Shown one piece after another: positions 1 through 64,000 of a DNA stretch of 64,000 nt; the first letter of the stretch is position 1, and the number at the start of each line of letters is the position of its first letter. The stretch comes from a bacterium (lineage in GTDB: Bacteria > Zhuqueibacterota > Zhuqueibacteria > Zhuqueibacterales > Geothermadaptataceae): NCBI GenBank assembly GCA_024275575.1, contig JAJRYV010000132.1, positions 17 through 64,016 on the forward strand, read 5' to 3'. Under the pieces are notes generated by a model. It saw nothing but the letters and a program-made list of their open reading frames with translations, had not been told where the DNA came from and searched no databases. A program made the translations under genes and the position numbers.

Positions 1-382
1 AAAGGAATATTTATAAGTCACTACAAAAGCAAATTAATATCTAAACATTGGAGTTATCCCACAAAACAGACTAAAATATGGCAAATTTTATGTTTTCTTC
101 GCGGATGAGAGGTGAACTTGGGTTAAAGTTGCATCTCGAGCAGAAAGATTACATATTTATTGATCAAAAACCACACCGGCTAAAAACTAATGGAATAGTC
201 TGTATTCCATTGAAGCCTTCAGCCAAAGTTGTCCGTCAGGATATTGTTATGGTTAAATGTGTGGATTTAAATCCCCGACGTGCCCATCGGGGCCAAACAG
301 TTACACCACCAGCGTGATAAAAATGAGAGTGGAATAACACCTCAGCGAGCTTCAGACAAGCTTCCAACTTCCAGGGAATAAT

Positions 383-1801
383 TCATCGTGGCTGAATCGA
401 CAGCCAGCGCTGCCAGTCTTCATCGTGCAATTCATCCCGTGCCGTGGAATGCACCAACGAATAATCGCCCCAGTCATGCGTATCGACGAACATAAATTCA
501 ATGCCGCCTTCGGTTTCGTAGTATTGCCAGATTTGATAGGCCCGCAAACCTTGTTCGCTGGGGTAGCGCTCGATTTCGCTGGGGGCGCCGTAAATGAGCA
601 AGACACGGCCACGGTCTGATTTGACCCCTTTTTTCAGCCCGCCAAAATTTTGCCGGGCGTAAGCGGCGCGTGCAAGATAGTTCTCGCGGAATTCGTTACG
701 CACAGTGGAAGAATCAGGATCACGTGAATACCAGAATTGACCCATGAAACGTTTTTTCCCGCCCAAATCGAGTGATTTATAAATCGACTTTTCCGTGGCG
801 CTGGCGATCCAGACGGCGGCTTCGAATTCTTCATCAAGTTTTTGCTCATCATATGATTCATATAAGCGCAAGAGCAAATTTTTTGTCACCGCAGGTGAAG
901 TCACATCTTGCCGGTCGCGTTTATCTTTTTTGCGAAAGATATAAAAGACCTGTTCGCGAATCGCTTGCTGTCCGCTGCCGTTATCCCGCACCGAGACCTG
1001 CAGGGTGTAAACGCCGGTTCGCAGGGTGACGATATTGATGCCGCCGATTTCAACGAGATTTTTTGCGGCTATTCTTTTATTTTTTTTTGCAAACATTTTC
1101 GTGGTTTGCCCACCAGCATCGAAGATTCTGTAGCGAACCGAATACGTCGCGGCATCAGCCGGCTGTAAATTGTAAATTTCAAAATAAAAACGCAAAACGA
1201 CCAGGCCATCGCCATAGAGCCTTCCGGGGTTGGGAATAACCCGATAGCCGTTGCGCTGAAAAACCGTGCGGCTGGTATCGCGTTCGATCTCTGTTGCCAT
1301 TTCAATATCGCTTAAAGTGAGTTTATCTATCGGCAGCGCACGGATTTTCAGCGGCACCTCTTTTTCACCCCGTGTTTCACCATTCAAATCTGAAATTTTT
1401 GTTCGAATGACATAAACCCCTGGTTTGAACTGAAACCTGGCAACATTAAACAAGGACTGGGTGGATTTTATCTCCTCCGGCCCGGCGGCAAATGAGGTGG
1501 CTGTCCAGCGCTGCTGCGTAATTTCCCGCCCCTGGCGCAATACGGTAACGCTGATCTCGTAACGCGCACGCAAACCCTGACCTTCGGGGATAAAATTCAA
1601 TGTTTGCCGCGGCACGGCAAAATACAATTCACCAAGATACAGGGAGTCATTGATGCGGAATTGTGCGCTATCTACAGAAAATTTCAGAGCGGGGCCTTCG
1701 GGGCCGGGGAACTGGGCAAACAGATGGAAAGACAGTGAAGTCCCGGTTACAATAGTATAAAGCAGGATATTTTTTAGAGTCGTTTTATTTTTAATGCTCA
1801 T
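383..1801 (-). CDS. GWxTD-domain-like secreted protein
   Basis: 472-aa ORF with a hydrophobic N-terminal signal-like segment (LLYTIVTGTSLSFHLFAQ). The C-terminal block GGLKKGVKSDRGRVLLIYGAPSEIERYP...AYQIWQYY...DWGDYSLV resembles the GWxTD domain by eye. Confidence 0.65.
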   Translation of the reverse strand: MSIKNKTTLKNILLYTIVTGTSLSFHLFAQFPGPEGPALKFSVDSAQFRINDSLYLGELYFAVPRQTLNFIPEGQGLRARYEISVTVLRQGREITQQRWTATSFAAGPEEIKSTQSLFNVARFQFKPGVYVIRTKISDLNGETRGEKEVPLKIRALPIDKLTLSDIEMATEIERDTSRTVFQRNGYRVIPNPGRLYGDGLVVLRFYFEIYNLQPADAATYSVRYRIFDAGGQTTKMFAKKNKRIAAKNLVEIGGINIVTLRTGVYTLQVSVRDNGSGQQAIREQVFYIFRKKDKRDRQDVTSPAVTKNLLLRLYESYDEQKLDEEFEAAVWIASATEKSIYKSLDLGGKKRFMGQFWYSRDPDSSTVRNEFRENYLARAAYARQNFGGLKKGVKSDRGRVLLIYGAPSEIERYPSEQGLRAYQIWQYYETEGGIEFMFVDTHDWGDYSLVHSTARDELHDEDWQRWLSIQPR

Positions 1802-1846
1802 AAAGTCAGGTCGGAATAATTCGTATTCATCCGGATTGTGCAGGTT

Positions 1847-4800
1847 TTACGCTGCCGGTTGGGAAACGCCGTTATTTTTCGATTTATTAAACTCTTCAAA
1901 TTTCACCGAAACGACTTTTGAAACACCCGGCGTTTCCATGGTGACACCGAACAATTGTTTGGCATTCATCATCGTCAATTTGTTATGGGTCACCGCGATA
2001 AACTGCGTATCTTTGGAAAATTCCGCCAGCGCCGAGGCAAAGCGGTTGGTATTGGGGTCATCGAGCGGTGCATCCACTTCGTCGAGAATGCAGAAAGGAC
2101 TTGGTTTGACGAGATAGATGCCGAACAGGAGCGATAGCGCCGTGAGTGTTTTTTCGCCACCGGAAAGCAGGGCTAAATTACTCAATTTCTTGCCTTTCGG
2201 GCTGGCATCGATAACGATGTCGGATTCCAGAGGATCATCGCCTTCGATATAAATATCCGCAATGCCGTTGGTGAAAAAGCTTTTAAATACCCGGATAAAA
2301 TTTTCGCGGACTTTCGAAAACACCTCATCGAAACGCTCATAGGCCGTGTTGTTGATCACTTTAATCGTCTCTTTCAGGTTGTCTTCTGCGGTGAGCAGAT
2401 CATTTTTCTGCGTCATTAAAAAATCGTAACGTTCTTTTTCAACTTCATAATCCTTCAATGCCAGCATATTTACAGGCCCAATGGAGCGAATGCGCTGTTT
2501 CAAATCATTGATGCGGTTTGCCGCTTGGCGCGTATCGATTTCATGCGGTGCCAGGTGTGCCTGCAAATCGACTTCGTAGGTTTCCTGAATCTGTTCGATC
2601 AGGTTGCGGCTATTCATTTTCAGTTCGGCGATGCGCAATTCTCCCTGATGGATTTCTTCCGCCAGCGTATCGCGCCGCTGTCGCACTGAACGCAGGGCTT
2701 TGTCGCGCTCGTCGAGCTCGTTTTTTCGCTCGGAATAGACTGTTTCAATCTCGGCGATGGCATCGTCGAATTTCTTGCGCTCGGCAAACTCCACCTGCAA
2801 GGATTCGCGCACTTCCGCGATATGGTCGTCGAGTTCTTCTATGCGATTCGTGTTGGATATGATCTCTTCCTCGCGCCGTTTTTTTGCCTCCTGAATTTCT
2901 TTTTCACTGCGGTCGATCTGCTGCAATCTGTTTTCGATACTTTTGACTTCCGCTTCTTTAGTGACGATCTCCACCTGAATTTTCTGGCGCGATGTTTCCT
3001 TTGCTTTCAATTCATTCTCGATGATATCCAGCTCATCACGATATTTTTTATACTCTTCTTCCAGCACCTGGCGATCGTCTTCCGTTTGCTTAAGCCCCGG
3101 CGCCAAATTAGCCAGTTGCTCCTCATATTCTGCAATACTGGCATCGAGACCGGTGCCTTCAAGTTGAAGCTCAGCCAGCCGATCATCAATTTTTTTCACC
3201 TCGCTGCCAACCTGATTCAGCGCAATTTCCAGGTGATGAAAAGCAACGCTTTGCTCTTTGAGCGCGGTTTGCAATTTTTCACTCTGTATGAGCTTGCGGC
3301 GTAGTTCATCGGAATCTTTTCCCAGGGTTTCTTTAATCCCGGCAGCGTTTTCTTCCAGCATGGCAATCTCGTTTTCCAATGCTTCGACGACAGCCTTACG
3401 GCCGACGAGACTCGCTTCGGCATCTGTTGTGCCGCCACCGCGGATCGCACCATTGCTATAGAAGACATCGCCGGCCGGCGTCACCAGGGATGGACAAGTC
3501 TGCCCCATTTCATTGTTGATCCTGACAGCAGCATCGAACGATTCGACGAGCCAAAAATGGCCCACCACCGATTGCAGCAAACGCTTGTATTTTTCATCCG
3601 CCTGAATAAACTCTGCCACACGGCCAAGCACACCGCCAACGCCGGATAAATCTTTGCTATTCTCGACCGTGGCGGCGGTAATTTTTCCCAGTACTGCCAG
3701 CGGCAGAAAGGTAACTGAGCCTTTGCCGGCTTGCCGCAATTCTTCGATAGCTGAAATCGCAGCATCAGGGTTTTCGACGATGAGCGAAACAGCAGCATCA
3801 CTTAAAGCTGCTTCAACTGCCGACCGGTATTGACTTTCAACAGAGATGATATTGCCGACAACATCCTCAATTGCCGTTCTGCTATGGTTTTCATCGAGCA
3901 GATAACGCACACCTTCAGGGTAATCATCCATATTTTCAAGAATTTGCCGCAACACGGCAAAACGTTCCTTGCGGCCTGATAATTTGTTTTCGACCAGCGC
4001 AAATTCTACCTTGCGTTCATCGATTCGCTGGCGCAGGTTTTCGATTTCATCTCGGGATGCGGAAAAATCCTTCTCCACCTGATCAAGCGATTGCCGGAGT
4101 TCGCTTTTTTGTTGCGTCAGCTCTTCCAGGCGGGAAACAGCTTGGCGTTTTTGCATCTGCAAATTTTCAGTGCTATCAGTGATGATGCCATGCCGCCGTG
4201 CGCTATATTCCAATTGCGTCCGCAATCGCTCTTCTTCTTTTTTGATATCACCGATATTTTCAAGTTTTTGCAGGCGCGTATCTTCTAGCTTTTTCCCCTG
4301 CTCACGCTCCCTGATGAAAGCCGCCTGAATGATTTCCAGAGCCTGATTTGCCGCACCGAGGTTTTGTTCGACATTTTTAGCTTCCGCACGCGCGTCATCA
4401 AGGTCGGCCAAGGCATCTTCTCTCTCTTCCTGTAATCGCTTGAGGCGATAGATGAGCTCATCGATTTCCTGTCTCGCGCGTATTCGTGCATTATCCGCCG
4501 CACGGACGCGCTCCTGGCTTACAAGAACATCTTCTTCTTTCGACTGAATTTTTTTGGATATTTCGATGAGCTGCTGTTTCTGCTGCGTCAATTCTTTTTC
4601 AATTTCCAGCAATTTAACCTGTTCAGACTCAAGACTGGCTTCTTCTGCGGCAAGGTGGCTGGAGACGCCGGCGCGTTCGCTTGAGATTTTTTGAATTTTT
4701 TCTTCGAGAGGCTGCCTTTCTTCCTGGATGAGTCGCAGGTGGTGAGCGCTGTAATCAAGTTCAAGTGTCCGCAATTCTTCAGTGAAATCACGGTAGCGCC

Positions 4801-5437
4801 GGGCTTTGTTGACCTGCCTTTTTAGTGAAGAAACGGATTTTTCAACTTCGCTGAGGATATCGGAGATACGCACGAGGTCCTGCTCTGTCGCCTGTAGCTT
4901 GCGCAAGGCCGATTTTCGCCGAATTTTGTATTTTGTCACCCCGGCCGCTTCTTCAAAAATCTGTCGTCGCTCTTCCGGTCGCCCACTGAGGATTTTTTCA
5001 ACCATACTCAATTCAATAACCGAATAGGCGTTGGCACCCATGCCGGTATCCATGAATAAATCGACGATATCTTTTAAACGACACATGGCATTGTTTAACA
5101 AATACTGGCTTTCTCCACTGCGGAACAACCGGCGGGTTATAACGACTTCAGAGAATTCAATCGGCAATATATTTTTTGTGTTTTCGATGGTCAGAGAGAC
5201 CTCCGCCATGCCCAGAGGTTTTTGCGTGCGGGTGCCGTTAAAGATAACATTTTGCATATTATCACTGCGCAGCGCTCCGGCTTTTTGCTCGCCGAGCACC
5301 CAGCGAATGGCATCGACGACATTGCTTTTGCCGCAGCCGTTCGGCCCGACTATCGCCGTCACGCCATCGTGAAAATTGATAACGGTTTTTTTTGCAAAAG
5401 ATTTGAATCCAAAAATTTCTAATCGGGATAAATACAC
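1847..5437 (-). CDS. smc: Chromosome partition protein SMC
   Basis: 1196-aa ORF. It has an N-terminal Walker A (GPNGCGKSN), very long Glu/Lys/Leu-rich coiled coils around a central hinge, and a C-terminal signature LSGGEKTLTALSLLF with Walker B (FCILDEVDAPLD). Confidence 0.95.
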   Translation of the reverse strand: MYLSRLEIFGFKSFAKKTVINFHDGVTAIVGPNGCGKSNVVDAIRWVLGEQKAGALRSDNMQNVIFNGTRTQKPLGMAEVSLTIENTKNILPIEFSEVVITRRLFRSGESQYLLNNAMCRLKDIVDLFMDTGMGANAYSVIELSMVEKILSGRPEERRQIFEEAAGVTKYKIRRKSALRKLQATEQDLVRISDILSEVEKSVSSLKRQVNKARRYRDFTEELRTLELDYSAHHLRLIQEERQPLEEKIQKISSERAGVSSHLAAEEASLESEQVKLLEIEKELTQQKQQLIEISKKIQSKEEDVLVSQERVRAADNARIRARQEIDELIYRLKRLQEEREDALADLDDARAEAKNVEQNLGAANQALEIIQAAFIREREQGKKLEDTRLQKLENIGDIKKEEERLRTQLEYSARRHGIITDSTENLQMQKRQAVSRLEELTQQKSELRQSLDQVEKDFSASRDEIENLRQRIDERKVEFALVENKLSGRKERFAVLRQILENMDDYPEGVRYLLDENHSRTAIEDVVGNIISVESQYRSAVEAALSDAAVSLIVENPDAAISAIEELRQAGKGSVTFLPLAVLGKITAATVENSKDLSGVGGVLGRVAEFIQADEKYKRLLQSVVGHFWLVESFDAAVRINNEMGQTCPSLVTPAGDVFYSNGAIRGGGTTDAEASLVGRKAVVEALENEIAMLEENAAGIKETLGKDSDELRRKLIQSEKLQTALKEQSVAFHHLEIALNQVGSEVKKIDDRLAELQLEGTGLDASIAEYEEQLANLAPGLKQTEDDRQVLEEEYKKYRDELDIIENELKAKETSRQKIQVEIVTKEAEVKSIENRLQQIDRSEKEIQEAKKRREEEIISNTNRIEELDDHIAEVRESLQVEFAERKKFDDAIAEIETVYSERKNELDERDKALRSVRQRRDTLAEEIHQGELRIAELKMNSRNLIEQIQETYEVDLQAHLAPHEIDTRQAANRINDLKQRIRSIGPVNMLALKDYEVEKERYDFLMTQKNDLLTAEDNLKETIKVINNTAYERFDEVFSKVRENFIRVFKSFFTNGIADIYIEGDDPLESDIVIDASPKGKKLSNLALLSGGEKTLTALSLLFGIYLVKPSPFCILDEVDAPLDDPNTNRFASALAEFSKDTQFIAVTHNKLTMMNAKQLFGVTMETPGVSKVVSVKFEEFNKSKNNGVSQPAA

Positions 5438-5627
5438 GCAACACCCTCCCTGGGGATTTTTTTACAACAATCGTTCTATTCTACTCAAAATTTACACGAA
5501 AACAGAACTGGGTGGTATAAATGTTTATTTCATGACAATTCATCAAAATCGATAAATAGAAATTAACGAAGAATTTTAACACAATTCAATGGATTTAAAA
5601 ATCAACAGGCAAATCTCGGCGTTTATT

Positions 5628-8156
5628 TCAATTCAACAGGCTCCAGTAATAATCGATATAAGCGAATATAGACTGGCTATGGTTGTAATAAAATGCGATG
5701 GAGCCGAACAGGATAAAAAGAATGGAAATAAATAAAACGAAAGCCCGGCCTGGCGGTAGGAACATCAACACACGCATGCCCCGGTAGACCCGCAGCAGAT
5801 GCCAGATGACGAAGAAAGCGATAATGCCAAGGGGGACAGAAATGCCCTCATCGCCGAGTAGTATGCGATAGAAAACCGGTGTGACCAGGGCCAGGGGCAG
5901 ATAGCTGGTTGCGGCCCAGAAGAGAAATGTCGTATATTGCCCGACCGATACCGGTTTGCTGAGCATAAAACCGAGAATTCGCAGCAACAAGGCGAGGATG
6001 ATCGTGAGGAAGATATAAGCGGCGGCGAGAAGAAAAATCAGCCAGCCGGGGTTCCAGATCAGCATGATGAGCCAATTTTTGAGTTCCGGCGATGGCAGCA
6101 ATAAATTTAAAATCTCATCGAATAATAAAAATTCACGGCAGGCAAAAAATGAGCTTGCCAGCAACAAAGCCAAAACCAGGCTCTGGGCGCAGGCAACGAT
6201 TGTCGTAATGAAGACAGGAACCTTGCGATTTTCATAGAGGTCGATATAAAATCCATGCGGATGCACGAATATCCGGCGTATCGTCGTGTTCAGACGACGA
6301 TCTCGCTTGAGATAGAATAAAAACATAAGAACCACCAGTACACCGACGAGGGCAAAAACCGCCGGGTTTTCAAGCTCCACACTGTTCGCTGAAATATTTG
6401 GCCGGCGCTCACTCTTGTTCAGTGCAGCCATCATTTGAAACGCCACACGCGCTTCCCCGCCGGAGCGCAACAGGCCGGCAGGGTAATTCAATTTATCATT
6501 CTTGCGCTCACCGATAATCAGTGTAGCGAATTCACCGCGCCAGTCTTGCAATGCATGCACAAAGCTGCCGGAATAATCCGGCCAGCTCTCGTGGAGAAAG
6601 CGTACGATCCTTTCAAGCTGTTCAGCCTGGATTTCTTCCGCTTCCTGCCAGCGGCGTTCAGGTTGCGTATAATCTTTTGAAACCAGAAATGGTTTGACAA
6701 AATAGCCCAAAACAGGTAAAAGCGGTTTCTCCGGCATGAGTGCCGGATCAAATCCAAGGTTTTCTTTTTCAAAATTATCAAACAAGAGAAAATCGACTGC
6801 TTCAAGTGAGGCATTTTTCATTGTCGAGCGGGTCATCAAATAAACCGGCCGGGAGTCATTTTGCCGCGCCAGTTGTATTAGTGATTCGGTGAATAATCGG
6901 GCAGCCGGTGCGCTATCATGAAAATTGACACCGATTCCCCAGCCCAGAATCGCCGGGCTAAGCTTATCGCGTTCGATGAGCTTTTGCAGCCCGGCTTCGG
7001 CGTCGCTGCGAATTTTTTTATTGCGCAATTGGGTTGCATTGGCAAAATAAACCGGAATTTCCTGTAAAAGCAGAATACCGTTTTCCGCACATTTTTGCAC
7101 CATATCAAGCGGGGCGGGAGAACCGACCGAGCGCAAGGTATTAGCGCCAAGTTTTTTGATGTTGTCGATCAAACGCTGAATTTCAACATGCCGCTTTTCT
7201 ACTGACAAGCCCGCAAGATCGTCAAACCAATCAACACCTTTGATAAGAAATTCTTTGCCGTTGAGCAGAAATTTTTTGCCGGTGATTTTCAGTTCCCGAA
7301 ATCCTGTCGGTCGCGCTATGGAGTCGACGAGCTTTCCAGCGATTAAAAAATCAATATTAAGCTGGTAGATTTCAGCAGTTTGCGGCGACCATGGCGAGAT
7401 ATTCGCCGCGTTAAACTTAATACCTTGCAGACTCCTGGTTGCTGATTTCAGATTGAATTCTATTCTTTTCGAACGTATGACCTCTCGGCCGTCTTTACGG
7501 AGGTGAATCCTGATTTCACCACGCTCAGCAGATGCATTTGATTTGGCAGTTACCGGCGGATTTTCCAGTTCCAAATCGATTTTGACGGCGATAGATGTCC
7601 ATGCTTTAGTGAAACTGTAATTCAGATTCTTCAACTGCAAATTCCACTGCGGCATCGCTTCAATATAAACCGGACTGAGAATGCCGCTATCCAGCCTTAA
7701 ACCAAGCGGCCGATGTTTAAAAGGCAAAGTTGAGCGATTATTGAGTTCAGGATTGATTTCAAATGTCAAAACATTTTCAGCACCATACTTGAGATTTTCC
7801 GGGTTTAAAGCTAACTCAACAAGATTGATGGCAGGAACAGCATTGCCGATAAATTTGCCGTTGAGTTTGACAGCGCAGTTGGGCTGCACCGAGGAGGCAT
7901 GCAAAACCAACTGATAATTTTTCAGTGAATCACTGAGGTGAAATGAGCGAGATAAAAAGACTATCTCAGTACCTTTTATGATGCCGGGAACGGTTAATCC
8001 TGCCCCGGTTTTATCACCTGATTCAATTTGCCATTTTCCATCAAGGGACAGCAGATACCGGTTTGCACCCGATTTTTGCCAACCGGCAGGCCCCTCTGCA
8101 ATACAGAAATTGGCCGACGCCAGCAAAAAATGTAGAATTAAAATCAATTTTTTCAT
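5628..8156 (-). CDS. Exported glycoside-hydrolase-family-2-like protein fused to a C-terminal polytopic membrane domain
   Basis: 842-aa ORF with a signal peptide (MKKLILILHFLLASANFCIA). GH2-like sugar-binding, Ig and TIM-barrel blocks are visible (FLLNGKEFLIKGVDW..., LGANTLRSVGSPAP, ENGILLLQEIP). The last ~250 aa contain at least 6 hydrophobic helices. Confidence 0.6.
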   Translation of the reverse strand: MKKLILILHFLLASANFCIAEGPAGWQKSGANRYLLSLDGKWQIESGDKTGAGLTVPGIIKGTEIVFLSRSFHLSDSLKNYQLVLHASSVQPNCAVKLNGKFIGNAVPAINLVELALNPENLKYGAENVLTFEINPELNNRSTLPFKHRPLGLRLDSGILSPVYIEAMPQWNLQLKNLNYSFTKAWTSIAVKIDLELENPPVTAKSNASAERGEIRIHLRKDGREVIRSKRIEFNLKSATRSLQGIKFNAANISPWSPQTAEIYQLNIDFLIAGKLVDSIARPTGFRELKITGKKFLLNGKEFLIKGVDWFDDLAGLSVEKRHVEIQRLIDNIKKLGANTLRSVGSPAPLDMVQKCAENGILLLQEIPVYFANATQLRNKKIRSDAEAGLQKLIERDKLSPAILGWGIGVNFHDSAPAARLFTESLIQLARQNDSRPVYLMTRSTMKNASLEAVDFLLFDNFEKENLGFDPALMPEKPLLPVLGYFVKPFLVSKDYTQPERRWQEAEEIQAEQLERIVRFLHESWPDYSGSFVHALQDWRGEFATLIIGERKNDKLNYPAGLLRSGGEARVAFQMMAALNKSERRPNISANSVELENPAVFALVGVLVVLMFLFYLKRDRRLNTTIRRIFVHPHGFYIDLYENRKVPVFITTIVACAQSLVLALLLASSFFACREFLLFDEILNLLLPSPELKNWLIMLIWNPGWLIFLLAAAYIFLTIILALLLRILGFMLSKPVSVGQYTTFLFWAATSYLPLALVTPVFYRILLGDEGISVPLGIIAFFVIWHLLRVYRGMRVLMFLPPGRAFVLFISILFILFGSIAFYYNHSQSIFAYIDYYWSLLN

Positions 8157-8480
8157 CGATCAGGCTTATTTAACGTTTTTATTTAAGTAAAAGCGAAGAG
8201 TAAAACGATTCGTCTATTAAAAATCCCCGAAAAGCCGATATTTGAAAAAGATTATTTTAAAGAGTACTCGGGGGTCATTTGCAGATTTACAGGTGAACAA
8301 AATAACAAAATCACAAGTGAGTTCAAAGCACTATCCGGCCATCGAACAGCCCCGCTGCGGCCTTCTTTTTTTATTGAAAATCCTTCTGCAGATTCTCATT
8401 CTCGGCCCAAACATGAAAAAGCAGCCACCAGAATGATGACTGCAATAATTATAAAAACTCGAGAAGCCGCATGTCCAGTG

Positions 8481-9470
8481 TCAGTATAAAAAGGACTGCA
8501 TCGGATCAATTCTTTTGCCATTTTTGCTGACTTCATAGTGCAGGTGTGGCCCGGTCGAGCGGCCGGTATCGCCAACTAGGCCGATGACATCCCAGCGTTT
8601 GACGTGCTGTCCGACTTCTACTTTTATTTTCGACATATGCCCGTACAATGTAACTGTTCCACCGCCGTGATCGATTTTCACACAGCGGCCATATCCACGA
8701 TTTCTTACATACCGACGGCGCACATAGATGACCTTTCCAGCGGCTGGAGCATAAATTGGCGTGCCGGTCGGCGCCGCGAAATCGAGTCCGCCATGATGCC
8801 GTGTTTTGCGTAAAAATGGATCGATTCGCGGGCCGAATATATCTGAAATCCGGCCACCGAGCATAGGGCGGATTGTCGGAATATTCTCCAGCGAGACTTC
8901 TCCGCCACTGTATTTACTTTCCAGGGCATTTTGTTCTTGCAGGCTTTTTTCAACATTGAGCTGGACGCTCTGTATGACACGCGAAAGCCCATCCGTCTCA
9001 CTTGTTGCAAACCGGCTATTTTCAGCGCTCGTTTGGAAATCTGTTGTGGCCTGATCCTGCAGTGCGGTTTTTATTGAATTATCTTTATGAACAGCCACAT
9101 CATCGGCTTTTACGAAAATATCCATTTCTATATCATGTGCATCATCGTCAACACCGGCAACAGGATCAACGGGAATATGATCGATCTGACTGGCGTTGAT
9201 TTCACCTGAAAAAAGGGAATATTCTTTTTCAATTTTAGCGATTTTATCGCTGACGCCGCCGTTATCAGCCTGCAAATTCGAGAGTGCATTTTTATCGGCA
9301 CTCACGTTGAAATAAGTGAAATAGATAATCGGCAATGTTAAAATACTGCCGAGAAACATCGATAAGGCAAGCAGATAAAAAGCAATTTTTCGCCAATTCA
9401 GTTCGATTTTAATATATTTCGTTGAATAGGAGGCGTGGGCGCGTTTTCGGTATTCGAAAATATCTGACAT
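8481..9470 (-). CDS. M23 family metallopeptidase (membrane-anchored)
   Basis: 329-aa ORF with an N-terminal TM segment. The C-terminal LytM/M23 motifs are HHGGLDFAAPTGTPIYAPAAGKV, LYGHMS and GDTGRSTGPHLHYEV. Confidence 0.88.
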   Translation of the reverse strand: MSDIFEYRKRAHASYSTKYIKIELNWRKIAFYLLALSMFLGSILTLPIIYFTYFNVSADKNALSNLQADNGGVSDKIAKIEKEYSLFSGEINASQIDHIPVDPVAGVDDDAHDIEMDIFVKADDVAVHKDNSIKTALQDQATTDFQTSAENSRFATSETDGLSRVIQSVQLNVEKSLQEQNALESKYSGGEVSLENIPTIRPMLGGRISDIFGPRIDPFLRKTRHHGGLDFAAPTGTPIYAPAAGKVIYVRRRYVRNRGYGRCVKIDHGGGTVTLYGHMSKIKVEVGQHVKRWDVIGLVGDTGRSTGPHLHYEVSKNGKRIDPMQSFLY

Positions 9471-9898
9471 CGTTCCTTAATCGTTTGTTTGACTTTCCAA
9501 TTTTAATCATTCCCGAGCATACGGGCCGAAAGCGTAAAAAATAAGGTATGCACAGTTGAAATTCAAGTCTTTTGTCGTGTTAAGAAGTATCTGAACAGAA
9601 CTATTTCCCGGTAAAGCGGATTTCGCCTGCTGCCGCTGTTTGGCGCAGACAACGATCCACGGACACTTGCCCGGATCATTGAAAATAAATTCCCGTGTAT
9701 TTGTAAAAAGCACCGAAAAAAGATACATGCACTTGAATATACGTGCAGAGAAACTCATCCTGGGCAAAGTGAATATGAGAGGATTAATTGCAGGGCTTAA
9801 CTTAGGTTTTTAAGATAGTTAAAAGTGTAGCCTCCGGCTGAAAAAATAAACCTGTTGAATCAGCTATTCTCGTTCTTGCCGGTGCGCACGGTGCTGAT

Positions 9899-11224
9899 TC
9901 AGTTTTTATCTATTTCCTGTTCCTGCACATAAATTTCATGAATTATATCATTCAACAAGGTGATGAAAATACGAAAGCTTTCGTCTGCTATGAGTTTCTC
10001 TTTTATCAGTTCGCGAAATGCTTTATCACGCAGCCGCTTGAGATCGAGAATGGCGTTGATACATTCCTTCCGGGAATCGTAATAGGGGATTTGGCGCTCA
10101 AGACGCAAAACTTTCTCATAATATTTATCGATGCGGTTCTTGCCTTTGCGCCGCCGCCAGGTCACGACAGTCGAAACGAACCCGATCAAGGCAACGAGCA
10201 TTGAAAACGATAATGCAATCGTCTCTGCCCAGCGCTCGATAAATGTCGGTTTATTGCGCTCAAGGTATTGTTTTGCTCCGGGATGTAACGGGAAGCGCAA
10301 ATTGGAAGCGAGAAAATTCTCGGAAAACTGGCTGATGAGCTCGTTATCGTGGCTGCTAGCCATATGTTGTTTGTGTTCGATAATCGTTTTAATAATGTCG
10401 TAAACCACATCATTTTCAATCTCTTTATGGGACAACAATACCGCGTCCACAGCTGCTGTGAGAATCGGCTGATCCGGTTTTTTCGCATAAGTGTGGCGCG
10501 GCACAATATAAGGTCGTGCGAGTGGATAATTGAGGCAGAAACCATCGATTGCAGAACCCGCTTGCGCCAGGACGGGATCGCCAGGGCTGAAAATTTTGCC
10601 CCCGCTATTCAGTAAATTTTTGATGCGATCATTGTTAAATCCCGTTAAAAGACAAACGACGTCGACGGTGTCGGAAAAAACATTCTCTTCAAAACTGCGG
10701 TAAAGCGGTGTATATGCCTGACGATCGATGCCGAATTCCTGAAAAAACGCACCGGCAAACTTTGAGATGCCGCTGGTCTCCGGCCCCAGCCCGATATTGC
10801 GCCCGGTGATCAGCGCTGACAAAGATTTTGGTTGTAGCTCTTTTTTATAGATGATAAAAAAAACCTGAGGGTAAAGCGGCAAAATGCTGCGAATACCATT
10901 TTCAATTTCGGTTCCGGTGCTATCGATTCGCTTCGGTAGCGTCACATCATTTTGTGTAATGATGAAATCGACCTTGCGTCCATAGAGCAAAGCAAGATTT
11001 TCAACAGCATTGAGTTGTCTGATGCCGGGATATTGTGAGATGGTTGCCAAATGAATGTTATTTTCACGCTCAACAGCTTGTGAAATCACTTCGCCGATAT
11101 CAAAATAGGAGGTGGATGCAGGTCCGGTAGCGAAACGAAAATGCCGATCGCTGCGTGAACAGGCGCCGATTAGCAGCAGCACGAGGACGCACACCATCGA
11201 TTTTAAAACTTGCTTTTTTCCCAA
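9899..11224 (-). CDS. TAXI/PhnD-like periplasmic solute-binding lipoprotein with an extra C-terminal TM helix and cytoplasmic tail
   Basis: 441-aa ORF with a lipoprotein-type signal (LLLIGAC). The N-terminal block FRFATGPASTSYFDIGEVISQAV...VDFIITQND resembles TAXI-family TRAP receptors. A TM segment (IALSFSMLVALIGFVSTVV) followed by RRRKGK lies near the C-terminus. Confidence 0.5.
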   Translation of the reverse strand: MGKKQVLKSMVCVLVLLLIGACSRSDRHFRFATGPASTSYFDIGEVISQAVERENNIHLATISQYPGIRQLNAVENLALLYGRKVDFIITQNDVTLPKRIDSTGTEIENGIRSILPLYPQVFFIIYKKELQPKSLSALITGRNIGLGPETSGISKFAGAFFQEFGIDRQAYTPLYRSFEENVFSDTVDVVCLLTGFNNDRIKNLLNSGGKIFSPGDPVLAQAGSAIDGFCLNYPLARPYIVPRHTYAKKPDQPILTAAVDAVLLSHKEIENDVVYDIIKTIIEHKQHMASSHDNELISQFSENFLASNLRFPLHPGAKQYLERNKPTFIERWAETIALSFSMLVALIGFVSTVVTWRRRKGKNRIDKYYEKVLRLERQIPYYDSRKECINAILDLKRLRDKAFRELIKEKLIADESFRIFITLLNDIIHEIYVQEQEIDKN

Positions 11225-11298
11225 AATCCACCCATTTAATAATTTTAGAGCTGAAAAAATCTATTGAAAACGAAAAAATTATCCTTTTTGCGGTTTTT

Positions 11299-12072
11299 TT
11301 ATTCAAATACGCCAAAATAAACCGGCCGGAAGTGCGCCTGTACTTTTTCCCAGGCAATACAGGCGATTTCTTTGCGATCATCACTCTGGATTGTCTCCTC
11401 TCCGAAATGAATGGTCGCATGCACCCCGGAGAGTTTTAATAAATTGATCAAATGCGGGACAAAAGACATTTCGCCCCAATAGCAGACAGCCTGGTGTGCC
11501 GGCGGGTCTTTTTTTCCGGTTTTATAATGCATCGTGGAATACGAAATGGGGAACTGATTTCGCGCAGCATATTCCAGCAATGAGGGTTTGAAGCGCAAAA
11601 CTTCTTTACCACCGGTGCTGGTGCCTTCGGGGAAAATGATCAAACCTCTGTTTTCCCGCATCACACGATCGATCTGCTGATTAACGCGGGGAATATCGGC
11701 TTTACGGGTACGATCGATAAAAAGCGTATTGATGGAGCGGGCGATAATACCAAATACAGGCCAGCGGGCAATATCATGACGAGAAACGAAAACGCCGTGC
11801 AGGACGGTAAAATAGGTGAGGATATCCATATATCCCAAATGATTGGAAACCAAAAAAAAGGGGGGCTCCGGCACTTTACCATGGATAGAAACACGCACAT
11901 TCATGATCGTCAGCAAAGCTCTGCACCAGTTTTGCACGATAAAATTTCGCCAGCCAAGTTTGAGCTTTTTATTAAACGACAGCAAAAACAAGCCGAGCAA
12001 TAGCGCGAGAAAAAACAGGGGGAAAACGATCAGTAAAAGCACTGCCCGAAGCGACAGGCGCAGCCATTCCAT
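11299..12072 (-). CDS. plsC: 1-acyl-sn-glycerol-3-phosphate acyltransferase family protein
   Basis: 257-aa ORF with an N-terminal TM helix. The acyltransferase motifs are the HX4D block (VSNHLGYMD) and IFPEGTST. Confidence 0.8.
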   Translation of the reverse strand: MEWLRLSLRAVLLLIVFPLFFLALLLGLFLLSFNKKLKLGWRNFIVQNWCRALLTIMNVRVSIHGKVPEPPFFLVSNHLGYMDILTYFTVLHGVFVSRHDIARWPVFGIIARSINTLFIDRTRKADIPRVNQQIDRVMRENRGLIIFPEGTSTGGKEVLRFKPSLLEYAARNQFPISYSTMHYKTGKKDPPAHQAVCYWGEMSFVPHLINLLKLSGVHATIHFGEETIQSDDRKEIACIAWEKVQAHFRPVYFGVFE

Positions 12073-12323
12073 ATGCCCATTCCATGAATAAATACGACAT
12101 TCCCAATGTTCATATTATACAAAAATAGCACAAGATCAGCAAATTAAAATATTTCTGTAACAGGATTGTCAACGCAGTGTGCAAATTCTGTAGTTGTTAA
12201 AACTACAAATTTCCGGCAAAATCTTTTTTTTTCTTAAAATTTATGCTTAAAATAACCAGAACCGATTATCGTATTTTTTTAGCCAGCATGATTTACTGAT
12301 AAAAACCATGGTTGAGGGTGTTA

Positions 12324-13331
12324 ATGTCTAAATATTTTCCCATTTTTTCAATTTTAATCGTTTTCGGAATCTCGCAGTTTGCCTGTTCAAAAACCGCACG
12401 CAAACCTGAACCAACCGGAAAGCTGACCATTTGCGAACGCTGCAGTGAACCCATCGCGGGAAAATACATTGTTGCCTTAAATCACAATTGGCATCAGGAA
12501 CATTTCCGTTGCGCTTCATGCGGTAAAAACCTGGTAGGAAAAGGTTATTTTGAAAAAAACAATAAAGCCTATTGTCGGGATTGTTATCACGAAAAATTCA
12601 GTTCTAAATGTGCCATTTGCAAGCAACCGCTATCGGATAAGTACACCCGTGATGCCTGGGGTTATAACTTTCACTCCCGCCACCTCAACGAACTACAGCC
12701 CTGTTTCAGTTGTGCCCGCCTGATCAGCAAAAATATCACCAATGGCGGCAAGAAATATCCTGACGGCCGCAATATGTGCAACATCTGTACAAAGACGGCT
12801 GTGAGTTCACCGGCCAAAGCACAAAAATACTTTTCCCGCCTCAAACGGTTTATGACCAGGCGTGGCTTAAAGTTACCAGCTGGCGAATTCCCGCTCTTTC
12901 TGGTTGATATGTCGGTGTTGCGCAACAGCAATCCCGGTAAAATGGATGTCGCCGGGCGCACGGAGAAAGCCTCATATGAGATAAACGGTGTGGAGAAATC
13001 GCGGCGCATCGAAAAAATGCAAATTCTCGAGGGCCTGCCGGTGGAACATTTTATCGCTATCGCAGCACACGAATTCGGGCATTCCTGGTTATTTCTCAAT
13101 CGTTATCCACATCTCGAATTACAGGTTGAAGAAGGCCTGTGCGAGCTTTTTGAATACTTATGGCTGAAAACACAAAATACCGAAATTGCCCGGTTCAGGA
13201 TCAAAAAAATGAAAATAGGGAAAGACCACATCTATGGCACCGGGTTTCGCAAAGCCCTCACAGCCTACAATAAATACGGTCTCAGCCGGTTGCTGATCGA
13301 AGTTAAACGACAGAAAAGATTTCCCCGATAG
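12324..13331 (+). CDS. LIM-domain / DA1-like zinc metallopeptidase protein
   Basis: Start moved to ATG 12324 (MSKYFPIFSILIVFGISQFAC, one hydrophobic N-terminal segment). A canonical LIM signature CxxC-x16-HxxH-xx-CxxC-x17-CxxC begins at codon 12432. A second LIM-like Cys/His block follows. The C-terminus reads GLPVEHFIAIAAHEFGHSWLFLNRYPHLELQVEEGLCELFEYLWL, which closely parallels the plant DA1 peptidase motif (HEMMHAW...VEEGICQV). HEFGH lies at 13068-13082. Confidence 0.8.
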   Translation: MSKYFPIFSILIVFGISQFACSKTARKPEPTGKLTICERCSEPIAGKYIVALNHNWHQEHFRCASCGKNLVGKGYFEKNNKAYCRDCYHEKFSSKCAICKQPLSDKYTRDAWGYNFHSRHLNELQPCFSCARLISKNITNGGKKYPDGRNMCNICTKTAVSSPAKAQKYFSRLKRFMTRRGLKLPAGEFPLFLVDMSVLRNSNPGKMDVAGRTEKASYEINGVEKSRRIEKMQILEGLPVEHFIAIAAHEFGHSWLFLNRYPHLELQVEEGLCELFEYLWLKTQNTEIARFRIKKMKIGKDHIYGTGFRKALTAYNKYGLSRLLIEVKRQKRFPR

Positions 13332-13480
13332 TTTACCACAAAACACTCGCTTGCGATATTTCTCATCTCCTCCTGAAAAAACCTTATCAATATTTTTTTA
13401 ATGTTGCACAGTCAAAAATATTTAATTATACTAAGGCCAAACAAACATCATAAGTATCATTAATAGCTCAAGGAGTGGAA

Positions 13481-13951
13481 ATGAAAAAATATCTGTTATC
13501 TGCTTTGCTGGTTTTCTTTATCTGCGGAGTGACAGGCCAGGCCGCTGAAGGAGAAAAACTCGGCAAAAAACTCACCCTGACCGATACCACTAAAATCTCG
13601 ACAATCCTTTCCAACCCGGAAAAATTCGTCGGTAAAAAAGTGCTGGTCAGCGGCCTTGTCCTCGATGTCTGCTCTATGCGCGGCTGCTGGATCAACCTCG
13701 CCGGCGACAAAGAATTTCAGAAAATCCGTGTAAAAGTGAAAGACGGCGAAATCGTTTTCCCCATGACGGCAAAAGGTAAAAATGCCCTGGTTGAAGGCGA
13801 ATTGCAAAAATTCGAGCTCACCAAAGAGCAAGTCATCAAAATGAAAAAACATCAGGCTGAGGAAAAAGGTGAGAAATTCGACGCTTCAACTATTAAAAGC
13901 GGCGAAACACATTACCAAATCAAAGGTCTGGGAGCGGTCATCAGCAAATGA
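13481..13951 (+). CDS. DUF4920-like exported protein
   Basis: AGGAG RBS at 13471-13475 precedes ATG 13481. A signal peptide is present. The motif SMRGCWINLAGD is typical of DUF4920 by eye. Confidence 0.55.
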   Translation: MKKYLLSALLVFFICGVTGQAAEGEKLGKKLTLTDTTKISTILSNPEKFVGKKVLVSGLVLDVCSMRGCWINLAGDKEFQKIRVKVKDGEIVFPMTAKGKNALVEGELQKFELTKEQVIKMKKHQAEEKGEKFDASTIKSGETHYQIKGLGAVISK

Positions 13952-14502
13952 GCTGGCGTAAATGGAACCGTATTATTCATCGTGATCTCGGATATATCGC
14001 ATTTGGTCTGACATTGGTTTACGCCATTTCCGGGCTGGCAGTCAATCATGTGCGCGATTGGAACGCCAACTATATCATTGAAAAAACCTCCCTGAATGTC
14101 GGAGCGGTCGCGGAAATTTCCACCGCTGTCACCACAGCGCAAATCGAAAAAGTTTTGCAGGCTGTCGGAGCGAAAGGCTCTGTGCAGAAAACTTTTCCGC
14201 TATCGCCGGAACAATTGCAAATATTTCTCACAAAGAGTTCATTGCTGCTCAACGTAAAAACCGGCGAAGTGCTTTTCGAAAAAATCAGTCCTCGGCGTGG
14301 TTTTATCGAAATGAATGCTTTGCATCTGAACGAATTGCGCGGCAGTTGGACGCTTATCGCTGATCTTTTTGCCGTCGTACTTATCGTGTTGGCGGTTTCC
14401 GGAATTATTATGATCAAAGGCAAGAAAGGTCTTTCCGGCCGGGGGAAATGGCTCACGATGGCAGGGGTGGTTTTACCTGTAGTCTATATTTTGATGCTTT
14501 AA
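13948..14502 (+). CDS. PepSY-associated TM helix family membrane protein
   Basis: ATGA overlap with the upstream gene. The N-terminus WRKWNRIIHRDLGYIAFGLTLVYAISGLAVNH and the C-terminal TM helices are typical of PepSY_TM-type proteins. Confidence 0.55.
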   Translation: MSWRKWNRIIHRDLGYIAFGLTLVYAISGLAVNHVRDWNANYIIEKTSLNVGAVAEISTAVTTAQIEKVLQAVGAKGSVQKTFPLSPEQLQIFLTKSSLLLNVKTGEVLFEKISPRRGFIEMNALHLNELRGSWTLIADLFAVVLIVLAVSGIIMIKGKKGLSGRGKWLTMAGVVLPVVYILML

Positions 14503-14534
14503 AACTGGCCGCACTTCCGCCGCATAATCTCAAA

Positions 14535-14572
14535 AGCCCCAAAAACTATTTGCTTTTCGGGGCTTTTTTTTT
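14535..14572. terminator. Putative bidirectional hairpin between convergent genes
   Basis: AGCCCC (14535-14540) pairs with GGGGCT (14559-14564), followed by a T9 run on the + strand. It overlaps the last codons of the minus-strand kinase gene. The loop is long (18 nt), so the call is weak. Confidence 0.35.
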
Positions 14573-15202
14573 CTCCGCCTGTTTTCCGATTTCACCGATT
14601 ATACCATCGAGCCAGGCTTTGTTTTCATACATTTTAACCTCATCGGTGTCGATGATCAGGGTCTCGCAATGCTGTGAAAATTCTCGCACCCATTTATCAT
14701 ACAAGTTGTTGAGTTGCATCAGGTATTCCGTGTTGATGTCCTGTTCAAATTTGCGGCCGCGCTTGCGGATACGGCTGATCAGCGTCCAGGTCGAGGCGCG
14801 CAGGTAAATGAGCAGGTCGGGTCTGGGCAAAAAAGAAGAAATTCTTTTGTAAAGATCGTGATAGACCCGGTGATCGGTAGGGCTCATCATCTCGCGTTCA
14901 TATAAATTCCGGGCAAAAATTTCAGCATCTTCGAATATCGATCGATCCTGCACACAGGGTGTTGTGAGGCGGCTGATTTTTTCCAGGTCTTTTAAACGCT
15001 CTTTCAGAAAAAAAACCTGTGACTGGAAAGCCCAGCGCGGCATATCATTATAAAAGTTTTTAAGATAGGGATTTTCAGCGAAGTTTTCATAAAAGGGATA
15101 CCACTGCAACTCTGAACATAAATAGCGGGTAAACGTCGTTTTACCAACGCCGATATTACCAGCGATGACGGTAAAAAATCTTGATGATTGCTGTTTATTC
15201 AT
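14546..15202 (-). CDS. Deoxynucleoside kinase
   Basis: P-loop IAGNIGVGKTT, then FYENFAENPYL, the DRS motif (VQDRSIFED) and the RIRKRGRKFEQ lid, which are typical of the dNK/dCK-dGK family. The start is placed at the internal Met (MNKQQSS). Confidence 0.85.
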   Translation of the reverse strand: MNKQQSSRFFTVIAGNIGVGKTTFTRYLCSELQWYPFYENFAENPYLKNFYNDMPRWAFQSQVFFLKERLKDLEKISRLTTPCVQDRSIFEDAEIFARNLYEREMMSPTDHRVYHDLYKRISSFLPRPDLLIYLRASTWTLISRIRKRGRKFEQDINTEYLMQLNNLYDKWVREFSQHCETLIIDTDEVKMYENKAWLDGIIGEIGKQAEKKKAPKSK

Positions 15203-15374
15203 AATGCATTTTATGAGAAAAAAAGGCAACCCGCAAGTTTTATTATCGAATAAGGAAAAACATGCAAACGTTTCAACATCTCAGCTTGTCAAATAAGGCA
15301 GAAATTTTCATGTGTGGCAGATTCGGCTGCACCAACCACCACTCAATATTAAATTTTGCATCGAGGAGAGCAAA

Positions 15375-18005
15375 GTGAAATCCCAGTTTTTCAGTATTTT
15401 TTTTCTCTGGTTTTTTTGTACCGGTTTCCTTCTCGCCAGCAGCGACCAACCGGTAAAACGCATTTATAACACGGCGCGCATCAATCCACATGCGCCGGTT
15501 ATCGACGGTGACATTTACGATGAATCGTGGCAGAAGGTGGAATGGAGCAGCGATTTCATTCAACGCTCGCCTGATGATGGCGCCAAACCTTCCTTTGAAT
15601 CGGCTTTCAAAGTGCTCTATGACCACAAAAATTTATACGTCGCGATCCGTGCTTTTGACCCTGAACCGGATAAAATCGAAACCCGCATCACCCGTCGCGA
15701 TGAACTCGATGGCGATTGGGTGCAAATCGCCCTCGACACTTATTTCGATCAACGTACAGCTTTTTCTTTTGCCGTGAATGCTGCAGGCGTCAGAGGAGAT
15801 GAGGCCATCACCAAAGACGGTGAAAACGACGATGCCAACTGGGACCCGGTCTGGTATGTCAAAACGAAAATCGACGCCAAAGGCTGGACTGCCGAAATGC
15901 GTATTCCTTTCAGTCAATTGCGGTTCGGCGAAAAAGAGCAACAAATCTGGGGGATACAGGTTCAACGGAAAATTTTCAGAAAAGATGAGCGCTCGTCGTG
16001 GCAGCACATTCCACGAACAGCAGCCGGGTTCGTCAGCCTCTTCGGTGAGCTGCATGGAATTCGCGCCATCAAAGCGTCCCGGCGCATCGAATTGCTGCCC
16101 TACACTGTTGGGCAAATCGATCAGTCAGCAAAAGTCGCCGGCAATCCGTTTGCAACCGGCCGCGAAAGTAAATTCAATGGCGGCCTTAACGGCAAAATGG
16201 GTGTGACCAGCGATCTCACCCTGGATTTCACCGTCAACCCGGATTTCGGTCAGGTTGAGGCTGATCCTTCGGAACTCAACCTCACTGCTTTTGAAACATT
16301 TTTTGCAGAAAAACGCCCCTTTTTCATCGAAGGACGCGACATTTTACGTTTTAAATTAACCGGCGGAGACGGTGGTTTTTCCAGCGATCAGCTTTTTTAT
16401 ACACGCCGTATCGGCCGTTCACCACAATACTATTATCAGGCACAGCCAGGTGAATTTGTCGAACGGCCGCAAAACTCATCCATTCTTGCAGCAGCCAAAC
16501 TTACAGGCAAAACCAAAAGCGGGGTTTCCGTCGGTTTATTTAATGCGCTGACACAGGAAGAAAATGCACAGATCGACCGTAACGGCACACGCAGCAAAGT
16601 ACCGGTTGAGCCGCAGACCAATTATTTTGTCGGTCGGCTGCAAAAAGATTTTGATCAGGGCAATACCATCATCGGCGGCATGGTTACCGCTACCAATCGT
16701 GACCTCTCGGCAGCACATTTGAAAATACTGCCACGCGCGGCCTACACCGGCGGTTTCGATTTGATGCATCAGTGGCGAAACAAAACTTACTATGTCAACT
16801 TTAAAACCGCTTTCAGCAGTGTACGCGGCGAGCGCCGGGCTATTCTCAATTTGCAGCGCAATTCGCGGCATTATTTCCAACGCCCGGATGCTGATTACAT
16901 CGAAATCGATTCATCTGCCACAGCGCTCAACGGTTTCTCCGCAACCCTGGATTTCGGCAAAAGCGGCAACAGCAACTGGATGTACGCCCTGGGCGCCACC
17001 CTGCGCAGCCCCGGCCTCGATTTGAATGATCTCGGATTTCTGCGCAGCGGCGATACCTCCATGCAATTCGTTTGGGTTGGTTACCGGATAAATAATCCAG
17101 TCTTTGTTTTTCGTAATTTCGGTATCAATTTCAACCAGTGGACAAGCTGGAATTTTGGCGGCGACCGGCTTTCCTCCGGTGCTAATATCAACGGCTGGGG
17201 GCAATTTGATAATTACTGGCGTTTTAATTACGGTTTTGCCCGCAACGGTGTCCGGCTTTCGGCAAGCGCCTTGCGCGGTGGGCCCTCTTTCCGTACAGAA
17301 GGTACATGGCGCACATGGACCCATCTGATAACTGATACGCGCCAAAAATTACGCCTCGGAGGCGGGTTCAGCGGCAGCCGTTCCGATGATGGTTTTAGCA
17401 GGAGATGGAGCGCGCACCTCGATTTTATCTTTCGCCCCAGCAATTCTTTGTCTTTTTCGATCAAACCCTTTTTCAGTGTTAACTACGATGATTTTCAATA
17501 CCGCGGCACTGAAAAAACCGATAACCGGTTTCACTATCTCCTCGCCAGACTGAAGCAAAAAACAGCCTTTTACATCATGCGTATCGATTACAGTATCACA
17601 CCGGATTTATCGATCCAGTATTATGGGCAGCCGTTTATTTCATCGGGCAAATACTCAAAATATAAAGTTGTACGGCAGGCGCGCGCAACCCGCCTGCAAA
17701 ATCGTTATACAGAGCTGTACGGCATCGATGACGCAAATGCCAATGAAGTCGCTCTGGACCTCGATGGTGATTTCCTCGTTGATGCTATTTATAGACGTGG
17801 CTTCAATTTCCGTGAGTTTAATTCGAATCTCGTTCTGCGCTGGCAATATCATCCCGGTTCGACACTGTTTCTCGTCTGGTCACAATCGCGCTTCGGTTCG
17901 GATTCGCACGGCAATTTTTCCTATAGCGACGATTTTTCAGAATTATTTTCGACCGACTCGGAAAATATTTTTCTCGTCAAATACAACCGCTGGTTTTCGC
18001 TTTAG
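15375..18005 (+). CDS. CBM9-like / DUF5916-type outer-membrane-associated protein
   Basis: GTG 15375 is preceded by GAGGAG (15364-15369), and a signal peptide follows. The N-terminus IDGDIYDESWQKVEWSSDFIQRSPDDGAKPSFESAFKVLYDHKNLYVAIRAFD is a carbohydrate-binding-family-9-like block. The long beta-rich C-terminus ends in an aromatic residue pattern (YNRWFSL). Confidence 0.65.
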   Translation: MKSQFFSIFFLWFFCTGFLLASSDQPVKRIYNTARINPHAPVIDGDIYDESWQKVEWSSDFIQRSPDDGAKPSFESAFKVLYDHKNLYVAIRAFDPEPDKIETRITRRDELDGDWVQIALDTYFDQRTAFSFAVNAAGVRGDEAITKDGENDDANWDPVWYVKTKIDAKGWTAEMRIPFSQLRFGEKEQQIWGIQVQRKIFRKDERSSWQHIPRTAAGFVSLFGELHGIRAIKASRRIELLPYTVGQIDQSAKVAGNPFATGRESKFNGGLNGKMGVTSDLTLDFTVNPDFGQVEADPSELNLTAFETFFAEKRPFFIEGRDILRFKLTGGDGGFSSDQLFYTRRIGRSPQYYYQAQPGEFVERPQNSSILAAAKLTGKTKSGVSVGLFNALTQEENAQIDRNGTRSKVPVEPQTNYFVGRLQKDFDQGNTIIGGMVTATNRDLSAAHLKILPRAAYTGGFDLMHQWRNKTYYVNFKTAFSSVRGERRAILNLQRNSRHYFQRPDADYIEIDSSATALNGFSATLDFGKSGNSNWMYALGATLRSPGLDLNDLGFLRSGDTSMQFVWVGYRINNPVFVFRNFGINFNQWTSWNFGGDRLSSGANINGWGQFDNYWRFNYGFARNGVRLSASALRGGPSFRTEGTWRTWTHLITDTRQKLRLGGGFSGSRSDDGFSRRWSAHLDFIFRPSNSLSFSIKPFFSVNYDDFQYRGTEKTDNRFHYLLARLKQKTAFYIMRIDYSITPDLSIQYYGQPFISSGKYSKYKVVRQARATRLQNRYTELYGIDDANANEVALDLDGDFLVDAIYRRGFNFREFNSNLVLRWQYHPGSTLFLVWSQSRFGSDSHGNFSYSDDFSELFSTDSENIFLVKYNRWFSL

Positions 18006-18192
18006 TGGAGGTTCCCCCGTATTTTTGGGCTTTTCCTGGTCAAAGCATTTATTTATATCTCGGTCAACTATATTCACCTGGCAGGATTTTCTTCCTGCCT
18101 GTCAATCGTAGAACCCCGCCACAATTCCGCTGGGGATTTCCTGATGGAGCAGCGCGTAAGCTTAAATCCCCGACGAGTTTATCCTCTCTTTT

Positions 18193-18225
18193 AAACCTTT
18201 CAGGTTTTTGAAACCTGAAAGGTTT
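18193..18225. repeat. Perfect 15-bp inverted repeat with a 3-nt spacer
   Basis: AAACCTTTCAGGTTT (18193-18207), TTG, then AAACCTGAAAGGTTT (18211-18225). The arms are exact reverse complements, and each arm is itself AAACC-N5-GGTTT. Confidence 0.9.
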
Positions 18226-18634
18226 CGCCCTGCAATTACTTTTAGATTAAACCCGCAGTGGTGCGGGTGGATTGCTGGCTGTTCTTTGCGTATCTCAACG
18301 TTTTCGTGTCTTTACATAATAAAGATGACGAAGCCTCCCTGCTTTTTTTATCTGGTTTTAAAAGCGATCGCTTGAATTTGGACTATACAAAATTTACTTT
18401 GCCGCACGCTGGATGAGAACATTTATATTTTGTTAACTGCTGCATATCTTGCGAATAAAACAGCCGGGGCCGTTGTTTGCTGATACCGATGTCAGTTCAT
18501 TGCCGAAAAATAAAAAAAACAATGACCAGGTCGATGAACAGGAAAGAAGCATCGTATTCAAATGATCTATTCAGCGTGAAAAACCACCCTGGAGCATCCT
18601 GCTTGTACCGGATCATAAATAACATGAGGAAAAA

Positions 18635-21556
18635 ATGGACAATCCAAATGGATTTGAACTTATAGATACAAGAAAAATCACTGAAATCGACAGTGAGGTC
18701 TTTTATTATCGTCACCGGAAAAGCGGCGCTCGTTTGCTTTCGGTTTGCAACAATGATGAAAACAAAGTTTTCGGTATCAGTTTTCGCACACCACCGAAAT
18801 CATCCAACGGCATCGCCCACATCATGGAGCATTCGGTGCTTTGCGGTTCACGCAAATATCCGGTAAAAGAGCCATTTGTCGAACTCATCAAAGGCTCGCT
18901 GCACACCTTTCTTAACGCCTTTACTTATCCCGACAAGACCTGCTATCCCGTGGCCAGCACCAACCTGCAGGATTTTTACAATCTCATCGAAGTTTACCTC
19001 GATGCAGTTTTCCATCCCCTGATCGATGAGGATATTTTGAAACAGGAAGGCTGGCATTATGAGCTGCACAAAGCCGATGCCCCGCTCGTCTACAAAGGGG
19101 TGGTATTCAATGAAATGAAAGGCGCCTACAGTTCTCCGAATCGCCTGGTTGCGGAGCTGAGTCAGCAGTCGCTATTTCCTGATACGACGTACGGCGTCGA
19201 GTCAGGTGGCCACCCGGAGGCCATTCCCGATCTGACTTTTACGGAATTTAAAGCTTTTCACCAGAACTATTACCATCCGGCAAACGCTTTTATTTATTTT
19301 TGGGGTGATGATCATCCGCAAAAACGCTTTGCCATTCTCAATGAATATCTCAACGATTTTCAATCCCGTAAAATCGACTCCGCCATCGCCGTGCAAAAAC
19401 GTTTTGTCCAACCTGTGAAAGCAAGGCATAAATATTTTGCAGGTAAGGATTTAGGTAAAACAAAGAAAGGCGTGGTTACGGTCAATTTTCTGCTCAGCGA
19501 TATCCTCGATAATTACGACCGGCTGTTGTTTGAACTACTCGATCACGTACTCATCGGCACAGCAGCTTCGCCTCTGCGCAAAGCATTGATCGATTCCGGC
19601 CTCGGCGCCGACCTCGCTGGTCACGGTCTCGAAACCGATTTACGGCAACTGAGCTATTCTATCGGCCTGCGTGGTATCGATCCGGCCGATGGCGAAAAAG
19701 TGGAAGCGCTGATTTTTGCCACATTGGAAAAACTTGCGAAAGACGGCATTGACAGAGATACGCTCGATGCTTCCCTGAATACGATCGAATTCCACTTGCG
19801 GGAAAACAATACCGGCTCCTATCCCCGTGGCCTGTCGATGATGGTTGAAGTGCTGGCAACCTGGCTGCACGATGAAAATCCCATCGATGCTTTGGCCTAC
19901 GAAGCACCACTGGAGCGATTAAAAAGTGAAGTCGCGGCAGACCCGCGTCTGCTCGAATCCCTCATCAAATCAGCATTTTTGGGAAATACGCACCGCACAA
20001 CCCTTGTTTTTGAACCGGATGAAAACCTGGAATCGCAAGCAGTGGAAAAGGAAACGAAAAAGCTGCAAAGGATGAAAAGCAGCTTCTCGGCACAGGAAAT
20101 CGAAGCGATCATCAAAGATACGGCACGCTTGCAAGAAAAACAGAGCCGTCCGGACGATCCCGAAGACCTGGCAAAAATTCCGCGGCTCAGGTTGCAGGAT
20201 TTGAACCAGAAACACCAACATCTGCCGATTGCCCATAGCCAGTCAGATGCTGCAGAAATCGTTTTTCATGATTTATTTACCAACGGCATCCTCTATTTAG
20301 AGCTGGGTTTTAATTTGGAAAAAGTACCGGAAAAACTGCTACCGCTGGTGCGTATTTTTGGTCGGGCCTTACTCGAAACCGGTTCAGAAAAACATAACCG
20401 GGTCCAATTAACGCAGCGCATCGGCAAACATACCGGCGGTTTATGGCGCAGCACGCTCAACAGCACAAAAGAAAACGGGCAGGAAACCACCTCGTGGTTA
20501 TTTATCAAAGGGAAAGCGCTCGCAGGACAAACGGCAAAACTGCTGGAAATTTTGCTGGAAATTTTACGCACAGCCAGGCTCGACAATCGCGAGCGCATCG
20601 GACAAATCGTGCGGGACGCCCGTTCATCTTACGAAAATAGCCTGGCACGCAGCGGCCATGGTCTGGCGCGCAGGCAATTGGCGGCCGCTTTTACAAAATC
20701 CGGTTGGATCAACGACAAATTAAGCGGCATATCCTATCTACTTTTCCTGCGACAACTGGAACAGCGCATTCTGGACGATTGGAAAAGCGTGCAGAGCGAT
20801 CTTGAACTTTTGCGGGAAAAACTCCTCACCCGGGGAAATCTCGTCTGCAACTGTACCATCGATGCGAAAAACCGGCGGCAACTGGAACCGCAAATCATTC
20901 AATTCATCACCGAACTGCCGAATCGTCAATCGACGCCTTATCATTGGCAATTCAGCAGAAACTTGCAACCGACCGGGCTGGCGATCCCGACACAAGTCAA
21001 TTTTGTCGGTAAAGGTATTAATTTATATGATGTTGGCTATGAATTTCACGGCTCCGTGTTTGTGATCAACAACTATTTGCGCACTTCCTGGCTTTGGGAG
21101 CGGGTGCGCGTTCACGGCGGTGCCTATGGCGCATTTTGCAGTTTCAATCGCCGCACCGGTTTGTTCACCTTGGTTTCTTACCGCGATCCTAATCTGCAGG
21201 AGACGCTCAATATTTTTGATGAAACGGCAAATTTCCTGCGGCAGACGAAAATCAGCGAGGATGAGCTGGTGAAAAGTATCATCGGTACCATCAGCAAAAT
21301 CGATAGCTACATGCTGGCTGACGCCAAAGGAAGCGCCTCGCTCTTTCGCTATCTCACCGGCACCAGTGATAAAAAATTACAGCAGATTCGCGACGAGATT
21401 CTGGGGACAAGCATCGATGATTTTAAACGTTTTGCCGATGCGCTCGATTCCATTAAAACTCACGGGGTTGAGGCGATTGTCAGCTCGCAAAAGATTTTGC
21501 AACAGGTGAACGAAAAAACGAAAAAAGACTGGTTAGAGATCAAAAAAATCATGTGA
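18635..21556 (+). CDS. M16C (PreP-like) insulinase-family zinc metalloprotease
   Basis: 973-aa ORF with the inverted zinc motif HIMEHSVLCGSRKYP (HxxEH). The length and C-terminal blocks (VNFVGKG, RVHGGAYGAF) fit the presequence-protease-like family. Confidence 0.85.
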   Translation: MDNPNGFELIDTRKITEIDSEVFYYRHRKSGARLLSVCNNDENKVFGISFRTPPKSSNGIAHIMEHSVLCGSRKYPVKEPFVELIKGSLHTFLNAFTYPDKTCYPVASTNLQDFYNLIEVYLDAVFHPLIDEDILKQEGWHYELHKADAPLVYKGVVFNEMKGAYSSPNRLVAELSQQSLFPDTTYGVESGGHPEAIPDLTFTEFKAFHQNYYHPANAFIYFWGDDHPQKRFAILNEYLNDFQSRKIDSAIAVQKRFVQPVKARHKYFAGKDLGKTKKGVVTVNFLLSDILDNYDRLLFELLDHVLIGTAASPLRKALIDSGLGADLAGHGLETDLRQLSYSIGLRGIDPADGEKVEALIFATLEKLAKDGIDRDTLDASLNTIEFHLRENNTGSYPRGLSMMVEVLATWLHDENPIDALAYEAPLERLKSEVAADPRLLESLIKSAFLGNTHRTTLVFEPDENLESQAVEKETKKLQRMKSSFSAQEIEAIIKDTARLQEKQSRPDDPEDLAKIPRLRLQDLNQKHQHLPIAHSQSDAAEIVFHDLFTNGILYLELGFNLEKVPEKLLPLVRIFGRALLETGSEKHNRVQLTQRIGKHTGGLWRSTLNSTKENGQETTSWLFIKGKALAGQTAKLLEILLEILRTARLDNRERIGQIVRDARSSYENSLARSGHGLARRQLAAAFTKSGWINDKLSGISYLLFLRQLEQRILDDWKSVQSDLELLREKLLTRGNLVCNCTIDAKNRRQLEPQIIQFITELPNRQSTPYHWQFSRNLQPTGLAIPTQVNFVGKGINLYDVGYEFHGSVFVINNYLRTSWLWERVRVHGGAYGAFCSFNRRTGLFTLVSYRDPNLQETLNIFDETANFLRQTKISEDELVKSIIGTISKIDSYMLADAKGSASLFRYLTGTSDKKLQQIRDEILGTSIDDFKRFADALDSIKTHGVEAIVSSQKILQQVNEKTKKDWLEIKKIM

Positions 21557-21595
21557 TTTGCCAGTAGAATCAATTTATTTTTTGTGGAGAAAAAA

Positions 21596-22018
21596 ATGCT
21601 ATTCAGACTCATGGCGCTCTTTGTCGCCATGCCGCTTATCGAGATTGCTTTGCTGGTAAAATTAGGGGAAGTTGCCGGTTTTTGGCCGACGATTTTTCTC
21701 GTCATTTTCACCGGCATTCTCGGTGCGACGCTGGCGCGCAAACAGGGGTGGCAGACCTATCAAAAGATACAGCAGGAATTGGCGCAAGGCCGCATGCCCG
21801 CATCACAACTTTTGGACGGCCTGCTTATCTTAATCGGTGGCATCGTCTTGCTGACACCGGGTTTAATTACCGACACATTGGGATTTCTTCTGCTCATTCC
21901 ATTGGCGCGCAACGGGGTGAAGAATTATTTACGACGTCATTTTCAGCACCTCACGGCAGCCGGGCAAAGCGGCGAATTTTACGATGAAATCGATTCACGC
22001 GCTTCCGGCTATCATTAA
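21596..22018 (+). CDS. fxsA: FxsA family membrane protein
   Basis: MLFRLMALFVAMPLIEIALLVKLGEVAGFW...LLTPGLITDTLGFLLLIP is characteristic of FxsA/UPF0716. Confidence 0.8.
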   Translation: MLFRLMALFVAMPLIEIALLVKLGEVAGFWPTIFLVIFTGILGATLARKQGWQTYQKIQQELAQGRMPASQLLDGLLILIGGIVLLTPGLITDTLGFLLLIPLARNGVKNYLRRHFQHLTAAGQSGEFYDEIDSRASGYH

Positions 22019-22045
22019 TTCCGAAAATCAACGATTTGCCTGATT

Positions 22046-23284
22046 TTACCCCGGTGCGACCAATGACATGAGAATGCCGCAGAACCAGGCGCAATAAGTG
22101 CCGAGAGCATAACCCAGCACCGCGAGCAGCACGCCGATGGGCGCCAGCGAGGGGTGAAATGCGGAAGCGACGATAGGCGCCGAGGCGGCACCACCGATAT
22201 TCGCCTGGCTGCCGACCGCGATAAAAAAGAATGGCGCCCGAATCAGCCTTCCTACCAGCAAGAGCAGCGAAATGTGGGTGAACATCCAGATCGCTGCGAT
22301 GAGAAACAATTCCGGGCGCTCCATGATGGCCAAAATATTCATTTTCAAACCGATGGTCGCCACCAGCATGTAGAGCAAAAAACTGCCTATTCGAGAGGCG
22401 CCGACGCCCTCCAAATCGCGCAGGCGGGTAAAAGAAAGCAGGATGCCGCCCGTCGTAGCGATGACCACAATCCAAAAAAAGTTTGAAGTTAAGCTATAAA
22501 TTTTCAGCTGTGGCGCATGTGCCGAGATCCACGGCGCGATCAGATCGGCCCCCAAATGGGCCAGCGCCGTTATACCAAATCCCACGGCAAGCACATTCGT
22601 GAGATCGGACAAATTGGGAATACGCGCGATTTTCGCACGGTAAGCTTCCACTTTTTTCTGCACCCCTTCAATTGCGGAAGAATCGCTCTTCAACCAGCCG
22701 TCGATACGCCCCGACATACCGGCGCCATAAAGTAAAAGGGCCATCCAGAAAGTAGATACGAACACATCGACAGTGATCATCGCCGAGAAAATATTATCAC
22801 CGACCTCAAAAACTTCTTTCATCGCGGTCTGGTTGGCGCCACCGCCGATCCAACTGCCGGCAATTGTTGTCAAACCGCGCCAGATGGCATCCGGCCCCTG
22901 ACCTCCGACCAGTTCCGGCTTAAACAGAGCAATCACCAAAATGGCGAGCGGCCCGCCCAGGACAATGCCCGTCGTCGCGGTTAAAAACATGATGAGGGCT
23001 TTTGGCCCGAGGCTGATGATCTTTTTTAAATCGATGCTCAGGGTAAGCAACACAAGGCTGGCCGGCAACAGGTAGCGCGAGGCGACAAAATATAGTTTCG
23101 ACTGGTCCGGTGAAACCAGGCCAAATGTATTGAGCAACGAAGGAACGAAATAGCACAATAATAGTGGCGGAAAAAACGTATAGAACTTTTTCCATGCCGG
23201 CTTGACAGCGGTGTGAAAAACCAGCGCTAAAATGACAATCAATATGCCCAGGACAACGGCATCATTTGTGATAAATGGAGACAT
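22046..23284 (-). CDS. DUF819-like polytopic membrane protein
   Basis: 412-aa highly hydrophobic ORF. The N-terminus MSPFITNDAVVLGILIVILALVFH and the overall pattern resemble the DUF819 (YjcL-like) family by eye. Confidence 0.5.
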   Translation of the reverse strand: MSPFITNDAVVLGILIVILALVFHTAVKPAWKKFYTFFPPLLLCYFVPSLLNTFGLVSPDQSKLYFVASRYLLPASLVLLTLSIDLKKIISLGPKALIMFLTATTGIVLGGPLAILVIALFKPELVGGQGPDAIWRGLTTIAGSWIGGGANQTAMKEVFEVGDNIFSAMITVDVFVSTFWMALLLYGAGMSGRIDGWLKSDSSAIEGVQKKVEAYRAKIARIPNLSDLTNVLAVGFGITALAHLGADLIAPWISAHAPQLKIYSLTSNFFWIVVIATTGGILLSFTRLRDLEGVGASRIGSFLLYMLVATIGLKMNILAIMERPELFLIAAIWMFTHISLLLLVGRLIRAPFFFIAVGSQANIGGAASAPIVASAFHPSLAPIGVLLAVLGYALGTYCAWFCGILMSLVAPG

Positions 23285-23334
23285 CGAACTCCCGTGAAGT
23301 TTTAAATGGATTGATGCGGAATATGAGCCTGATT

Positions 23335-23625
23335 CTACAGAATCATTTTTACCGCAGCGATATTTTTTAGCCGTGTGAGTATTTCCAGGCGATGTTCTTT
23401 ACTTTCGACTTCAACTGACAAGTTAAAACTGACAAACTTACCTTTAGCGCTCTTATTCGAAGCCGCAAGTAAAAAATTCTCTCTGTTGATAACCGCCTCA
23501 ACAGCCTCACGCAATGAATCGGCGTTCAGACCGATAATTTTGTATCGCCAGACGCAAGGGTAAGTCATTTCGAGAGATTCATCGAAGTCATCAATATTCA
23601 TCATGTTTGTCGAACCTGCGTTCAA
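23335..23625 (-). CDS. DUF493 (YbeD-like) small protein
   Basis: 96-aa ORF with YPCVWRYKIIG and a ferredoxin-like alternation pattern typical of DUF493. Confidence 0.55.
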   Translation of the reverse strand: MNAGSTNMMNIDDFDESLEMTYPCVWRYKIIGLNADSLREAVEAVINRENFLLAASNKSAKGKFVSFNLSVEVESKEHRLEILTRLKNIAAVKMIL

Positions 23626-23629
23626 AGAG

Positions 23630-24007
23630 TGTGGATAAGTTGTTCAAAAAAAAACATTATTTGCAACTTACAATTATTTCTGTCTTTTAAGATAAAAAAT
23701 TTGAACCTGGCTAAAGTATTTTTCAGCTATTCTCAGTTCAAAATATTTTTTACTGTCGCACTATTTCAAAAAATATACAAGGTGAAGTTATCTTCTGCTC
23801 GCAGCATAAAAAGAATGCTACTGGATGAAAACAATCCATCTATGTGGATAACTTGTGACTTTCACAGCTTTTTAAGCCGAACATTTACAGATCCCCTTAT
23901 CTTTTATTTTTACACGGTTCATAGCATAAAATGACAAGCAGAAAGAAGTCTTGCCATGTCCGGGAATTGTGGGCAACTTGTGCAAAGATAAAAAATCCTG
24001 TGGGAAA
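23630..24007. promoter_or_regulatory. DnaA-box cluster A in a 480-bp AT-rich divergent intergenic region
   Basis: Perfect TGTGGATAA at 23630-23638 and 23843-23851. One-mismatch boxes include TGTGCAAAG (~23980) and TGTGGGAAA (23999-24007). The region is flanked by a minus-strand gene on the left and a plus-strand gene on the right. Confidence 0.5.
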
Positions 24008-24119
24008 TATAGCTAAATATTCTTAAGCTGCAATTGGAAGTTCTCATAAATATTCAGAATTTTCGACCACCAGGCAGTCATCTGCAAACCATTTTTATTT
24101 TTCTTTGTCAATTTGGGTG

Positions 24120-24734
24120 ATGGCGGAAAGCAGAATGGACAAATTCGAAACTAAGCTGGTACAAAAGGCACAAGCCGGCGACCACAGCGCGTTCGAAAAA
24201 CTCGTACAGCAGCACGACCTGCGCGTCTATCAGCTCGCTTTCGGTGTTCTCGGCAATGTACACGATGCGCAGGATATTTATCAGGAAGTCTTTTTGCGCG
24301 CCTGGTCAAAAATCGGGACGTTTTCCTTTAGCGGGCCATTTGCCGCATGGTTAAACCGTATCACTGTAAATCTTTCCATCAACCGCCTGCGGCAAAAGCA
24401 ACACTGGAGATGGTTTGATATTTCCGAGCGCAACCCTGAAAATGAAACGCAGGAAACTTTCTGGTGTCATTCTGACCCGGCGCCAAACCCCGAGAGACTG
24501 GCCATCTCAGCTGAAATCGGACAGCAGGTTCAAGCTGCTCTCGAAGAATTGCCGGCAAAGCAGCGAGCCATCTTTATTATGAAACATTTTCACGGCTTAA
24601 AAATCAGCGAAATATCCCACTCGCTCGATTGCGCCGAGGGCACCGTGAAAAATCAACTATTTCGTGCAACCCGGAAACTTAAAAATCATTTCAGCCGAAT
24701 TTATGACGAAAAACTCAACCCCAATCTCAGGTAA
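24120..24734 (+). CDS. ECF-type RNA polymerase sigma-70 family factor
   Basis: Region 2 (AFEKLVQQHDLRVYQLAFGVLGNVHDAQDIYQEVFLRAW, WLNRITVNLSINRLR) and region 4 (LPAKQRAIFIMKHFHGLKISEISHSLDCAEGTVKNQLFRATRKL) are present. Confidence 0.88.
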   Translation: MAESRMDKFETKLVQKAQAGDHSAFEKLVQQHDLRVYQLAFGVLGNVHDAQDIYQEVFLRAWSKIGTFSFSGPFAAWLNRITVNLSINRLRQKQHWRWFDISERNPENETQETFWCHSDPAPNPERLAISAEIGQQVQAALEELPAKQRAIFIMKHFHGLKISEISHSLDCAEGTVKNQLFRATRKLKNHFSRIYDEKLNPNLR

Positions 24735-24738
24735 TAAT

Positions 24739-25731
24739 ATGGGCACCTGCAACTTTAATCGAGAGAATATTACGCTCTATTTCTACGATGAATTAGCTGT
24801 ACTACAGCGCGTCGAACTGCAGGATCATCTGAACCGCTGTACCGCCTGCATGGAAGAGTTTCTTGCAATGCAACGACTGCTCAACAAAATCCCGCAACAG
24901 CCGCCGGTACAGCCCGATTCCGCAACTTTAGATTTACTGCGCAACCTCATCTCCCTGCAAATCAGGAAAAGGCAGCCAGAATTCCCCAGGCTGCGCGGTA
25001 TTTTTACATTTATCCAACCCAGGCCTGCTTTTCAATGGGGGTTTGCTGTACTATTGCTGACACTTGGTTTTTTCATCGGCAAATCAACGGCGACAAACTC
25101 AGCAGGTGCGGTACAGCAGACTTTGGGCAGACTGCTGGCAGCTCAGCAGGACATCACGACAGGCAATGCCGTCATCAGTCCGTTTTTATTGGGTATTGAA
25201 CGCATCAATTACGATGCCGCTACCGGTAAAATTGAAATCGCTTACAACACCATCAACGATATTCGTTTGCGCAGCGCCACCGGCGATCGCAAAGTGCATG
25301 CATTGCTGCAAATGGCGATGTTGGAAGCGGAGGATTATGCCGTACGTTTGCAGGCAGTTAAAACTGTGAATGCACTCGCTGCGGTCGAACCACAATTGCT
25401 CGATGCAGCATATCTACAGGTTTTCAGCCAACTTTTAAATTCTGAAAGTAATCTCGGCTTGCGGCTGCAAGTTTTGCAAATATTCAAAAATATGCCCTGG
25501 AGCAGGGAAATCAAATCGATATTGCAAAATATACTGTTGAATGATCAGGACAATGCTTTGCGAATCGCAGCGTTTCGCACGATAACCGAACACGAAAAAC
25601 CCACCGTGAAAATACGCGACCTGCTCACAGCAGCAAAAAACGATTCATCGACATTTATAAAATACCGGGCGAACAAATTGCTTGAAGAGTTGAAAAATAG
25701 TGAAAGTATTCCCCTGCGAAAAGAGGATTAA
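24739..25731 (+). CDS. Anti-sigma factor (zf-HC2 N-terminus, one TM, HEAT-like periplasmic region)
   Basis: ATG 24739 lies 4 nt after the sigma gene stop. The HxxxCxxC motif is DHLNRCTACMEEF and the TM is FAVLLLTLGFFIG. The C-terminal helical repeats resemble HEAT repeats (ALRIAAFRTI). Confidence 0.6.
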   Translation: MGTCNFNRENITLYFYDELAVLQRVELQDHLNRCTACMEEFLAMQRLLNKIPQQPPVQPDSATLDLLRNLISLQIRKRQPEFPRLRGIFTFIQPRPAFQWGFAVLLLTLGFFIGKSTATNSAGAVQQTLGRLLAAQQDITTGNAVISPFLLGIERINYDAATGKIEIAYNTINDIRLRSATGDRKVHALLQMAMLEAEDYAVRLQAVKTVNALAAVEPQLLDAAYLQVFSQLLNSESNLGLRLQVLQIFKNMPWSREIKSILQNILLNDQDNALRIAAFRTITEHEKPTVKIRDLLTAAKNDSSTFIKYRANKLLEELKNSESIPLRKED

Positions 25732-25732
25732 C

Positions 25733-26989
25733 ATGAGAGAAACAAGCTGTTTGATAATCATTTTCCTGATGCTGCTCCCGGCATTTTCCACCAGCTCAGC
25801 TCAGGAGATCGAAGAGAAAGATGGCTACTTTTCGGCTGTGACGAGCCATAGTTTCAAAGTTGAAAACGGCGGCCGTTTAACCGTTCGTGTAACCAACGGC
25901 CGCTTCACCATCGACGGATGGAACCGGCAGGAGGTCAAAATCGAAGAAACAGTACGGTTAGATGTCTATTCGCGCGAGGAAGCGGAACGACAGCTTACAC
26001 ACAGCAAAACGGAATACGAACATTATGGCGCCAATGTTAATATTTTACGCCGAGGCGGCAGCCGTGCGCTTTTCCGTTTTTATGATATAAAAGTACCGCA
26101 AAATTATAATATCAAACTAAAAACGAGTTCCGGAGATATCAATGTCTCCGCGGTTTCCGGTGACTTGCAACTGAGCACAACCGGCGGAGACCTGCGGCTG
26201 AAACGATGCAGCGGGACTGTTTCTGCTCGGACTTCCGGCGGGGATATTGAGCTGGAGACGCTGAAAGCGGATGTCGATATCAGCACAGCCGGTGGAAATA
26301 TTATGATAAGCGGCATCGAGGGCAAGCTTGAAGCATCGACTTCCGGCGGTGATATCGAGCTGGAAAACACCACCGGGGCCGTACGCATTCGCACGGCAGG
26401 CGGCGATTTGTTCATTCGCGCTGCGAAAGGCAAAGTTCGCGGCAGTACATCCGGCGGTTCCATTCATGTTGAGGATTGCGGTGATGATGTCAAAATCAGA
26501 ACCAGCGGCGGCAATCTGCGTTTGCGCAATATCGGCGGCGATGTTGACGGGCGAACCAGCGGTGGTGATATCGACGGGACAGACCTGCGCGGTCAGTGTG
26601 ATTTTTCGACATCCGGCGGTGATATCACTGTTCAGGGGTTGCAGGCCGGTATGAAGGGCAGAACCAGCGGCGGCAGCATCGAAGTGGAAATGACGTTAAC
26701 GGATTTTACAATTTCCCATGCAATCGATTTGAATACAGCCAGCGGCCATATTCTTCTGCGCATTCCGGCAAAACTTCCGGCGGATATTTACGCAGAAATC
26801 CGCCTCGATCGCGGTATTCGCCGCTGGGGGAAGCGCCGGGATATTTACAGTGATTTCCCATTAACAAAAGCGACGAATAATGAAGGACGCCGCAAAGTTC
26901 TGATCAGCAAAGGACGGATTAACGGCGGCGGCGATTCGATTTTTCTGAGCACCTCCAACGGCGATATCATTATCGAAAAATTAAAGTAA
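25733..26989 (+). CDS. DUF4097-family beta-helix repeat protein (putative adhesin / LiaG-like), paralogue 1
   Basis: ATG 25733 follows the anti-sigma stop and a signal peptide is present. About 10 repeats of the T[ST]GGDI-x-[LV] unit occur at roughly 19-20 aa periodicity. Confidence 0.7.
   Translation: MRETSCLIIIFLMLLPAFSTSSAQEIEEKDGYFSAVTSHSFKVENGGRLTVRVTNGRFTIDGWNRQEVKIEETVRLDVYSREEAERQLTHSKTEYEHYGANVNILRRGGSRALFRFYDIKVPQNYNIKLKTSSGDINVSAVSGDLQLSTTGGDLRLKRCSGTVSARTSGGDIELETLKADVDISTAGGNIMISGIEGKLEASTSGGDIELENTTGAVRIRTAGGDLFIRAAKGKVRGSTSGGSIHVEDCGDDVKIRTSGGNLRLRNIGGDVDGRTSGGDIDGTDLRGQCDFSTSGGDITVQGLQAGMKGRTSGGSIEVEMTLTDFTISHAIDLNTASGHILLRIPAKLPADIYAEIRLDRGIRRWGKRRDIYSDFPLTKATNNEGRRKVLISKGRINGGGDSIFLSTSNGDIIIEKLK
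26117..26690 (+). repeat. Intragenic tandem beta-strand repeats (about 57-60 nt period)
   Basis: Recurrent ACTTCCGGCGG(T/G)GATAT(C/T)-type units encode TSGGDI. Coordinates are approximate. Confidence 0.7.
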
Positions 26990-27062
26990 CTTTTTGAGAA
27001 ACAGGCTGTAAGAAAACAGAAACACAGGTGGCAAAAAACCAAAAAGCGAGGGAGATACGGGC

Positions 27063-28052
27063 ATGACCAAATCAAAGCAAGCAGTCGTTTTAACCGGTTT
27101 ATTTTTACTTTTAAGTTCTCTTTCTGTCGGCATATTTGCCGGGTCCAAAGACATAGTTCACAAAAAATTTAATGTCAAATCAGGGGGTAAGCTTTTCCTC
27201 GAATCGGACAAAGGCGCCATCGAAATCAGCACCACAAGCAGTGAAATAGTCGAGGTAACGGTTTACAAAGAATTGCGCCGCGGCGATGACGCCGATCTCG
27301 ATGATTTTGAGGTGCGCTTCAATCAGCGCGGCGATGATGTTGAAATCACCGGTGAATTTCTTCGCCGAAGCAGTGGGCTTTGGGGAAAATGGCGCAACCG
27401 GATACGTATTCGATATGTCATCACAGTGCCCCCAAAATATAATATCGAAGTCAAAACTTCTGGTGGCAGCATTAGCGTGGATGATTTGCAGGGCGAAGTT
27501 ATTTGCAAAACCTCTGGCGGCAGCCTAAGCCTCGGCAATATCAAGGGTCAGGTTCACGGGAAAACTTCCGGCGGCAGCATCAAGCTGGATGGCTGCCAGG
27601 GTGACGCCGATATCAGGACCTCCGGCGGCAGCATTTCGATCGGTGATGTGGAGGGTGAGGTGACGGCAAAAACCTCCGGCGGGTCGATTTCCATCGACCG
27701 GGCAAAGGGTTCGGTTTATGCCCGGACTTCCGGCGGCAGCATTCGTGTTGAGGAAGTTTTCGGCGCCATCGACGCCTCAACCTCAGGTGGCAGCGTTCGC
27801 GCAAAAATTACCGAACAGCCACAGGACGATTGCCGCTTATCGACCTCAGGTGGTAATGTCATCGTTTATCTCGTGCGCGATATCAAAGTCGATATCGATG
27901 CACATACAAGTGGCGGCCGGGTTCGCACAGATTTTCCGGTAATAGTTCGCGGTAAATTGAAACGAAACACCCTGAAAGCAAAAATAAATGGCGGTGGCCC
28001 CGCACTCTATCTGCGCACTTCCGGCGGTAATGTTGAGATTAAAGAACTCTGA
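27063..28052 (+). CDS. DUF4097-family beta-helix repeat protein, paralogue 2
   Basis: 329-aa ORF with a signal peptide. About 10 KTSGGSI/RTSGGSI repeats are present, and the protein ends LRTSGGNVEIKEL, like paralogue 1 (STSNGDIIIEKLK). Confidence 0.7.
   Translation: MTKSKQAVVLTGLFLLLSSLSVGIFAGSKDIVHKKFNVKSGGKLFLESDKGAIEISTTSSEIVEVTVYKELRRGDDADLDDFEVRFNQRGDDVEITGEFLRRSSGLWGKWRNRIRIRYVITVPPKYNIEVKTSGGSISVDDLQGEVICKTSGGSLSLGNIKGQVHGKTSGGSIKLDGCQGDADIRTSGGSISIGDVEGEVTAKTSGGSISIDRAKGSVYARTSGGSIRVEEVFGAIDASTSGGSVRAKITEQPQDDCRLSTSGGNVIVYLVRDIKVDIDAHTSGGRVRTDFPVIVRGKLKRNTLKAKINGGGPALYLRTSGGNVEIKEL
27453..28049 (+). repeat. Intragenic tandem beta-strand repeats (about 57-60 nt period)
   Basis: Recurrent AC(T/C)TCCGGCGGCAGCAT units encode TSGGSI. 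Coordinates are approximate. Confidence 0.7.
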
Positions 28053-28076
28053 TATGATTCGAATTCGATTGAGCCA

Positions 28077-28101
28077 GACCGGTTACCCGGCCGGTTTTTT
28101 T
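28077..28101 (+). terminator. Rho-independent terminator after the DUF4097 pair
   Basis: ACCGG...CCGGT stem in GACCGGTTACCCGGCCGGT, followed by a T7 run, about 25 nt after the stop. Confidence 0.55.
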
Positions 28102-28268
28102 GTTCAAAATGGTAGTGATAAAGGGGTTGCGTCTCGCTGATCGAAACAGTATATTGACCGCTAAAATTTAGACGAAATGCCCCACAGGCTGCTGCGGATA
28201 TGGCAGCCAGCCTCAATCAATGGCGCTTTACAGTTCAAATAGAACCATACCTGCTTGCCGGAGCAAAA

Positions 28269-29255
28269 ATGAAAAAAATCAAAGTTGGGATTCTGGGGAC
28301 TGGCCATCTGGGCCGCTTGCACACGATTTTATACAAGGGCGTGGAAAATGCAGAATTGGCTGGTGTCCATGATCTTGATCAAAACCGTGCCTGCGAAGTC
28401 GCTGCAGAAGCTGAATGTCATGTCTTCGCAGATTATCATGCGCTGCTCGCTGCGGTTGACGCCGTAAATATCGTAGTGCCCACAACTTATCATTTCGAGG
28501 CTGCAAAACAGGCTTTGCTCGCCGGTAAACATTTATTCATCGAAAAACCCATAACCACGACCATCAAACAGGCCGAAGCCTTGATTGAGCTGGCACAGCA
28601 AAATAATTGTCTCATTCAGGTGGGGCATATCGAGCGCTTCAACCAGGCGATGCGCGCACTGAGCAGCATCGAGGTGGCGCCAAAATTCATCGAATCGCAC
28701 CGCCTTGCGACTTTCAATCCGCGGGGAACCGACGTCGCCGTCGTGCTCGATCTGATGATTCACGATATCGATATTATTTTGAGTCTGGTCGACAGCCCGG
28801 TAAAAAAGATCGATGCCAATGGTGTGGCTGTAGTTTCCTCCGAAGTGGATATTGCCAATGCCCGCATCGCTTTCGAAAACGGCTGCGTGGCCAATGTTAC
28901 GGCCAGCAGAATCAGCCAGAAACAGATGCGCAAGATGCGAATTTTTGAGAGAGATAATTATCTCTCGATCGATTTTTTACAGGGTCTCAGCGAGCGTTTT
29001 CATCTCGTCAGCGATCAGCAATTACCGGCAGAAAGCGCAGCGATGATCATGGGCACGTTACAGGGCGAAAAAACGCGTCATATCCAGTATGAACGACTGA
29101 CGGCGCCCAAAGGCAACGCGCTGCAAATGGAATTGCAGACATTTGTCGACGCCATTCTGAATGGCTCCACACCACAAGTCACCGCCCGTGACGGCGGCCG
29201 AGCATTGAAAATCGCCGGTGAGATTACCGAGATCATCGCTCAAAACCAGATTTAA
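28269..29255 (+). CDS. Gfo/Idh/MocA family NAD-dependent oxidoreductase
   Basis: The start MKKIKVGILGTGHLGRLH contains a Rossmann GxGxxG, followed by the EKP motif (LFIEKPIT) and a C-terminal alpha/beta domain. Confidence 0.85.
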   Translation: MKKIKVGILGTGHLGRLHTILYKGVENAELAGVHDLDQNRACEVAAEAECHVFADYHALLAAVDAVNIVVPTTYHFEAAKQALLAGKHLFIEKPITTTIKQAEALIELAQQNNCLIQVGHIERFNQAMRALSSIEVAPKFIESHRLATFNPRGTDVAVVLDLMIHDIDIILSLVDSPVKKIDANGVAVVSSEVDIANARIAFENGCVANVTASRISQKQMRKMRIFERDNYLSIDFLQGLSERFHLVSDQQLPAESAAMIMGTLQGEKTRHIQYERLTAPKGNALQMELQTFVDAILNGSTPQVTARDGGRALKIAGEITEIIAQNQI

Positions 29256-29259
29256 ATTT

Positions 29260-30408
29260 GTGAACGCAAAAAACGACAATATTCTCATTATTGCCGGGGA
29301 AGTCTCAGGTGATTTACACGGTGCGCGGGTGATTCAGGCGCTGCTGAGAATTCGACCCGGCTGTGCAGTCTTCGGTATCGGCGGATCCCGCATGGCAGCA
29401 AGCGGCCAGGAACAATTTTACAACACCAAACAGATGGCGATTCTCGGATTTACCGAAGTAATTCGCCATTTACCGTTTTTACGTCGAGTTTTTCGCCATC
29501 TCGAAAATGAGATCATCGCCCGTAAACCGGCCTGTGCCGTGCTCATCGATTACCCCGGTTTCAATTTGCGTCTGGCAAAAATTTTAAAAAAATACGGTGT
29601 TCCGGTGCTCTGGTACATCGCGCCGCAAGTCTGGGCGTGGCATAAAAGCCGTATCAAACAGATGGCGTATTTAGTCGACCACCTCGCAGTGGTTTTTCCC
29701 TTCGAAACTGCACTTTTTCAGGATGCTGGCCTGCCGACGACTTTTGTCGGTCACCCGCTGCTTGAAGTCCTTAAAGTGGAAATGAAGCAGAATGAGTTTT
29801 TTGAAAAAACCGCTCTCGAGGCCGCAAATAAAACCCTCGCCTTGCTGCCGGGAAGTAGAAAACAGGAGGTCGAACGTTTACTACCCGATATGCTGAAAAC
29901 AGCTTCTAGAGTGAAAAAACAGGTAAAAAGCACCCAGGTTATCATCGCTCAATCTCCCAATCTGCCGGTAGAATACTACCACGATCTGATGAGTGACTTC
30001 CCTTCAACCGGGGCGCAGCTCATTCAAAATATCACCTATTCAATAATGAAATTCAGCACCGCAGCAATCGTGGCTTCCGGCACGGCAACGCTGGAGACCG
30101 GCTATTTTTCCACACCCATGGCCGTGGTCTACCGGGTTTCACCGCTAACATTTGCCCTTGGCAAAAGATTAGTACAATTGGAAAATATCGGTCTGATCAA
30201 TATCGTTGCCGGTGAAGAAGTCGTTCCGGAATTTATTCAGAATGAATTTGAACCCAGGGCGGTAGCCAACTATATTTTAAAAATATTCACCGATACCGCC
30301 AGCCGCCAGGAAATATCAAACCGTCTATCAAAAGTCCGCCACCTGCTTGGAGAAACAGGCGCCTCAGAAAAAGTCGCCAAATTGATCGTGGGGCTCGCAT
30401 GGCCGTAA
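29260..30408 (+). CDS. lpxB: Lipid-A-disaccharide synthase
   Basis: GTG 29260 lies just after the upstream stop. ILIIAGEVSGDLHGARVIQAL, VLIDYPGFNLRLAK, YIAPQVWAWHKSRI, LLPGSRKQEV and ASGTATLE are typical LpxB blocks. Confidence 0.85.
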   Translation: MNAKNDNILIIAGEVSGDLHGARVIQALLRIRPGCAVFGIGGSRMAASGQEQFYNTKQMAILGFTEVIRHLPFLRRVFRHLENEIIARKPACAVLIDYPGFNLRLAKILKKYGVPVLWYIAPQVWAWHKSRIKQMAYLVDHLAVVFPFETALFQDAGLPTTFVGHPLLEVLKVEMKQNEFFEKTALEAANKTLALLPGSRKQEVERLLPDMLKTASRVKKQVKSTQVIIAQSPNLPVEYYHDLMSDFPSTGAQLIQNITYSIMKFSTAAIVASGTATLETGYFSTPMAVVYRVSPLTFALGKRLVQLENIGLINIVAGEEVVPEFIQNEFEPRAVANYILKIFTDTASRQEISNRLSKVRHLLGETGASEKVAKLIVGLAWP

Positions 30409-31058
30409 TAAAAAACCGCTTTTTCTTTTTGTTGACGACAATGCTGGGCAGTGTTTTAATTCGCCTGCTCGGGTTCAGTGCCCGCATCACAAAGCAAGGT
30501 TTCGAACATTACGAATGGCTCATCAAAGAAAAAAAAACATTTCTGTTTTGCACTTGGCATGGACGTATTCTCATCCCCATTTATCTGCATAAAAATCAAG
30601 AAATTGTAGCCATGGTCAGCCAGCACCGTGATGGAGAAATAATCGCCAGAATACTGAAAAGGCTCGGCTATAAAACCGTACGCGGCTCAAGCACACGCGG
30701 TGGGCAACGGGCGGCAATTGAAATGATTCGCGCGTTAAAAAATGGAGCCGCCGGAGCCATCATGCCTGACGGCCCCACCGGGCCGAGGCACGTCCTTAAA
30801 CCCGGCACGATTACCATCGCGCAAAAATCAGGCGCCTATTTACTGCCTCTGACATTTAGCGCAAAAAAATTCATCCGGTTTAAATCCTGGGACCGGTTTA
30901 CGATTTCACTACCGTTCAGCAAATGCCTCGCGTTTTACGGAGAGCCCATCGCCATTCCCGGGAAAATGACACCGGTGGAATTTGAAAACATCAGGCGACG
31001 CATTGAAAAGAAAATGATCGAACAGGAAGAGCTTGCAGATGTTTTTTTTACACAATAA
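30399..31058 (+). CDS. DUF374-type lysophospholipid-acyltransferase-like protein
   Basis: 219-aa ORF overlapping the lpxB end. CTWHGRILIP, SQHRDGEIIARIL, GYKTVRGSSTRGG and MPDGPTGPRH are typical of the DUF374 family that accompanies lipid A/Kdo genes. Confidence 0.65.
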   Translation: MAVIKNRFFFLLTTMLGSVLIRLLGFSARITKQGFEHYEWLIKEKKTFLFCTWHGRILIPIYLHKNQEIVAMVSQHRDGEIIARILKRLGYKTVRGSSTRGGQRAAIEMIRALKNGAAGAIMPDGPTGPRHVLKPGTITIAQKSGAYLLPLTFSAKKFIRFKSWDRFTISLPFSKCLAFYGEPIAIPGKMTPVEFENIRRRIEKKMIEQEELADVFFTQ

Positions 31059-31059
31059 A

Positions 31060-32103
31060 ATGCTGCGTATTCTGCTCTGGCCGCTCTCTCTTCTCTACCT
31101 TACCGTAATTTTCATACGGAATAAACTATACGACACATCCATCTTCAAGTCATTTAAAATCAATTCGTTAGTCGTAAGTATCGGCAATATCAGCGTCGGC
31201 GGCACCGGCAAAACCCCGGTGATAATAGCGCTGGCAGAACTGTTGCGCTCAAAAGGTAAAAAAGTGGCGATATTATCGCGTGGATACGGCCGGAAATCAC
31301 GCGGTGTGGTAATCGTTTCCCATGGGCGGGGGCCGGCGTGCAAAGTTGAAATAGCCGGTGATGAGCCGTTTTTGCTAGCGACAGAATTGCCCGATATTCC
31401 CTTCGTTGTCGCCGAGAACCGGATCGCGGGAGCGAGAGAGCTTTGCCGTCTTTTCGCCCCAGAAATCATTTTACTGGATGACGGCTTCCAGCACCGAAAA
31501 ATAAAGCGCGACCTCGATATTGTTTTGATCGATTCAAAACGGTTGCTGTATAACAAAAGCCTGCTACCTGCCGGGCCCTATCGTGAGGGGCTGAGAAGTT
31601 TGCGAAGAGCGCATTTTATTTTGCCGGTTAATTGCTGTGCCGGGCAGATAATTGTCATGAAAATTCTTTGCAAGAAAACAGCAGCCTCACTGTATCCCAC
31701 CGATATAAATTCTCAGCAGCTCACCTTACCCAACAGCGGCACAACCGCAGGGATGCAATTATTGCGACATAAAAAAGTGCTGGTATTTTGTGGCATTGGC
31801 CAACCGGAAAAACTGCGGGAAACACTCCGCCAGGCAGGAGCGGAGATCATCGCATTCATGACATTTCCCGATCATTTTGATTATCAGGAAGAGGATCTCG
31901 ATAAGTTAATAAGCAAATTTAACAACTCTTCGGCAGAACTGATTATCAGCACTGCAAAAGATTGGGTTAAGATTAAGAATCACAAAGGCTTCAGGCAAGT
32001 GCCGGTTTGTCTTCCAGATCATAAAGCGAAGCTGTCGGATGAATTCATTAGTGCATTTCTCCAGTGGCTGCAAATAAGCGTAACAAACGATTGCCACAGA
32101 TAA
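31060..32103 (+). CDS. lpxK: Tetraacyldisaccharide 4'-kinase
   Basis: P-loop VVSIGNISVGGTGKTP, then ILSRGYGRKS, GDEPFLLA and LLDDGFQH. Confidence 0.85.
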   Translation: MLRILLWPLSLLYLTVIFIRNKLYDTSIFKSFKINSLVVSIGNISVGGTGKTPVIIALAELLRSKGKKVAILSRGYGRKSRGVVIVSHGRGPACKVEIAGDEPFLLATELPDIPFVVAENRIAGARELCRLFAPEIILLDDGFQHRKIKRDLDIVLIDSKRLLYNKSLLPAGPYREGLRSLRRAHFILPVNCCAGQIIVMKILCKKTAASLYPTDINSQQLTLPNSGTTAGMQLLRHKKVLVFCGIGQPEKLRETLRQAGAEIIAFMTFPDHFDYQEEDLDKLISKFNNSSAELIISTAKDWVKIKNHKGFRQVPVCLPDHKAKLSDEFISAFLQWLQISVTNDCHR

Positions 32104-32136
32104 AACCGGGATAAAATTCAGGAAAACAAATACTTC

Positions 32137-32165
32137 TTGCAAGACTATTTGTAATTTTGTATAAT
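32137..32165 (+). promoter_or_regulatory. Sigma-70-type promoter candidate upstream of the EBP gene
   Basis: TTGCAA (32137-32142), 17-nt spacer, TATAAT (32160-32165). Confidence 0.45.
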
Positions 32166-32307
32166 ATTCGAGGTTTTTTTAAATATATTTCAATCCCTGA
32201 TCTGCATTGAGGCACATATAATCTACTTATTTTACAGGGAGCACCAAAACGTCGATAACCTGATATAAATAACCTCTGTACTCTATATTTAACGTGGAGC
32301 CTTCCTG

Positions 32308-33687
32308 GTGAGTAGCAATCTGAAGTACTCCATCCTCGTCGTGGACGATGACAAAAATATCGCCAAAATGATTGAGATCAACCTGCGCAAGACCAGGTTG
32401 TATGATATCAAAACGGCAAGTAGTGGCGAAGCCTGCCTGAAGATGATCCGCGAAGAAATTCCGGACTTGGTTCTTCTTGATATTCAGATGCCCGGCATCG
32501 ACGGTATCGAAACGCTAAAACGCATTCGTGACTTTGATCCCCGCATTCCGGCAGTGATGATGTCAGCACACGGTTCCATCGAAAAAGCAGTGCAATCGAT
32601 GAAGCTCGGTGCACACGATTTTATTTCCAAACCCTTTGCCAGCGACCGCCTGCTGGTCACGGTCAAAAATGCGATCATAACCAGCTCCTTACAAAAAGAG
32701 GTGGATACCTTGCGCAGCGAATTGCGCAGCCGCTTCAATTTTGGCAACATCGTCGGGCACAGCGGTAAAATGCAGGAAGTTTTTCGTTCCCTTGAAAAAA
32801 TTATTGAAAGCAATATCACCGTGCTCATCCACGGCGAAAGCGGCACCGGTAAAGAACTCATCGCCCGCGCCATTCATTTTCAGAGCAAAAAACGCTCCGG
32901 CAAACCCTTTGTTGCAGTGAACTGCTCCGCCCTGCCCGACTCCTTGCTTGAAAGCTAACTTTTCGGTCATGAAAAAGGCGCTTTTACCGGGGCCTCCGGA
33001 AAACGTATGGGTAAATTTGAGGCTGCCAACGGCGGCACCATTTTCCTCGATGAAATCGGTCTGATGTCACAAATGACACAATCGAAATTGCTGCGGGTTT
33101 TGCAGGAACGTGAGTTTGAACGTGTCGGCGGTAACGAACTTGTTAAAGTCGACGTCCGGGTTATTTCCGCCACCAATGTCGACCTTGAGGAAGCGGTTAA
33201 AAAAGGCGCCTTCCGGGAAGATTTGTACTATCGCATCTCCGTATTTCCAATTGTTCTGCCGGCCTTGCGCGAGCGCAAGGAAGATATCCCGCTTCTCGCC
33301 GCACACTTCCTGGAAAAATATACGAAGCAGGAAAACAAGGAAATCGACGGCATCGCACCGGACGCACTGGAATTGCTGATATCCTATAGCTGGCCCGGCA
33401 ACGTGCGCGAGCTGGAAAACGCTATTGAACGTGCTATTTTAATGGCCAGCACCAACGATATCTCACCAAAAGATTTGCCGAATTCAATCCGCGCAATCGG
33501 TGAGAAACGCATTATCGAAAAAGATTCAACATTATCAAGCTGGATCGAAAAACTGGAAGAGGAAGCGTTGAAACAGGCCTTGCTTGAATGCGAAGGCAAT
33601 ATTTCACAAACGGCAAAAAAACTCGGTATCGGCCGTGCAACGATCTACCGCAAAGCGAAAAAATACGGCTTACCGATGATCAAATAA
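32308..33687 (+). pseudogene. NtrC-family sigma-54-dependent response regulator (REC-AAA+-Fis HTH) interrupted by one in-frame TAA
   Basis: GTG start. The REC domain has a canonical acceptor (DLVLLDIQMPGIDG) and Walker A is GESGTGKE. The translation reads ...ALPDSLLES, TAA (32956-32958), then in the same frame [12 protein letters not shown]...[10 protein letters not shown]...RVISATN...REDLYYR...and the Fis-type [27 protein letters not shown]. Confidence 0.85.
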
Positions 33688-33710
33688 ATTGCCCCCATCT
33701 TTAATTTTCA

Positions 33711-33743
33711 AAAAGCCGGTATTTTTGAATACCGGCTTTTTTT
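33711..33743 (+). terminator. Rho-independent terminator after the EBP gene
   Basis: GCCGGTAT (33715-33722) pairs with ATACCGGC (33729-33736) across the loop TTTTGA. It is followed by T7 and preceded by A4. Confidence 0.7.
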
Positions 33744-33891
33744 GTTACAAACTGAACTGTTTTGCTACAGTATATTCTCAGGTTGAAACAGTTTGTCTCC
33801 TTTTCCAACCCCTTAATTCTCATCGCTTAGACCGGCAAAAAGACGACTCTCAGGCAACGGATGTTTCACCGGACTATTTCAAAATGAAACA

Positions 33892-33907
33892 TGGTATAGC
33901 GTTTGCA
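33892..33907 (+). promoter_or_regulatory. Sigma-54 (-24/-12) promoter candidate
   Basis: TGGTAT-AGCGT-TTGCA has the GG and GC dinucleotides at the canonical spacing of TGGCAC-N5-TTGC. It lies about 58 nt upstream of ATG 33965. Confidence 0.55.
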
Positions 33908-33964
33908 TAAATACGTTCGATAATTAATCCACGGGGCGATAACATTAACCAGAGAACAACACGA

Positions 33965-35077
33965 ATGAAAATGACAAATCTAGGTATTCTCATACCGAAA
34001 ATCTGCGACAGTACGTACTCCCAATCCGATTTGTATCAATTTGTAAACTTGGTCCAAAAGATTTCCCTCAGCTATTTAAAATACCAGGAAGTTATTGGAA
34101 AACACATTCGGTGGGAAAGACGCGAAAGAAATTCAGAATTGGAAGATATGGCCATCGATTGTGTAGCCGGGCTTTTCATGCGTAACGATGAAAATGAGTT
34201 TGTCCAGCTCAAACGCTATTTTGAACCCCATCTTGCCGGGATACCGGCCCCTGATGATGAAGAATTGTTGATTCTCTTGCGGCGCCTGGCCATCAAAAAA
34301 ACCAAACAGGAACTTTCACGCATATTCAAAGAAAGAGACCCTGAAGGTGCAAAAATTATCCGCAACATCCGCGTCGCAGTTAAAAACTCAAATGATTTCG
34401 GTACATTCAAAGAAATGGGACGCGAGTATATATTTTTCCAACCGGCCGTTTTTGCCCCGGCGAATGATTGCGCAAATACACCCGTGCACACCGTTGGTGA
34501 AGACGAAATTCCGGATGACGAATACTTGCGCCGTGAACAGCCGGTCATCCCGGAAAAAACATTGCGAGATCTTTATCTTGAAAACTACACTCCAAAAGAT
34601 CATGTTTCGACCAGCATTCGTAAAATGCTCAAAGTCACTACGGAAGAAGAAAAATTCATGAACTGCCTGCCGACAGATGCCATTGCCCGGCTTATTCGCT
34701 ATACCAATTTCGAAGTTGTTCGTTCAAAACTGATTTCACAAATCGCGGTTGATTCCCCTCTCGATTATGTGCGCATGAAAGAAATCGAAGAGGCCAAACG
34801 CAATGTACTGGTAAAAATCAAATCGAAAATTCAGGTGCAATACGTCCACTCAAATAAAATCAGTCCGGAAAAAGGCGATATCTATTACCGCACGCTCGCA
34901 GATGTGCTCGATGACATCACCCACAACAAAAAGATAGAAAGTTACTACCGCCACCTGCGGAAATATGTCCCGGAACTGACCCAGAAGCAATATCGCAGCG
35001 ACGAGCGCACTATATTCGAATATCTCGGCAAACTCACCAAAAAGTGGTTTCGTGAATATCTCAAAGATTTACTTTGA
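33965..35077 (+). CDS. Hypothetical protein (N-terminus faintly sigma-70 region-2-like)
   Basis: 370-aa ORF directly downstream of the -24/-12 promoter. I recognise no family. ELEDMAIDCVAGLFMRND...LLILLRRLAIKKTKQELSRIF is vaguely like ECF sigma region 2. Confidence 0.55.
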   Translation: MKMTNLGILIPKICDSTYSQSDLYQFVNLVQKISLSYLKYQEVIGKHIRWERRERNSELEDMAIDCVAGLFMRNDENEFVQLKRYFEPHLAGIPAPDDEELLILLRRLAIKKTKQELSRIFKERDPEGAKIIRNIRVAVKNSNDFGTFKEMGREYIFFQPAVFAPANDCANTPVHTVGEDEIPDDEYLRREQPVIPEKTLRDLYLENYTPKDHVSTSIRKMLKVTTEEEKFMNCLPTDAIARLIRYTNFEVVRSKLISQIAVDSPLDYVRMKEIEEAKRNVLVKIKSKIQVQYVHSNKISPEKGDIYYRTLADVLDDITHNKKIESYYRHLRKYVPELTQKQYRSDERTIFEYLGKLTKKWFREYLKDLL

Positions 35078-35152
35078 TTTTGCACGCAAGATTATGTATG
35101 TTCAACGCAGGATACAGTATTCTAAGGACATGCATAATCTTTGTGTGATTGG

Positions 35153-35416
35153 ATGGATTCTTCTTACCAAGCCAGGCGATTTCAAATTAGCTGCCCCGAT
35201 TCTGACGTCATCGAAAAAATCCTGCTCCAGGCCTACAAACACCGCGTACTCATGCAGGTTTTCGAGGAGCATCTCATCACATGCTCAAGATGCCGGAAAA
35301 CCGTCGACCGTATCCGCATATATTATGAAATACTGGAAGCGGAAATGAAAAAACCTGTATCCGCGACAGTCATCAAATTTGCGGATTCTCTCAGCCTGGG
35401 AAGAAAAAAATCATAA
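35153..35416 (+). CDS. Small HxxxCxxC (zf-HC2-like) protein, no TM segment
   Basis: 87-aa ORF from ATG 35153. FEEHLITCSRCRKTVDRI matches the H-x3-C-x2-C pattern of zinc-binding anti-sigma factors, and an additional upstream Cys is present (ISCPDSD). Confidence 0.4.
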   Translation: MDSSYQARRFQISCPDSDVIEKILLQAYKHRVLMQVFEEHLITCSRCRKTVDRIRIYYEILEAEMKKPVSATVIKFADSLSLGRKKS

Positions 35417-35567
35417 GATATTCCCCTACAGAAAATCGATTCATCACCTCCTTTTGATACCTGTCGAAGGCCGTCACCCTTTTTCTCTTGACTGATGCTG
35501 ATAATTTTGCTTAATTGGGATATTTAAGCTCAAATTTTAATAATAATTGATCGATAACAGCAAAGAA

Positions 35568-38030
35568 ATGATGCAAGATCTGAAAATTCTCGTTGTAGAT
35601 GCCGACCCGAAAAATCTGCAAATCCTGAAAGAATCTTTCGAAGCCGCCGGCTTTGCCATCGATACTGCTATCGATGGCGAAAAAGCCTGGCAAATTCTCG
35701 ATTCATCCCTGCCGGATCTCATCCTTTCTGAAGTCAATTTACCCGAACATGACGGCTTTCAATTCTTACAGAAATTGAAGCAAAATCCTGCCACTGCACA
35801 AATCCCCGTTGTTTTTCTCACCAACAGACGTGATTTGCAGGACAGAGTCCGTTCGCTGCGCGGTGGTGTAAAAGATTACCTCATCAAACCTGTTCACGTA
35901 AAAGAAGTCATCGCTCGCATCCGTATGATTCTACGACGGCTTGAAAGGGTGAAAAATGAAGAGCAGGATGCTGTCAATAAAGTGGTCGGCAGGCTGGAAG
36001 AATCCGGCGTCATCGAACTCATCGAAAATTTTGGTGTTGAGCGACGCAGTGGCATTTTGAATATTTATAACGAAAACAATAAAAATGGCGAAATCCACTT
36101 CCGTGGCGGCAGTATCGTCTACGCCTCTCTTGGCATGCTCAAAGCCGAAAAAGCAATTTATCAAATGCTACCTTGGAAATGTGGTCATTACATCATCACA
36201 TTCAAAGAAGTGAATACCGCTGATTCCATTTCAGTGAGCAATCTCGGTCTGCTGTTGCAGGGTTTCAAACGTCTTGAAGAGCGTGAACGGCTGATTAAAC
36301 AACTACCGTCTCTCGAAACGACCTTCGTGCTTTCCAAGCCGTTTCAGCAAATTATTTCCCGCAAAGAGCTGGCAGGCGACGTCGCAAAATTTCTCAACCT
36401 GATCAACGGCAAGCGAGATATTCAGCAAATCATCGACGAAAGTATTTACGAGGACATCAAATCGCTCGAACGTTTAGTCAAACTTTCAAGCCAGGGATTC
36501 ATCATTCCCGGCAGCGGCCAGGAGGATGAAACGCCGCAAATAAAAATCAGCGGCACCGGCGAGCCTGAGCCGATCAAGGAATTGCCGCTTCCCGAACATG
36601 TCACCGAATCGCTGAAAAACCCGGAAATGAAAACGGAAAAGGCAAAATCACCTGAAAATCCCCACACTGTTCAACCACCGACAGACGATGACAGGCACTT
36701 GCCGGATTCCGTTGATCAACGGCCATTGGCCAAACCGGTTTTGAACGAACCGGATAAATATGTTGAAGACGATGATTTCTCGGCAAAAATCGATGACAAC
36801 GCTGCGGCAGAAACAAGAGAAATGCGCATTCCATCAAAGCCACCGAAAAATTTTCCGTTATTAAATGGTTTCGATTCTGATAAAGAGGAAGAGCAAACAG
36901 ATGATTTCCCGGCTGCTTCCGAAGAACCGGGAACGGATGCCCCGCCCATGCCCATGGAATTGAAAGGTTTTGCGCCGGATACTGATATCTTTGAAATCAT
37001 TCAGGAATTGAAAAAAGACCGCGAGCTTTCCGCCGCAACAGCAAAAGCAGCCGCTGACGAAGAGCTACACCGCATCGAACCGCAAGTCAACGGCAATGGA
37101 CACGCGAAAGAAAAACCGGAACTGCCCTCCCCCCATCCTGAACCGGCGAAAGAAAACCTCCCCGGCGAACCATTACCGCCGGATATTGCTTTTTCATTTC
37201 CCAGGCGCAATTATGGATTTACTTTTGCCGATGAAAAAGATGGTGATTCAGGTCAAATTTTATTTGATAAAGATAAATCCACACCATCCGCCGAAGATAT
37301 GCCGGATGGTATCAATGCTGATCTGAATTTATTATCAAACAAATCAGAAATAGACGAATTATCATTCGAACCCGTGGAAAAGCAACCGGCTGAAAGCGGC
37401 AAAGATAAGACGCAGTCCGCACTGTCGATTTTTCCAAACGAGGAAACCGGACCCGAAATAAATGCCGATGATGCCAAATCATTAAACCAGGTATTTCTTG
37501 AATATTTGCCTTTTGCAGAAAATCAACCGGGCACATTTGTCGTCATCGGTGCGACACAAAAAAGCGCTGATCATCTCATTCGAAAAATGTCTAAAGTGAC
37601 TATTCTCCCCTCCGGAGCGGAGAATAGTTTAAGCGTTGGGACGATTGCATTGAACAGCAATCGCTCCTTTAAATTGCTCGCCGTTTCCATGGAGCAACAA
37701 TTCACTCAAATTCTCAACGGTATCCACGATAACCTGACCGGTTTTTTGCTGTTGTTCAATGCAAACGATAAAAGCCGGATAGAATATCTGAGTTATTTGT
37801 ATAATTCACTCAATAAAAAATTTAAATTACCTTCAGGGATCGCAGTTATCGAAGAATCCGACAGTAAATCCCTGGCGCCATCCACGGTTCGAGACCTCAT
37901 CAATGCTGATGAGAGCTATTTTATCACCACTCTCAATCCGGCTCATCTCCAGAATGTAACCGCATTCTTGACAGAAATGCTGCAGCATTATGCGGCACAA
38001 AAAGATCGCGAAAAGCATGAACTGGAATAA
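35568..38030 (+). CDS. Atypical response regulator: receiver with Glu at the acceptor position + DUF4388/PATAN-like domain + ~330-aa acidic/Pro-rich linker + degenerate small-GTPase-like C-terminal domain
   Basis: Numbering is from the ORF-track start at 35547.
- REC: ILVVDAD...PDLILSEVNLPEHDG...VVFLTN...IKP, with GAA at 35730-35732 where the phospho-Asp is expected.
- PATAN-like (~35985-36506): GRLEESGVIELIENFGVERRSGILNIY...GEIHFRGGSIVYA.
- Low-complexity D/E/P/K region: ~36507-37511.
- C-terminal alternating beta/alpha pattern (37530-38027): FVVIGATQKSADHL...FKLLAVSMEQQ...GFLLLFNANDKSRIE...GIAVIEESD. Confidence 0.75.
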   Translation: MMQDLKILVVDADPKNLQILKESFEAAGFAIDTAIDGEKAWQILDSSLPDLILSEVNLPEHDGFQFLQKLKQNPATAQIPVVFLTNRRDLQDRVRSLRGGVKDYLIKPVHVKEVIARIRMILRRLERVKNEEQDAVNKVVGRLEESGVIELIENFGVERRSGILNIYNENNKNGEIHFRGGSIVYASLGMLKAEKAIYQMLPWKCGHYIITFKEVNTADSISVSNLGLLLQGFKRLEERERLIKQLPSLETTFVLSKPFQQIISRKELAGDVAKFLNLINGKRDIQQIIDESIYEDIKSLERLVKLSSQGFIIPGSGQEDETPQIKISGTGEPEPIKELPLPEHVTESLKNPEMKTEKAKSPENPHTVQPPTDDDRHLPDSVDQRPLAKPVLNEPDKYVEDDDFSAKIDDNAAAETREMRIPSKPPKNFPLLNGFDSDKEEEQTDDFPAASEEPGTDAPPMPMELKGFAPDTDIFEIIQELKKDRELSAATAKAAADEELHRIEPQVNGNGHAKEKPELPSPHPEPAKENLPGEPLPPDIAFSFPRRNYGFTFADEKDGDSGQILFDKDKSTPSAEDMPDGINADLNLLSNKSEIDELSFEPVEKQPAESGKDKTQSALSIFPNEETGPEINADDAKSLNQVFLEYLPFAENQPGTFVVIGATQKSADHLIRKMSKVTILPSGAENSLSVGTIALNSNRSFKLLAVSMEQQFTQILNGIHDNLTGFLLLFNANDKSRIEYLSYLYNSLNKKFKLPSGIAVIEESDSKSLAPSTVRDLINADESYFITTLNPAHLQNVTAFLTEMLQHYAAQKDREKHELE

Positions 38031-38052
38031 TTGACATTAACCGACGCGGCGC

Positions 38053-39270
38053 ATGATACGCAAAAAAATTTTTATTGCAGACAATTTCGAACACGAGATC
38101 AGCGAACTGCGCAGCTCCTTAAATGCCGCTGGTTTCGAGGTGCGTATCGTTGCAACCGCTGATAAAATAATGCCTGTAATGCTGCAAGTAAAACCACATT
38201 TAATCATCATTGAAACGCGTATTCCTGATCTTAATTTAAAATCACTACTTGGGCAAATCAAGGAACAGAGTGAATTTACCTTCACGCCTATCGTGCTCAC
38301 CGGTACACCGCGTACGATCGATGAAAAAGTGGAGCTGTTTAAATTCGACATCGATGAATTTATCAGCAAACCGCACGAACCGGAAGAAACGATTGTGCGC
38401 CTGGAAACACTGTTAAAAGAAGCTGAACTGGCACGGCAAAAAGTGCCGGTTACAACAGGCGGTTTTAATGGTTCCCTCGCTGAAATGACGCTCGTCGACT
38501 TGCTGCAGACCCTCGATGTCGGTAAAAAAACCGGTGTGATCACTCTGCGCAACGATGGTAAAGAAGGTTTAACCTATGTGAATAATGGTGAAGTCGTTAA
38601 TGCAGCTCTCGAAAATCTTGAAGCCAAACAGGCGCTATTGCGCATGTTCACCTGGACGCACGGCATGTTTTCCGTAAACATGAAAGCGCATAACGTTGAA
38701 AAACAGATATTTATGACAACACAGGAACTCATTTCTGAAGGAATAACACGGCAATACCGCTGGAAAAAACTATCCGGTGACATGCCCCCATTGCAGACGG
38801 TGGCACAAAAAATAACTCCGTTATTGTTAGATTTGAATAAGGATGAAATCCTCATTGCCGAGATGATTGACGACAAATCGCGCCTTATCGATATCATCGA
38901 AAGGAGCCCCTTCGATGACATTAAAGCACTGCGGATTTTAAAAAAGCTCTATGAGCGATCGGTGATCAAAGGTATCGAAAATTCGTTTAATAAAACCAGA
39001 GATGAAGCGGCATCTTTACTCGATTACACCACAACTTCACAACCGCCAGGGCGAATTGAGAATGCCTTTGCAAAAATTTTGAAGCATACGACTGAATCTC
39101 TTACCATGCCGAACTTCGACCGGCGGAAATCAGACCGCCGTATGGAGAACCGGACAGAAACCGACAGACGGCATGGCTATCGCTCGCACCCGGGCAATAT
39201 TTGCCTGAAAAAAAGCGAGCTAATCATGCTGCGCAATAAATTAATCGCTGAAATTCAACACTCATCTTAA
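38053..39270 (+). CDS. Atypical response regulator: receiver with Glu at the acceptor position + DUF4388/PATAN-like domain + Arg-rich tail
   Basis: The REC-like N-terminus is IFIADNFE...PHLIIIETRIPDLN...IVLTG...ISKP, with GAA at 38212-38214 at the acceptor position. The PATAN-like block (~38458-38976) is GSLAEMTLVDLLQTLDVGKKTGVITLRNDGKEGLTYVNNGEVVNAA. The tail is RRKSDRRMENRTETDRRHGYRSH. It is a paralogue of the preceding gene. Confidence 0.75.
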   Translation: MIRKKIFIADNFEHEISELRSSLNAAGFEVRIVATADKIMPVMLQVKPHLIIIETRIPDLNLKSLLGQIKEQSEFTFTPIVLTGTPRTIDEKVELFKFDIDEFISKPHEPEETIVRLETLLKEAELARQKVPVTTGGFNGSLAEMTLVDLLQTLDVGKKTGVITLRNDGKEGLTYVNNGEVVNAALENLEAKQALLRMFTWTHGMFSVNMKAHNVEKQIFMTTQELISEGITRQYRWKKLSGDMPPLQTVAQKITPLLLDLNKDEILIAEMIDDKSRLIDIIERSPFDDIKALRILKKLYERSVIKGIENSFNKTRDEAASLLDYTTTSQPPGRIENAFAKILKHTTESLTMPNFDRRKSDRRMENRTETDRRHGYRSHPGNICLKKSELIMLRNKLIAEIQHSS

Positions 39271-39282
39271 ACGGTTGCAGGA

Positions 39283-39756
39283 ATGCGAATCGGAGAAATC
39301 GCCGTTGTCGGCGCTGATGACGAGGACAGGAACCAATTTCTCAAGTCAATATGCGGCCCTGTCGAGACGATAAACCAAAATATCAGTTTCGGCAGGTATC
39401 GGATCAATGAGCAATTGCTGATCCATTTTTACGGGATATATCCGCAGGATGACCAGTTATCCCTCGACCTGATTTCACGGAAACTATTAGGCTATATCGT
39501 TCTTTTTCGCTGGGGAAATGTCAATTCATTTCGCCAGGCGCAGAAATTTGTCGATACATTCACACAGCGCTATGGTGCCAACGTCGTTGTCGCCGGCCAG
39601 GTTGAAAACAGCCAACCGCGTATGCCGAAAGAATTCGAATCCGGCATCCCCATCGACAAACAAGGCGTTTTTGCTTTTTGTGACATCAACGAGGGTAAGA
39701 GTGTGCGCAAAGTAATACTGGCTCTTGTTGATCAAATCATCGATCAGACAAAATAA
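39283..39756 (+). CDS. Small Ras/MglA-sized protein with degenerate nucleotide-binding motifs (putative pseudo-GTPase)
   Basis: 157-aa ORF 13 nt after the previous stop. The beta1-loop reads EIAVVGADDEDRNQF where GxxxxGK[ST] is expected. LLIHFYGIY sits where DxxG is expected, VVVAGQVEN where NKxD is expected, and AFCDINEGKSV where SAK is expected. The fold assignment is inferred from the secondary-structure-like pattern only. Confidence 0.45.
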   Translation: MRIGEIAVVGADDEDRNQFLKSICGPVETINQNISFGRYRINEQLLIHFYGIYPQDDQLSLDLISRKLLGYIVLFRWGNVNSFRQAQKFVDTFTQRYGANVVVAGQVENSQPRMPKEFESGIPIDKQGVFAFCDINEGKSVRKVILALVDQIIDQTK

Positions 39757-39813
39757 GTTTTAGCCCCCACATTTTATTCCCCTGTTTTATCATTTTTTTA
39801 ATGGAGCATAACC

Positions 39814-41184
39814 ATGCAAGCCCAAATTTTGCCGTCGATTCTCGAAGCAATCGGCTCGACCCCGCTCGTGCAGTTGAATAAAGTCACAGGAGATATCAAA
39901 GCCCGGGTTTTGGCAAAAGTGGAATATTTCAACCCCGGTGGTTCGGTGAAAGATCGCATCGCCATGCGCATGATCGAAGCAGCCGAAAAAAACGGCACGT
40001 TGAAACCGGGTGGCACGATCGTCGAAGCCACCTCGGGAAATACCGGCGCCGGACTGGCGATTATCGCTGCAGTGAAAGGCTACAAAGCGATATTCACGAT
40101 GGCGGATAAAATGAGCAACGAAAAAATCCGTTTGCTCAAAGCCTACGGCGCAGACGTCATCGTTTGCCCGACTGCAGTGCCCGCCGATTCACCAAAAAGT
40201 TACTACTCGGTTGCCAAAAAAATCGTTCAGGAAACGCCGAATGCCATTCTTGCCAATCAGTATTTCAATCCGAAAAATCCCGAGGCCCACTATTGGAGCA
40301 CCGGCCCGGAAATCTGGCAACAGACCGGTGGTAAAATCGATTATTTTGTTGCCGGTATCGGCACCGGCGGCACGATCAGTGGCACGGCAAAATATCTGAA
40401 AGAACAAAATCCGCATATTAAAATAATTGGCGCCGACCCTGACGGCTCCATTTTAAAAGATTATTTTTACACCAAAAAAATCGTCAAAGATCATCCTTAT
40501 AAAGTCGAAGGCGTGGGTGAAGATATTTTACCCGGCACTCTTGATTTCAGCCAGATCGATGAGGTGATCATGAAAAATGACAAGCAATGTTTTCAGGCCG
40601 CGCGCAAACTCGCGCGCCTCGAAGGCATTTTCACCGGCGGTTCAGCCGGCCTCGCACTGGCCGTTGCCCTGGATGTCGCTGCAGAACTGGCGGCGGATAA
40701 AACCGTCGTCGTTTTGCTGCCGGATACCGGTGAACGTTATCTTTCAAAATTTTATAATGATGAATGGATGCGCGAAAACCGTTTTCTCGATATTGTCGAA
40801 TCCACAGTCGGTGAAATTCTCGACGTCAAACCCGGCACGCTTTCCCCTGTTTTGAGCGTGTCCAGCGAGACCAGCATTCGGGATGCGTTGAAAATCATGA
40901 ACCAGAACAATGTATCACAACTACCCGTCGTCGATACCGGAGAATCCACCGGCAGCATCGAAGAAGGCCAGCTGATGGCAAAACTTTTTGAAAATCAGGA
41001 ACGCATCGACGGATTAGTACGCGAGGTGATGGAAAAACCCTTTCCCATGCTTTCGGTATACGACCGGCTGGAAAAGGCAAAAGCACTTTTTGCCAAAAAA
41101 TATCCGGCGATTCTCGTTGAACAAAACGGTGAAATCCGCGGCATCATCACCAAATCGGATATCATTTCCTTCATCGCAACTTAA
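39814..41184 (+). CDS. Cystathionine beta-synthase (PLP domain + tandem CBS domains)
   Basis: NPGGSVKDRIA (PLP Lys), TSGNTGAGLA and GIGTGGTISG. The C-terminal CBS pair includes VSQLPVVD and GIITKSDII. Confidence 0.85.
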   Translation: MQAQILPSILEAIGSTPLVQLNKVTGDIKARVLAKVEYFNPGGSVKDRIAMRMIEAAEKNGTLKPGGTIVEATSGNTGAGLAIIAAVKGYKAIFTMADKMSNEKIRLLKAYGADVIVCPTAVPADSPKSYYSVAKKIVQETPNAILANQYFNPKNPEAHYWSTGPEIWQQTGGKIDYFVAGIGTGGTISGTAKYLKEQNPHIKIIGADPDGSILKDYFYTKKIVKDHPYKVEGVGEDILPGTLDFSQIDEVIMKNDKQCFQAARKLARLEGIFTGGSAGLALAVALDVAAELAADKTVVVLLPDTGERYLSKFYNDEWMRENRFLDIVESTVGEILDVKPGTLSPVLSVSSETSIRDALKIMNQNNVSQLPVVDTGESTGSIEEGQLMAKLFENQERIDGLVREVMEKPFPMLSVYDRLEKAKALFAKKYPAILVEQNGEIRGIITKSDIISFIAT

Positions 41185-41275
41185 AAAATTTATTGGCGCC
41201 GAAGCTGGCGGTAAACAGGATTTCCATCGTGAATTTAAATGATAGTTTTTTACACCTATGCAGGAGCCACTACAG

Positions 41276-42433
41276 ATGAAATTTGCAACAGCAGCGATAC
41301 ATGCGGGGCAGGAAAAAGAACCGCGCACTGGCGCCGTCATTCCACCGATCTTTCAAAACTCGACCTATGCCCAGACCGCTCCGGGTGAACACACCGGATA
41401 TGAATACGGCCGTACGCAAAACCCGACGCGCGAGGCGATGGAAAAAAACATTGCCGCGCTGGAAAGCGGTACACACGGTTTTGCTTTTAGCAGCGGCCTG
41501 GCGGCAATCTCGACGATTTCCCAGCTTTTCCAGCAAGGTGATCACATCATCGCTACGGAAAATGTTTACGGCGGCACCTATCGCTACTTCACCCAGGTCA
41601 TAGGGAAATTCGGCCTCAATTTCAGTTGGGTCGATACCAGCGATCTGCAAAATATTAAAAATGCCCTCACGACGACGACGAAAATGATCTTTATCGAAAC
41701 GCCGACCAATCCGATGCTCGTGCTGTCCGATCTCGCCGACATCGCGATATTCTGCCGCGAGCAGCAGATTTTGCTGGCGGTGGATAATACATTCCTCAGC
41801 CCTTATTTCCAAAGACCGCTGGAATTGGGTGCCGACATCGTGGTGCACAGTACGACAAAATACCTCAACGGCCACAGCGATGTTATCGGCGGCATCATCG
41901 TTGTAAAAGATGAAACTTTGGCGGAAAAATTTTCTTTTCTGCAAAATTCCGTCGGCGCTGTGCCCGGTCCGTTCGATGCCTGGCTGGTCCTGCGATCGTT
42001 AAAAACACTACCGTTGCGCATGCAGGCGCACGCAAAAAATGCCGGCAAAATTGCGGCTTTTCTCAGCGACCATCCGGCGTTTGAAACCGTTTCCTATCCC
42101 GATTTACCGTCACATCCACAGTATGAACTGGCACAAAAACAGCATCGCAGCAGCGACGGCAAATCCGGCTCCGCAGGCATGGTCACCTGTATCGTTGACT
42201 CCTTCGAAAAGGCACAGAATATTCTGTGCAAACTCAGGATTTTTACGCTGGCGGAAAGCCTGGGCGGCGTCGAAAGCCTCGTCTGCCATCCGGCATCCAT
42301 GACCCATGCCAGCGTACCGCCTGAAATGCGCGCCAAAATCGGCCTGAGTGACGGTCTCATTCGCTTCTCCGTCGGCGTCGAAGACGCCGATGATTTGCTG
42401 CAGGATATCGCACAGGCCCTGGAAGGTGTCTGA
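41276..42433 (+). CDS. Cystathionine gamma-lyase/gamma-synthase family PLP enzyme
   Basis: AGGAG precedes ATG 41276. AIHAGQ, YGRTQNPTREA, VDNTFLSPY, HSTTKYLNGHSD (PLP Lys) and GGVESL...HPASMTHA are present. Confidence 0.85.
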   Translation: MKFATAAIHAGQEKEPRTGAVIPPIFQNSTYAQTAPGEHTGYEYGRTQNPTREAMEKNIAALESGTHGFAFSSGLAAISTISQLFQQGDHIIATENVYGGTYRYFTQVIGKFGLNFSWVDTSDLQNIKNALTTTTKMIFIETPTNPMLVLSDLADIAIFCREQQILLAVDNTFLSPYFQRPLELGADIVVHSTTKYLNGHSDVIGGIIVVKDETLAEKFSFLQNSVGAVPGPFDAWLVLRSLKTLPLRMQAHAKNAGKIAAFLSDHPAFETVSYPDLPSHPQYELAQKQHRSSDGKSGSAGMVTCIVDSFEKAQNILCKLRIFTLAESLGGVESLVCHPASMTHASVPPEMRAKIGLSDGLIRFSVGVEDADDLLQDIAQALEGV

Positions 42434-43356
42434 TGCGGCGCATTTTTGACCATGCGTTTTTGATATACATTTTCATTACAACAGGGGCGATAGCACAACA
42501 AAGCCCCTGGAAAAGCATCGACAGCGAATCCTTTCGTGTTTTTTTTCAAATGCGGGATTCGCTTAATGCGATTAAAATTCAGCAAATTCTCGCCGAAAAT
42601 TTCTTTTCCATCAACTACGAAATCAAAGCGGAACTCACCAGCCCGGTACAGGTTTTTATCGCACCGACAAAATCGGGATTTCAACATCTAACCCGATCTG
42701 CTTTGCCCCACTGGAGTGAGGCCGTTGCCATTCCTTCGCAGCAAAAAATCATCGTCAAATCTCCTCGCTGGCATCGATCGAGCCAGCAACTGCAAACGAT
42801 ACTCAGCCACGAACTGGTGCATGTTTTAGTTGGCATTGCGACCGGGCACAACCGACTGCCACGCTGGTTTAATGAGGGCCTGGCGATTTACGTCTCCGGC
42901 GATTTGCGCTACATCGAGGGGAAAGAATTGCCCAATTCCGTCACTTCAGGACAGCTACTGAAACTCAAAGAAATCGATGCGGTGCTTTCGTTCCAGCAAT
43001 TGCAGGCGAGACTCGCATATCAAGAATCCTTCGCAGCAATCAAATATATTGTCGATACTTATAGCCACACCTCACTGCCGAAGCTGCTGCAAAACACCGC
43101 AGACCTGAAAGATTTCCGGCGTGGATTTTTTAAAACTTTTGGCTTTTCGACCGGTCAGTTTGAGCGGGAATTTTTCCAGTATCTGGAAGAAAAATACAAA
43201 TATTCCTTCTTTCTCGATTTTGAAACCTGGCTCTGGGCAGGCATGCTGCTGTTATTCTTTCTTGCTGTAGCCATTAAAAAATATCACAACCGGAAAAAAA
43301 TCCGGCAATGGCAGGAAGACCCGCAGGAATGGTCGGCCGAAGATGAAAATTGGTAA
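42433..43356 (+). CDS. Peptidase MA-like zinc metalloprotease with C-terminal TM anchor
   Basis: ATG overlaps the upstream TGA. HELVHV (HExxH) and the downstream FNEGLAIY third-ligand motif are present. A TM segment lies near the C-terminus (WLWAGMLLLFFLAVAI). Confidence 0.55.
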   Translation: MRRIFDHAFLIYIFITTGAIAQQSPWKSIDSESFRVFFQMRDSLNAIKIQQILAENFFSINYEIKAELTSPVQVFIAPTKSGFQHLTRSALPHWSEAVAIPSQQKIIVKSPRWHRSSQQLQTILSHELVHVLVGIATGHNRLPRWFNEGLAIYVSGDLRYIEGKELPNSVTSGQLLKLKEIDAVLSFQQLQARLAYQESFAAIKYIVDTYSHTSLPKLLQNTADLKDFRRGFFKTFGFSTGQFEREFFQYLEEKYKYSFFLDFETWLWAGMLLLFFLAVAIKKYHNRKKIRQWQEDPQEWSAEDENW

Positions 43357-43404
43357 AAAATCCATTGCATCGTCATGCTAATCATCGTATTTTTTCGCCC
43401 AATT

Positions 43405-44301
43405 ATGAAAACGATAACATACTACCTCGAATATCTTGCTACCCGTTTTTTAACCGCCATTGCAGCACGACTGCCGCTCAGCCTGGCACGTAAAACCGGG
43501 CGAGGCCTGGGCTGCTTTTTTTTTGATGTTGTGAAAATCCGCCGTTGCCACACGATCAATAACTTAACTCACGCTTTCCCGCAAAAATCCACCGTAGAAA
43601 TTGAAAACCTGGGCCGACGAACGTATGAGAATATCGGCATGAGCATGTTCGAATATCTACACCTCGTCGCAACCGGAAAAGATGGATTCTCGAAACTGGT
43701 GCATGTTCATAACGCTGTTTTGCTCGATACCGCACTGCGGGCAGGCAAAGGTGCCATTCTCCTGACGGCACATTTCGGCGGCTGGGAAACTGCTGCGGCA
43801 TGGTTATCGATCAACGGTTATCCTGTTACTTTTATGTACAAAAAACCGAAAAACCCCTATATCGACAGACTGGTTTTGCAAAAGCGGCAATCGTGTGGCA
43901 TGAAGATGGTGGAACGTAGCCTCGGTATTCGCACCTATCTGCAAGCGCTGAGAGCCGGCGAATTTACTTGCCTGCTCGCCGATCAGGATGGTGGCAGAAA
44001 AGGCATTTTCCTCGATTTTATGGCAAGGCCGGCATCGACACCGGTGGGCCCGGCTGTTTTTGCGCACAAAACCGGCGCACCGATCATCTTTTTCATTCTC
44101 CATCGGGATGAGCAAAACAACCTGCATCTGCATTTTGAACAACTAGACTACAATATCGATAACCTCGAAAAGGCAGACGCTGTGCGCACAGTCGCGACGG
44201 CCTATACACGCCATCTGGAAAGCTGGATCAGGACTTATCCCGACCAGTGGTTCTGGATGCACCGACGTTGGATGACCAAAGAGAAAAAACAAAAACCATG
44301 A
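43405..44301 (+). CDS. Lipid A biosynthesis (LpxL/HtrB-type) late acyltransferase family protein
   Basis: MKTITYYLEYLATRFL..., AHFGGWE (the catalytic HX4E/D-type motif of the LpxL family), ADQD and YPDQWFWMHRRW. Confidence 0.7.
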   Translation: MKTITYYLEYLATRFLTAIAARLPLSLARKTGRGLGCFFFDVVKIRRCHTINNLTHAFPQKSTVEIENLGRRTYENIGMSMFEYLHLVATGKDGFSKLVHVHNAVLLDTALRAGKGAILLTAHFGGWETAAAWLSINGYPVTFMYKKPKNPYIDRLVLQKRQSCGMKMVERSLGIRTYLQALRAGEFTCLLADQDGGRKGIFLDFMARPASTPVGPAVFAHKTGAPIIFFILHRDEQNNLHLHFEQLDYNIDNLEKADAVRTVATAYTRHLESWIRTYPDQWFWMHRRWMTKEKKQKP

Positions 44302-44357
44302 CTTGATGAAAAAAGTCTCTCGCCTGTCAACCTTTGAATTACACAGCAGTCAACAAG

Positions 44358-44784
44358 TTGTCCACACTTTTAAATGAACGAGTAAACACGGCCGCCGGGA
44401 AACTTAATAATCGACGGATATACTTTTACTCCGCAAGCATTCACACTACACGCCCCTGCAATTTTTTTCTTTCCCACAATTTATCCACATTACCAATGCT
44501 GATTTTTCATGATTTGGGAAATTAAAATAGAAACAATAATTTAATCGATTAAACAATAGAAGCTAAATTTTCATATCCTGCAACAATTCGAAACGACCGG
44601 CCAAATCAAGAAAATAGCTTCATAAAAAACAACGGGATAAAGCATAAAATTCGTTCTGCTTTCATAATATTTACTTAAAATAATCATCAATATAACTTAT
44701 AAGACCAATAAATCATGAATGTTGTTAACGCCATTTTGTGGATAATAATCAGATTAAATTGTGAACAAGTTTAGCTTATCCACA
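44358..44784. promoter_or_regulatory. DnaA-box cluster B within an 884-bp AT-rich non-coding region (candidate oriC or DnaA-titrating/regulated site)
   Basis: Perfect TTATCCACA at 44481-44489 and 44776-44784. Perfect TGTGGATAA at 44737-44745. One-mismatch boxes are TTGTCCACA (44358-44366) and TGTGAACAA (44760-44768). TTTCCCACA lies at 44470-44478. A very AT-rich stretch spans 44520-44720. Confidence 0.55.
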
Positions 44785-45184
44785 TTCAAACCGAGGGGCT
44801 TTCAAATTTGCGCATGGGAGGGGTTGCAAAATGATGAAATCAAGACAATTTTTCCAGTTTTTAACAGCTTAAAAATAAGAAAGTTAACATTAAATCAATA
44901 TTTTTCAGATAACTTAAAAAAAGCTCTGCCATGTCGCGCAGATAGATTGGCTGAAGAGTTACGGCCCGAAATTAGCTCAGCAGTCCATTTTTTTAGTTGG
45001 ATTGTAATAAATTTAATGCGTAGTAAAAAAAAATTTCCTATATTTGCGGACATTTTTTTAGCCCAGCCAGGCTATAACGTTAAATATCAAAATGTTGTTT
45101 AAGTATGCACACCGACGATACTCTAAATCTTTATTATTTTTCTTTGTAGATTGACCAGAAAAACGACAACCTTTTATCACAAAA

Positions 45185-46249
45185 ATGATAAGTACACTAT
45201 ATTTTTATGCGAACCAGATTTATCAGCTTTCTTATACCCTGCCACTTTACCGCCGGGCCGGTGGCGTGTTCATCGGCCGCGATATCAAACGGTTGTTTCA
45301 GCTCAAAAAAAATTTGATAAATTACAACCAGTTTCCTGCGACGAAAACGTTTTTAAACACGCCGCCTACCTATCTCATGGATCGAAAAAAACTGCGCAAC
45401 CTGTCTGGCGTCATCGTTTTTGCTTCCAATGCATCAAAAATCGTACGGCAGGAGCTCAAGGCTAAAACCATTTTTCTCGGCCACGGCACTGGTGATAAAC
45501 CTTATCTCGTTAGTGAATCCAGATTGGAAAACTTTGATTTTCATTTTGCCTCCGGGCCTAAATTTCAGGCTATTCTGCACGATTCCGGCATCGACATTCC
45601 GGAGGATAGAATCATAAAAACCGGCAACTTGCGTTTCGATGATATCATTAACGGTGTCATCGATAAAGAAAAAGAGCTGGACCGTCTCGGCATTATCGAC
45701 CGTGAGCGCAAAACCGTGCTCTACGCACCAACATGGAAATTCGGTGACGGCACGCTGCTCAAATACGGCTACCGTTTCGCCCGGGAAATCACTCAAAAAT
45801 ACAACCTGATCATCCGGCCGCACTACCAGGACTGGAGTTATATTGCAAAATTTCGCCAATGGGCATCGAAAAATAACATTCGTCACCTGTATTTCTCAAA
45901 TCCATCGAACCTGGTTTCTGCCGATACGATGCGCGACTTCGCCGCTTCGGATATCATGCTCAGCGATACCTCATCCGTTTTATACGAATACCTGATCATG
46001 CGGCAACCGATCATCGTCATCCGCAATGAGTATAAAAATTTACATAAAATGCCGTCGGAAATGGACATCATGCAGCACGTGTCACTTTTTTCGGCTGAAG
46101 ATGATATCATTACGATGATTGACGCCGCTCTAAAAGATACAGATTATCACCAGCGGCTGGAAAAACTGCTCAACACCTGTTTTTATTTTAACGACGGCAA
46201 AGCGGTGCAACGCGCACATGCGTTCATCGAATCAATCAACTCAAATTAA
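45185..46249 (+). CDS. CDP-glycerol glycerophosphotransferase (TagB/TagF) family protein
   Basis: KTVLYAPTWK, IIRPHY and DIMLSDTSSVLYEYLIMRQPII match the TagF-family blocks YAPTWR / HP / D-SS. Confidence 0.75.
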   Translation: MISTLYFYANQIYQLSYTLPLYRRAGGVFIGRDIKRLFQLKKNLINYNQFPATKTFLNTPPTYLMDRKKLRNLSGVIVFASNASKIVRQELKAKTIFLGHGTGDKPYLVSESRLENFDFHFASGPKFQAILHDSGIDIPEDRIIKTGNLRFDDIINGVIDKEKELDRLGIIDRERKTVLYAPTWKFGDGTLLKYGYRFAREITQKYNLIIRPHYQDWSYIAKFRQWASKNNIRHLYFSNPSNLVSADTMRDFAASDIMLSDTSSVLYEYLIMRQPIIVIRNEYKNLHKMPSEMDIMQHVSLFSAEDDIITMIDAALKDTDYHQRLEKLLNTCFYFNDGKAVQRAHAFIESINSN

Positions 46250-46263
46250 ACAAAAGATAAACG

Positions 46264-46680
46264 ATGAAAAAAGTATTGACTTACGGAACATTCGATTTAT
46301 TTCACTACGGACACCTGCGCATTTTACAGCGTGCTCGGGCACTTGGAGATTATCTCATCGTCGCTGTTTCCACCGATGAGTTTAATGAGATCAAAGGTAA
46401 AAAATGCACTTATCCATATGCCCATCGTGCGCAAATCGTCGAAGCGATCAAATATGTCGACAAGGTCATTCCTGAACATAACTGGCGACAGAAAGCACGG
46501 GATATTCGTGAAAACGAGGTGGATATTCTCGTTATGGGCAACGATTGGCAGGGAAAATTCGATGATTTGAATGAACTCTGTCAAGTTGTGTATTTACCCC
46601 GTACAGAAGATATTTCGACAACTGAAGTGAAGCACCATGTTAAAAACGAGCGCTCGATTGCCATCAAAAAAAGTGCATAA
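46264..46680 (+). CDS. tagD: Glycerol-3-phosphate cytidylyltransferase
   Basis: KVLTYGTFDLFHYGHLRILQRARALGDYLIVAVSTDEFN contains the HxGH cytidylyltransferase motif. The 138-aa size fits, and the RTEDISTTEVK block is present. Confidence 0.9.
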   Translation: MKKVLTYGTFDLFHYGHLRILQRARALGDYLIVAVSTDEFNEIKGKKCTYPYAHRAQIVEAIKYVDKVIPEHNWRQKARDIRENEVDILVMGNDWQGKFDDLNELCQVVYLPRTEDISTTEVKHHVKNERSIAIKKSA

Positions 46681-46709
46681 AAATCAAGGGATTTGTACAG
46701 GCAAAACCG

Positions 46710-47801
46710 ATGATCAAAGTGCTTTTCGATTTAAAAAAAGAGTATTATTTTAACTCGCTTTATCCGCTTTATAAAGAGCTGGCCAAAGATCCAAACTACG
46801 ATTTATCGATCAACATCGGCAAAGATCAGAAACGCTTTCTCGGTATTTTTCTTATTTCGGAAAAAGGACGCATCACCGGCCGGTTAGAAAAAGAGGGCTA
46901 TAAATTAACCGATAAGACCAGCGAATTCGACCTTATCGTCTGCGGAGACGCTTTGAAAAATCCGGAAAAATATGGCGATGCCATGCGGGTGCATCTCGAT
47001 CACGGCGTCGGCATTAAAACTTTGCGCATTCGCAATATCGTGAAACAGCAGGGATACCACTACCACGTTTTTCTCGAAGGCCGCTACTGGTATGATTACA
47101 TCAAAAGTTTAAACTGGCAGGACAAAGCTGATTTTTATCTCACCGGCATTCCCAAACTCGACCCGTTTTTCTGGCCACGACACTACGATAATGCAGCGCT
47201 GATTAAAAAAATGGGGCTACACCCGGAGAAAAAAACAGTGCTTTTTGCACCGAGTTACCGGCCCAGCTGCATTAATTTTATCAAAGAAAAAGTCGTCGAA
47301 CTGATCCCCCGCTACAATTTACTCATCAAATTACATCCCTATAGTTGGAGCGGGAAATACGCACCCCATTCACAGCATCGGTTTTACGAAAAACTGGCGG
47401 CAAAACACGATGAGCTCTTTCTCATCCGCAAAGATGATTACGATATTTACCCCTATCTCAATTTGGCAGATACGCTCATCAGCGACACCTCGAGTGTAAT
47501 CAATGAATTTCTCGCACTCGGCAAGCACGGCATCATCTACGTTTTGCCGCACAAAAAACTGACGCACAGCGATGGTATGCCCATCCTGTCCATCGATCCC
47601 AACGACTGGCTAACCGGCGCTTTTCCGCATATGCATTCGCAAGAGGGGCTGTTCGCTGCAGTGCAGCAGGCGCTCGATCCCACAGAAGAGATGAAAATGA
47701 AGCTGGAAGAATATCGCTATTACTTTTTTACCGGACTGGATGGAAAATCGGGGGAAAGGGTGAAAAAGAAAATCGATGAATTGCTGGGGGTGAAAAGCTG
47801 A
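46710..47801 (+). CDS. CDP-glycerol glycerophosphotransferase (TagB/TagF) family protein
   Basis: KTVLFAPSYR, LIKLHPYSW and DTLISDTSSVINEFLALGKHGI. Confidence 0.75.
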   Translation: MIKVLFDLKKEYYFNSLYPLYKELAKDPNYDLSINIGKDQKRFLGIFLISEKGRITGRLEKEGYKLTDKTSEFDLIVCGDALKNPEKYGDAMRVHLDHGVGIKTLRIRNIVKQQGYHYHVFLEGRYWYDYIKSLNWQDKADFYLTGIPKLDPFFWPRHYDNAALIKKMGLHPEKKTVLFAPSYRPSCINFIKEKVVELIPRYNLLIKLHPYSWSGKYAPHSQHRFYEKLAAKHDELFLIRKDDYDIYPYLNLADTLISDTSSVINEFLALGKHGIIYVLPHKKLTHSDGMPILSIDPNDWLTGAFPHMHSQEGLFAAVQQALDPTEEMKMKLEEYRYYFFTGLDGKSGERVKKKIDELLGVKS

Positions 47802-47827
47802 GCGCGAATTCGACTGCAAAAACAAAC

Positions 47828-48298
47828 TTACCCTCCCGGCACACCACCGCTTTTTTTCAGTAGCCAAAGCATACATTTATGAAAAACATCGACCGGTTCG
47901 CAGAACATCATCGGGCAGCCGCCTTCGATAACGGTCATATCATTTTGCCGTGCCAATTGCACGGCTTCGGCGGAAACACTGCCGGCGCCGAATGAGCGGT
48001 GCAGCCAGATTCGTGGAATACCGAGCGATATACATTCACGCACAACTGCCACACCAACATCAGGAGTCGCTGTCAGTATGACGCCGCTGATGGGTTGCGG
48101 CGCCGAGGTTAGATTCGGAAAACAGGGGGTACTGTCCTCAATTTCCCCGGCTTGCGGATGAATGATCAACGCATTAATCCCGACCTCCTGCAATTTGCTA
48201 AAAATATGATTACCGGGATTATTGCCTCTGCGTGAATAACCCACGATAGCGATATTTTTTTGCGCCAAAAAATCTTGCACGTTTTCAGCATATCCCAT
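47828..48298 (-). CDS. CoA-binding domain protein (YccU-like)
   Basis: KNIAIVGYSRRGNNPGNHIF is a Rossmann-like CoA-binding N-terminus. The protein is 156 aa. Confidence 0.65.
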   Translation of the reverse strand: MGYAENVQDFLAQKNIAIVGYSRRGNNPGNHIFSKLQEVGINALIIHPQAGEIEDSTPCFPNLTSAPQPISGVILTATPDVGVAVVRECISLGIPRIWLHRSFGAGSVSAEAVQLARQNDMTVIEGGCPMMFCEPVDVFHKCMLWLLKKSGGVPGG

Positions 48299-48321
48299 TT
48301 TTCTCTCCAGGTTATGGTAAA

Positions 48322-49719
48322 TCAGTAATCTTCGGACTTGCCTTTTGAAGATTGCTGTAAAAACATCCAGGCCGGCAACGGCCGTGGCTCCGGTTTGCGT
48401 CCATAGAGAAAATCATCCATCCAAACAGCGATTTTACGAAAAACCGCTGAATTCCCCACTGCCCAACGAACAGAATTATGCAGCAGGTTATTGGGGTGAG
48501 AATAGGGACAAGTGCGAATGCAGCGGCCGCAATCGGTGCCGATGGTGCACCAATAAGTAAAACAGTTCTCCGAATTGATTTGCCAGCGTTCAACGCCGTC
48601 AATTTCTTTGCGCTCGGAAAATGGAATGGCTCGCGGCGGGCAAACATCGGCGCATTTTTTACATTTGCGGCAAAAGTCGATAACACTGGCATCCAGCTTT
48701 CTCTTATCCGCTACAAGTGGCAAATCCGTGGTGATCACCGCGATGCGTACGCGCGGGCCGAGTTCCGGTGAAATCAGTAAACCCATGCGACCGATTTCCC
48801 CAAGACCGGCATCACGGGCGACGAGCGGACAAACGACGCGATAATTGCCGTCGATATGCGCCCGGGCCGGATAACCGAGCCGGCGAATAAACTCGGCAAC
48901 CTGGGTAGCAATGGCGCCGGAAATCAGATATTGCTGTGAAGATTCCATCAGTGTGGGGCCGGCCGGTGCAAAACTGAGCATTTCTTTATCCATTTCCACG
49001 GTCAGCGCGATCCCATATTTATGCTCGCACTGAATAGCTTCGCCATATTTCGGCCCGCGCCCGATGGTGCTGTAAAAGTGATAATCCTGCAATTCTGCAA
49101 TTCCAACGGAAAGCGCGCCGATGGATTTGACCCACGATTTTACAAAATGAGTCATTGCAGCAGCGTCGATATCCACTTTTTCTGTAACCGGCTTGCCTTC
49201 AACCAATGCATGAAAACAGGCGACCGTCTTAAAATTGGCTTCCGCGACTGCAAAAGAAAGGGGGTCGTACAATTTGGCTTTTTTATCGAGCAGCCCTGGT
49301 TTGGTACGAAATTTATTGTCTTTCTTTTTTTTGTCGGGGTTAGCCTTGTAATATTCTTCAAAACGCTGCCTGTCGAAACGCAACAAGCGGCGGGAGAACA
49401 TAATGTCGCGCTCATCGATACGTTTTTGCGGAATAGCGGCACCGTTTATTTTTTTTTGCCCAAAAGGCACAAACGGCAAAATCAAAAAGCCGGCAAAAAA
49501 GACGAGTAAGATTCCCATCACAAAATTTTGTGGCCCGAAAAGATTGAAAGCCAGCATAAAAAAAGGCGGCGGGGCGAAAAGCGCAACCAGCAGCGACCGC
49601 CGGGCTGCGAGATATTCTTTTTCGAAAATCGAAACGATGCAGGCCGTCATCATTATGATAAAAATCAGCAATCCAGCGATCAGGGCGAGCCAGTTTAAAA
49701 ATATCAAATCAGCAAACAC
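48322..49719 (-). CDS. Membrane-anchored reductive-dehalogenase/QueG-superfamily iron-sulfur protein
   Basis: There are 3 N-terminal hydrophobic helices. The C-terminus carries two Fe-S motifs, CRKCKKCADVCP (CxxCxxCxxxCP) and C...CGRCIRTCPY, preceded by ARDAGLGEIGRMGLLISPELGPRVR, which is typical of the RdhA-like family. Confidence 0.6.
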   Translation of the reverse strand: MFADLIFLNWLALIAGLLIFIIMMTACIVSIFEKEYLAARRSLLVALFAPPPFFMLAFNLFGPQNFVMGILLVFFAGFLILPFVPFGQKKINGAAIPQKRIDERDIMFSRRLLRFDRQRFEEYYKANPDKKKKDNKFRTKPGLLDKKAKLYDPLSFAVAEANFKTVACFHALVEGKPVTEKVDIDAAAMTHFVKSWVKSIGALSVGIAELQDYHFYSTIGRGPKYGEAIQCEHKYGIALTVEMDKEMLSFAPAGPTLMESSQQYLISGAIATQVAEFIRRLGYPARAHIDGNYRVVCPLVARDAGLGEIGRMGLLISPELGPRVRIAVITTDLPLVADKRKLDASVIDFCRKCKKCADVCPPRAIPFSERKEIDGVERWQINSENCFTYWCTIGTDCGRCIRTCPYSHPNNLLHNSVRWAVGNSAVFRKIAVWMDDFLYGRKPEPRPLPAWMFLQQSSKGKSEDY

Positions 49720-49861
49720 CGTTACTCCACATTTGCTTTTCCAAAGGTAAAATCACAGAAGTTTATCAAATCCAGCATTAGCAAGGAAAGAAATGAAGTT
49801 TCAGAAGCAAGAAAAAAAATAGCGCGGTTCATCCCGACACAGATGTTTTAAACGCTGAATA

Positions 49862-50884
49862 TCATTTGCCTTTTGCCCGATATTGGTGAATCACCTGCAA
49901 AACGATCCGGGGTTTTAAATCACGCATGCATTTGAAATGGCCTTCGGGGCAGGCCGGGCCGCCGTTGTGACGGCAGGGGCGGCAGGATAAATCACGTTCG
50001 AGCAGCGTATCATGTTGCCGCAGCGGATAAAAACCGTATCGCCGCACTGTTGGTCCAAAAATGGCGACAGCATCGGTTTTCACTGCGTTAGCAATATGCA
50101 GCGGTGCACTGTCGTTCACCAGCATCAAATCGAGTTTTGCGATGATAGCAGCAGAACCGGTGATACTGTATTTGCCGGCGATATTGATGAGATTCTTATT
50201 GGTCGCCTGCTTCTGGATTTCAGCGCACAGTGTTGTTTCTCCAGGCCCGCCGAACAGCACGATCCGTACATTTTCTGCATGCAAGCAATCGATGAGCTCA
50301 ATGAAATATTCTTGCAGCCAACGCTTGGTGAACCACACCGATCCCGGAGCCATGCCAAGCAGAAATTCACCCTTTTCCCGCATTGGTGCGATGAATTTTT
50401 GTGCCTGTTTTTCTTCCGCATCAGGCCAGAACAGTTCTGTTTGCCGGTCAAACTTTTCCTGTGTAAAAGCTTTCATCAGGCTGAGATAGTATTCCGTGCG
50501 ATGCATCAATCCACCATGTACGATGGGGTCGGTGAGTAATTTTTGCCGCTTAAACCCGATGCGCCGCGGAATGCCCGCCAGAAACATCAGATTTGCCGAG
50601 GTCATATAGCTTTGCACCGAAATGGCACATTCGTATTTTTCCCGGCGCAAGAGCAGAAGTAAACGAAGGAAATGATAAATCTTGGCAAAAAATGGTTTTT
50701 TAATAAAAGGAAAAACCCTGTTGATATTTGGATTCTGCGCAAACAGAGCCACGGTTCCGACGTTAGATATGACATCGATCTCAGCCTGAGGGAAATGGCG
50801 GCGTACCGCGCGGATGAGCGGCGAGGTCAGGATAGCGTCACCGATGAACGCTGTTTGGATGAGCAGGATTTTTGTGTAGGGCAT
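49862..50884 (-). CDS. Glycosyltransferase family 9 (LPS heptosyltransferase-like)
   Basis: ILLIQTAFIGDAILTSPLIRAV, then APGSVWFTKRW, and a C-terminal NDSAPLHIA block. Confidence 0.8.
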   Translation of the reverse strand: MPYTKILLIQTAFIGDAILTSPLIRAVRRHFPQAEIDVISNVGTVALFAQNPNINRVFPFIKKPFFAKIYHFLRLLLLLRREKYECAISVQSYMTSANLMFLAGIPRRIGFKRQKLLTDPIVHGGLMHRTEYYLSLMKAFTQEKFDRQTELFWPDAEEKQAQKFIAPMREKGEFLLGMAPGSVWFTKRWLQEYFIELIDCLHAENVRIVLFGGPGETTLCAEIQKQATNKNLINIAGKYSITGSAAIIAKLDLMLVNDSAPLHIANAVKTDAVAIFGPTVRRYGFYPLRQHDTLLERDLSCRPCRHNGGPACPEGHFKCMRDLKPRIVLQVIHQYRAKGK

Positions 50885-50933
50885 TTATTTTAAATTCATG
50901 TTTTGTGTATATCCGTTTTTTAATAGTGGTAAT

Positions 50934-52055
50934 TTAGCTTTCAGCGCGCTCATTTGCCAGCAAATCTTTATAGAGTCCGATGGTTTGTGACACTGTGTTT
51001 GCAATGGCGAATTTTTCTACTGTCGCCGGAGCGTTTTTTGAAAACTGCCGGCGTAAATCTGCGTTATTAGTCAAATCCAAAATAGCCCTGGCCAGCGCTT
51101 GCGGATTTTGTTTGGGCACGAGAAATCCATTAACACCGTCCTGCACCGATTCCGGAATGCCGCCGGCATCGGTGCCAACGACGGGCAATCCCATCGCCAG
51201 GGCGTCGAGCAGGGAAGTTCCCAACCCTTCCCTGCGCGAGGCAGCGATAAAAATATCAAACGCCTGTAAATATGGTCCGATATCTTTTTGAAAACCGGCA
51301 AAAAGAAAACGATCGCCTAACGCAAGTTTTTTTGCAATTTCCCGATTTTTCACTTCATCTTTACCGGCGCCCACTGCGAGAAATACAATACGGTGATTTT
51401 CCTCAGTAGCGATTTTCGCAGCCTGCAGCAACGTGGGGTAATCCTTGTGGCCAACGATTGCCGCCACCGTACCGACGAGAAAATGATCATCAGGGATATT
51501 CCAGTGCGCACGAATAATTTCGTTTTTTTCTCTATCTGTAAATTTATTTAAATCGATGCCGCTATAAATCCGTACCAGTTTTTCCTGCGGTACACCATCG
51601 GCGAGCATAACATTTTTAATTTTTGTGGAAATACAGATGATTTTATCGACGAAACGATTTTTATATTTCCAAATACTGAAAGGCGATTTGCGCACGCTGA
51701 AATCCACCCGCCGGGCAGCGATTATTTTGACCGGCCGGTAAAATAAACGTGCCCACAACGCAATGGACAGCGCATGGGCGGAATGGGCATGCAGAATGTT
51801 GATCTTGCGTTTTTTGCATATTTCAGCGATGCGCCGGCCGGCGATAAAATCCAGCTCATTACGCATTCGCACCAGTACGAATTCAATTCCGGCTTCTTCA
51901 CATTTTTGCGCCAATATCGAATTGGGCTGACAGGCGAGCAATGTTACGAGGTTTTTTTTACGCATCCCAGAGAGCAGGTAAAAAACCTGCTGCTGGCCGC
52001 CGCGCCATTCTTTCACCGAATCGAGATGCAGGATTTTTATCGCGTCAATTCCCAT
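50934..52055 (-). CDS. Glycosyltransferase family 4 (GT-B, retaining)
   Basis: The EX7E region is ASRREGLGTSLLDALAMGLPVVGTDAGGIPESV. Confidence 0.85.
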   Translation of the reverse strand: MGIDAIKILHLDSVKEWRGGQQQVFYLLSGMRKKNLVTLLACQPNSILAQKCEEAGIEFVLVRMRNELDFIAGRRIAEICKKRKINILHAHSAHALSIALWARLFYRPVKIIAARRVDFSVRKSPFSIWKYKNRFVDKIICISTKIKNVMLADGVPQEKLVRIYSGIDLNKFTDREKNEIIRAHWNIPDDHFLVGTVAAIVGHKDYPTLLQAAKIATEENHRIVFLAVGAGKDEVKNREIAKKLALGDRFLFAGFQKDIGPYLQAFDIFIAASRREGLGTSLLDALAMGLPVVGTDAGGIPESVQDGVNGFLVPKQNPQALARAILDLTNNADLRRQFSKNAPATVEKFAIANTVSQTIGLYKDLLANERAES

Positions 52056-52798
52056 AATTTCAGATACTTTAAATACACGCCGAAGGCGGAGATCAGCGCT
52101 AAAACCAACCCTTCCAGCCCATCGAGAAAACCGGCTTGCAAAATATATATTTTTAAAAATTTAACTTTCCCGCGCATGACTGCAGTAAAAACCGAGGCCT
52201 GCTTGCCTTTTGCCAAAAGCTGCTGCGCGCCGAGAGTTGAATAAAGGTCGATTTTTTGGATGTGTGATTCAATCGTCGGGTAAGTATAATGCAACAGGCA
52301 GTCTTCGATATTTTTTTTCGGCGCTGCAATACGCACCGATTCATGCACTTCTTTTTCATTGAAATTGCCGAATTTCCGATTGAAAAACCGCAATGGATAA
52401 TCACGGTTCCACCCGGAAAAACGAATGCGTTTGCCGAGATAAAAGGATCGTCTTTTGATATAATATCCTGCAGCCGGATTGGCCGTCTGCAACAATTGCT
52501 GTAAGGTTTCGCGCAATTCCGTCGTCATTTCCTCATCCGCGTCGATGGAAAAAATCCAGTCATACTTCGCCTGTTCGACAGCGAATCGCTTGGTTTTGCC
52601 AAAACCCATCCATTCTGTTTCAACAACTTTACAGCCAAATTCTTTACAGATTTTGACTGTTTCATCCACGGAGCCGGAATCGAGTACGAGGATTTCATCC
52701 ATCCATTGCACCGATTGCAGGCAGCGACAGATATTGGCCTGCTCATTTTTCGTCACGATGACGCAAGAAATTTTATTTTTCATCAGCTTGCTTTGCAA
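52037..52798 (-). CDS. Glycosyltransferase family 2 (LPS core type)
   Basis: ISCVIVTKNEQANICRCLQSV...ILVLDSGSVDETV...SIDADE (DxD). Confidence 0.85.
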   Translation of the reverse strand: MQSKLMKNKISCVIVTKNEQANICRCLQSVQWMDEILVLDSGSVDETVKICKEFGCKVVETEWMGFGKTKRFAVEQAKYDWIFSIDADEEMTTELRETLQQLLQTANPAAGYYIKRRSFYLGKRIRFSGWNRDYPLRFFNRKFGNFNEKEVHESVRIAAPKKNIEDCLLHYTYPTIESHIQKIDLYSTLGAQQLLAKGKQASVFTAVMRGKVKFLKIYILQAGFLDGLEGLVLALISAFGVYLKYLKLWELTR

Positions 52799-52840
52799 AT
52801 TGACCCACGAGAATTTTGTTCTTTACTCTACATGCAGGCA

Positions 52841-53812
52841 TTAAAAATATAGCTCATCATAGTTTTTAAAACCGCCCAGCTCCCGGCCACCGCAGAGCCA
52901 GCGCTCCAAAAATGAGATACACCGGTATTTCCATGTCTCGTGTTTATGTTTATTACGGTTTGGATTGATTTGACCGTCGTATTGCAAACTGTCCTGCCAG
53001 TCAAATTTTTCAATCCACTCTGCCATCACCGCAGGATGTGTTTCTTCAAAATGAGCCAGCCTGTCGAGCGGGCCATAATCGAATTCGACCGGCATCGTCC
53101 GATCCATTTCCACGGCTTTTTTCATCCCCTTGTGATTGGTATTGATGTGGCGAATTTTTGTTTTCATCATTTTCGGTGGGCGCACCCAGCCATAGTGAAA
53201 AATCCTTGCATCGACACTGGCAACATTGAGCTTGAAAGTACCCTGCCGCTGCCGGTAACTCACACCATCGAAACCGGGTATGCGGCGAAAGGACTGCGCC
53301 GATTGCCACGAATGAATATCCGGGTTGTTGCGTATGATACGGATTTCTTTTTTATACCAGCCGTGTGAGGTGTGGAAGTGGTCAAAATCGCCCCAAAAGT
53401 GGAGGTAGTTAAAAAGCAACCCCTCGACCTGAGGTTTATCGAGCAACTCATCGCAGCGGCGCCGGATTTTGGGCAAATCGGATTCGTGCACCACCTCATC
53501 TGCCTGTAAATAAAAAAGCCAGTCACCGGAGCAGGCATCTTTGGCGATATCGGTCTGGTGGGCGTGTTCCATACCGCGCGGATATTTTTGCAGGTCCCAT
53601 TTGGTATCGATAATCTTCACTTTGTCGGACTTTATGCTCAAAATTTCTTCACGACTACGGTCATCCGCCTCCGAATCGCCGAGCGCGAAAAAAAACTCAT
53701 CGACGATAGGGAGAATGGATTCGATGGATTGTTTCACCGGATAGCATAATTTGGAGATATTCCGCCCCATGGAAAACCCGCTGATTTTCGCCTTGCCGGA
53801 TATGGTCATCAT
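52841..53812 (-). CDS. Putative GT-A-fold glycosyltransferase
   Basis: 323-aa ORF in the same operon-like block. SIESILPIVDEFFFALGDSEADDRSREEI and YLQADEVVHE (a DxD-like ADE) suggest a GT2-like fold. The assignment is weak. Confidence 0.4.
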   Translation of the reverse strand: MMTISGKAKISGFSMGRNISKLCYPVKQSIESILPIVDEFFFALGDSEADDRSREEILSIKSDKVKIIDTKWDLQKYPRGMEHAHQTDIAKDACSGDWLFYLQADEVVHESDLPKIRRRCDELLDKPQVEGLLFNYLHFWGDFDHFHTSHGWYKKEIRIIRNNPDIHSWQSAQSFRRIPGFDGVSYRQRQGTFKLNVASVDARIFHYGWVRPPKMMKTKIRHINTNHKGMKKAVEMDRTMPVEFDYGPLDRLAHFEETHPAVMAEWIEKFDWQDSLQYDGQINPNRNKHKHETWKYRCISFLERWLCGGRELGGFKNYDELYF

Positions 53813-54074
53813 TCGCCACCTGGATATATTTAAAAATTATAGCTATTTTCACTGAATAAAAGAGGTTAAGTTAAAGGATCAGGGCCTATAAAAAAAGATT
53901 TTTTTGGATAATAAATAAAAAATATATCCTTGCTTCAGGCAGCTATTTCTTTTATTTTCAGGCAACTCATTTCGTCCGGATACGAGTATCCAGTTAACAG
54001 TAAACGGTAAATATGCCCTCCAGCCGGGGATAGCTGTCAAATCAACAGCACATGCAAAAGGTTAAACTGCATTA

Positions 54075-55955
54075 ATGAAAAATTATCTGCGATTTCTTGC
54101 TTTTCTCAAACCACTCAAATACTGGATTTTCAGTGCTTTCATTTTAACTGTACTGTATATTTTTTTTAACAGCGCCGCTTTATACATTACCGGAACGTTC
54201 ATCAAAACCATTTTTTCACCCGCTTCACAGGGGAAAAGTATCTCCGCGGCAGCGCCTACTCCGGAAAAATCACAAACCCTCACGAGCGACGATTTGCTCT
54301 CGGAGATCAGCCTGAAAGATAAAGTAAAACGCTTCGTCGGTGCCCACGTGGAGAGTGATGATGAGGTCGAAACGCTCAAGCGCATCTGTATTATTCTGCT
54401 GATTTCTTTTCTGCTCAAAAATATCATGGCCTATGGCAAACGGATCATTACCGGATTGATCGAATTTCGCCTCGTTAACGATATTCGCGAGGCGGTTTAC
54501 AGCCACATTCACCAGCTTTCGATGAGCTTTTTCGATAATACAAAATCAGGCGAAATCACCAGCATAACTTTCAATGATGTGGGGTCGATCAAAAACATGC
54601 TGCGCATGAGTTTCGAGAAAATCATCCTCGTACCCCTGGAAATTCTTGCCTATTTTTCATGGCTGATCATTCTCAGTTGGAAACTGACGCTGTACATCTT
54701 CATCATCATTCCGCTTATCGCCATCATCATCACGCAAATTGGCTCCAGCATTCGCCGCAAAAGCAAACGGATATTTGCCCAGGTCGCCGAGGTTCTGAAC
54801 CTGCTGACGGAAAATCTCAACGCCATTCGTATCGTCAAAGCCTTTGCGACCGAGGCTTACGAAATCGCCCGTTTTAAAAAAGAAAACGAGAAATACTACC
54901 ACCTTTCACTGCGGCAGCGGAAGTTGAGCGCACTCACCTCACCGCTCAATGAAGTCATCGGCGCATACATTGCCGTGCTGCTGCTATGGTTTGGTGGCCG
55001 TGAAGTCTTGCAAGGCCAGGGCCTCGAAGCTGACGATTTCATGCAGTACATCATTTTCCTGTTTATGATGTTTGCCCCGCTGCGCCAGCTTTCCGGTCTC
55101 AACAACACCATTCAGATCGGCCTCGGCGCCGGCGATCGCGTTCTGCGCCTGCTGGATACAAAACCACAAATCGCCGACAAATCAGACGCCCGGCCAATCA
55201 CTGATTTTCAGCAGGGAATAGAAATTAAAAACATGACTTTTCGCTATAAAAACGACCTACCTGCGGCGCTGAAAAACATCAATTTATCCATCAAAAAAGG
55301 GCAGATGCTGGCCTTTATCGGGCCCAGCGGCGCAGGAAAAACGACCCTGGTCAATTTAATTCCACGTTTTTATGAAGTCAGCAGTGGTTCGATTTCAATC
55401 GACGGTTTTGACCTGCGAGATTTGCAAACCCGATCATTGCGCAAGTTGATGGGGATCGTCACACAGGAGTCCATTCTTTTTAATGATACCGTACGAGTCA
55501 ATATCAGCTACGGGGTGGAAAATGCCGGGGATGAAGCGATCATCAATGCGGCAAAAATTGCCAACGCCTGGGAATTTATTAAAACGATGGAAAAAGGTCT
55601 CGATACGGTCATCGGTGAGCGCGGTGTCATGCTATCCGGCGGCCAGCGACAGCGTCTCTCCATCGCTCGCGCTATTCTGAAAAATCCGCCAATTCTCATC
55701 CTCGACGAGGCCACTTCCGCCCTTGATACGGAATCGGAAAAACTGGTGCAAGCGGCGTTAAACTCACTCATGAAAAACCGCACCGTTTTTGTGATTGCAC
55801 ACCGTTTATCGACAATTATCAGAGCGGACAGGATTGTTGTTCTGAAAGATGGCCGTATCGTCGAATCCGGCAAACATGAGGAATTACTGGCAAAAGATGG
55901 AACCTACAGCCGGCTTTACGAACTGCAATTTGCCGGCAAAAGCGAAAATGCCTGA
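54075..55955 (+). CDS. msbA: ABC transporter permease/ATPase, MsbA-like lipid A exporter
   Basis: Six-helix TMD followed by an NBD with Walker A GPSGAGKTT, signature LSGGQRQRLSIAR and Walker B ILILDEATSALD. It lies next to LPS genes. The msbA assignment rests on context. Confidence 0.75.
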   Translation: MKNYLRFLAFLKPLKYWIFSAFILTVLYIFFNSAALYITGTFIKTIFSPASQGKSISAAAPTPEKSQTLTSDDLLSEISLKDKVKRFVGAHVESDDEVETLKRICIILLISFLLKNIMAYGKRIITGLIEFRLVNDIREAVYSHIHQLSMSFFDNTKSGEITSITFNDVGSIKNMLRMSFEKIILVPLEILAYFSWLIILSWKLTLYIFIIIPLIAIIITQIGSSIRRKSKRIFAQVAEVLNLLTENLNAIRIVKAFATEAYEIARFKKENEKYYHLSLRQRKLSALTSPLNEVIGAYIAVLLLWFGGREVLQGQGLEADDFMQYIIFLFMMFAPLRQLSGLNNTIQIGLGAGDRVLRLLDTKPQIADKSDARPITDFQQGIEIKNMTFRYKNDLPAALKNINLSIKKGQMLAFIGPSGAGKTTLVNLIPRFYEVSSGSISIDGFDLRDLQTRSLRKLMGIVTQESILFNDTVRVNISYGVENAGDEAIINAAKIANAWEFIKTMEKGLDTVIGERGVMLSGGQRQRLSIARAILKNPPILILDEATSALDTESEKLVQAALNSLMKNRTVFVIAHRLSTIIRADRIVVLKDGRIVESGKHEELLAKDGTYSRLYELQFAGKSENA

Positions 55956-56586
55956 GATTATTTCCCTGAAAAACTCGCGGCAAAATCAATCGGTGCAACG
56001 CGCGGCAAATTTACTCGCACAGGGTGAGATAATCATCGCGCCGACCGACACCTTGTACGGCATGTTCGCCTGCGCTCAAAACCACGATGCCGTGGAAAAA
56101 ATATTCACACTCAAAAAACGGCGCCCTGATCATGCGTTGCCGTTAATTGCTGCAAGCCAGGAACAAGTTGGCCAATATGTTTTGTTTTCAAAAGCAGAAC
56201 ACCTGATCGCTGCCGCATTTTGGCCGGGGCCATTGACGATCGTTCTACAGGCGAGAAAAACACATGGTCTCGTCTCGGCATGCGTTGAGCAGGGTTTTAT
56301 CGCGGTACGTGTGCCGGCGAATACATTCAATCGCGAAATTGCAGCGGCAACAGATAATCTGCTGACGGCGACGAGCACGAATTTTTCCGGCGAAAAACCG
56401 GCGAGCTGCGTGGCAGAAATCCAGCCGCTGATTAAAAATAAAGTTGCCGCCGTTTTTGATGCTGGTGCAAGTATCAACCAAACAGCATCAACGATTATTA
56501 AAATTGAAAATAATCGCCTGAAATTGCTTCGTGCGGGCCCGGTTTCGCCAGAACAGATTTACCAATCTACAGGAATTTCACAGTGA
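55948..56586 (+). CDS. tsaC: L-threonylcarbamoyladenylate synthase (YrdC/TsaC family)
   Basis: ATG 55948 overlaps the msbA end by 8 nt. IIIAPTDTLYGMFA, KKRRPDHALPLI, WPGPLTIVL and VAVRVP are present. Confidence 0.8.
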   Translation: MPEIISLKNSRQNQSVQRAANLLAQGEIIIAPTDTLYGMFACAQNHDAVEKIFTLKKRRPDHALPLIAASQEQVGQYVLFSKAEHLIAAAFWPGPLTIVLQARKTHGLVSACVEQGFIAVRVPANTFNREIAAATDNLLTATSTNFSGEKPASCVAEIQPLIKNKVAAVFDAGASINQTASTIIKIENNRLKLLRAGPVSPEQIYQSTGISQ

Positions 56587-57077
56587 AAAATGAATATGGT
56601 ATTTTATTCGTTTGCACCGGCAATACCTGCCGCAGTCCCATGGCCGAGGGATTATTAAAACTGAAATTACCTGCCGATATCGCAGTATTTGTATCGGTTC
56701 AATCTGCAGGTATTCTCGGGCTCACCGGATCACCGGCTGCGGCCAACGCGATAAACGCCGTGCATGAATACGGCGTCGATATTATGGGCCATGTAACACA
56801 ACCGATCACTATAGATTTGCTGCGTAAGAGCAATCTCGTGCTCTGCATGGCGCGCAATCACCACGATTTCCTCGTCGATAAATTTCCCACATTTCGTGAT
56901 AATTATTTCCTGCTTAAAAATTTTGCCGCAACAAAAAAAGTACAAAACCCCGATATTTTTGATCCCATCGGCGGTAAATTATCGGCATACAGGGAGTGCT
57001 GCCAAATTATCGACCGGGAAATCGAGCGCATATTACCGGTTATTTTGCGATTTATCGAGGGGGCATTGGCCGAGTAA
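56583..57077 (+). CDS. Low-molecular-weight protein phosphatase (LMW-PTP / YwlE-like)
   Basis: GTG start overlapping the tsaC stop. The CX5R(S) P-loop is VCTGNTCRSPMAE, and the DP motif is DIFDPIG. Confidence 0.85.
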   Translation: MKNEYGILFVCTGNTCRSPMAEGLLKLKLPADIAVFVSVQSAGILGLTGSPAAANAINAVHEYGVDIMGHVTQPITIDLLRKSNLVLCMARNHHDFLVDKFPTFRDNYFLLKNFAATKKVQNPDIFDPIGGKLSAYRECCQIIDREIERILPVILRFIEGALAE

Positions 57078-57375
57078 AAACAAATCACCTATCAACCGGG
57101 GCACTGTAGATTTGCGGTTGAAAACACTGATATCTGAAACTCGGCTACACATTCCCGCGTTGAAGAAACAAGTGTGGTATAACATTTTGACGCGGGTGTT
57201 TTTATCTTTAAGAATTTAATTAAAAAAATGTGATTTGTATTTCTATTATTCCTTTAATAACAGATATTTAAACGCCATTACCCTGCTTTTAATTCACAAT
57301 CTTTCGATAAAGATTCTCCCGTTTCGACCAATATCTGTAATGTAACCTCATTGCAGATTCCGAAAGGCCTAACGC

Positions 57376-58239
57376 ATGATTTTTTTCACATCCCGAAAAG
57401 CACTTTTCACTATCATTTTTATGCTCTCATTCGCCGTCTTGAGCGCACAGGTAAAAGACGATGAGACTCTGGAAGCGATATTCGCAGCAAATGAGAATAC
57501 GACGGTGAAAACCGATAGCAATGAGGAGATTTTACCCCCTCTGCGTATCATCGAAAACAATGCGTTTGACGTCGGCGAGCATTTGCTTTTCAGCATTCGC
57601 TACGGCCCCATCGTCGCTGGAAAATCGAGCATGTCGATTCCGAAGCTGATAAATCTCGATGGTCACCCGACTTTTCACATTCAGACCAAAGCATGGTCGA
57701 ACAGGTTTTTCAGCAAATTTTTCAAGGTCGAAGATCAGGCGGATTCGTATATCGACCAGCGCGGTATTTTCAGTTGGAAATTTGAAAAAAAGATTCGCGA
57801 GGGACGGTATAAAAAAAACAAAAAATATATTTACGATCAGTATAATCACCTCGCTTATACTCCAAAAGATACGCTCGAAATTCAGCCTTTTGTGCAGGAT
57901 GTACTTTCGGCGTTATACTTTATCCGCACTCAGCAATTTGAACCGGGTGATACGCTGCAAGTTGAAAACCAGTCCGACAGCAAAGTCTACCCGCTAAACG
58001 TCATCATTCACAAGCGGGAGACGGTGAAAGTCAAAGCTGGAAAATTTAAATGCATCGTCGTCGAGCCGGTTTTGCGCGGCGAGGGAATTTTTAAAGCGAA
58101 AGGCCGCATCATTGTGCATATGACGGATGATGAGAAAAAAATCCCGGTTTTGATGACGACAAAAATTTATATCAAAGGCTTTAGTCTCGGGGGCATCGTT
58201 GCAGAGTTGGAGAAGATCGAAGGCATTCCCGGTTATTAA
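57376..58239 (+). CDS. DUF3108-like exported protein
   Basis: A signal peptide is present. GEHLLFSIRYGPIVAGKSSMSI and the late ...VPVLMTTKIYIKGFSLGGIVAEL are typical of DUF3108 by eye. Confidence 0.55.
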   Translation: MIFFTSRKALFTIIFMLSFAVLSAQVKDDETLEAIFAANENTTVKTDSNEEILPPLRIIENNAFDVGEHLLFSIRYGPIVAGKSSMSIPKLINLDGHPTFHIQTKAWSNRFFSKFFKVEDQADSYIDQRGIFSWKFEKKIREGRYKKNKKYIYDQYNHLAYTPKDTLEIQPFVQDVLSALYFIRTQQFEPGDTLQVENQSDSKVYPLNVIIHKRETVKVKAGKFKCIVVEPVLRGEGIFKAKGRIIVHMTDDEKKIPVLMTTKIYIKGFSLGGIVAELEKIEGIPGY

Positions 58240-58422
58240 GCCCTTTCTGTTTTCTTTAACTCACCGGCCGGCGGGCATTTTTTTACATTTCCCGGCAAAC
58301 TTCAGTTGGATTTAACCAACCAAATCCTTTATTAAAAATCAGCTTTTTGCCATCAAAATGTGAGAAACCCGATCGCTGGGTTTCTCAATCTGGTCTTCTC
58401 ATTTTTCAGGACAGGTTATCCT

Positions 58423-59382
58423 ATGTCAAAATATCCAGTAGCTGATCTGAGTCAAATTAAACGCTATTCGATTTCCGGACGGCACAGCAAAGTCAATACC
58501 GGCCTGATGGGGCAGCATTTTCAGACCGGCAGCTCTTTTCAATCTTTCTTCGCTTCACTACCGGATATTCTCGTTGCAAAAGATTTGAAAGAATTTGTCG
58601 AACATGTAGCTCAGGCGCATATCAACAACAAAGCAGTCATGCTCATGATGGGAGCACACGCTATCAAAGTCGGCCTTTCTCCGGTGCTGATCGACATGAT
58701 AAAAACAGGGTTGATCAGCAGTATTTCTCTAAATGGAGCCGGCGTTATCCACGATACTGAGCTCACACTTTTCGGCCAGACTTCGGAGAATGTGGCAAAA
58801 GCACTGGCCGACGGCAGTTTCGGTATGGTGGAGGAAACCGGTAAGATGGTGAATGAATTTATCGTTGCAGCCCATAAAAACGGACTCGGTCTGGGTGAGG
58901 GGGTGGGCAAAGCATTGCTGAAAAAAAAACCTGACAGCCTGCAGCGCAGCGTTCTGGCGAATGCTTACGTACACAATGTGCCGGCAACGATTCACGTCGC
59001 TATTGGCACGGATATCATTCATCAACATCCGGAAGCGGATGGCGCTGCCCTCGGCGCGACAAGTCATCGTGATTTCAAAATCTTCGCCGCACATGTACCG
59101 AAAATCAATGATGGCGGTATTGTGATGAACGTGGGCTCGAATGTCATATTGCCGGAAGTTTTCCTGAAAGCGCTAACGGTTGCGCGCAACATCGCGCCGC
59201 CGGTGAATAATTTTTACACCGCGAATTTCGACATGATCCAGCATTACCGGCCACGCGTCAATGTGGTGCAGCGACCGACGCTGCAGGGCGGAAAAGGCTA
59301 CACATTTATCGGGCATCATGAAATCATGCTGCCGCTGTTCGTCGCAGCCGTGAAAGAACGGCTGAACGAATTGCGTGGATAG
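58423..59382 (+). CDS. Deoxyhypusine-synthase-like (DHS-like NAD-binding fold) protein
   Basis: ATG 58423. MMGAHAIKVGLSPVLIDMIKTGLISSISLNGAGVIHDTEL resembles the DHS-family core block. No search was run. Confidence 0.4.
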   Translation: MSKYPVADLSQIKRYSISGRHSKVNTGLMGQHFQTGSSFQSFFASLPDILVAKDLKEFVEHVAQAHINNKAVMLMMGAHAIKVGLSPVLIDMIKTGLISSISLNGAGVIHDTELTLFGQTSENVAKALADGSFGMVEETGKMVNEFIVAAHKNGLGLGEGVGKALLKKKPDSLQRSVLANAYVHNVPATIHVAIGTDIIHQHPEADGAALGATSHRDFKIFAAHVPKINDGGIVMNVGSNVILPEVFLKALTVARNIAPPVNNFYTANFDMIQHYRPRVNVVQRPTLQGGKGYTFIGHHEIMLPLFVAAVKERLNELRG

Positions 59383-59478
59383 GCTCGAATTATACTTGCA
59401 GTGCATAAATATTCTCTCTATTATACGATAAGCCAAATACACACCTTTCTTTTCAGTTAGCTTCAGAAAACCAAATCC

Positions 59479-62400
59479 ATGCCCGAACAAATCCGAATCA
59501 TCGAACGCGACAGATCCATTATAACCGAGCTGGCCACAGTGCTGACGCAGGATGAGCATAAATTTCTACAGGCAACTGCCATCATCGTGCCCGGTCGGCG
59601 GCTGCTGAATTACCTGCATCTGGAATTAACCCGCAAACTGGGCGCCTGTATCCCGCCGAAAATTTTAACGATTGAATCACTGGGAAAAGTCTTACCGCAC
59701 GTCTCCCGGCGGCAAATCGCCGCAGCAACCCAACATATCATCATCAATTCGCTCATTTGCGAAAATATAATCCCCTGCACACAGCCCGGCATGGAACCCG
59801 ATATCGTCCGTTTTTTTGATGAAATTGCTGAGGCCGGGTTCGGCGCTGAAATTTTCGACCGGCTAACTGACTTGCTGCAGCAAAACCCTTTTTACGACGA
59901 ACGCCATATCCGACAACTCACTGCACAAACGAAAGCATGGCAGCAACTTTATTCACGCTACCTTAAGTTTCTGCAAGAAAAAAAACTCACCGACCGTGCT
60001 CACGATTTACTCGAACGACTCACAGCCTGCGAGAATGGCGTGGAGCCAGGTTTTAAACAATTTGCCGAGCACTATTTTGTCATCGGCTTTGCCGACGCCA
60101 CGGCTACACAAATCAGACTGCTCAAATTACTGCAGAAAAATGCAGCAACTGAATTTTGGCTGCACGGCGATTCGGCCGCACTGCAGCATGCGCTAACCCA
60201 TAAGGACGCCCTGTCTCCCTACAGCCCATTAGCGCATTTCGTTGAAAAACTGAAACTGCAACCGGTGTTTGACGGGCAACAACACAGCACACCGCATTCA
60301 CGGATTGCACGCAGGCTTTTCCGCATCAGCGATGACGTTTCCCCCGTCTCGGATGTTGAAATTCAGGTACATAAGGCTACTTCGCCGTTACAAGAGGTGA
60401 AAGCCGCTGTTGCGACAGCGCAAAATCTCATCCTGAAAAAAAATATCCGGCCGGAAAATATCGTCATCGCAGTGCCGGACGAGGCGGTTTATGGCGATCT
60501 GCTCTGGGCGATATGTGAAGAGGCCGGGCTGCCCGTGAACTACGCCCTCGGTATTCCGGCAGTACGCACACAAACCGGACAATGGCTGTATCTCTTGCTC
60601 GATATATTTGCCAATGACGCACCAATCGCCGTTATTCTCGATCTTTTCAACAATAAACTGGTCAACCCCTGGCTGCAAAGCATCGACAGTGAAATCGACA
60701 AAAACGATTGCATCCGCCATCTGCAGCACATCACAAAAAAACATCATATAACAAATGGTTTAAACCGTTTTGAGGAGCTGGCACATCAGCAAAAATACAC
60801 TGATCTCTGTCAGATTCTGAGAGTCATGCTTGATCTCGCAAAACCCTTCACCGGATTCACCGAACGCAGCCTTGAAGAATGGACTGAAGTGCTGTGGAGC
60901 TTGACCGAAAAAACCGGGCTGCATGAATTTGTGCAAAAAAATCCGGGCGCTTACAATCTGGAAAACCGGGTTTTGAGCGGATGGATCAACGGCCTGCAGC
61001 AATTTTCGCTCGCCGGTGAATTTGTGCATTTAAAACTGACGTCGAAAAATTTCATCAATCTGGTTCTGCAAAATATTCTCAATGTCAAAATTCGGCCGGC
61101 TGGTCAGCCATTTATCGGTGTGCAAGTTTTAGGTATGCTCGAATTGCGCGGACTGTCACCCGAAGCCGTGCTCGTTCTCGGTAATTGCGAGGGGCAATTT
61201 CCCGCAGGGCCGCGACGCGAGCTCTTTTATTCCCAACCCCTGCGCAGCAAACTCGGGTTGACCACAACTTTTAAGCTGGAAAAACTCCACGATCAGCAGT
61301 TTTTCAATCTGCTCTGTGCCGCCCCCATCATTCATCTTTTTCACAGTAGCAGCTTTAACGAAGACCCGCTGGTACGATCGCGCTATTTGCAGCGCCTGCA
61401 GCTCTTCGATGAAAAAAATGTGCACAAAATTCATTTTCGTGCAGCACAGCCATATTTGCTCTACGGTGATCAACTGGCAGAGGAAATTCACCCGGATATG
61501 TCGTACCCAAACAGAGATGATCTGCGAGAATTATATGCCCAAATTGAAAAACGTCTCGACCAGGCGGGTCTTTTTCCCGGTAACCGGGCCGAAGTTTTAT
61601 CCCATTATAGTTATTCGACGCTCAAATATTTGCTGCTTTGTCCGTATCGATTTTTATTGTCGCAACTTAAAATCTGTGATGATAGTTTGCCGAACGCCGA
61701 GTTGCAAGCCACCGATATCGGCATTTGGTTACATAGCGTCTGCCAGTTTTTTTTCACCGGCATTGCCGACGGCAGGCTGGCGCCGCACTGGCCTGACTTG
61801 CAAAAACCCTGGCACCATTTGATCAGCGATGAAAACATGGAACTTGCTTTATTACGCTTGCAGCGCATTGCACAAATCTATGCTTATAAACTCGGTGACC
61901 ACCGCGAAGACCTTATTTTTATGGAAGATGTAGGCTGGTCGATTTTTCTGGCGCACGAGAAAGGATTGGGGCACATTGTACCGGGCGGAAATCATGTGGA
62001 ATTTGAGCGAGAATATCCCCTGCCGGAAATCAGCGCCCGTACCGGTCGCGAATGCAGTGCTGCAATTCGCATTGACCGGCTTGTACAAACTCCACAGGCC
62101 AGCATCGTCATCGATTATAAAAAAACCATTCCTGTGACGAAAAACTTCGAAGCGGGAAAGGAACCACAATTACCGTTCTATTTTCATCTTTTACAGCAAG
62201 ACGCCACCTTTGCAACAGAAGCTGAATGGCAGGGGCAGTACCGAGATTTTAAATCCGCGAAACCAAAATCATTTGCTGAATCCCGGCTTTGTACAGCCTG
62301 GGAAAATATCAGCAAAAAATGGCAGGCACGCCTGACAGACTTATTGGAAAATAATGCCGGTTTTACGGCGGAGCCCTCGGATGAAAGCTGTCAATATTGC

Positions 62401-62490
62401 ACTTTCAGCGGCATCTGCCGCCACATGGAACGGCCTGATGTTGACAAACCCGGGACCACCTTTACGGATGCTGAGCCTGCCGAAGCGTAA
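59479..62490 (+). CDS. addB: AddB-like PD-(D/E)XK nuclease subunit (no intact helicase Walker A seen)
   Basis: 1003-aa ORF immediately upstream of addA. The C-terminal nuclease region (IVIDYKK) and the terminal Cys cluster CQYCTFSGICR are typical of AddB Fe-S nuclease domains. Confidence 0.6.
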   Translation: MPEQIRIIERDRSIITELATVLTQDEHKFLQATAIIVPGRRLLNYLHLELTRKLGACIPPKILTIESLGKVLPHVSRRQIAAATQHIIINSLICENIIPCTQPGMEPDIVRFFDEIAEAGFGAEIFDRLTDLLQQNPFYDERHIRQLTAQTKAWQQLYSRYLKFLQEKKLTDRAHDLLERLTACENGVEPGFKQFAEHYFVIGFADATATQIRLLKLLQKNAATEFWLHGDSAALQHALTHKDALSPYSPLAHFVEKLKLQPVFDGQQHSTPHSRIARRLFRISDDVSPVSDVEIQVHKATSPLQEVKAAVATAQNLILKKNIRPENIVIAVPDEAVYGDLLWAICEEAGLPVNYALGIPAVRTQTGQWLYLLLDIFANDAPIAVILDLFNNKLVNPWLQSIDSEIDKNDCIRHLQHITKKHHITNGLNRFEELAHQQKYTDLCQILRVMLDLAKPFTGFTERSLEEWTEVLWSLTEKTGLHEFVQKNPGAYNLENRVLSGWINGLQQFSLAGEFVHLKLTSKNFINLVLQNILNVKIRPAGQPFIGVQVLGMLELRGLSPEAVLVLGNCEGQFPAGPRRELFYSQPLRSKLGLTTTFKLEKLHDQQFFNLLCAAPIIHLFHSSSFNEDPLVRSRYLQRLQLFDEKNVHKIHFRAAQPYLLYGDQLAEEIHPDMSYPNRDDLRELYAQIEKRLDQAGLFPGNRAEVLSHYSYSTLKYLLLCPYRFLLSQLKICDDSLPNAELQATDIGIWLHSVCQFFFTGIADGRLAPHWPDLQKPWHHLISDENMELALLRLQRIAQIYAYKLGDHREDLIFMEDVGWSIFLAHEKGLGHIVPGGNHVEFEREYPLPEISARTGRECSAAIRIDRLVQTPQASIVIDYKKTIPVTKNFEAGKEPQLPFYFHLLQQDATFATEAEWQGQYRDFKSAKPKSFAESRLCTAWENISKKWQARLTDLLENNAGFTAEPSDESCQYCTFSGICRHMERPDVDKPGTTFTDAEPAEA

Positions 62491-62641
62491 CGCAACCTTT
62501 CGGAGAACAGGTTTCAGCCTGTGCGGAATCTTTGACTTGCTAAACAGAAACAATATTCCCGGCGCAACGGTTGTTTCAAAATTCGACTTGTAAACTCGAG
62601 CAGCACCCTGCGAGTTTTTTACCCCTATACGCAACAATACA

Positions 62642-64000
62642 ATGAATCCACAAGAAAACCCGCAAAACCCCTATCGATCGTTTATCGTCAAAGCTTCGGC
62701 CGGTACGGGAAAAACCTATCAGCTCAGCCAGCGCTATTTGCGTCTCGTGGCAGCGGGCGCTCATCCATCGGAAATTCTCGCGGTGACTTTTACCCGCAAG
62801 GCTGCCGCTGAAATGCATGACCGTATTCTGCACGACGCCATCACCATTCTTGCCGATCGGCAAATTGCCGGGCAAATCGATGGGCAGATGCGTGAGTTTT
62901 ATCAATCAGCGGATGAACACGATCAAACCATACGCCCACCGCTAAAAGCTGTCGAAGCTGCCGAAAAAATCGTCTCTTTTTCGCAGATGGCAAAGATACA
63001 GACGATGGACAGTTTTTTTCAGGATTTGGTCGCGCGTTTTCCTATGGAAGCGGGATCGCACATTCCCACACCGTTCCATATTGCCGATAAAATCGAACTG
63101 ACCGAGCTGCAAAATGAAGCTATTAAGCGCCTGTTCATCGAAGCGGACAAACATAAAGGCACGCTGCGCGAATTGCTCAAAATCTACTTTGGCGGCGAAG
63201 AATGCACACCACACACTTTAAAAAAACAATTGTTGGCAATCTATGACAGACGACTGTACCTTTTTCTGCTCAAACAAAGAGGTCTGTGGCAAAAATGGCA
63301 GGATTTATCGATACCCGGAATTGCCCCCTTTGCAAATTATTCGGAAGATGAACTGGTCGGATATGCCCGGAAAAATCTACAACCGCACGGCAAAAAATCA
63401 GGCCCTAAAACACAGCAAAAATTCGATGACGCCTGGCGACAATTCGAAATCTCACAAAACTTTGCATTAATTCGCCGACAATTTTACACCACAACGGACA
63501 CAATCCCCATAGCAATTCAAAAAAAAATCGAACCGCGGGAATGTGCTGCGATTCATGATTTTTTTGCTGAAACAACACGCCGCCGCCTCAATACAACAGG
63601 TGCAACCATTCTTAAGATTTACGATTTCTTCGAAGCGATTTTCGAGCAATTACGCCTGCAAAAAAATCTCGTCTATTATGACGACATCACCCTCGGCGCA
63701 TACCGGCTTTTTCACAGTGCAGAAAATTTCAGCGCCATGTATAACCTCTTTCTGAAAACCAGCCATTTGCTGGTGGATGAATTTCAGGATACCAATCAAA
63801 TTCAATGGCACATCTTTTCGGTCATCTGTGAAGAGCTGCTCGCCGGGCAGGGTTTAGCAGCAGAGCGGGGCCTGCTACCCACCGTCTTCATCGTCGGTGA
63901 TGCCAAACAGAGCATCTATGGTTTTCGCGGCGGCGATTACAAACTCTTGCAACAGGCTGCCGATTTTGTCAGTGAAAGAGGCGCTACGATCGTCTCGTTA
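62642..64000 (+). CDS. addA: UvrD/AddA-type helicase-nuclease, 5' part (runs off the window)
   Basis: This frame is absent from the ORF track because no stop is reached. My translation reads MNPQENPQNPYRSFIVKASAGTGKTYQLSQRYLRLV...ILAVTFTRKAAAEMHDRI...LLVDEFQDTNQIQW...FIVGDAKQSIYGFRGGD, which covers helicase motifs I, Ia, II and III. Confidence 0.8.
   Translation, partial: MNPQENPQNPYRSFIVKASAGTGKTYQLSQRYLRLVAAGAHPSEILAVTFTRKAAAEMHDRILHDAITILADRQIAGQIDGQMREFYQSADEHDQTIRPPLKAVEAAEKIVSFSQMAKIQTMDSFFQDLVARFPMEAGSHIPTPFHIADKIELTELQNEAIKRLFIEADKHKGTLRELLKIYFGGEECTPHTLKKQLLAIYDRRLYLFLLKQRGLWQKWQDLSIPGIAPFANYSEDELVGYARKNLQPHGKKSGPKTQQKFDDAWRQFEISQNFALIRRQFYTTTDTIPIAIQKKIEPRECAAIHDFFAETTRRRLNTTGATILKIYDFFEAIFEQLRLQKNLVYYDDITLGAYRLFHSAENFSAMYNLFLKTSHLLVDEFQDTNQIQWHIFSVICEELLAGQGLAAERGLLPTVFIVGDAKQSIYGFRGGDYKLLQQAADFVSERGATIVSL

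Follow-up and report, generated by a model that had tools for sequence, protein, structure and literature searches.

By switching from one chemical state to another, bacterial MglA-family small GTPases and PATAN regulators set cell polarity, motility and differentiation. Within the MglA family, Groups 2-5 carry a GTPGQ switch II and include conservon CvnD. Pseudo-receivers with Glu at the acceptor position are known from plant pseudo-response regulators and from Chlamydia ChxR. Likewise, eukaryotic pseudoGTPases (CENP-M, the pG domains of p190RhoGAP) have lost the nucleotide motifs and have scaffold or interaction roles; our literature search found no bacterial counterpart of them. MglA groups with atypical G4/G5 motifs include active GTPases, such as CvnD9, and PATAN genes have already been documented next to MglA/MglB genes (PMC4316618). 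Orphan PatA-type regulators have lost their phosphorylation residues and act without phosphorylation, and the PATAN domain by itself suffices as output (bioRxiv 10.1101/2021.06.11.447907).

We analysed a window of 64,000 nucleotides (the whole stretch of DNA under study). The degenerate GTPase-like, or pseudo-GTPase, domains are named G*. Each of the seven units described in the first-pass annotation was found in its place. The features are as follows.

32308-33687, + strand: NtrC-type sigma-54 enhancer-binding protein, with REC (Asp acceptor), AAA+ with GAFTGA, and a Fis-type HTH
33710-33741, + strand: intrinsic terminator, with a 14-bp stem, a 4-nt loop and then a U-run
33892-33907, + strand: sigma-54 type -24/-12 promoter TGGTATAGCGTTTGCA, the sole TGGYAYN5TTGCW match in the window
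33965-35077, + strand: p370, a 370-aa all-alpha orphan protein, very highly conserved
35088-35145, + strand: hairpin and conserved intergenic element between p370 and the small gene (dG -23.8 kcal/mol, z -4.55)
35153-35416, + strand: 87-aa Cys/His protein with C-x26-H-x3-C-x2-C (ZAS-like motif), ATG at 35153
35547-38030, + strand: long protein of 827 aa, pseudo-receiver (Glu62)-PATAN-helical region-linker-pseudo-GTPase
37530-37991, + strand: C-terminal G* domain of the long protein (A1 HMM match, residues 664-794)
38053-39270, + strand: short protein of 405 aa, degenerate pseudo-receiver (Glu54)-PATAN-helical region-Arg-rich C-terminal tail
39283-39756, + strand: p157, a stand-alone pseudo-GTPase of MglA-family descent

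The first-pass annotation knew of no described module of this kind. The consistent inactivation of the switch domains and this architecture are indeed new, but the PATAN/MglA-like neighbourhood, which the block shares with MglA/MglB systems, had been published (PMC4316618). Compared with the MglA/MglB/RomR module of Myxococcus, the block has neither an MglB/Roadblock partner nor a linked motility gene. One of its G domains is fused to REC-PATAN, and a sigma-54 promoter stands in front of it. Pfam scans of all other ORFs in the window were negative for histidine kinases, Roadblock, GAP/GEF and motility genes. More precisely, Robl_LC7 (Roadblock/MglB GAP) had no match among all ORFs of the window and of the annotated loci L001, L004, L005 and L006. 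A linked target, for example type IV pilus genes, was absent from every locus examined.

Five same-strand genes occupy 33965-39756, 3' of the -24/-12 promoter, in the order p370, 87-aa Cys/His protein, 827-aa protein, 405-aa protein and p157. The last three are tightly spaced (gaps of 22 and 12 nt). Elsewhere this trio shows small gaps or overlaps (L001, L004, L005), or gaps of 219 and 86 nt (L006). The five-gene block is kept, in order and orientation, in all 33 related loci with sufficient contig reach, which argues against an accidental adjacency. This includes the L016-L031 clade, where the flanks on either side and the position of the activator differ and the five genes are unchanged. The gene block is thus real and conserved across KSB1/Calditrichota bacteria. 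The first-pass view of one apparent block holds for this recurrent synteny, but the block is modular and its two parts also occur apart. The p370/small pair is found alone, as a paralogue, in L015, L020 and L022, and type-3 loci have the activator and the pair without the trio. In one other lineage, on an unrelated low-GC contig (L064), the trio is present without p370, and a sigma-70-like region lies upstream of it.

The activator and its promoter have the form of known NtrC/sigma-54 cassettes, with the canonical domain set (Pfam REC at 6e-32, Sigma54_activat, AAA_lid_14 and HTH_8) and a GG-N10-GC promoter, although the target p370 belongs to no known family. The coordinates agree with the first-pass annotation, and the domains and GAFTGA with its call of an NtrC-type activator, but it overlooked an in-frame TAA at 32956-32958. 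This stop codon interrupts the window copy only; the orthologous activators are intact and have GAA or GAG at the matching codon. The promoter of the window may be silent in this organism, the activator being truncated. Alternatively, the stop codon may be an assembly error. An orthologous activator lies immediately 5' of p370 in 33 of the 55 related loci, divergent type-3 loci included. The strong terminator 3' of the activator gene was also confirmed (dG -18.3 kcal/mol, z -6.2; equalled by 0/200 shuffles). The 64-kb window matches TGGYAYN5TTGCW at the promoter only (0.33 matches expected by chance), with the TGGYAY and TTGCW elements in correct placement. TGGTAT-N5-TTGC is conserved 5' of p370 in 49/55 related loci, and among the six loci that lack it, three are truncated at a contig end.

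Conservation therefore upholds sigma-54 control for p370. Its reach to the three downstream switch proteins, also part of the first-pass claim, is less direct: the trio may be co-transcribed with p370 and thereby come under the same control. In most loci of all three locus types, ATTTTnCGnAAA...TTGTnTGTATATA is found as a conserved motif 3' of the p370 stop codon. In the window, the gap of 130 nt before the 827-aa gene contains a weak sigma-70-like match. Both leave room for internal promoters, and the trio could have a promoter of its own. The block might then be two systems, p370 and the small gene in a sigma-54 regulon and an independently expressed trio adjacent by descent. Since the two modules are found separately, their joint working is not required. 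The pair without the trio in L015, L020, L022 and type-3 loci is in line with two systems, and so are the solitary trio of L064 with its sigma-70-like region, the conserved element after p370, and, in some clades, a distance of up to about 400-950 nt from the small gene to the long one. On the other hand, order and orientation are constant in the 33 long-enough loci, even in the L016-L031 clade, and the gap in the window has no terminator-like site on the + strand. We regard two separate systems as rather unlikely.

The G* domains have the fold of small GTPases without their motifs. For p157, the AF2 model (pLDDT 85.6, pTM 0.86) was compared with the PDB by Foldseek. Only Ras/Rab/Rho structures were matched: each of the top 50 was a Ras-superfamily GTPase or a complex that includes such a protein, with E values from 4e-8 and TM of 0.62-0.75. 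In sequence, the p157 profile (A1) matches Rab3B among PDB sequences at 1.5e-4 and, with values of 1e-8 to 1e-15, ATP_bind_1/Arf/Ras proteins that have a P-loop. Structure prediction, Foldseek and profile searches thus agree with the Ras/MglA-type fold first proposed for this protein, and the predicted model points to a P-loop NTPase fold. In hhalign, the C-terminal domain of the long protein aligns with the p157 family at a probability of 98.8% (E 8e-17), and the A1 HMM also matches the long ORFs in many loci. By this homology, the domain is probably of the same small-GTPase, Ras/MglA type, as had been suggested. Like MglA proteins, p157 is Ras-like in fold, and its nearest sequence relatives are GxxxxGKT/GTPGQ/NKxD proteins. 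In these distant relatives the three motifs are intact, and they match Pfam ATP_bind_1, Arf and Ras. Compared with the MglA family, however, the G* domains have lost G1, G2, G3 and G4.

The loss is uniform in the lineage. Both G-like domains of the window lack GxxxxGK[ST], PGQ and NKxD, and the absence of GxxxxGK[ST] and NKxD was noticed correctly at first reading. The G1 Walker A motif GxxxxGK[ST] is missing throughout, with 0/33 among the p157 orthologues, 0/28 among family members and 0/35 among the C-terminal domains of long proteins; the G1 positions in the window read VGADDEDRNQF and IGATQKSADHL. PGQ is absent from the same three sets (0/33, 0/28 and 0/35). At the G3 switch II position, where DxxGQ, TVPGQ or GTPGQ is expected, p157 has HFYGIY and the long domain has AVSMEQQF, that is, S-x-E-QQF in place of GTPGQ-RF. 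The G4 motif [NT]KxD occurs in 0/33 orthologues, 0/28 family members and 1/35 long domains, and this sole NKxD string is incidental, at a non-homologous position outside G4. The aligned G4 positions of the window are VVAGQVEN and IAVIEESD.

The G* domains could still be switches operated by a ligand, a nucleotide or small molecule bound in a remodelled pocket with non-canonical cycling. The first Gly and a Lys or Arg of the P-loop survive in many relatives of p157 (GPxxExK), which makes a non-canonical ligand pocket possible, and the family consensus has G-x4-x-K/R with a conserved Glu at the P-loop position. The invariant residues are specific to each family (R2, E5, H48, Y50, D62 and W77 in p157; S73, E75, Y106, Y109 and R141 in the long domain) and indicate a strong constraint beyond upkeep of the fold. 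There are also the active GTPases among the atypical-G4/G5 MglA groups, CvnD9 being the example (PMC4316618). Nevertheless, the Ser/Thr of G1, the second Gly of the P-loop, NKxD, the Thr-containing insert of switch I and the entire GTPGQ switch II are jointly absent from every member, and the window and four annotated related loci lack a Roadblock/MglB-type GAP. We consider such a ligand-operated switch improbable, and the G* domains would not bind nucleotide.

The receivers show a comparable loss. Pfam places REC (PF00072) and DUF4388 (PATAN) above cut-off in both proteins. In the long protein, whose start is probably the ATG at 35568, REC covers residues 14-126 (6e-24, 84.7 bits against a cut-off of 30.2) and DUF4388 residues 148-246 (3.5e-11, 43.6 bits against 25). 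In the short protein, REC scores 4.7e-9 (36.8 bits against 30.2) and DUF4388 (PF14332) 4.7e-19 (69.0 bits against 25). Orthologues of these proteins are annotated with DUF4388 as well. As the first-pass annotation had read it, Glu replaces the phospho-acceptor Asp in both receivers. The long receiver has Glu in 40/40 sequences (window codon 35730-35732). The short one has Glu in 31/34, Asp in two and Val in one (window codon 38212-38214). The rest of the active site is retained in the long receiver, with D18, D20, T92 and K114 essentially invariant; the other catalytic positions of the short receiver are degenerate.

As in plant pseudo-response regulators and ChxR, the receiver fold is kept with Asp changed to Glu, and in the long receiver the other acidic residues of the pocket are retained together with the Thr and Lys. 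The outputs and partners differ from those systems; here two paralogous pseudo-receivers adjoin pseudo-GTPases. REC and PATAN share one protein, as in the PatA-type regulators (PatA, PixG, PixE, LsiR). However, the order is REC-PATAN here and PATAN-REC in the cyanobacterial type, the acceptor position is fixed as Glu, and no chemosensory or pilus genes are nearby. The helical, linker, G* and Arg-rich tail regions are extra. The linker of the long protein (residues 331-655) has 12.6% Pro, 22.5% Asp+Glu and a net charge of -38. With its receiver, Pro/acidic linker and C-terminal domain, this protein is reminiscent of RomR. The short protein ends in a conserved tail, ERRRxDRR...LNKSELLMIREKL, at nt 39106-39267.

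The first gene of the block encodes a protein of no recognised family. Searches of Pfam, NCBIfam and, by profile, PDB sequences gave no match for p370, in agreement with its first description. It has 345 homologues, with identities of 54-100% among the 120 listed, and the named sources among the matches listed are all KSB1/Calditrichota-type MAGs. The AF2 model (pLDDT 72.8) contains helices only and has no significant Foldseek match in the PDB or BFVD. An invariant basic helix, LRRLxIKKTKQELSRIFKERDPEGAKIxRNI, is present. Homology to regions 2 and 4 of sigma-70/ECF factors was not found by hhalign, Pfam or PDB profile: comparison of the p370 family with ECF sigma factors by hhalign gave a probability of 0.1%, sigma families were absent from Pfam matches to E <= 10 for 42 members, and the sigma matches of Foldseek were non-significant (E 2.8, TM 0.12).

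The small gene yields 87 aa from its ATG, with the HxxxCxxC motif noted at first reading. A homologue follows p370 in 45/55 loci, and several of the remaining loci are truncated by the contig. Its C-x26-H-x3-C-x2-C is kept in orthologues and in the paralogous pair and fits the ZAS motif H/C-x23-26-H-x3-C-x2-C. The protein thus shares HxxxCxxC and the upstream Cys with ZAS (zf-HC2) anti-sigma factors, but in Pfam its zf-HC2 matches are weak and sub-threshold (E 0.008-0.19 in 5/6 sequences; 12-17 bits against a cut-off of 22.2 bits). The sigma-70-family partner expected of a ZAS protein is also missing, p370 not being sigma-like by profile comparison. One could picture p370 as a sigma-like factor, or one that binds RNA polymerase, of very divergent sequence, and the small protein as its zinc-binding anti-factor, with a cascade from sigma-54 to a second factor (compare Rrp2-RpoN-RpoS) and the trio as partner-switching regulators of the anti-factor. 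This agrees with the full ZAS spacing, the recurrence of zf-HC2 as best Pfam match, the conserved pairing and the basic helix, but seems to us very improbable given these empty sigma comparisons and zf-HC2 scores under the gathering threshold.

The reading that we prefer, with moderate confidence, is that of two co-inherited modules behind one sigma-54 promoter, in which the domains of the trio are fixed-state, non-cycling interaction modules. Its central elements (dead Ras/MglA folds, Glu receivers, PATAN and a sigma-54 promoter) are supported by structure prediction with Foldseek, profile searches and comparative genomics, which uphold the main idea of the first-pass annotation. Module A would be p370 with its small Cys/His partner, a conserved sigma-54 target turned on by the phosphorylated NtrC-type activator (an Asp receiver protein, intact in relatives and broken here). 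Module B, the trio, is one unit encoded twice. The fused copy joins pseudo-receiver, PATAN, linker and pseudo-GTPase within the 827-aa protein, and the split copy consists of the 405-aa pseudo-receiver-PATAN protein and the 157-aa pseudo-GTPase. Its G domains descend from the MglA type but no longer have a P-loop, a switch II or the motif for guanine specificity. The trio proteins may form a complex in which G* binds REC-PATAN and PATAN is the output surface. Switch chemistry is lost in all the receivers and GTPase-type domains of the trio, which suggests a signalling complex unable to use phosphorylation or GTP. Its activity would depend on which partners are bound and, through transcription, on how much protein is present; GTP and phosphotransfer would have no part in it.

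A stronger form of the preferred reading, to which we give a low probability, makes the trio a self-contained frozen-switch complex, controlled by sigma-54 expression only and acting with p370 and the Cys/His partner of a new class. If true, Glu would stand in for phospho-Asp, and a remodelled, often acidic P-loop for the bound nucleotide. Bacteria would then have their first signalling system based on pseudoGTPases, and p370 with its partner would form a new class of factor, for transcription or polarity, restricted to KSB1/Calditrichota.

To our knowledge, experimental work on the KSB1/Calditrichota group is almost nil. p370 and its Cys/His partner represent two uncharacterised families of very high conservation and are a core sigma-54 target in these bacteria. 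In the whole lineage, the folds of all four switch domains are under strong selection and their chemistry is gone, and one domain pair is present in both fused and split form. The G* domains share with eukaryotic pseudoGTPases a G-domain fold without nucleotide motifs, although their origin is independent and bacterial, from the MglA family. If the preferred reading holds, the block would parallel, in bacteria, the eukaryotic pseudoGTPases and pseudo-response regulators, and would be an example of a switch network rewired to the level of expression alone.

The first-pass annotation had grouped seven units of the + strand into one signalling block. All of them are present, from 32308 to 39756:

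32308-33687, + strand: NtrC-type sigma-54 activator (Pfam REC at 6e-32, Sigma54_activat, AAA_lid_14, HTH_8)
33710-33741, + strand: 14-bp terminator hairpin with a U-run (dG -18.3 kcal/mol, z -6.2)
33892-33907, + strand: sigma-54-type promoter, TGGTATAGCGTTTGCA, the sole TGGYAYN5TTGCW match in the 64 kb
33965-35077, + strand: p370, an orphan protein of 370 aa
35153 (ATG) to 35416, + strand: small Cys/His protein, 87 aa
35547-38030 (probable ATG 35568), + strand: long protein, 827 aa
38053-39270, + strand: short protein, 405 aa
39283-39756, + strand: p157, a protein of 157 aa

The hairpin supports the strong terminator proposed after the activator. The activator assignment stands on its Pfam domains, and the sequence shows a GAFTGA loop and an Asp-bearing receiver. 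However, an in-frame TAA at 32956-32958 had been overlooked. It cuts the gene into ORFs of 216 and 226 aa. The aligned codon is GAA or GAG in four relatives, whose activator genes are intact (439-462 aa). So, the TAA is either an assembly error or a nonsense mutation private to this sequence.

We scanned species-representative genomes with a p370 profile and typed the ORFs of the resulting loci by local HMM searches. The scan gave 55 loci, all from MAGs of the KSB1/Calditrichota group, in which the organism of the window also falls. Type 1 (39 loci) carries the full block, in the order p370, small, long, short and p157. The earlier reading depended on this synteny, and the block is complete in 33 of the 33 type-1 loci with sufficient contig. 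In 23 of the type-1 loci, the gene directly upstream encodes the orthologous activator. One clade of this type has different flanks on both sides and no activator within 8 kb, yet keeps the block intact. Type 2 (L015, L020, L022) consists of a paralogous p370-small pair alone. Type 3 (L051-L060, L063) has the activator, a p370 41-47% identical and the small protein, without the long-short-p157 trio. Its Cys/His protein is extended to ~200 aa (L051-L063, about 9200-11100). In the two loci viewed downstream of it, L051 and L063, the place of the trio is taken by a HEAT-like, secreted protein (~360-390 aa).

A metagenomic contig of 32.6% GC presents the trio: a long protein (PATAN and degenerate GTPase-like domain), a short one (PATAN) and a 155-aa GTPase-like protein. 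It has neither p370 nor the -24/-12 element. The p370/small-only loci and this trio-only contig mean, therefore, that the block comprises two separable modules. They might even be independent units, merely adjacent. With pair and trio together in every sufficiently long type-1 contig, we find this rather doubtful.

The promoter motif TGGTAT-N5-TTGC precedes p370 in 49/55 loci, with all three types represented; three of the six loci without it are contig ends. Sigma-54 control had been proposed for the whole block. It is solidly supported for p370 alone. Between the promoter and the p370 start codon lies a short motif, ATCCACGGGG (33925-33935), retained with variants in several lineages (upstream regions of L001, L004 and L006). 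An Rfam scan of 31900-40300 gave nothing above threshold, and the sub-threshold leader-like matches fell on the terminator hairpin.

The p157 protein had no match in Pfam or NCBIfam. We modelled its structure from an alignment of 28 homologues (pLDDT 85.6, pTM 0.86). The top 50 PDB matches of the model are all Ras-superfamily GTPases or complexes with one (E from 4e-8, TM 0.62-0.75). Likewise, Rab3B comes up at 1.5e-4 when PDB sequences are searched with the family profile. An exhaustive profile search of 1.84 billion representatives returned 394 relatives, and the P-loop is absent from all 56 best representatives. Many weaker relatives (1e-8 to 1e-15) have GxxxxGKT, GTPGQ and NKxD, match Pfam ATP_bind_1, Arf, Ras and Roc, and display the signature of MglA-family Groups 2-5 (PMC4316618). 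Aligned with its relatives, p157 has lost GKT, the Thr-bearing switch I insert, GTPGQ and NKxD.

In the long protein, the last 185 residues (35 orthologues) are homologous to the p157 family (hhalign 98.8%, E 8e-17, 148 columns). Here, S-x-E-QQF replaces GTPGQ-RF. A search with the alignment of this domain gave only two matches, neither of them informative. Walker A is found in 0/33 p157 orthologues, 0/28 family members and 0/35 long C-terminal domains. PGQ occurs in none of these sequences, and NKxD once, incidentally. Tested for membership among functional GTPases, both domains fall outside. Judged from these alignments, p157 and the long C-terminal domain are conserved pseudo-GTPases rather than decaying genes. 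The first-pass annotation had thus read both folds and the missing motifs correctly. Domains that keep the fold and lack these motifs might bind a non-canonical ligand, which we consider unlikely.

Among the other relatives, P0212 looked like a REC-PATAN-GTPase with an intact P-loop. This was ruled out: it is a TIR/STAND protein, and the P-loop sits in the STAND domain. P0220, P0234, P0259, P0260, P0275 and P0292 are HEAT-MglA-like fusions, and several of them begin with a TIR domain. All have a degenerate P-loop (e.g. VTGPSAFLRRQF), but a switch II of the GxPG(Q/E) type is retained in most. MglA-like domains without a P-loop thus seem to have a second lineage here, independent of the first.

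The receiver and DUF4388/PATAN domains exceed the Pfam threshold in both the long and the short protein. In the long receiver, the acceptor is Glu in 40/40 orthologues. Asp is kept at D18 and at D20 in 39/40 each, and T92 and K114 do not vary. The short receiver has Glu at the acceptor in 31/34, and its remaining catalytic positions are degenerate. The REC-PATAN assignment and the Glu-for-Asp replacement first noticed in the window hold across orthologues. These receivers fall outside the phospho-accepting ones. The pseudo-GTPase domains plainly descend from functional GTPases, and their partner receivers from phospho-accepting receivers. The linker of the long protein has 325 residues, with 12.6% Pro, 22.5% Asp+Glu and a net charge of -38. 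The short protein ends (39106-39267) in an Arg-rich tail, ERRRxDRR-x-DRR, then LNKSELLMIREKL, both kept in most of 33 orthologues.

The p370 protein is predicted to be all-helical (pLDDT 72.8, pTM 0.44), and its sequence conservation is extreme. Its alignment of 42 selected homologues has a mean column identity of 60% and long invariant stretches. In L062 (3494-6394), on a contig labelled Gammaproteobacteria, a p370 homologue follows in frame ~600 aa of ~70-residue repeats (FNPxW...RNVR...IDW...LPxxW). The p370 profile has no match among PDB sequences. Foldseek against PDB and BFVD gave no significant match, in a fold search restricted by the multidomain model. Across the 42 members (Pfam, E <= 10), no family recurs meaningfully and no sigma family appears. 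With an hhalign probability of 0.1% against ECF sigmas as well, we rejected p370 as a sigma factor. The sigma-54 dependence of the psp operon had suggested a PspA/IM30-like identity, which neither Pfam nor the fold comparison supports. Orthologues of the small protein conserve C-x26-H-x3-C-x2-C, and so does the paralogous pair. The zf-HC2 score of the small protein is 12-17 bits, against a cut-off of 22.2. Since p370 lacks sigma likeness and zf-HC2 stays below its cut-off, a sigma-like p370 with an anti-factor is a weak hypothesis, which we hold very improbable.

Right after the p370 stop codon lies a conserved element (35078-35150), ATTTTnCGnAAA ... GGAG ... TTGTnTGTATATA. Most loci of all three types have it, at the same position (L009-L063). 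In the lineage of the window it folds as a strong hairpin (35088-35145, dG -23.8 kcal/mol, z -4.55). For some loci, it can be read as an SD sequence with a 3-codon mini-ORF (M/L/V-Y-I-stop), a pattern inconsistent from locus to locus. The element could be an internal promoter, attenuator or leader, and may modulate or restart downstream gene expression.

As first stated, no gene for a histidine kinase, a Roadblock protein, a GAP/GEF or motility came up when all other ORFs of the window were scanned with Pfam. These ORFs include genes for lipid A, the envelope, sulfur amino acids and DNA repair. One ordinary ECF sigma factor (Sigma70_r2/r4), followed by HEAT-repeat and DUF4097 'toastrack' proteins (24129-26989, + strand), probably forms a separate sigma/anti-sigma unit. 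At 12312-13331 (+ strand), a 339-aa protein joins a LIM domain (1e-18) to a DA1-like peptidase domain (3e-21), a pairing best known in eukaryotes.

Pseudo-receivers with Glu and eukaryotic pseudoGTPases are known. PATAN genes next to MglA/MglB genes are already published, as stated in a passage of PMC4316618 citing Makarova et al. 2006. PatA-type regulators that act independently of phosphorylation are also known (bioRxiv 10.1101/2021.06.11.447907). In the literature searched, we found no description of a bacterial MglA-derived pseudoGTPase family or of the block itself. The same holds for the fusion of such a pseudoGTPase to REC-PATAN, for the paired fused/split arrangement, and for its attachment to an orphan gene pair driven by sigma-54.

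The trio would encode a REC-PATAN/pseudo-GTPase unit twice, with one copy fused and the other split. This double encoding would imply physical contact between the pseudo-GTPase and REC-PATAN. In cyanobacteria, the PATAN domain suffices for output (bioRxiv 10.1101/2021.06.11.447907), and output here may pass through it. We give an even chance to a model in which the receiver, PATAN and pseudo-GTPase domains would serve as fixed-state adaptors. The activator and sigma-54 would set the amount of protein, and this amount would set the activity.
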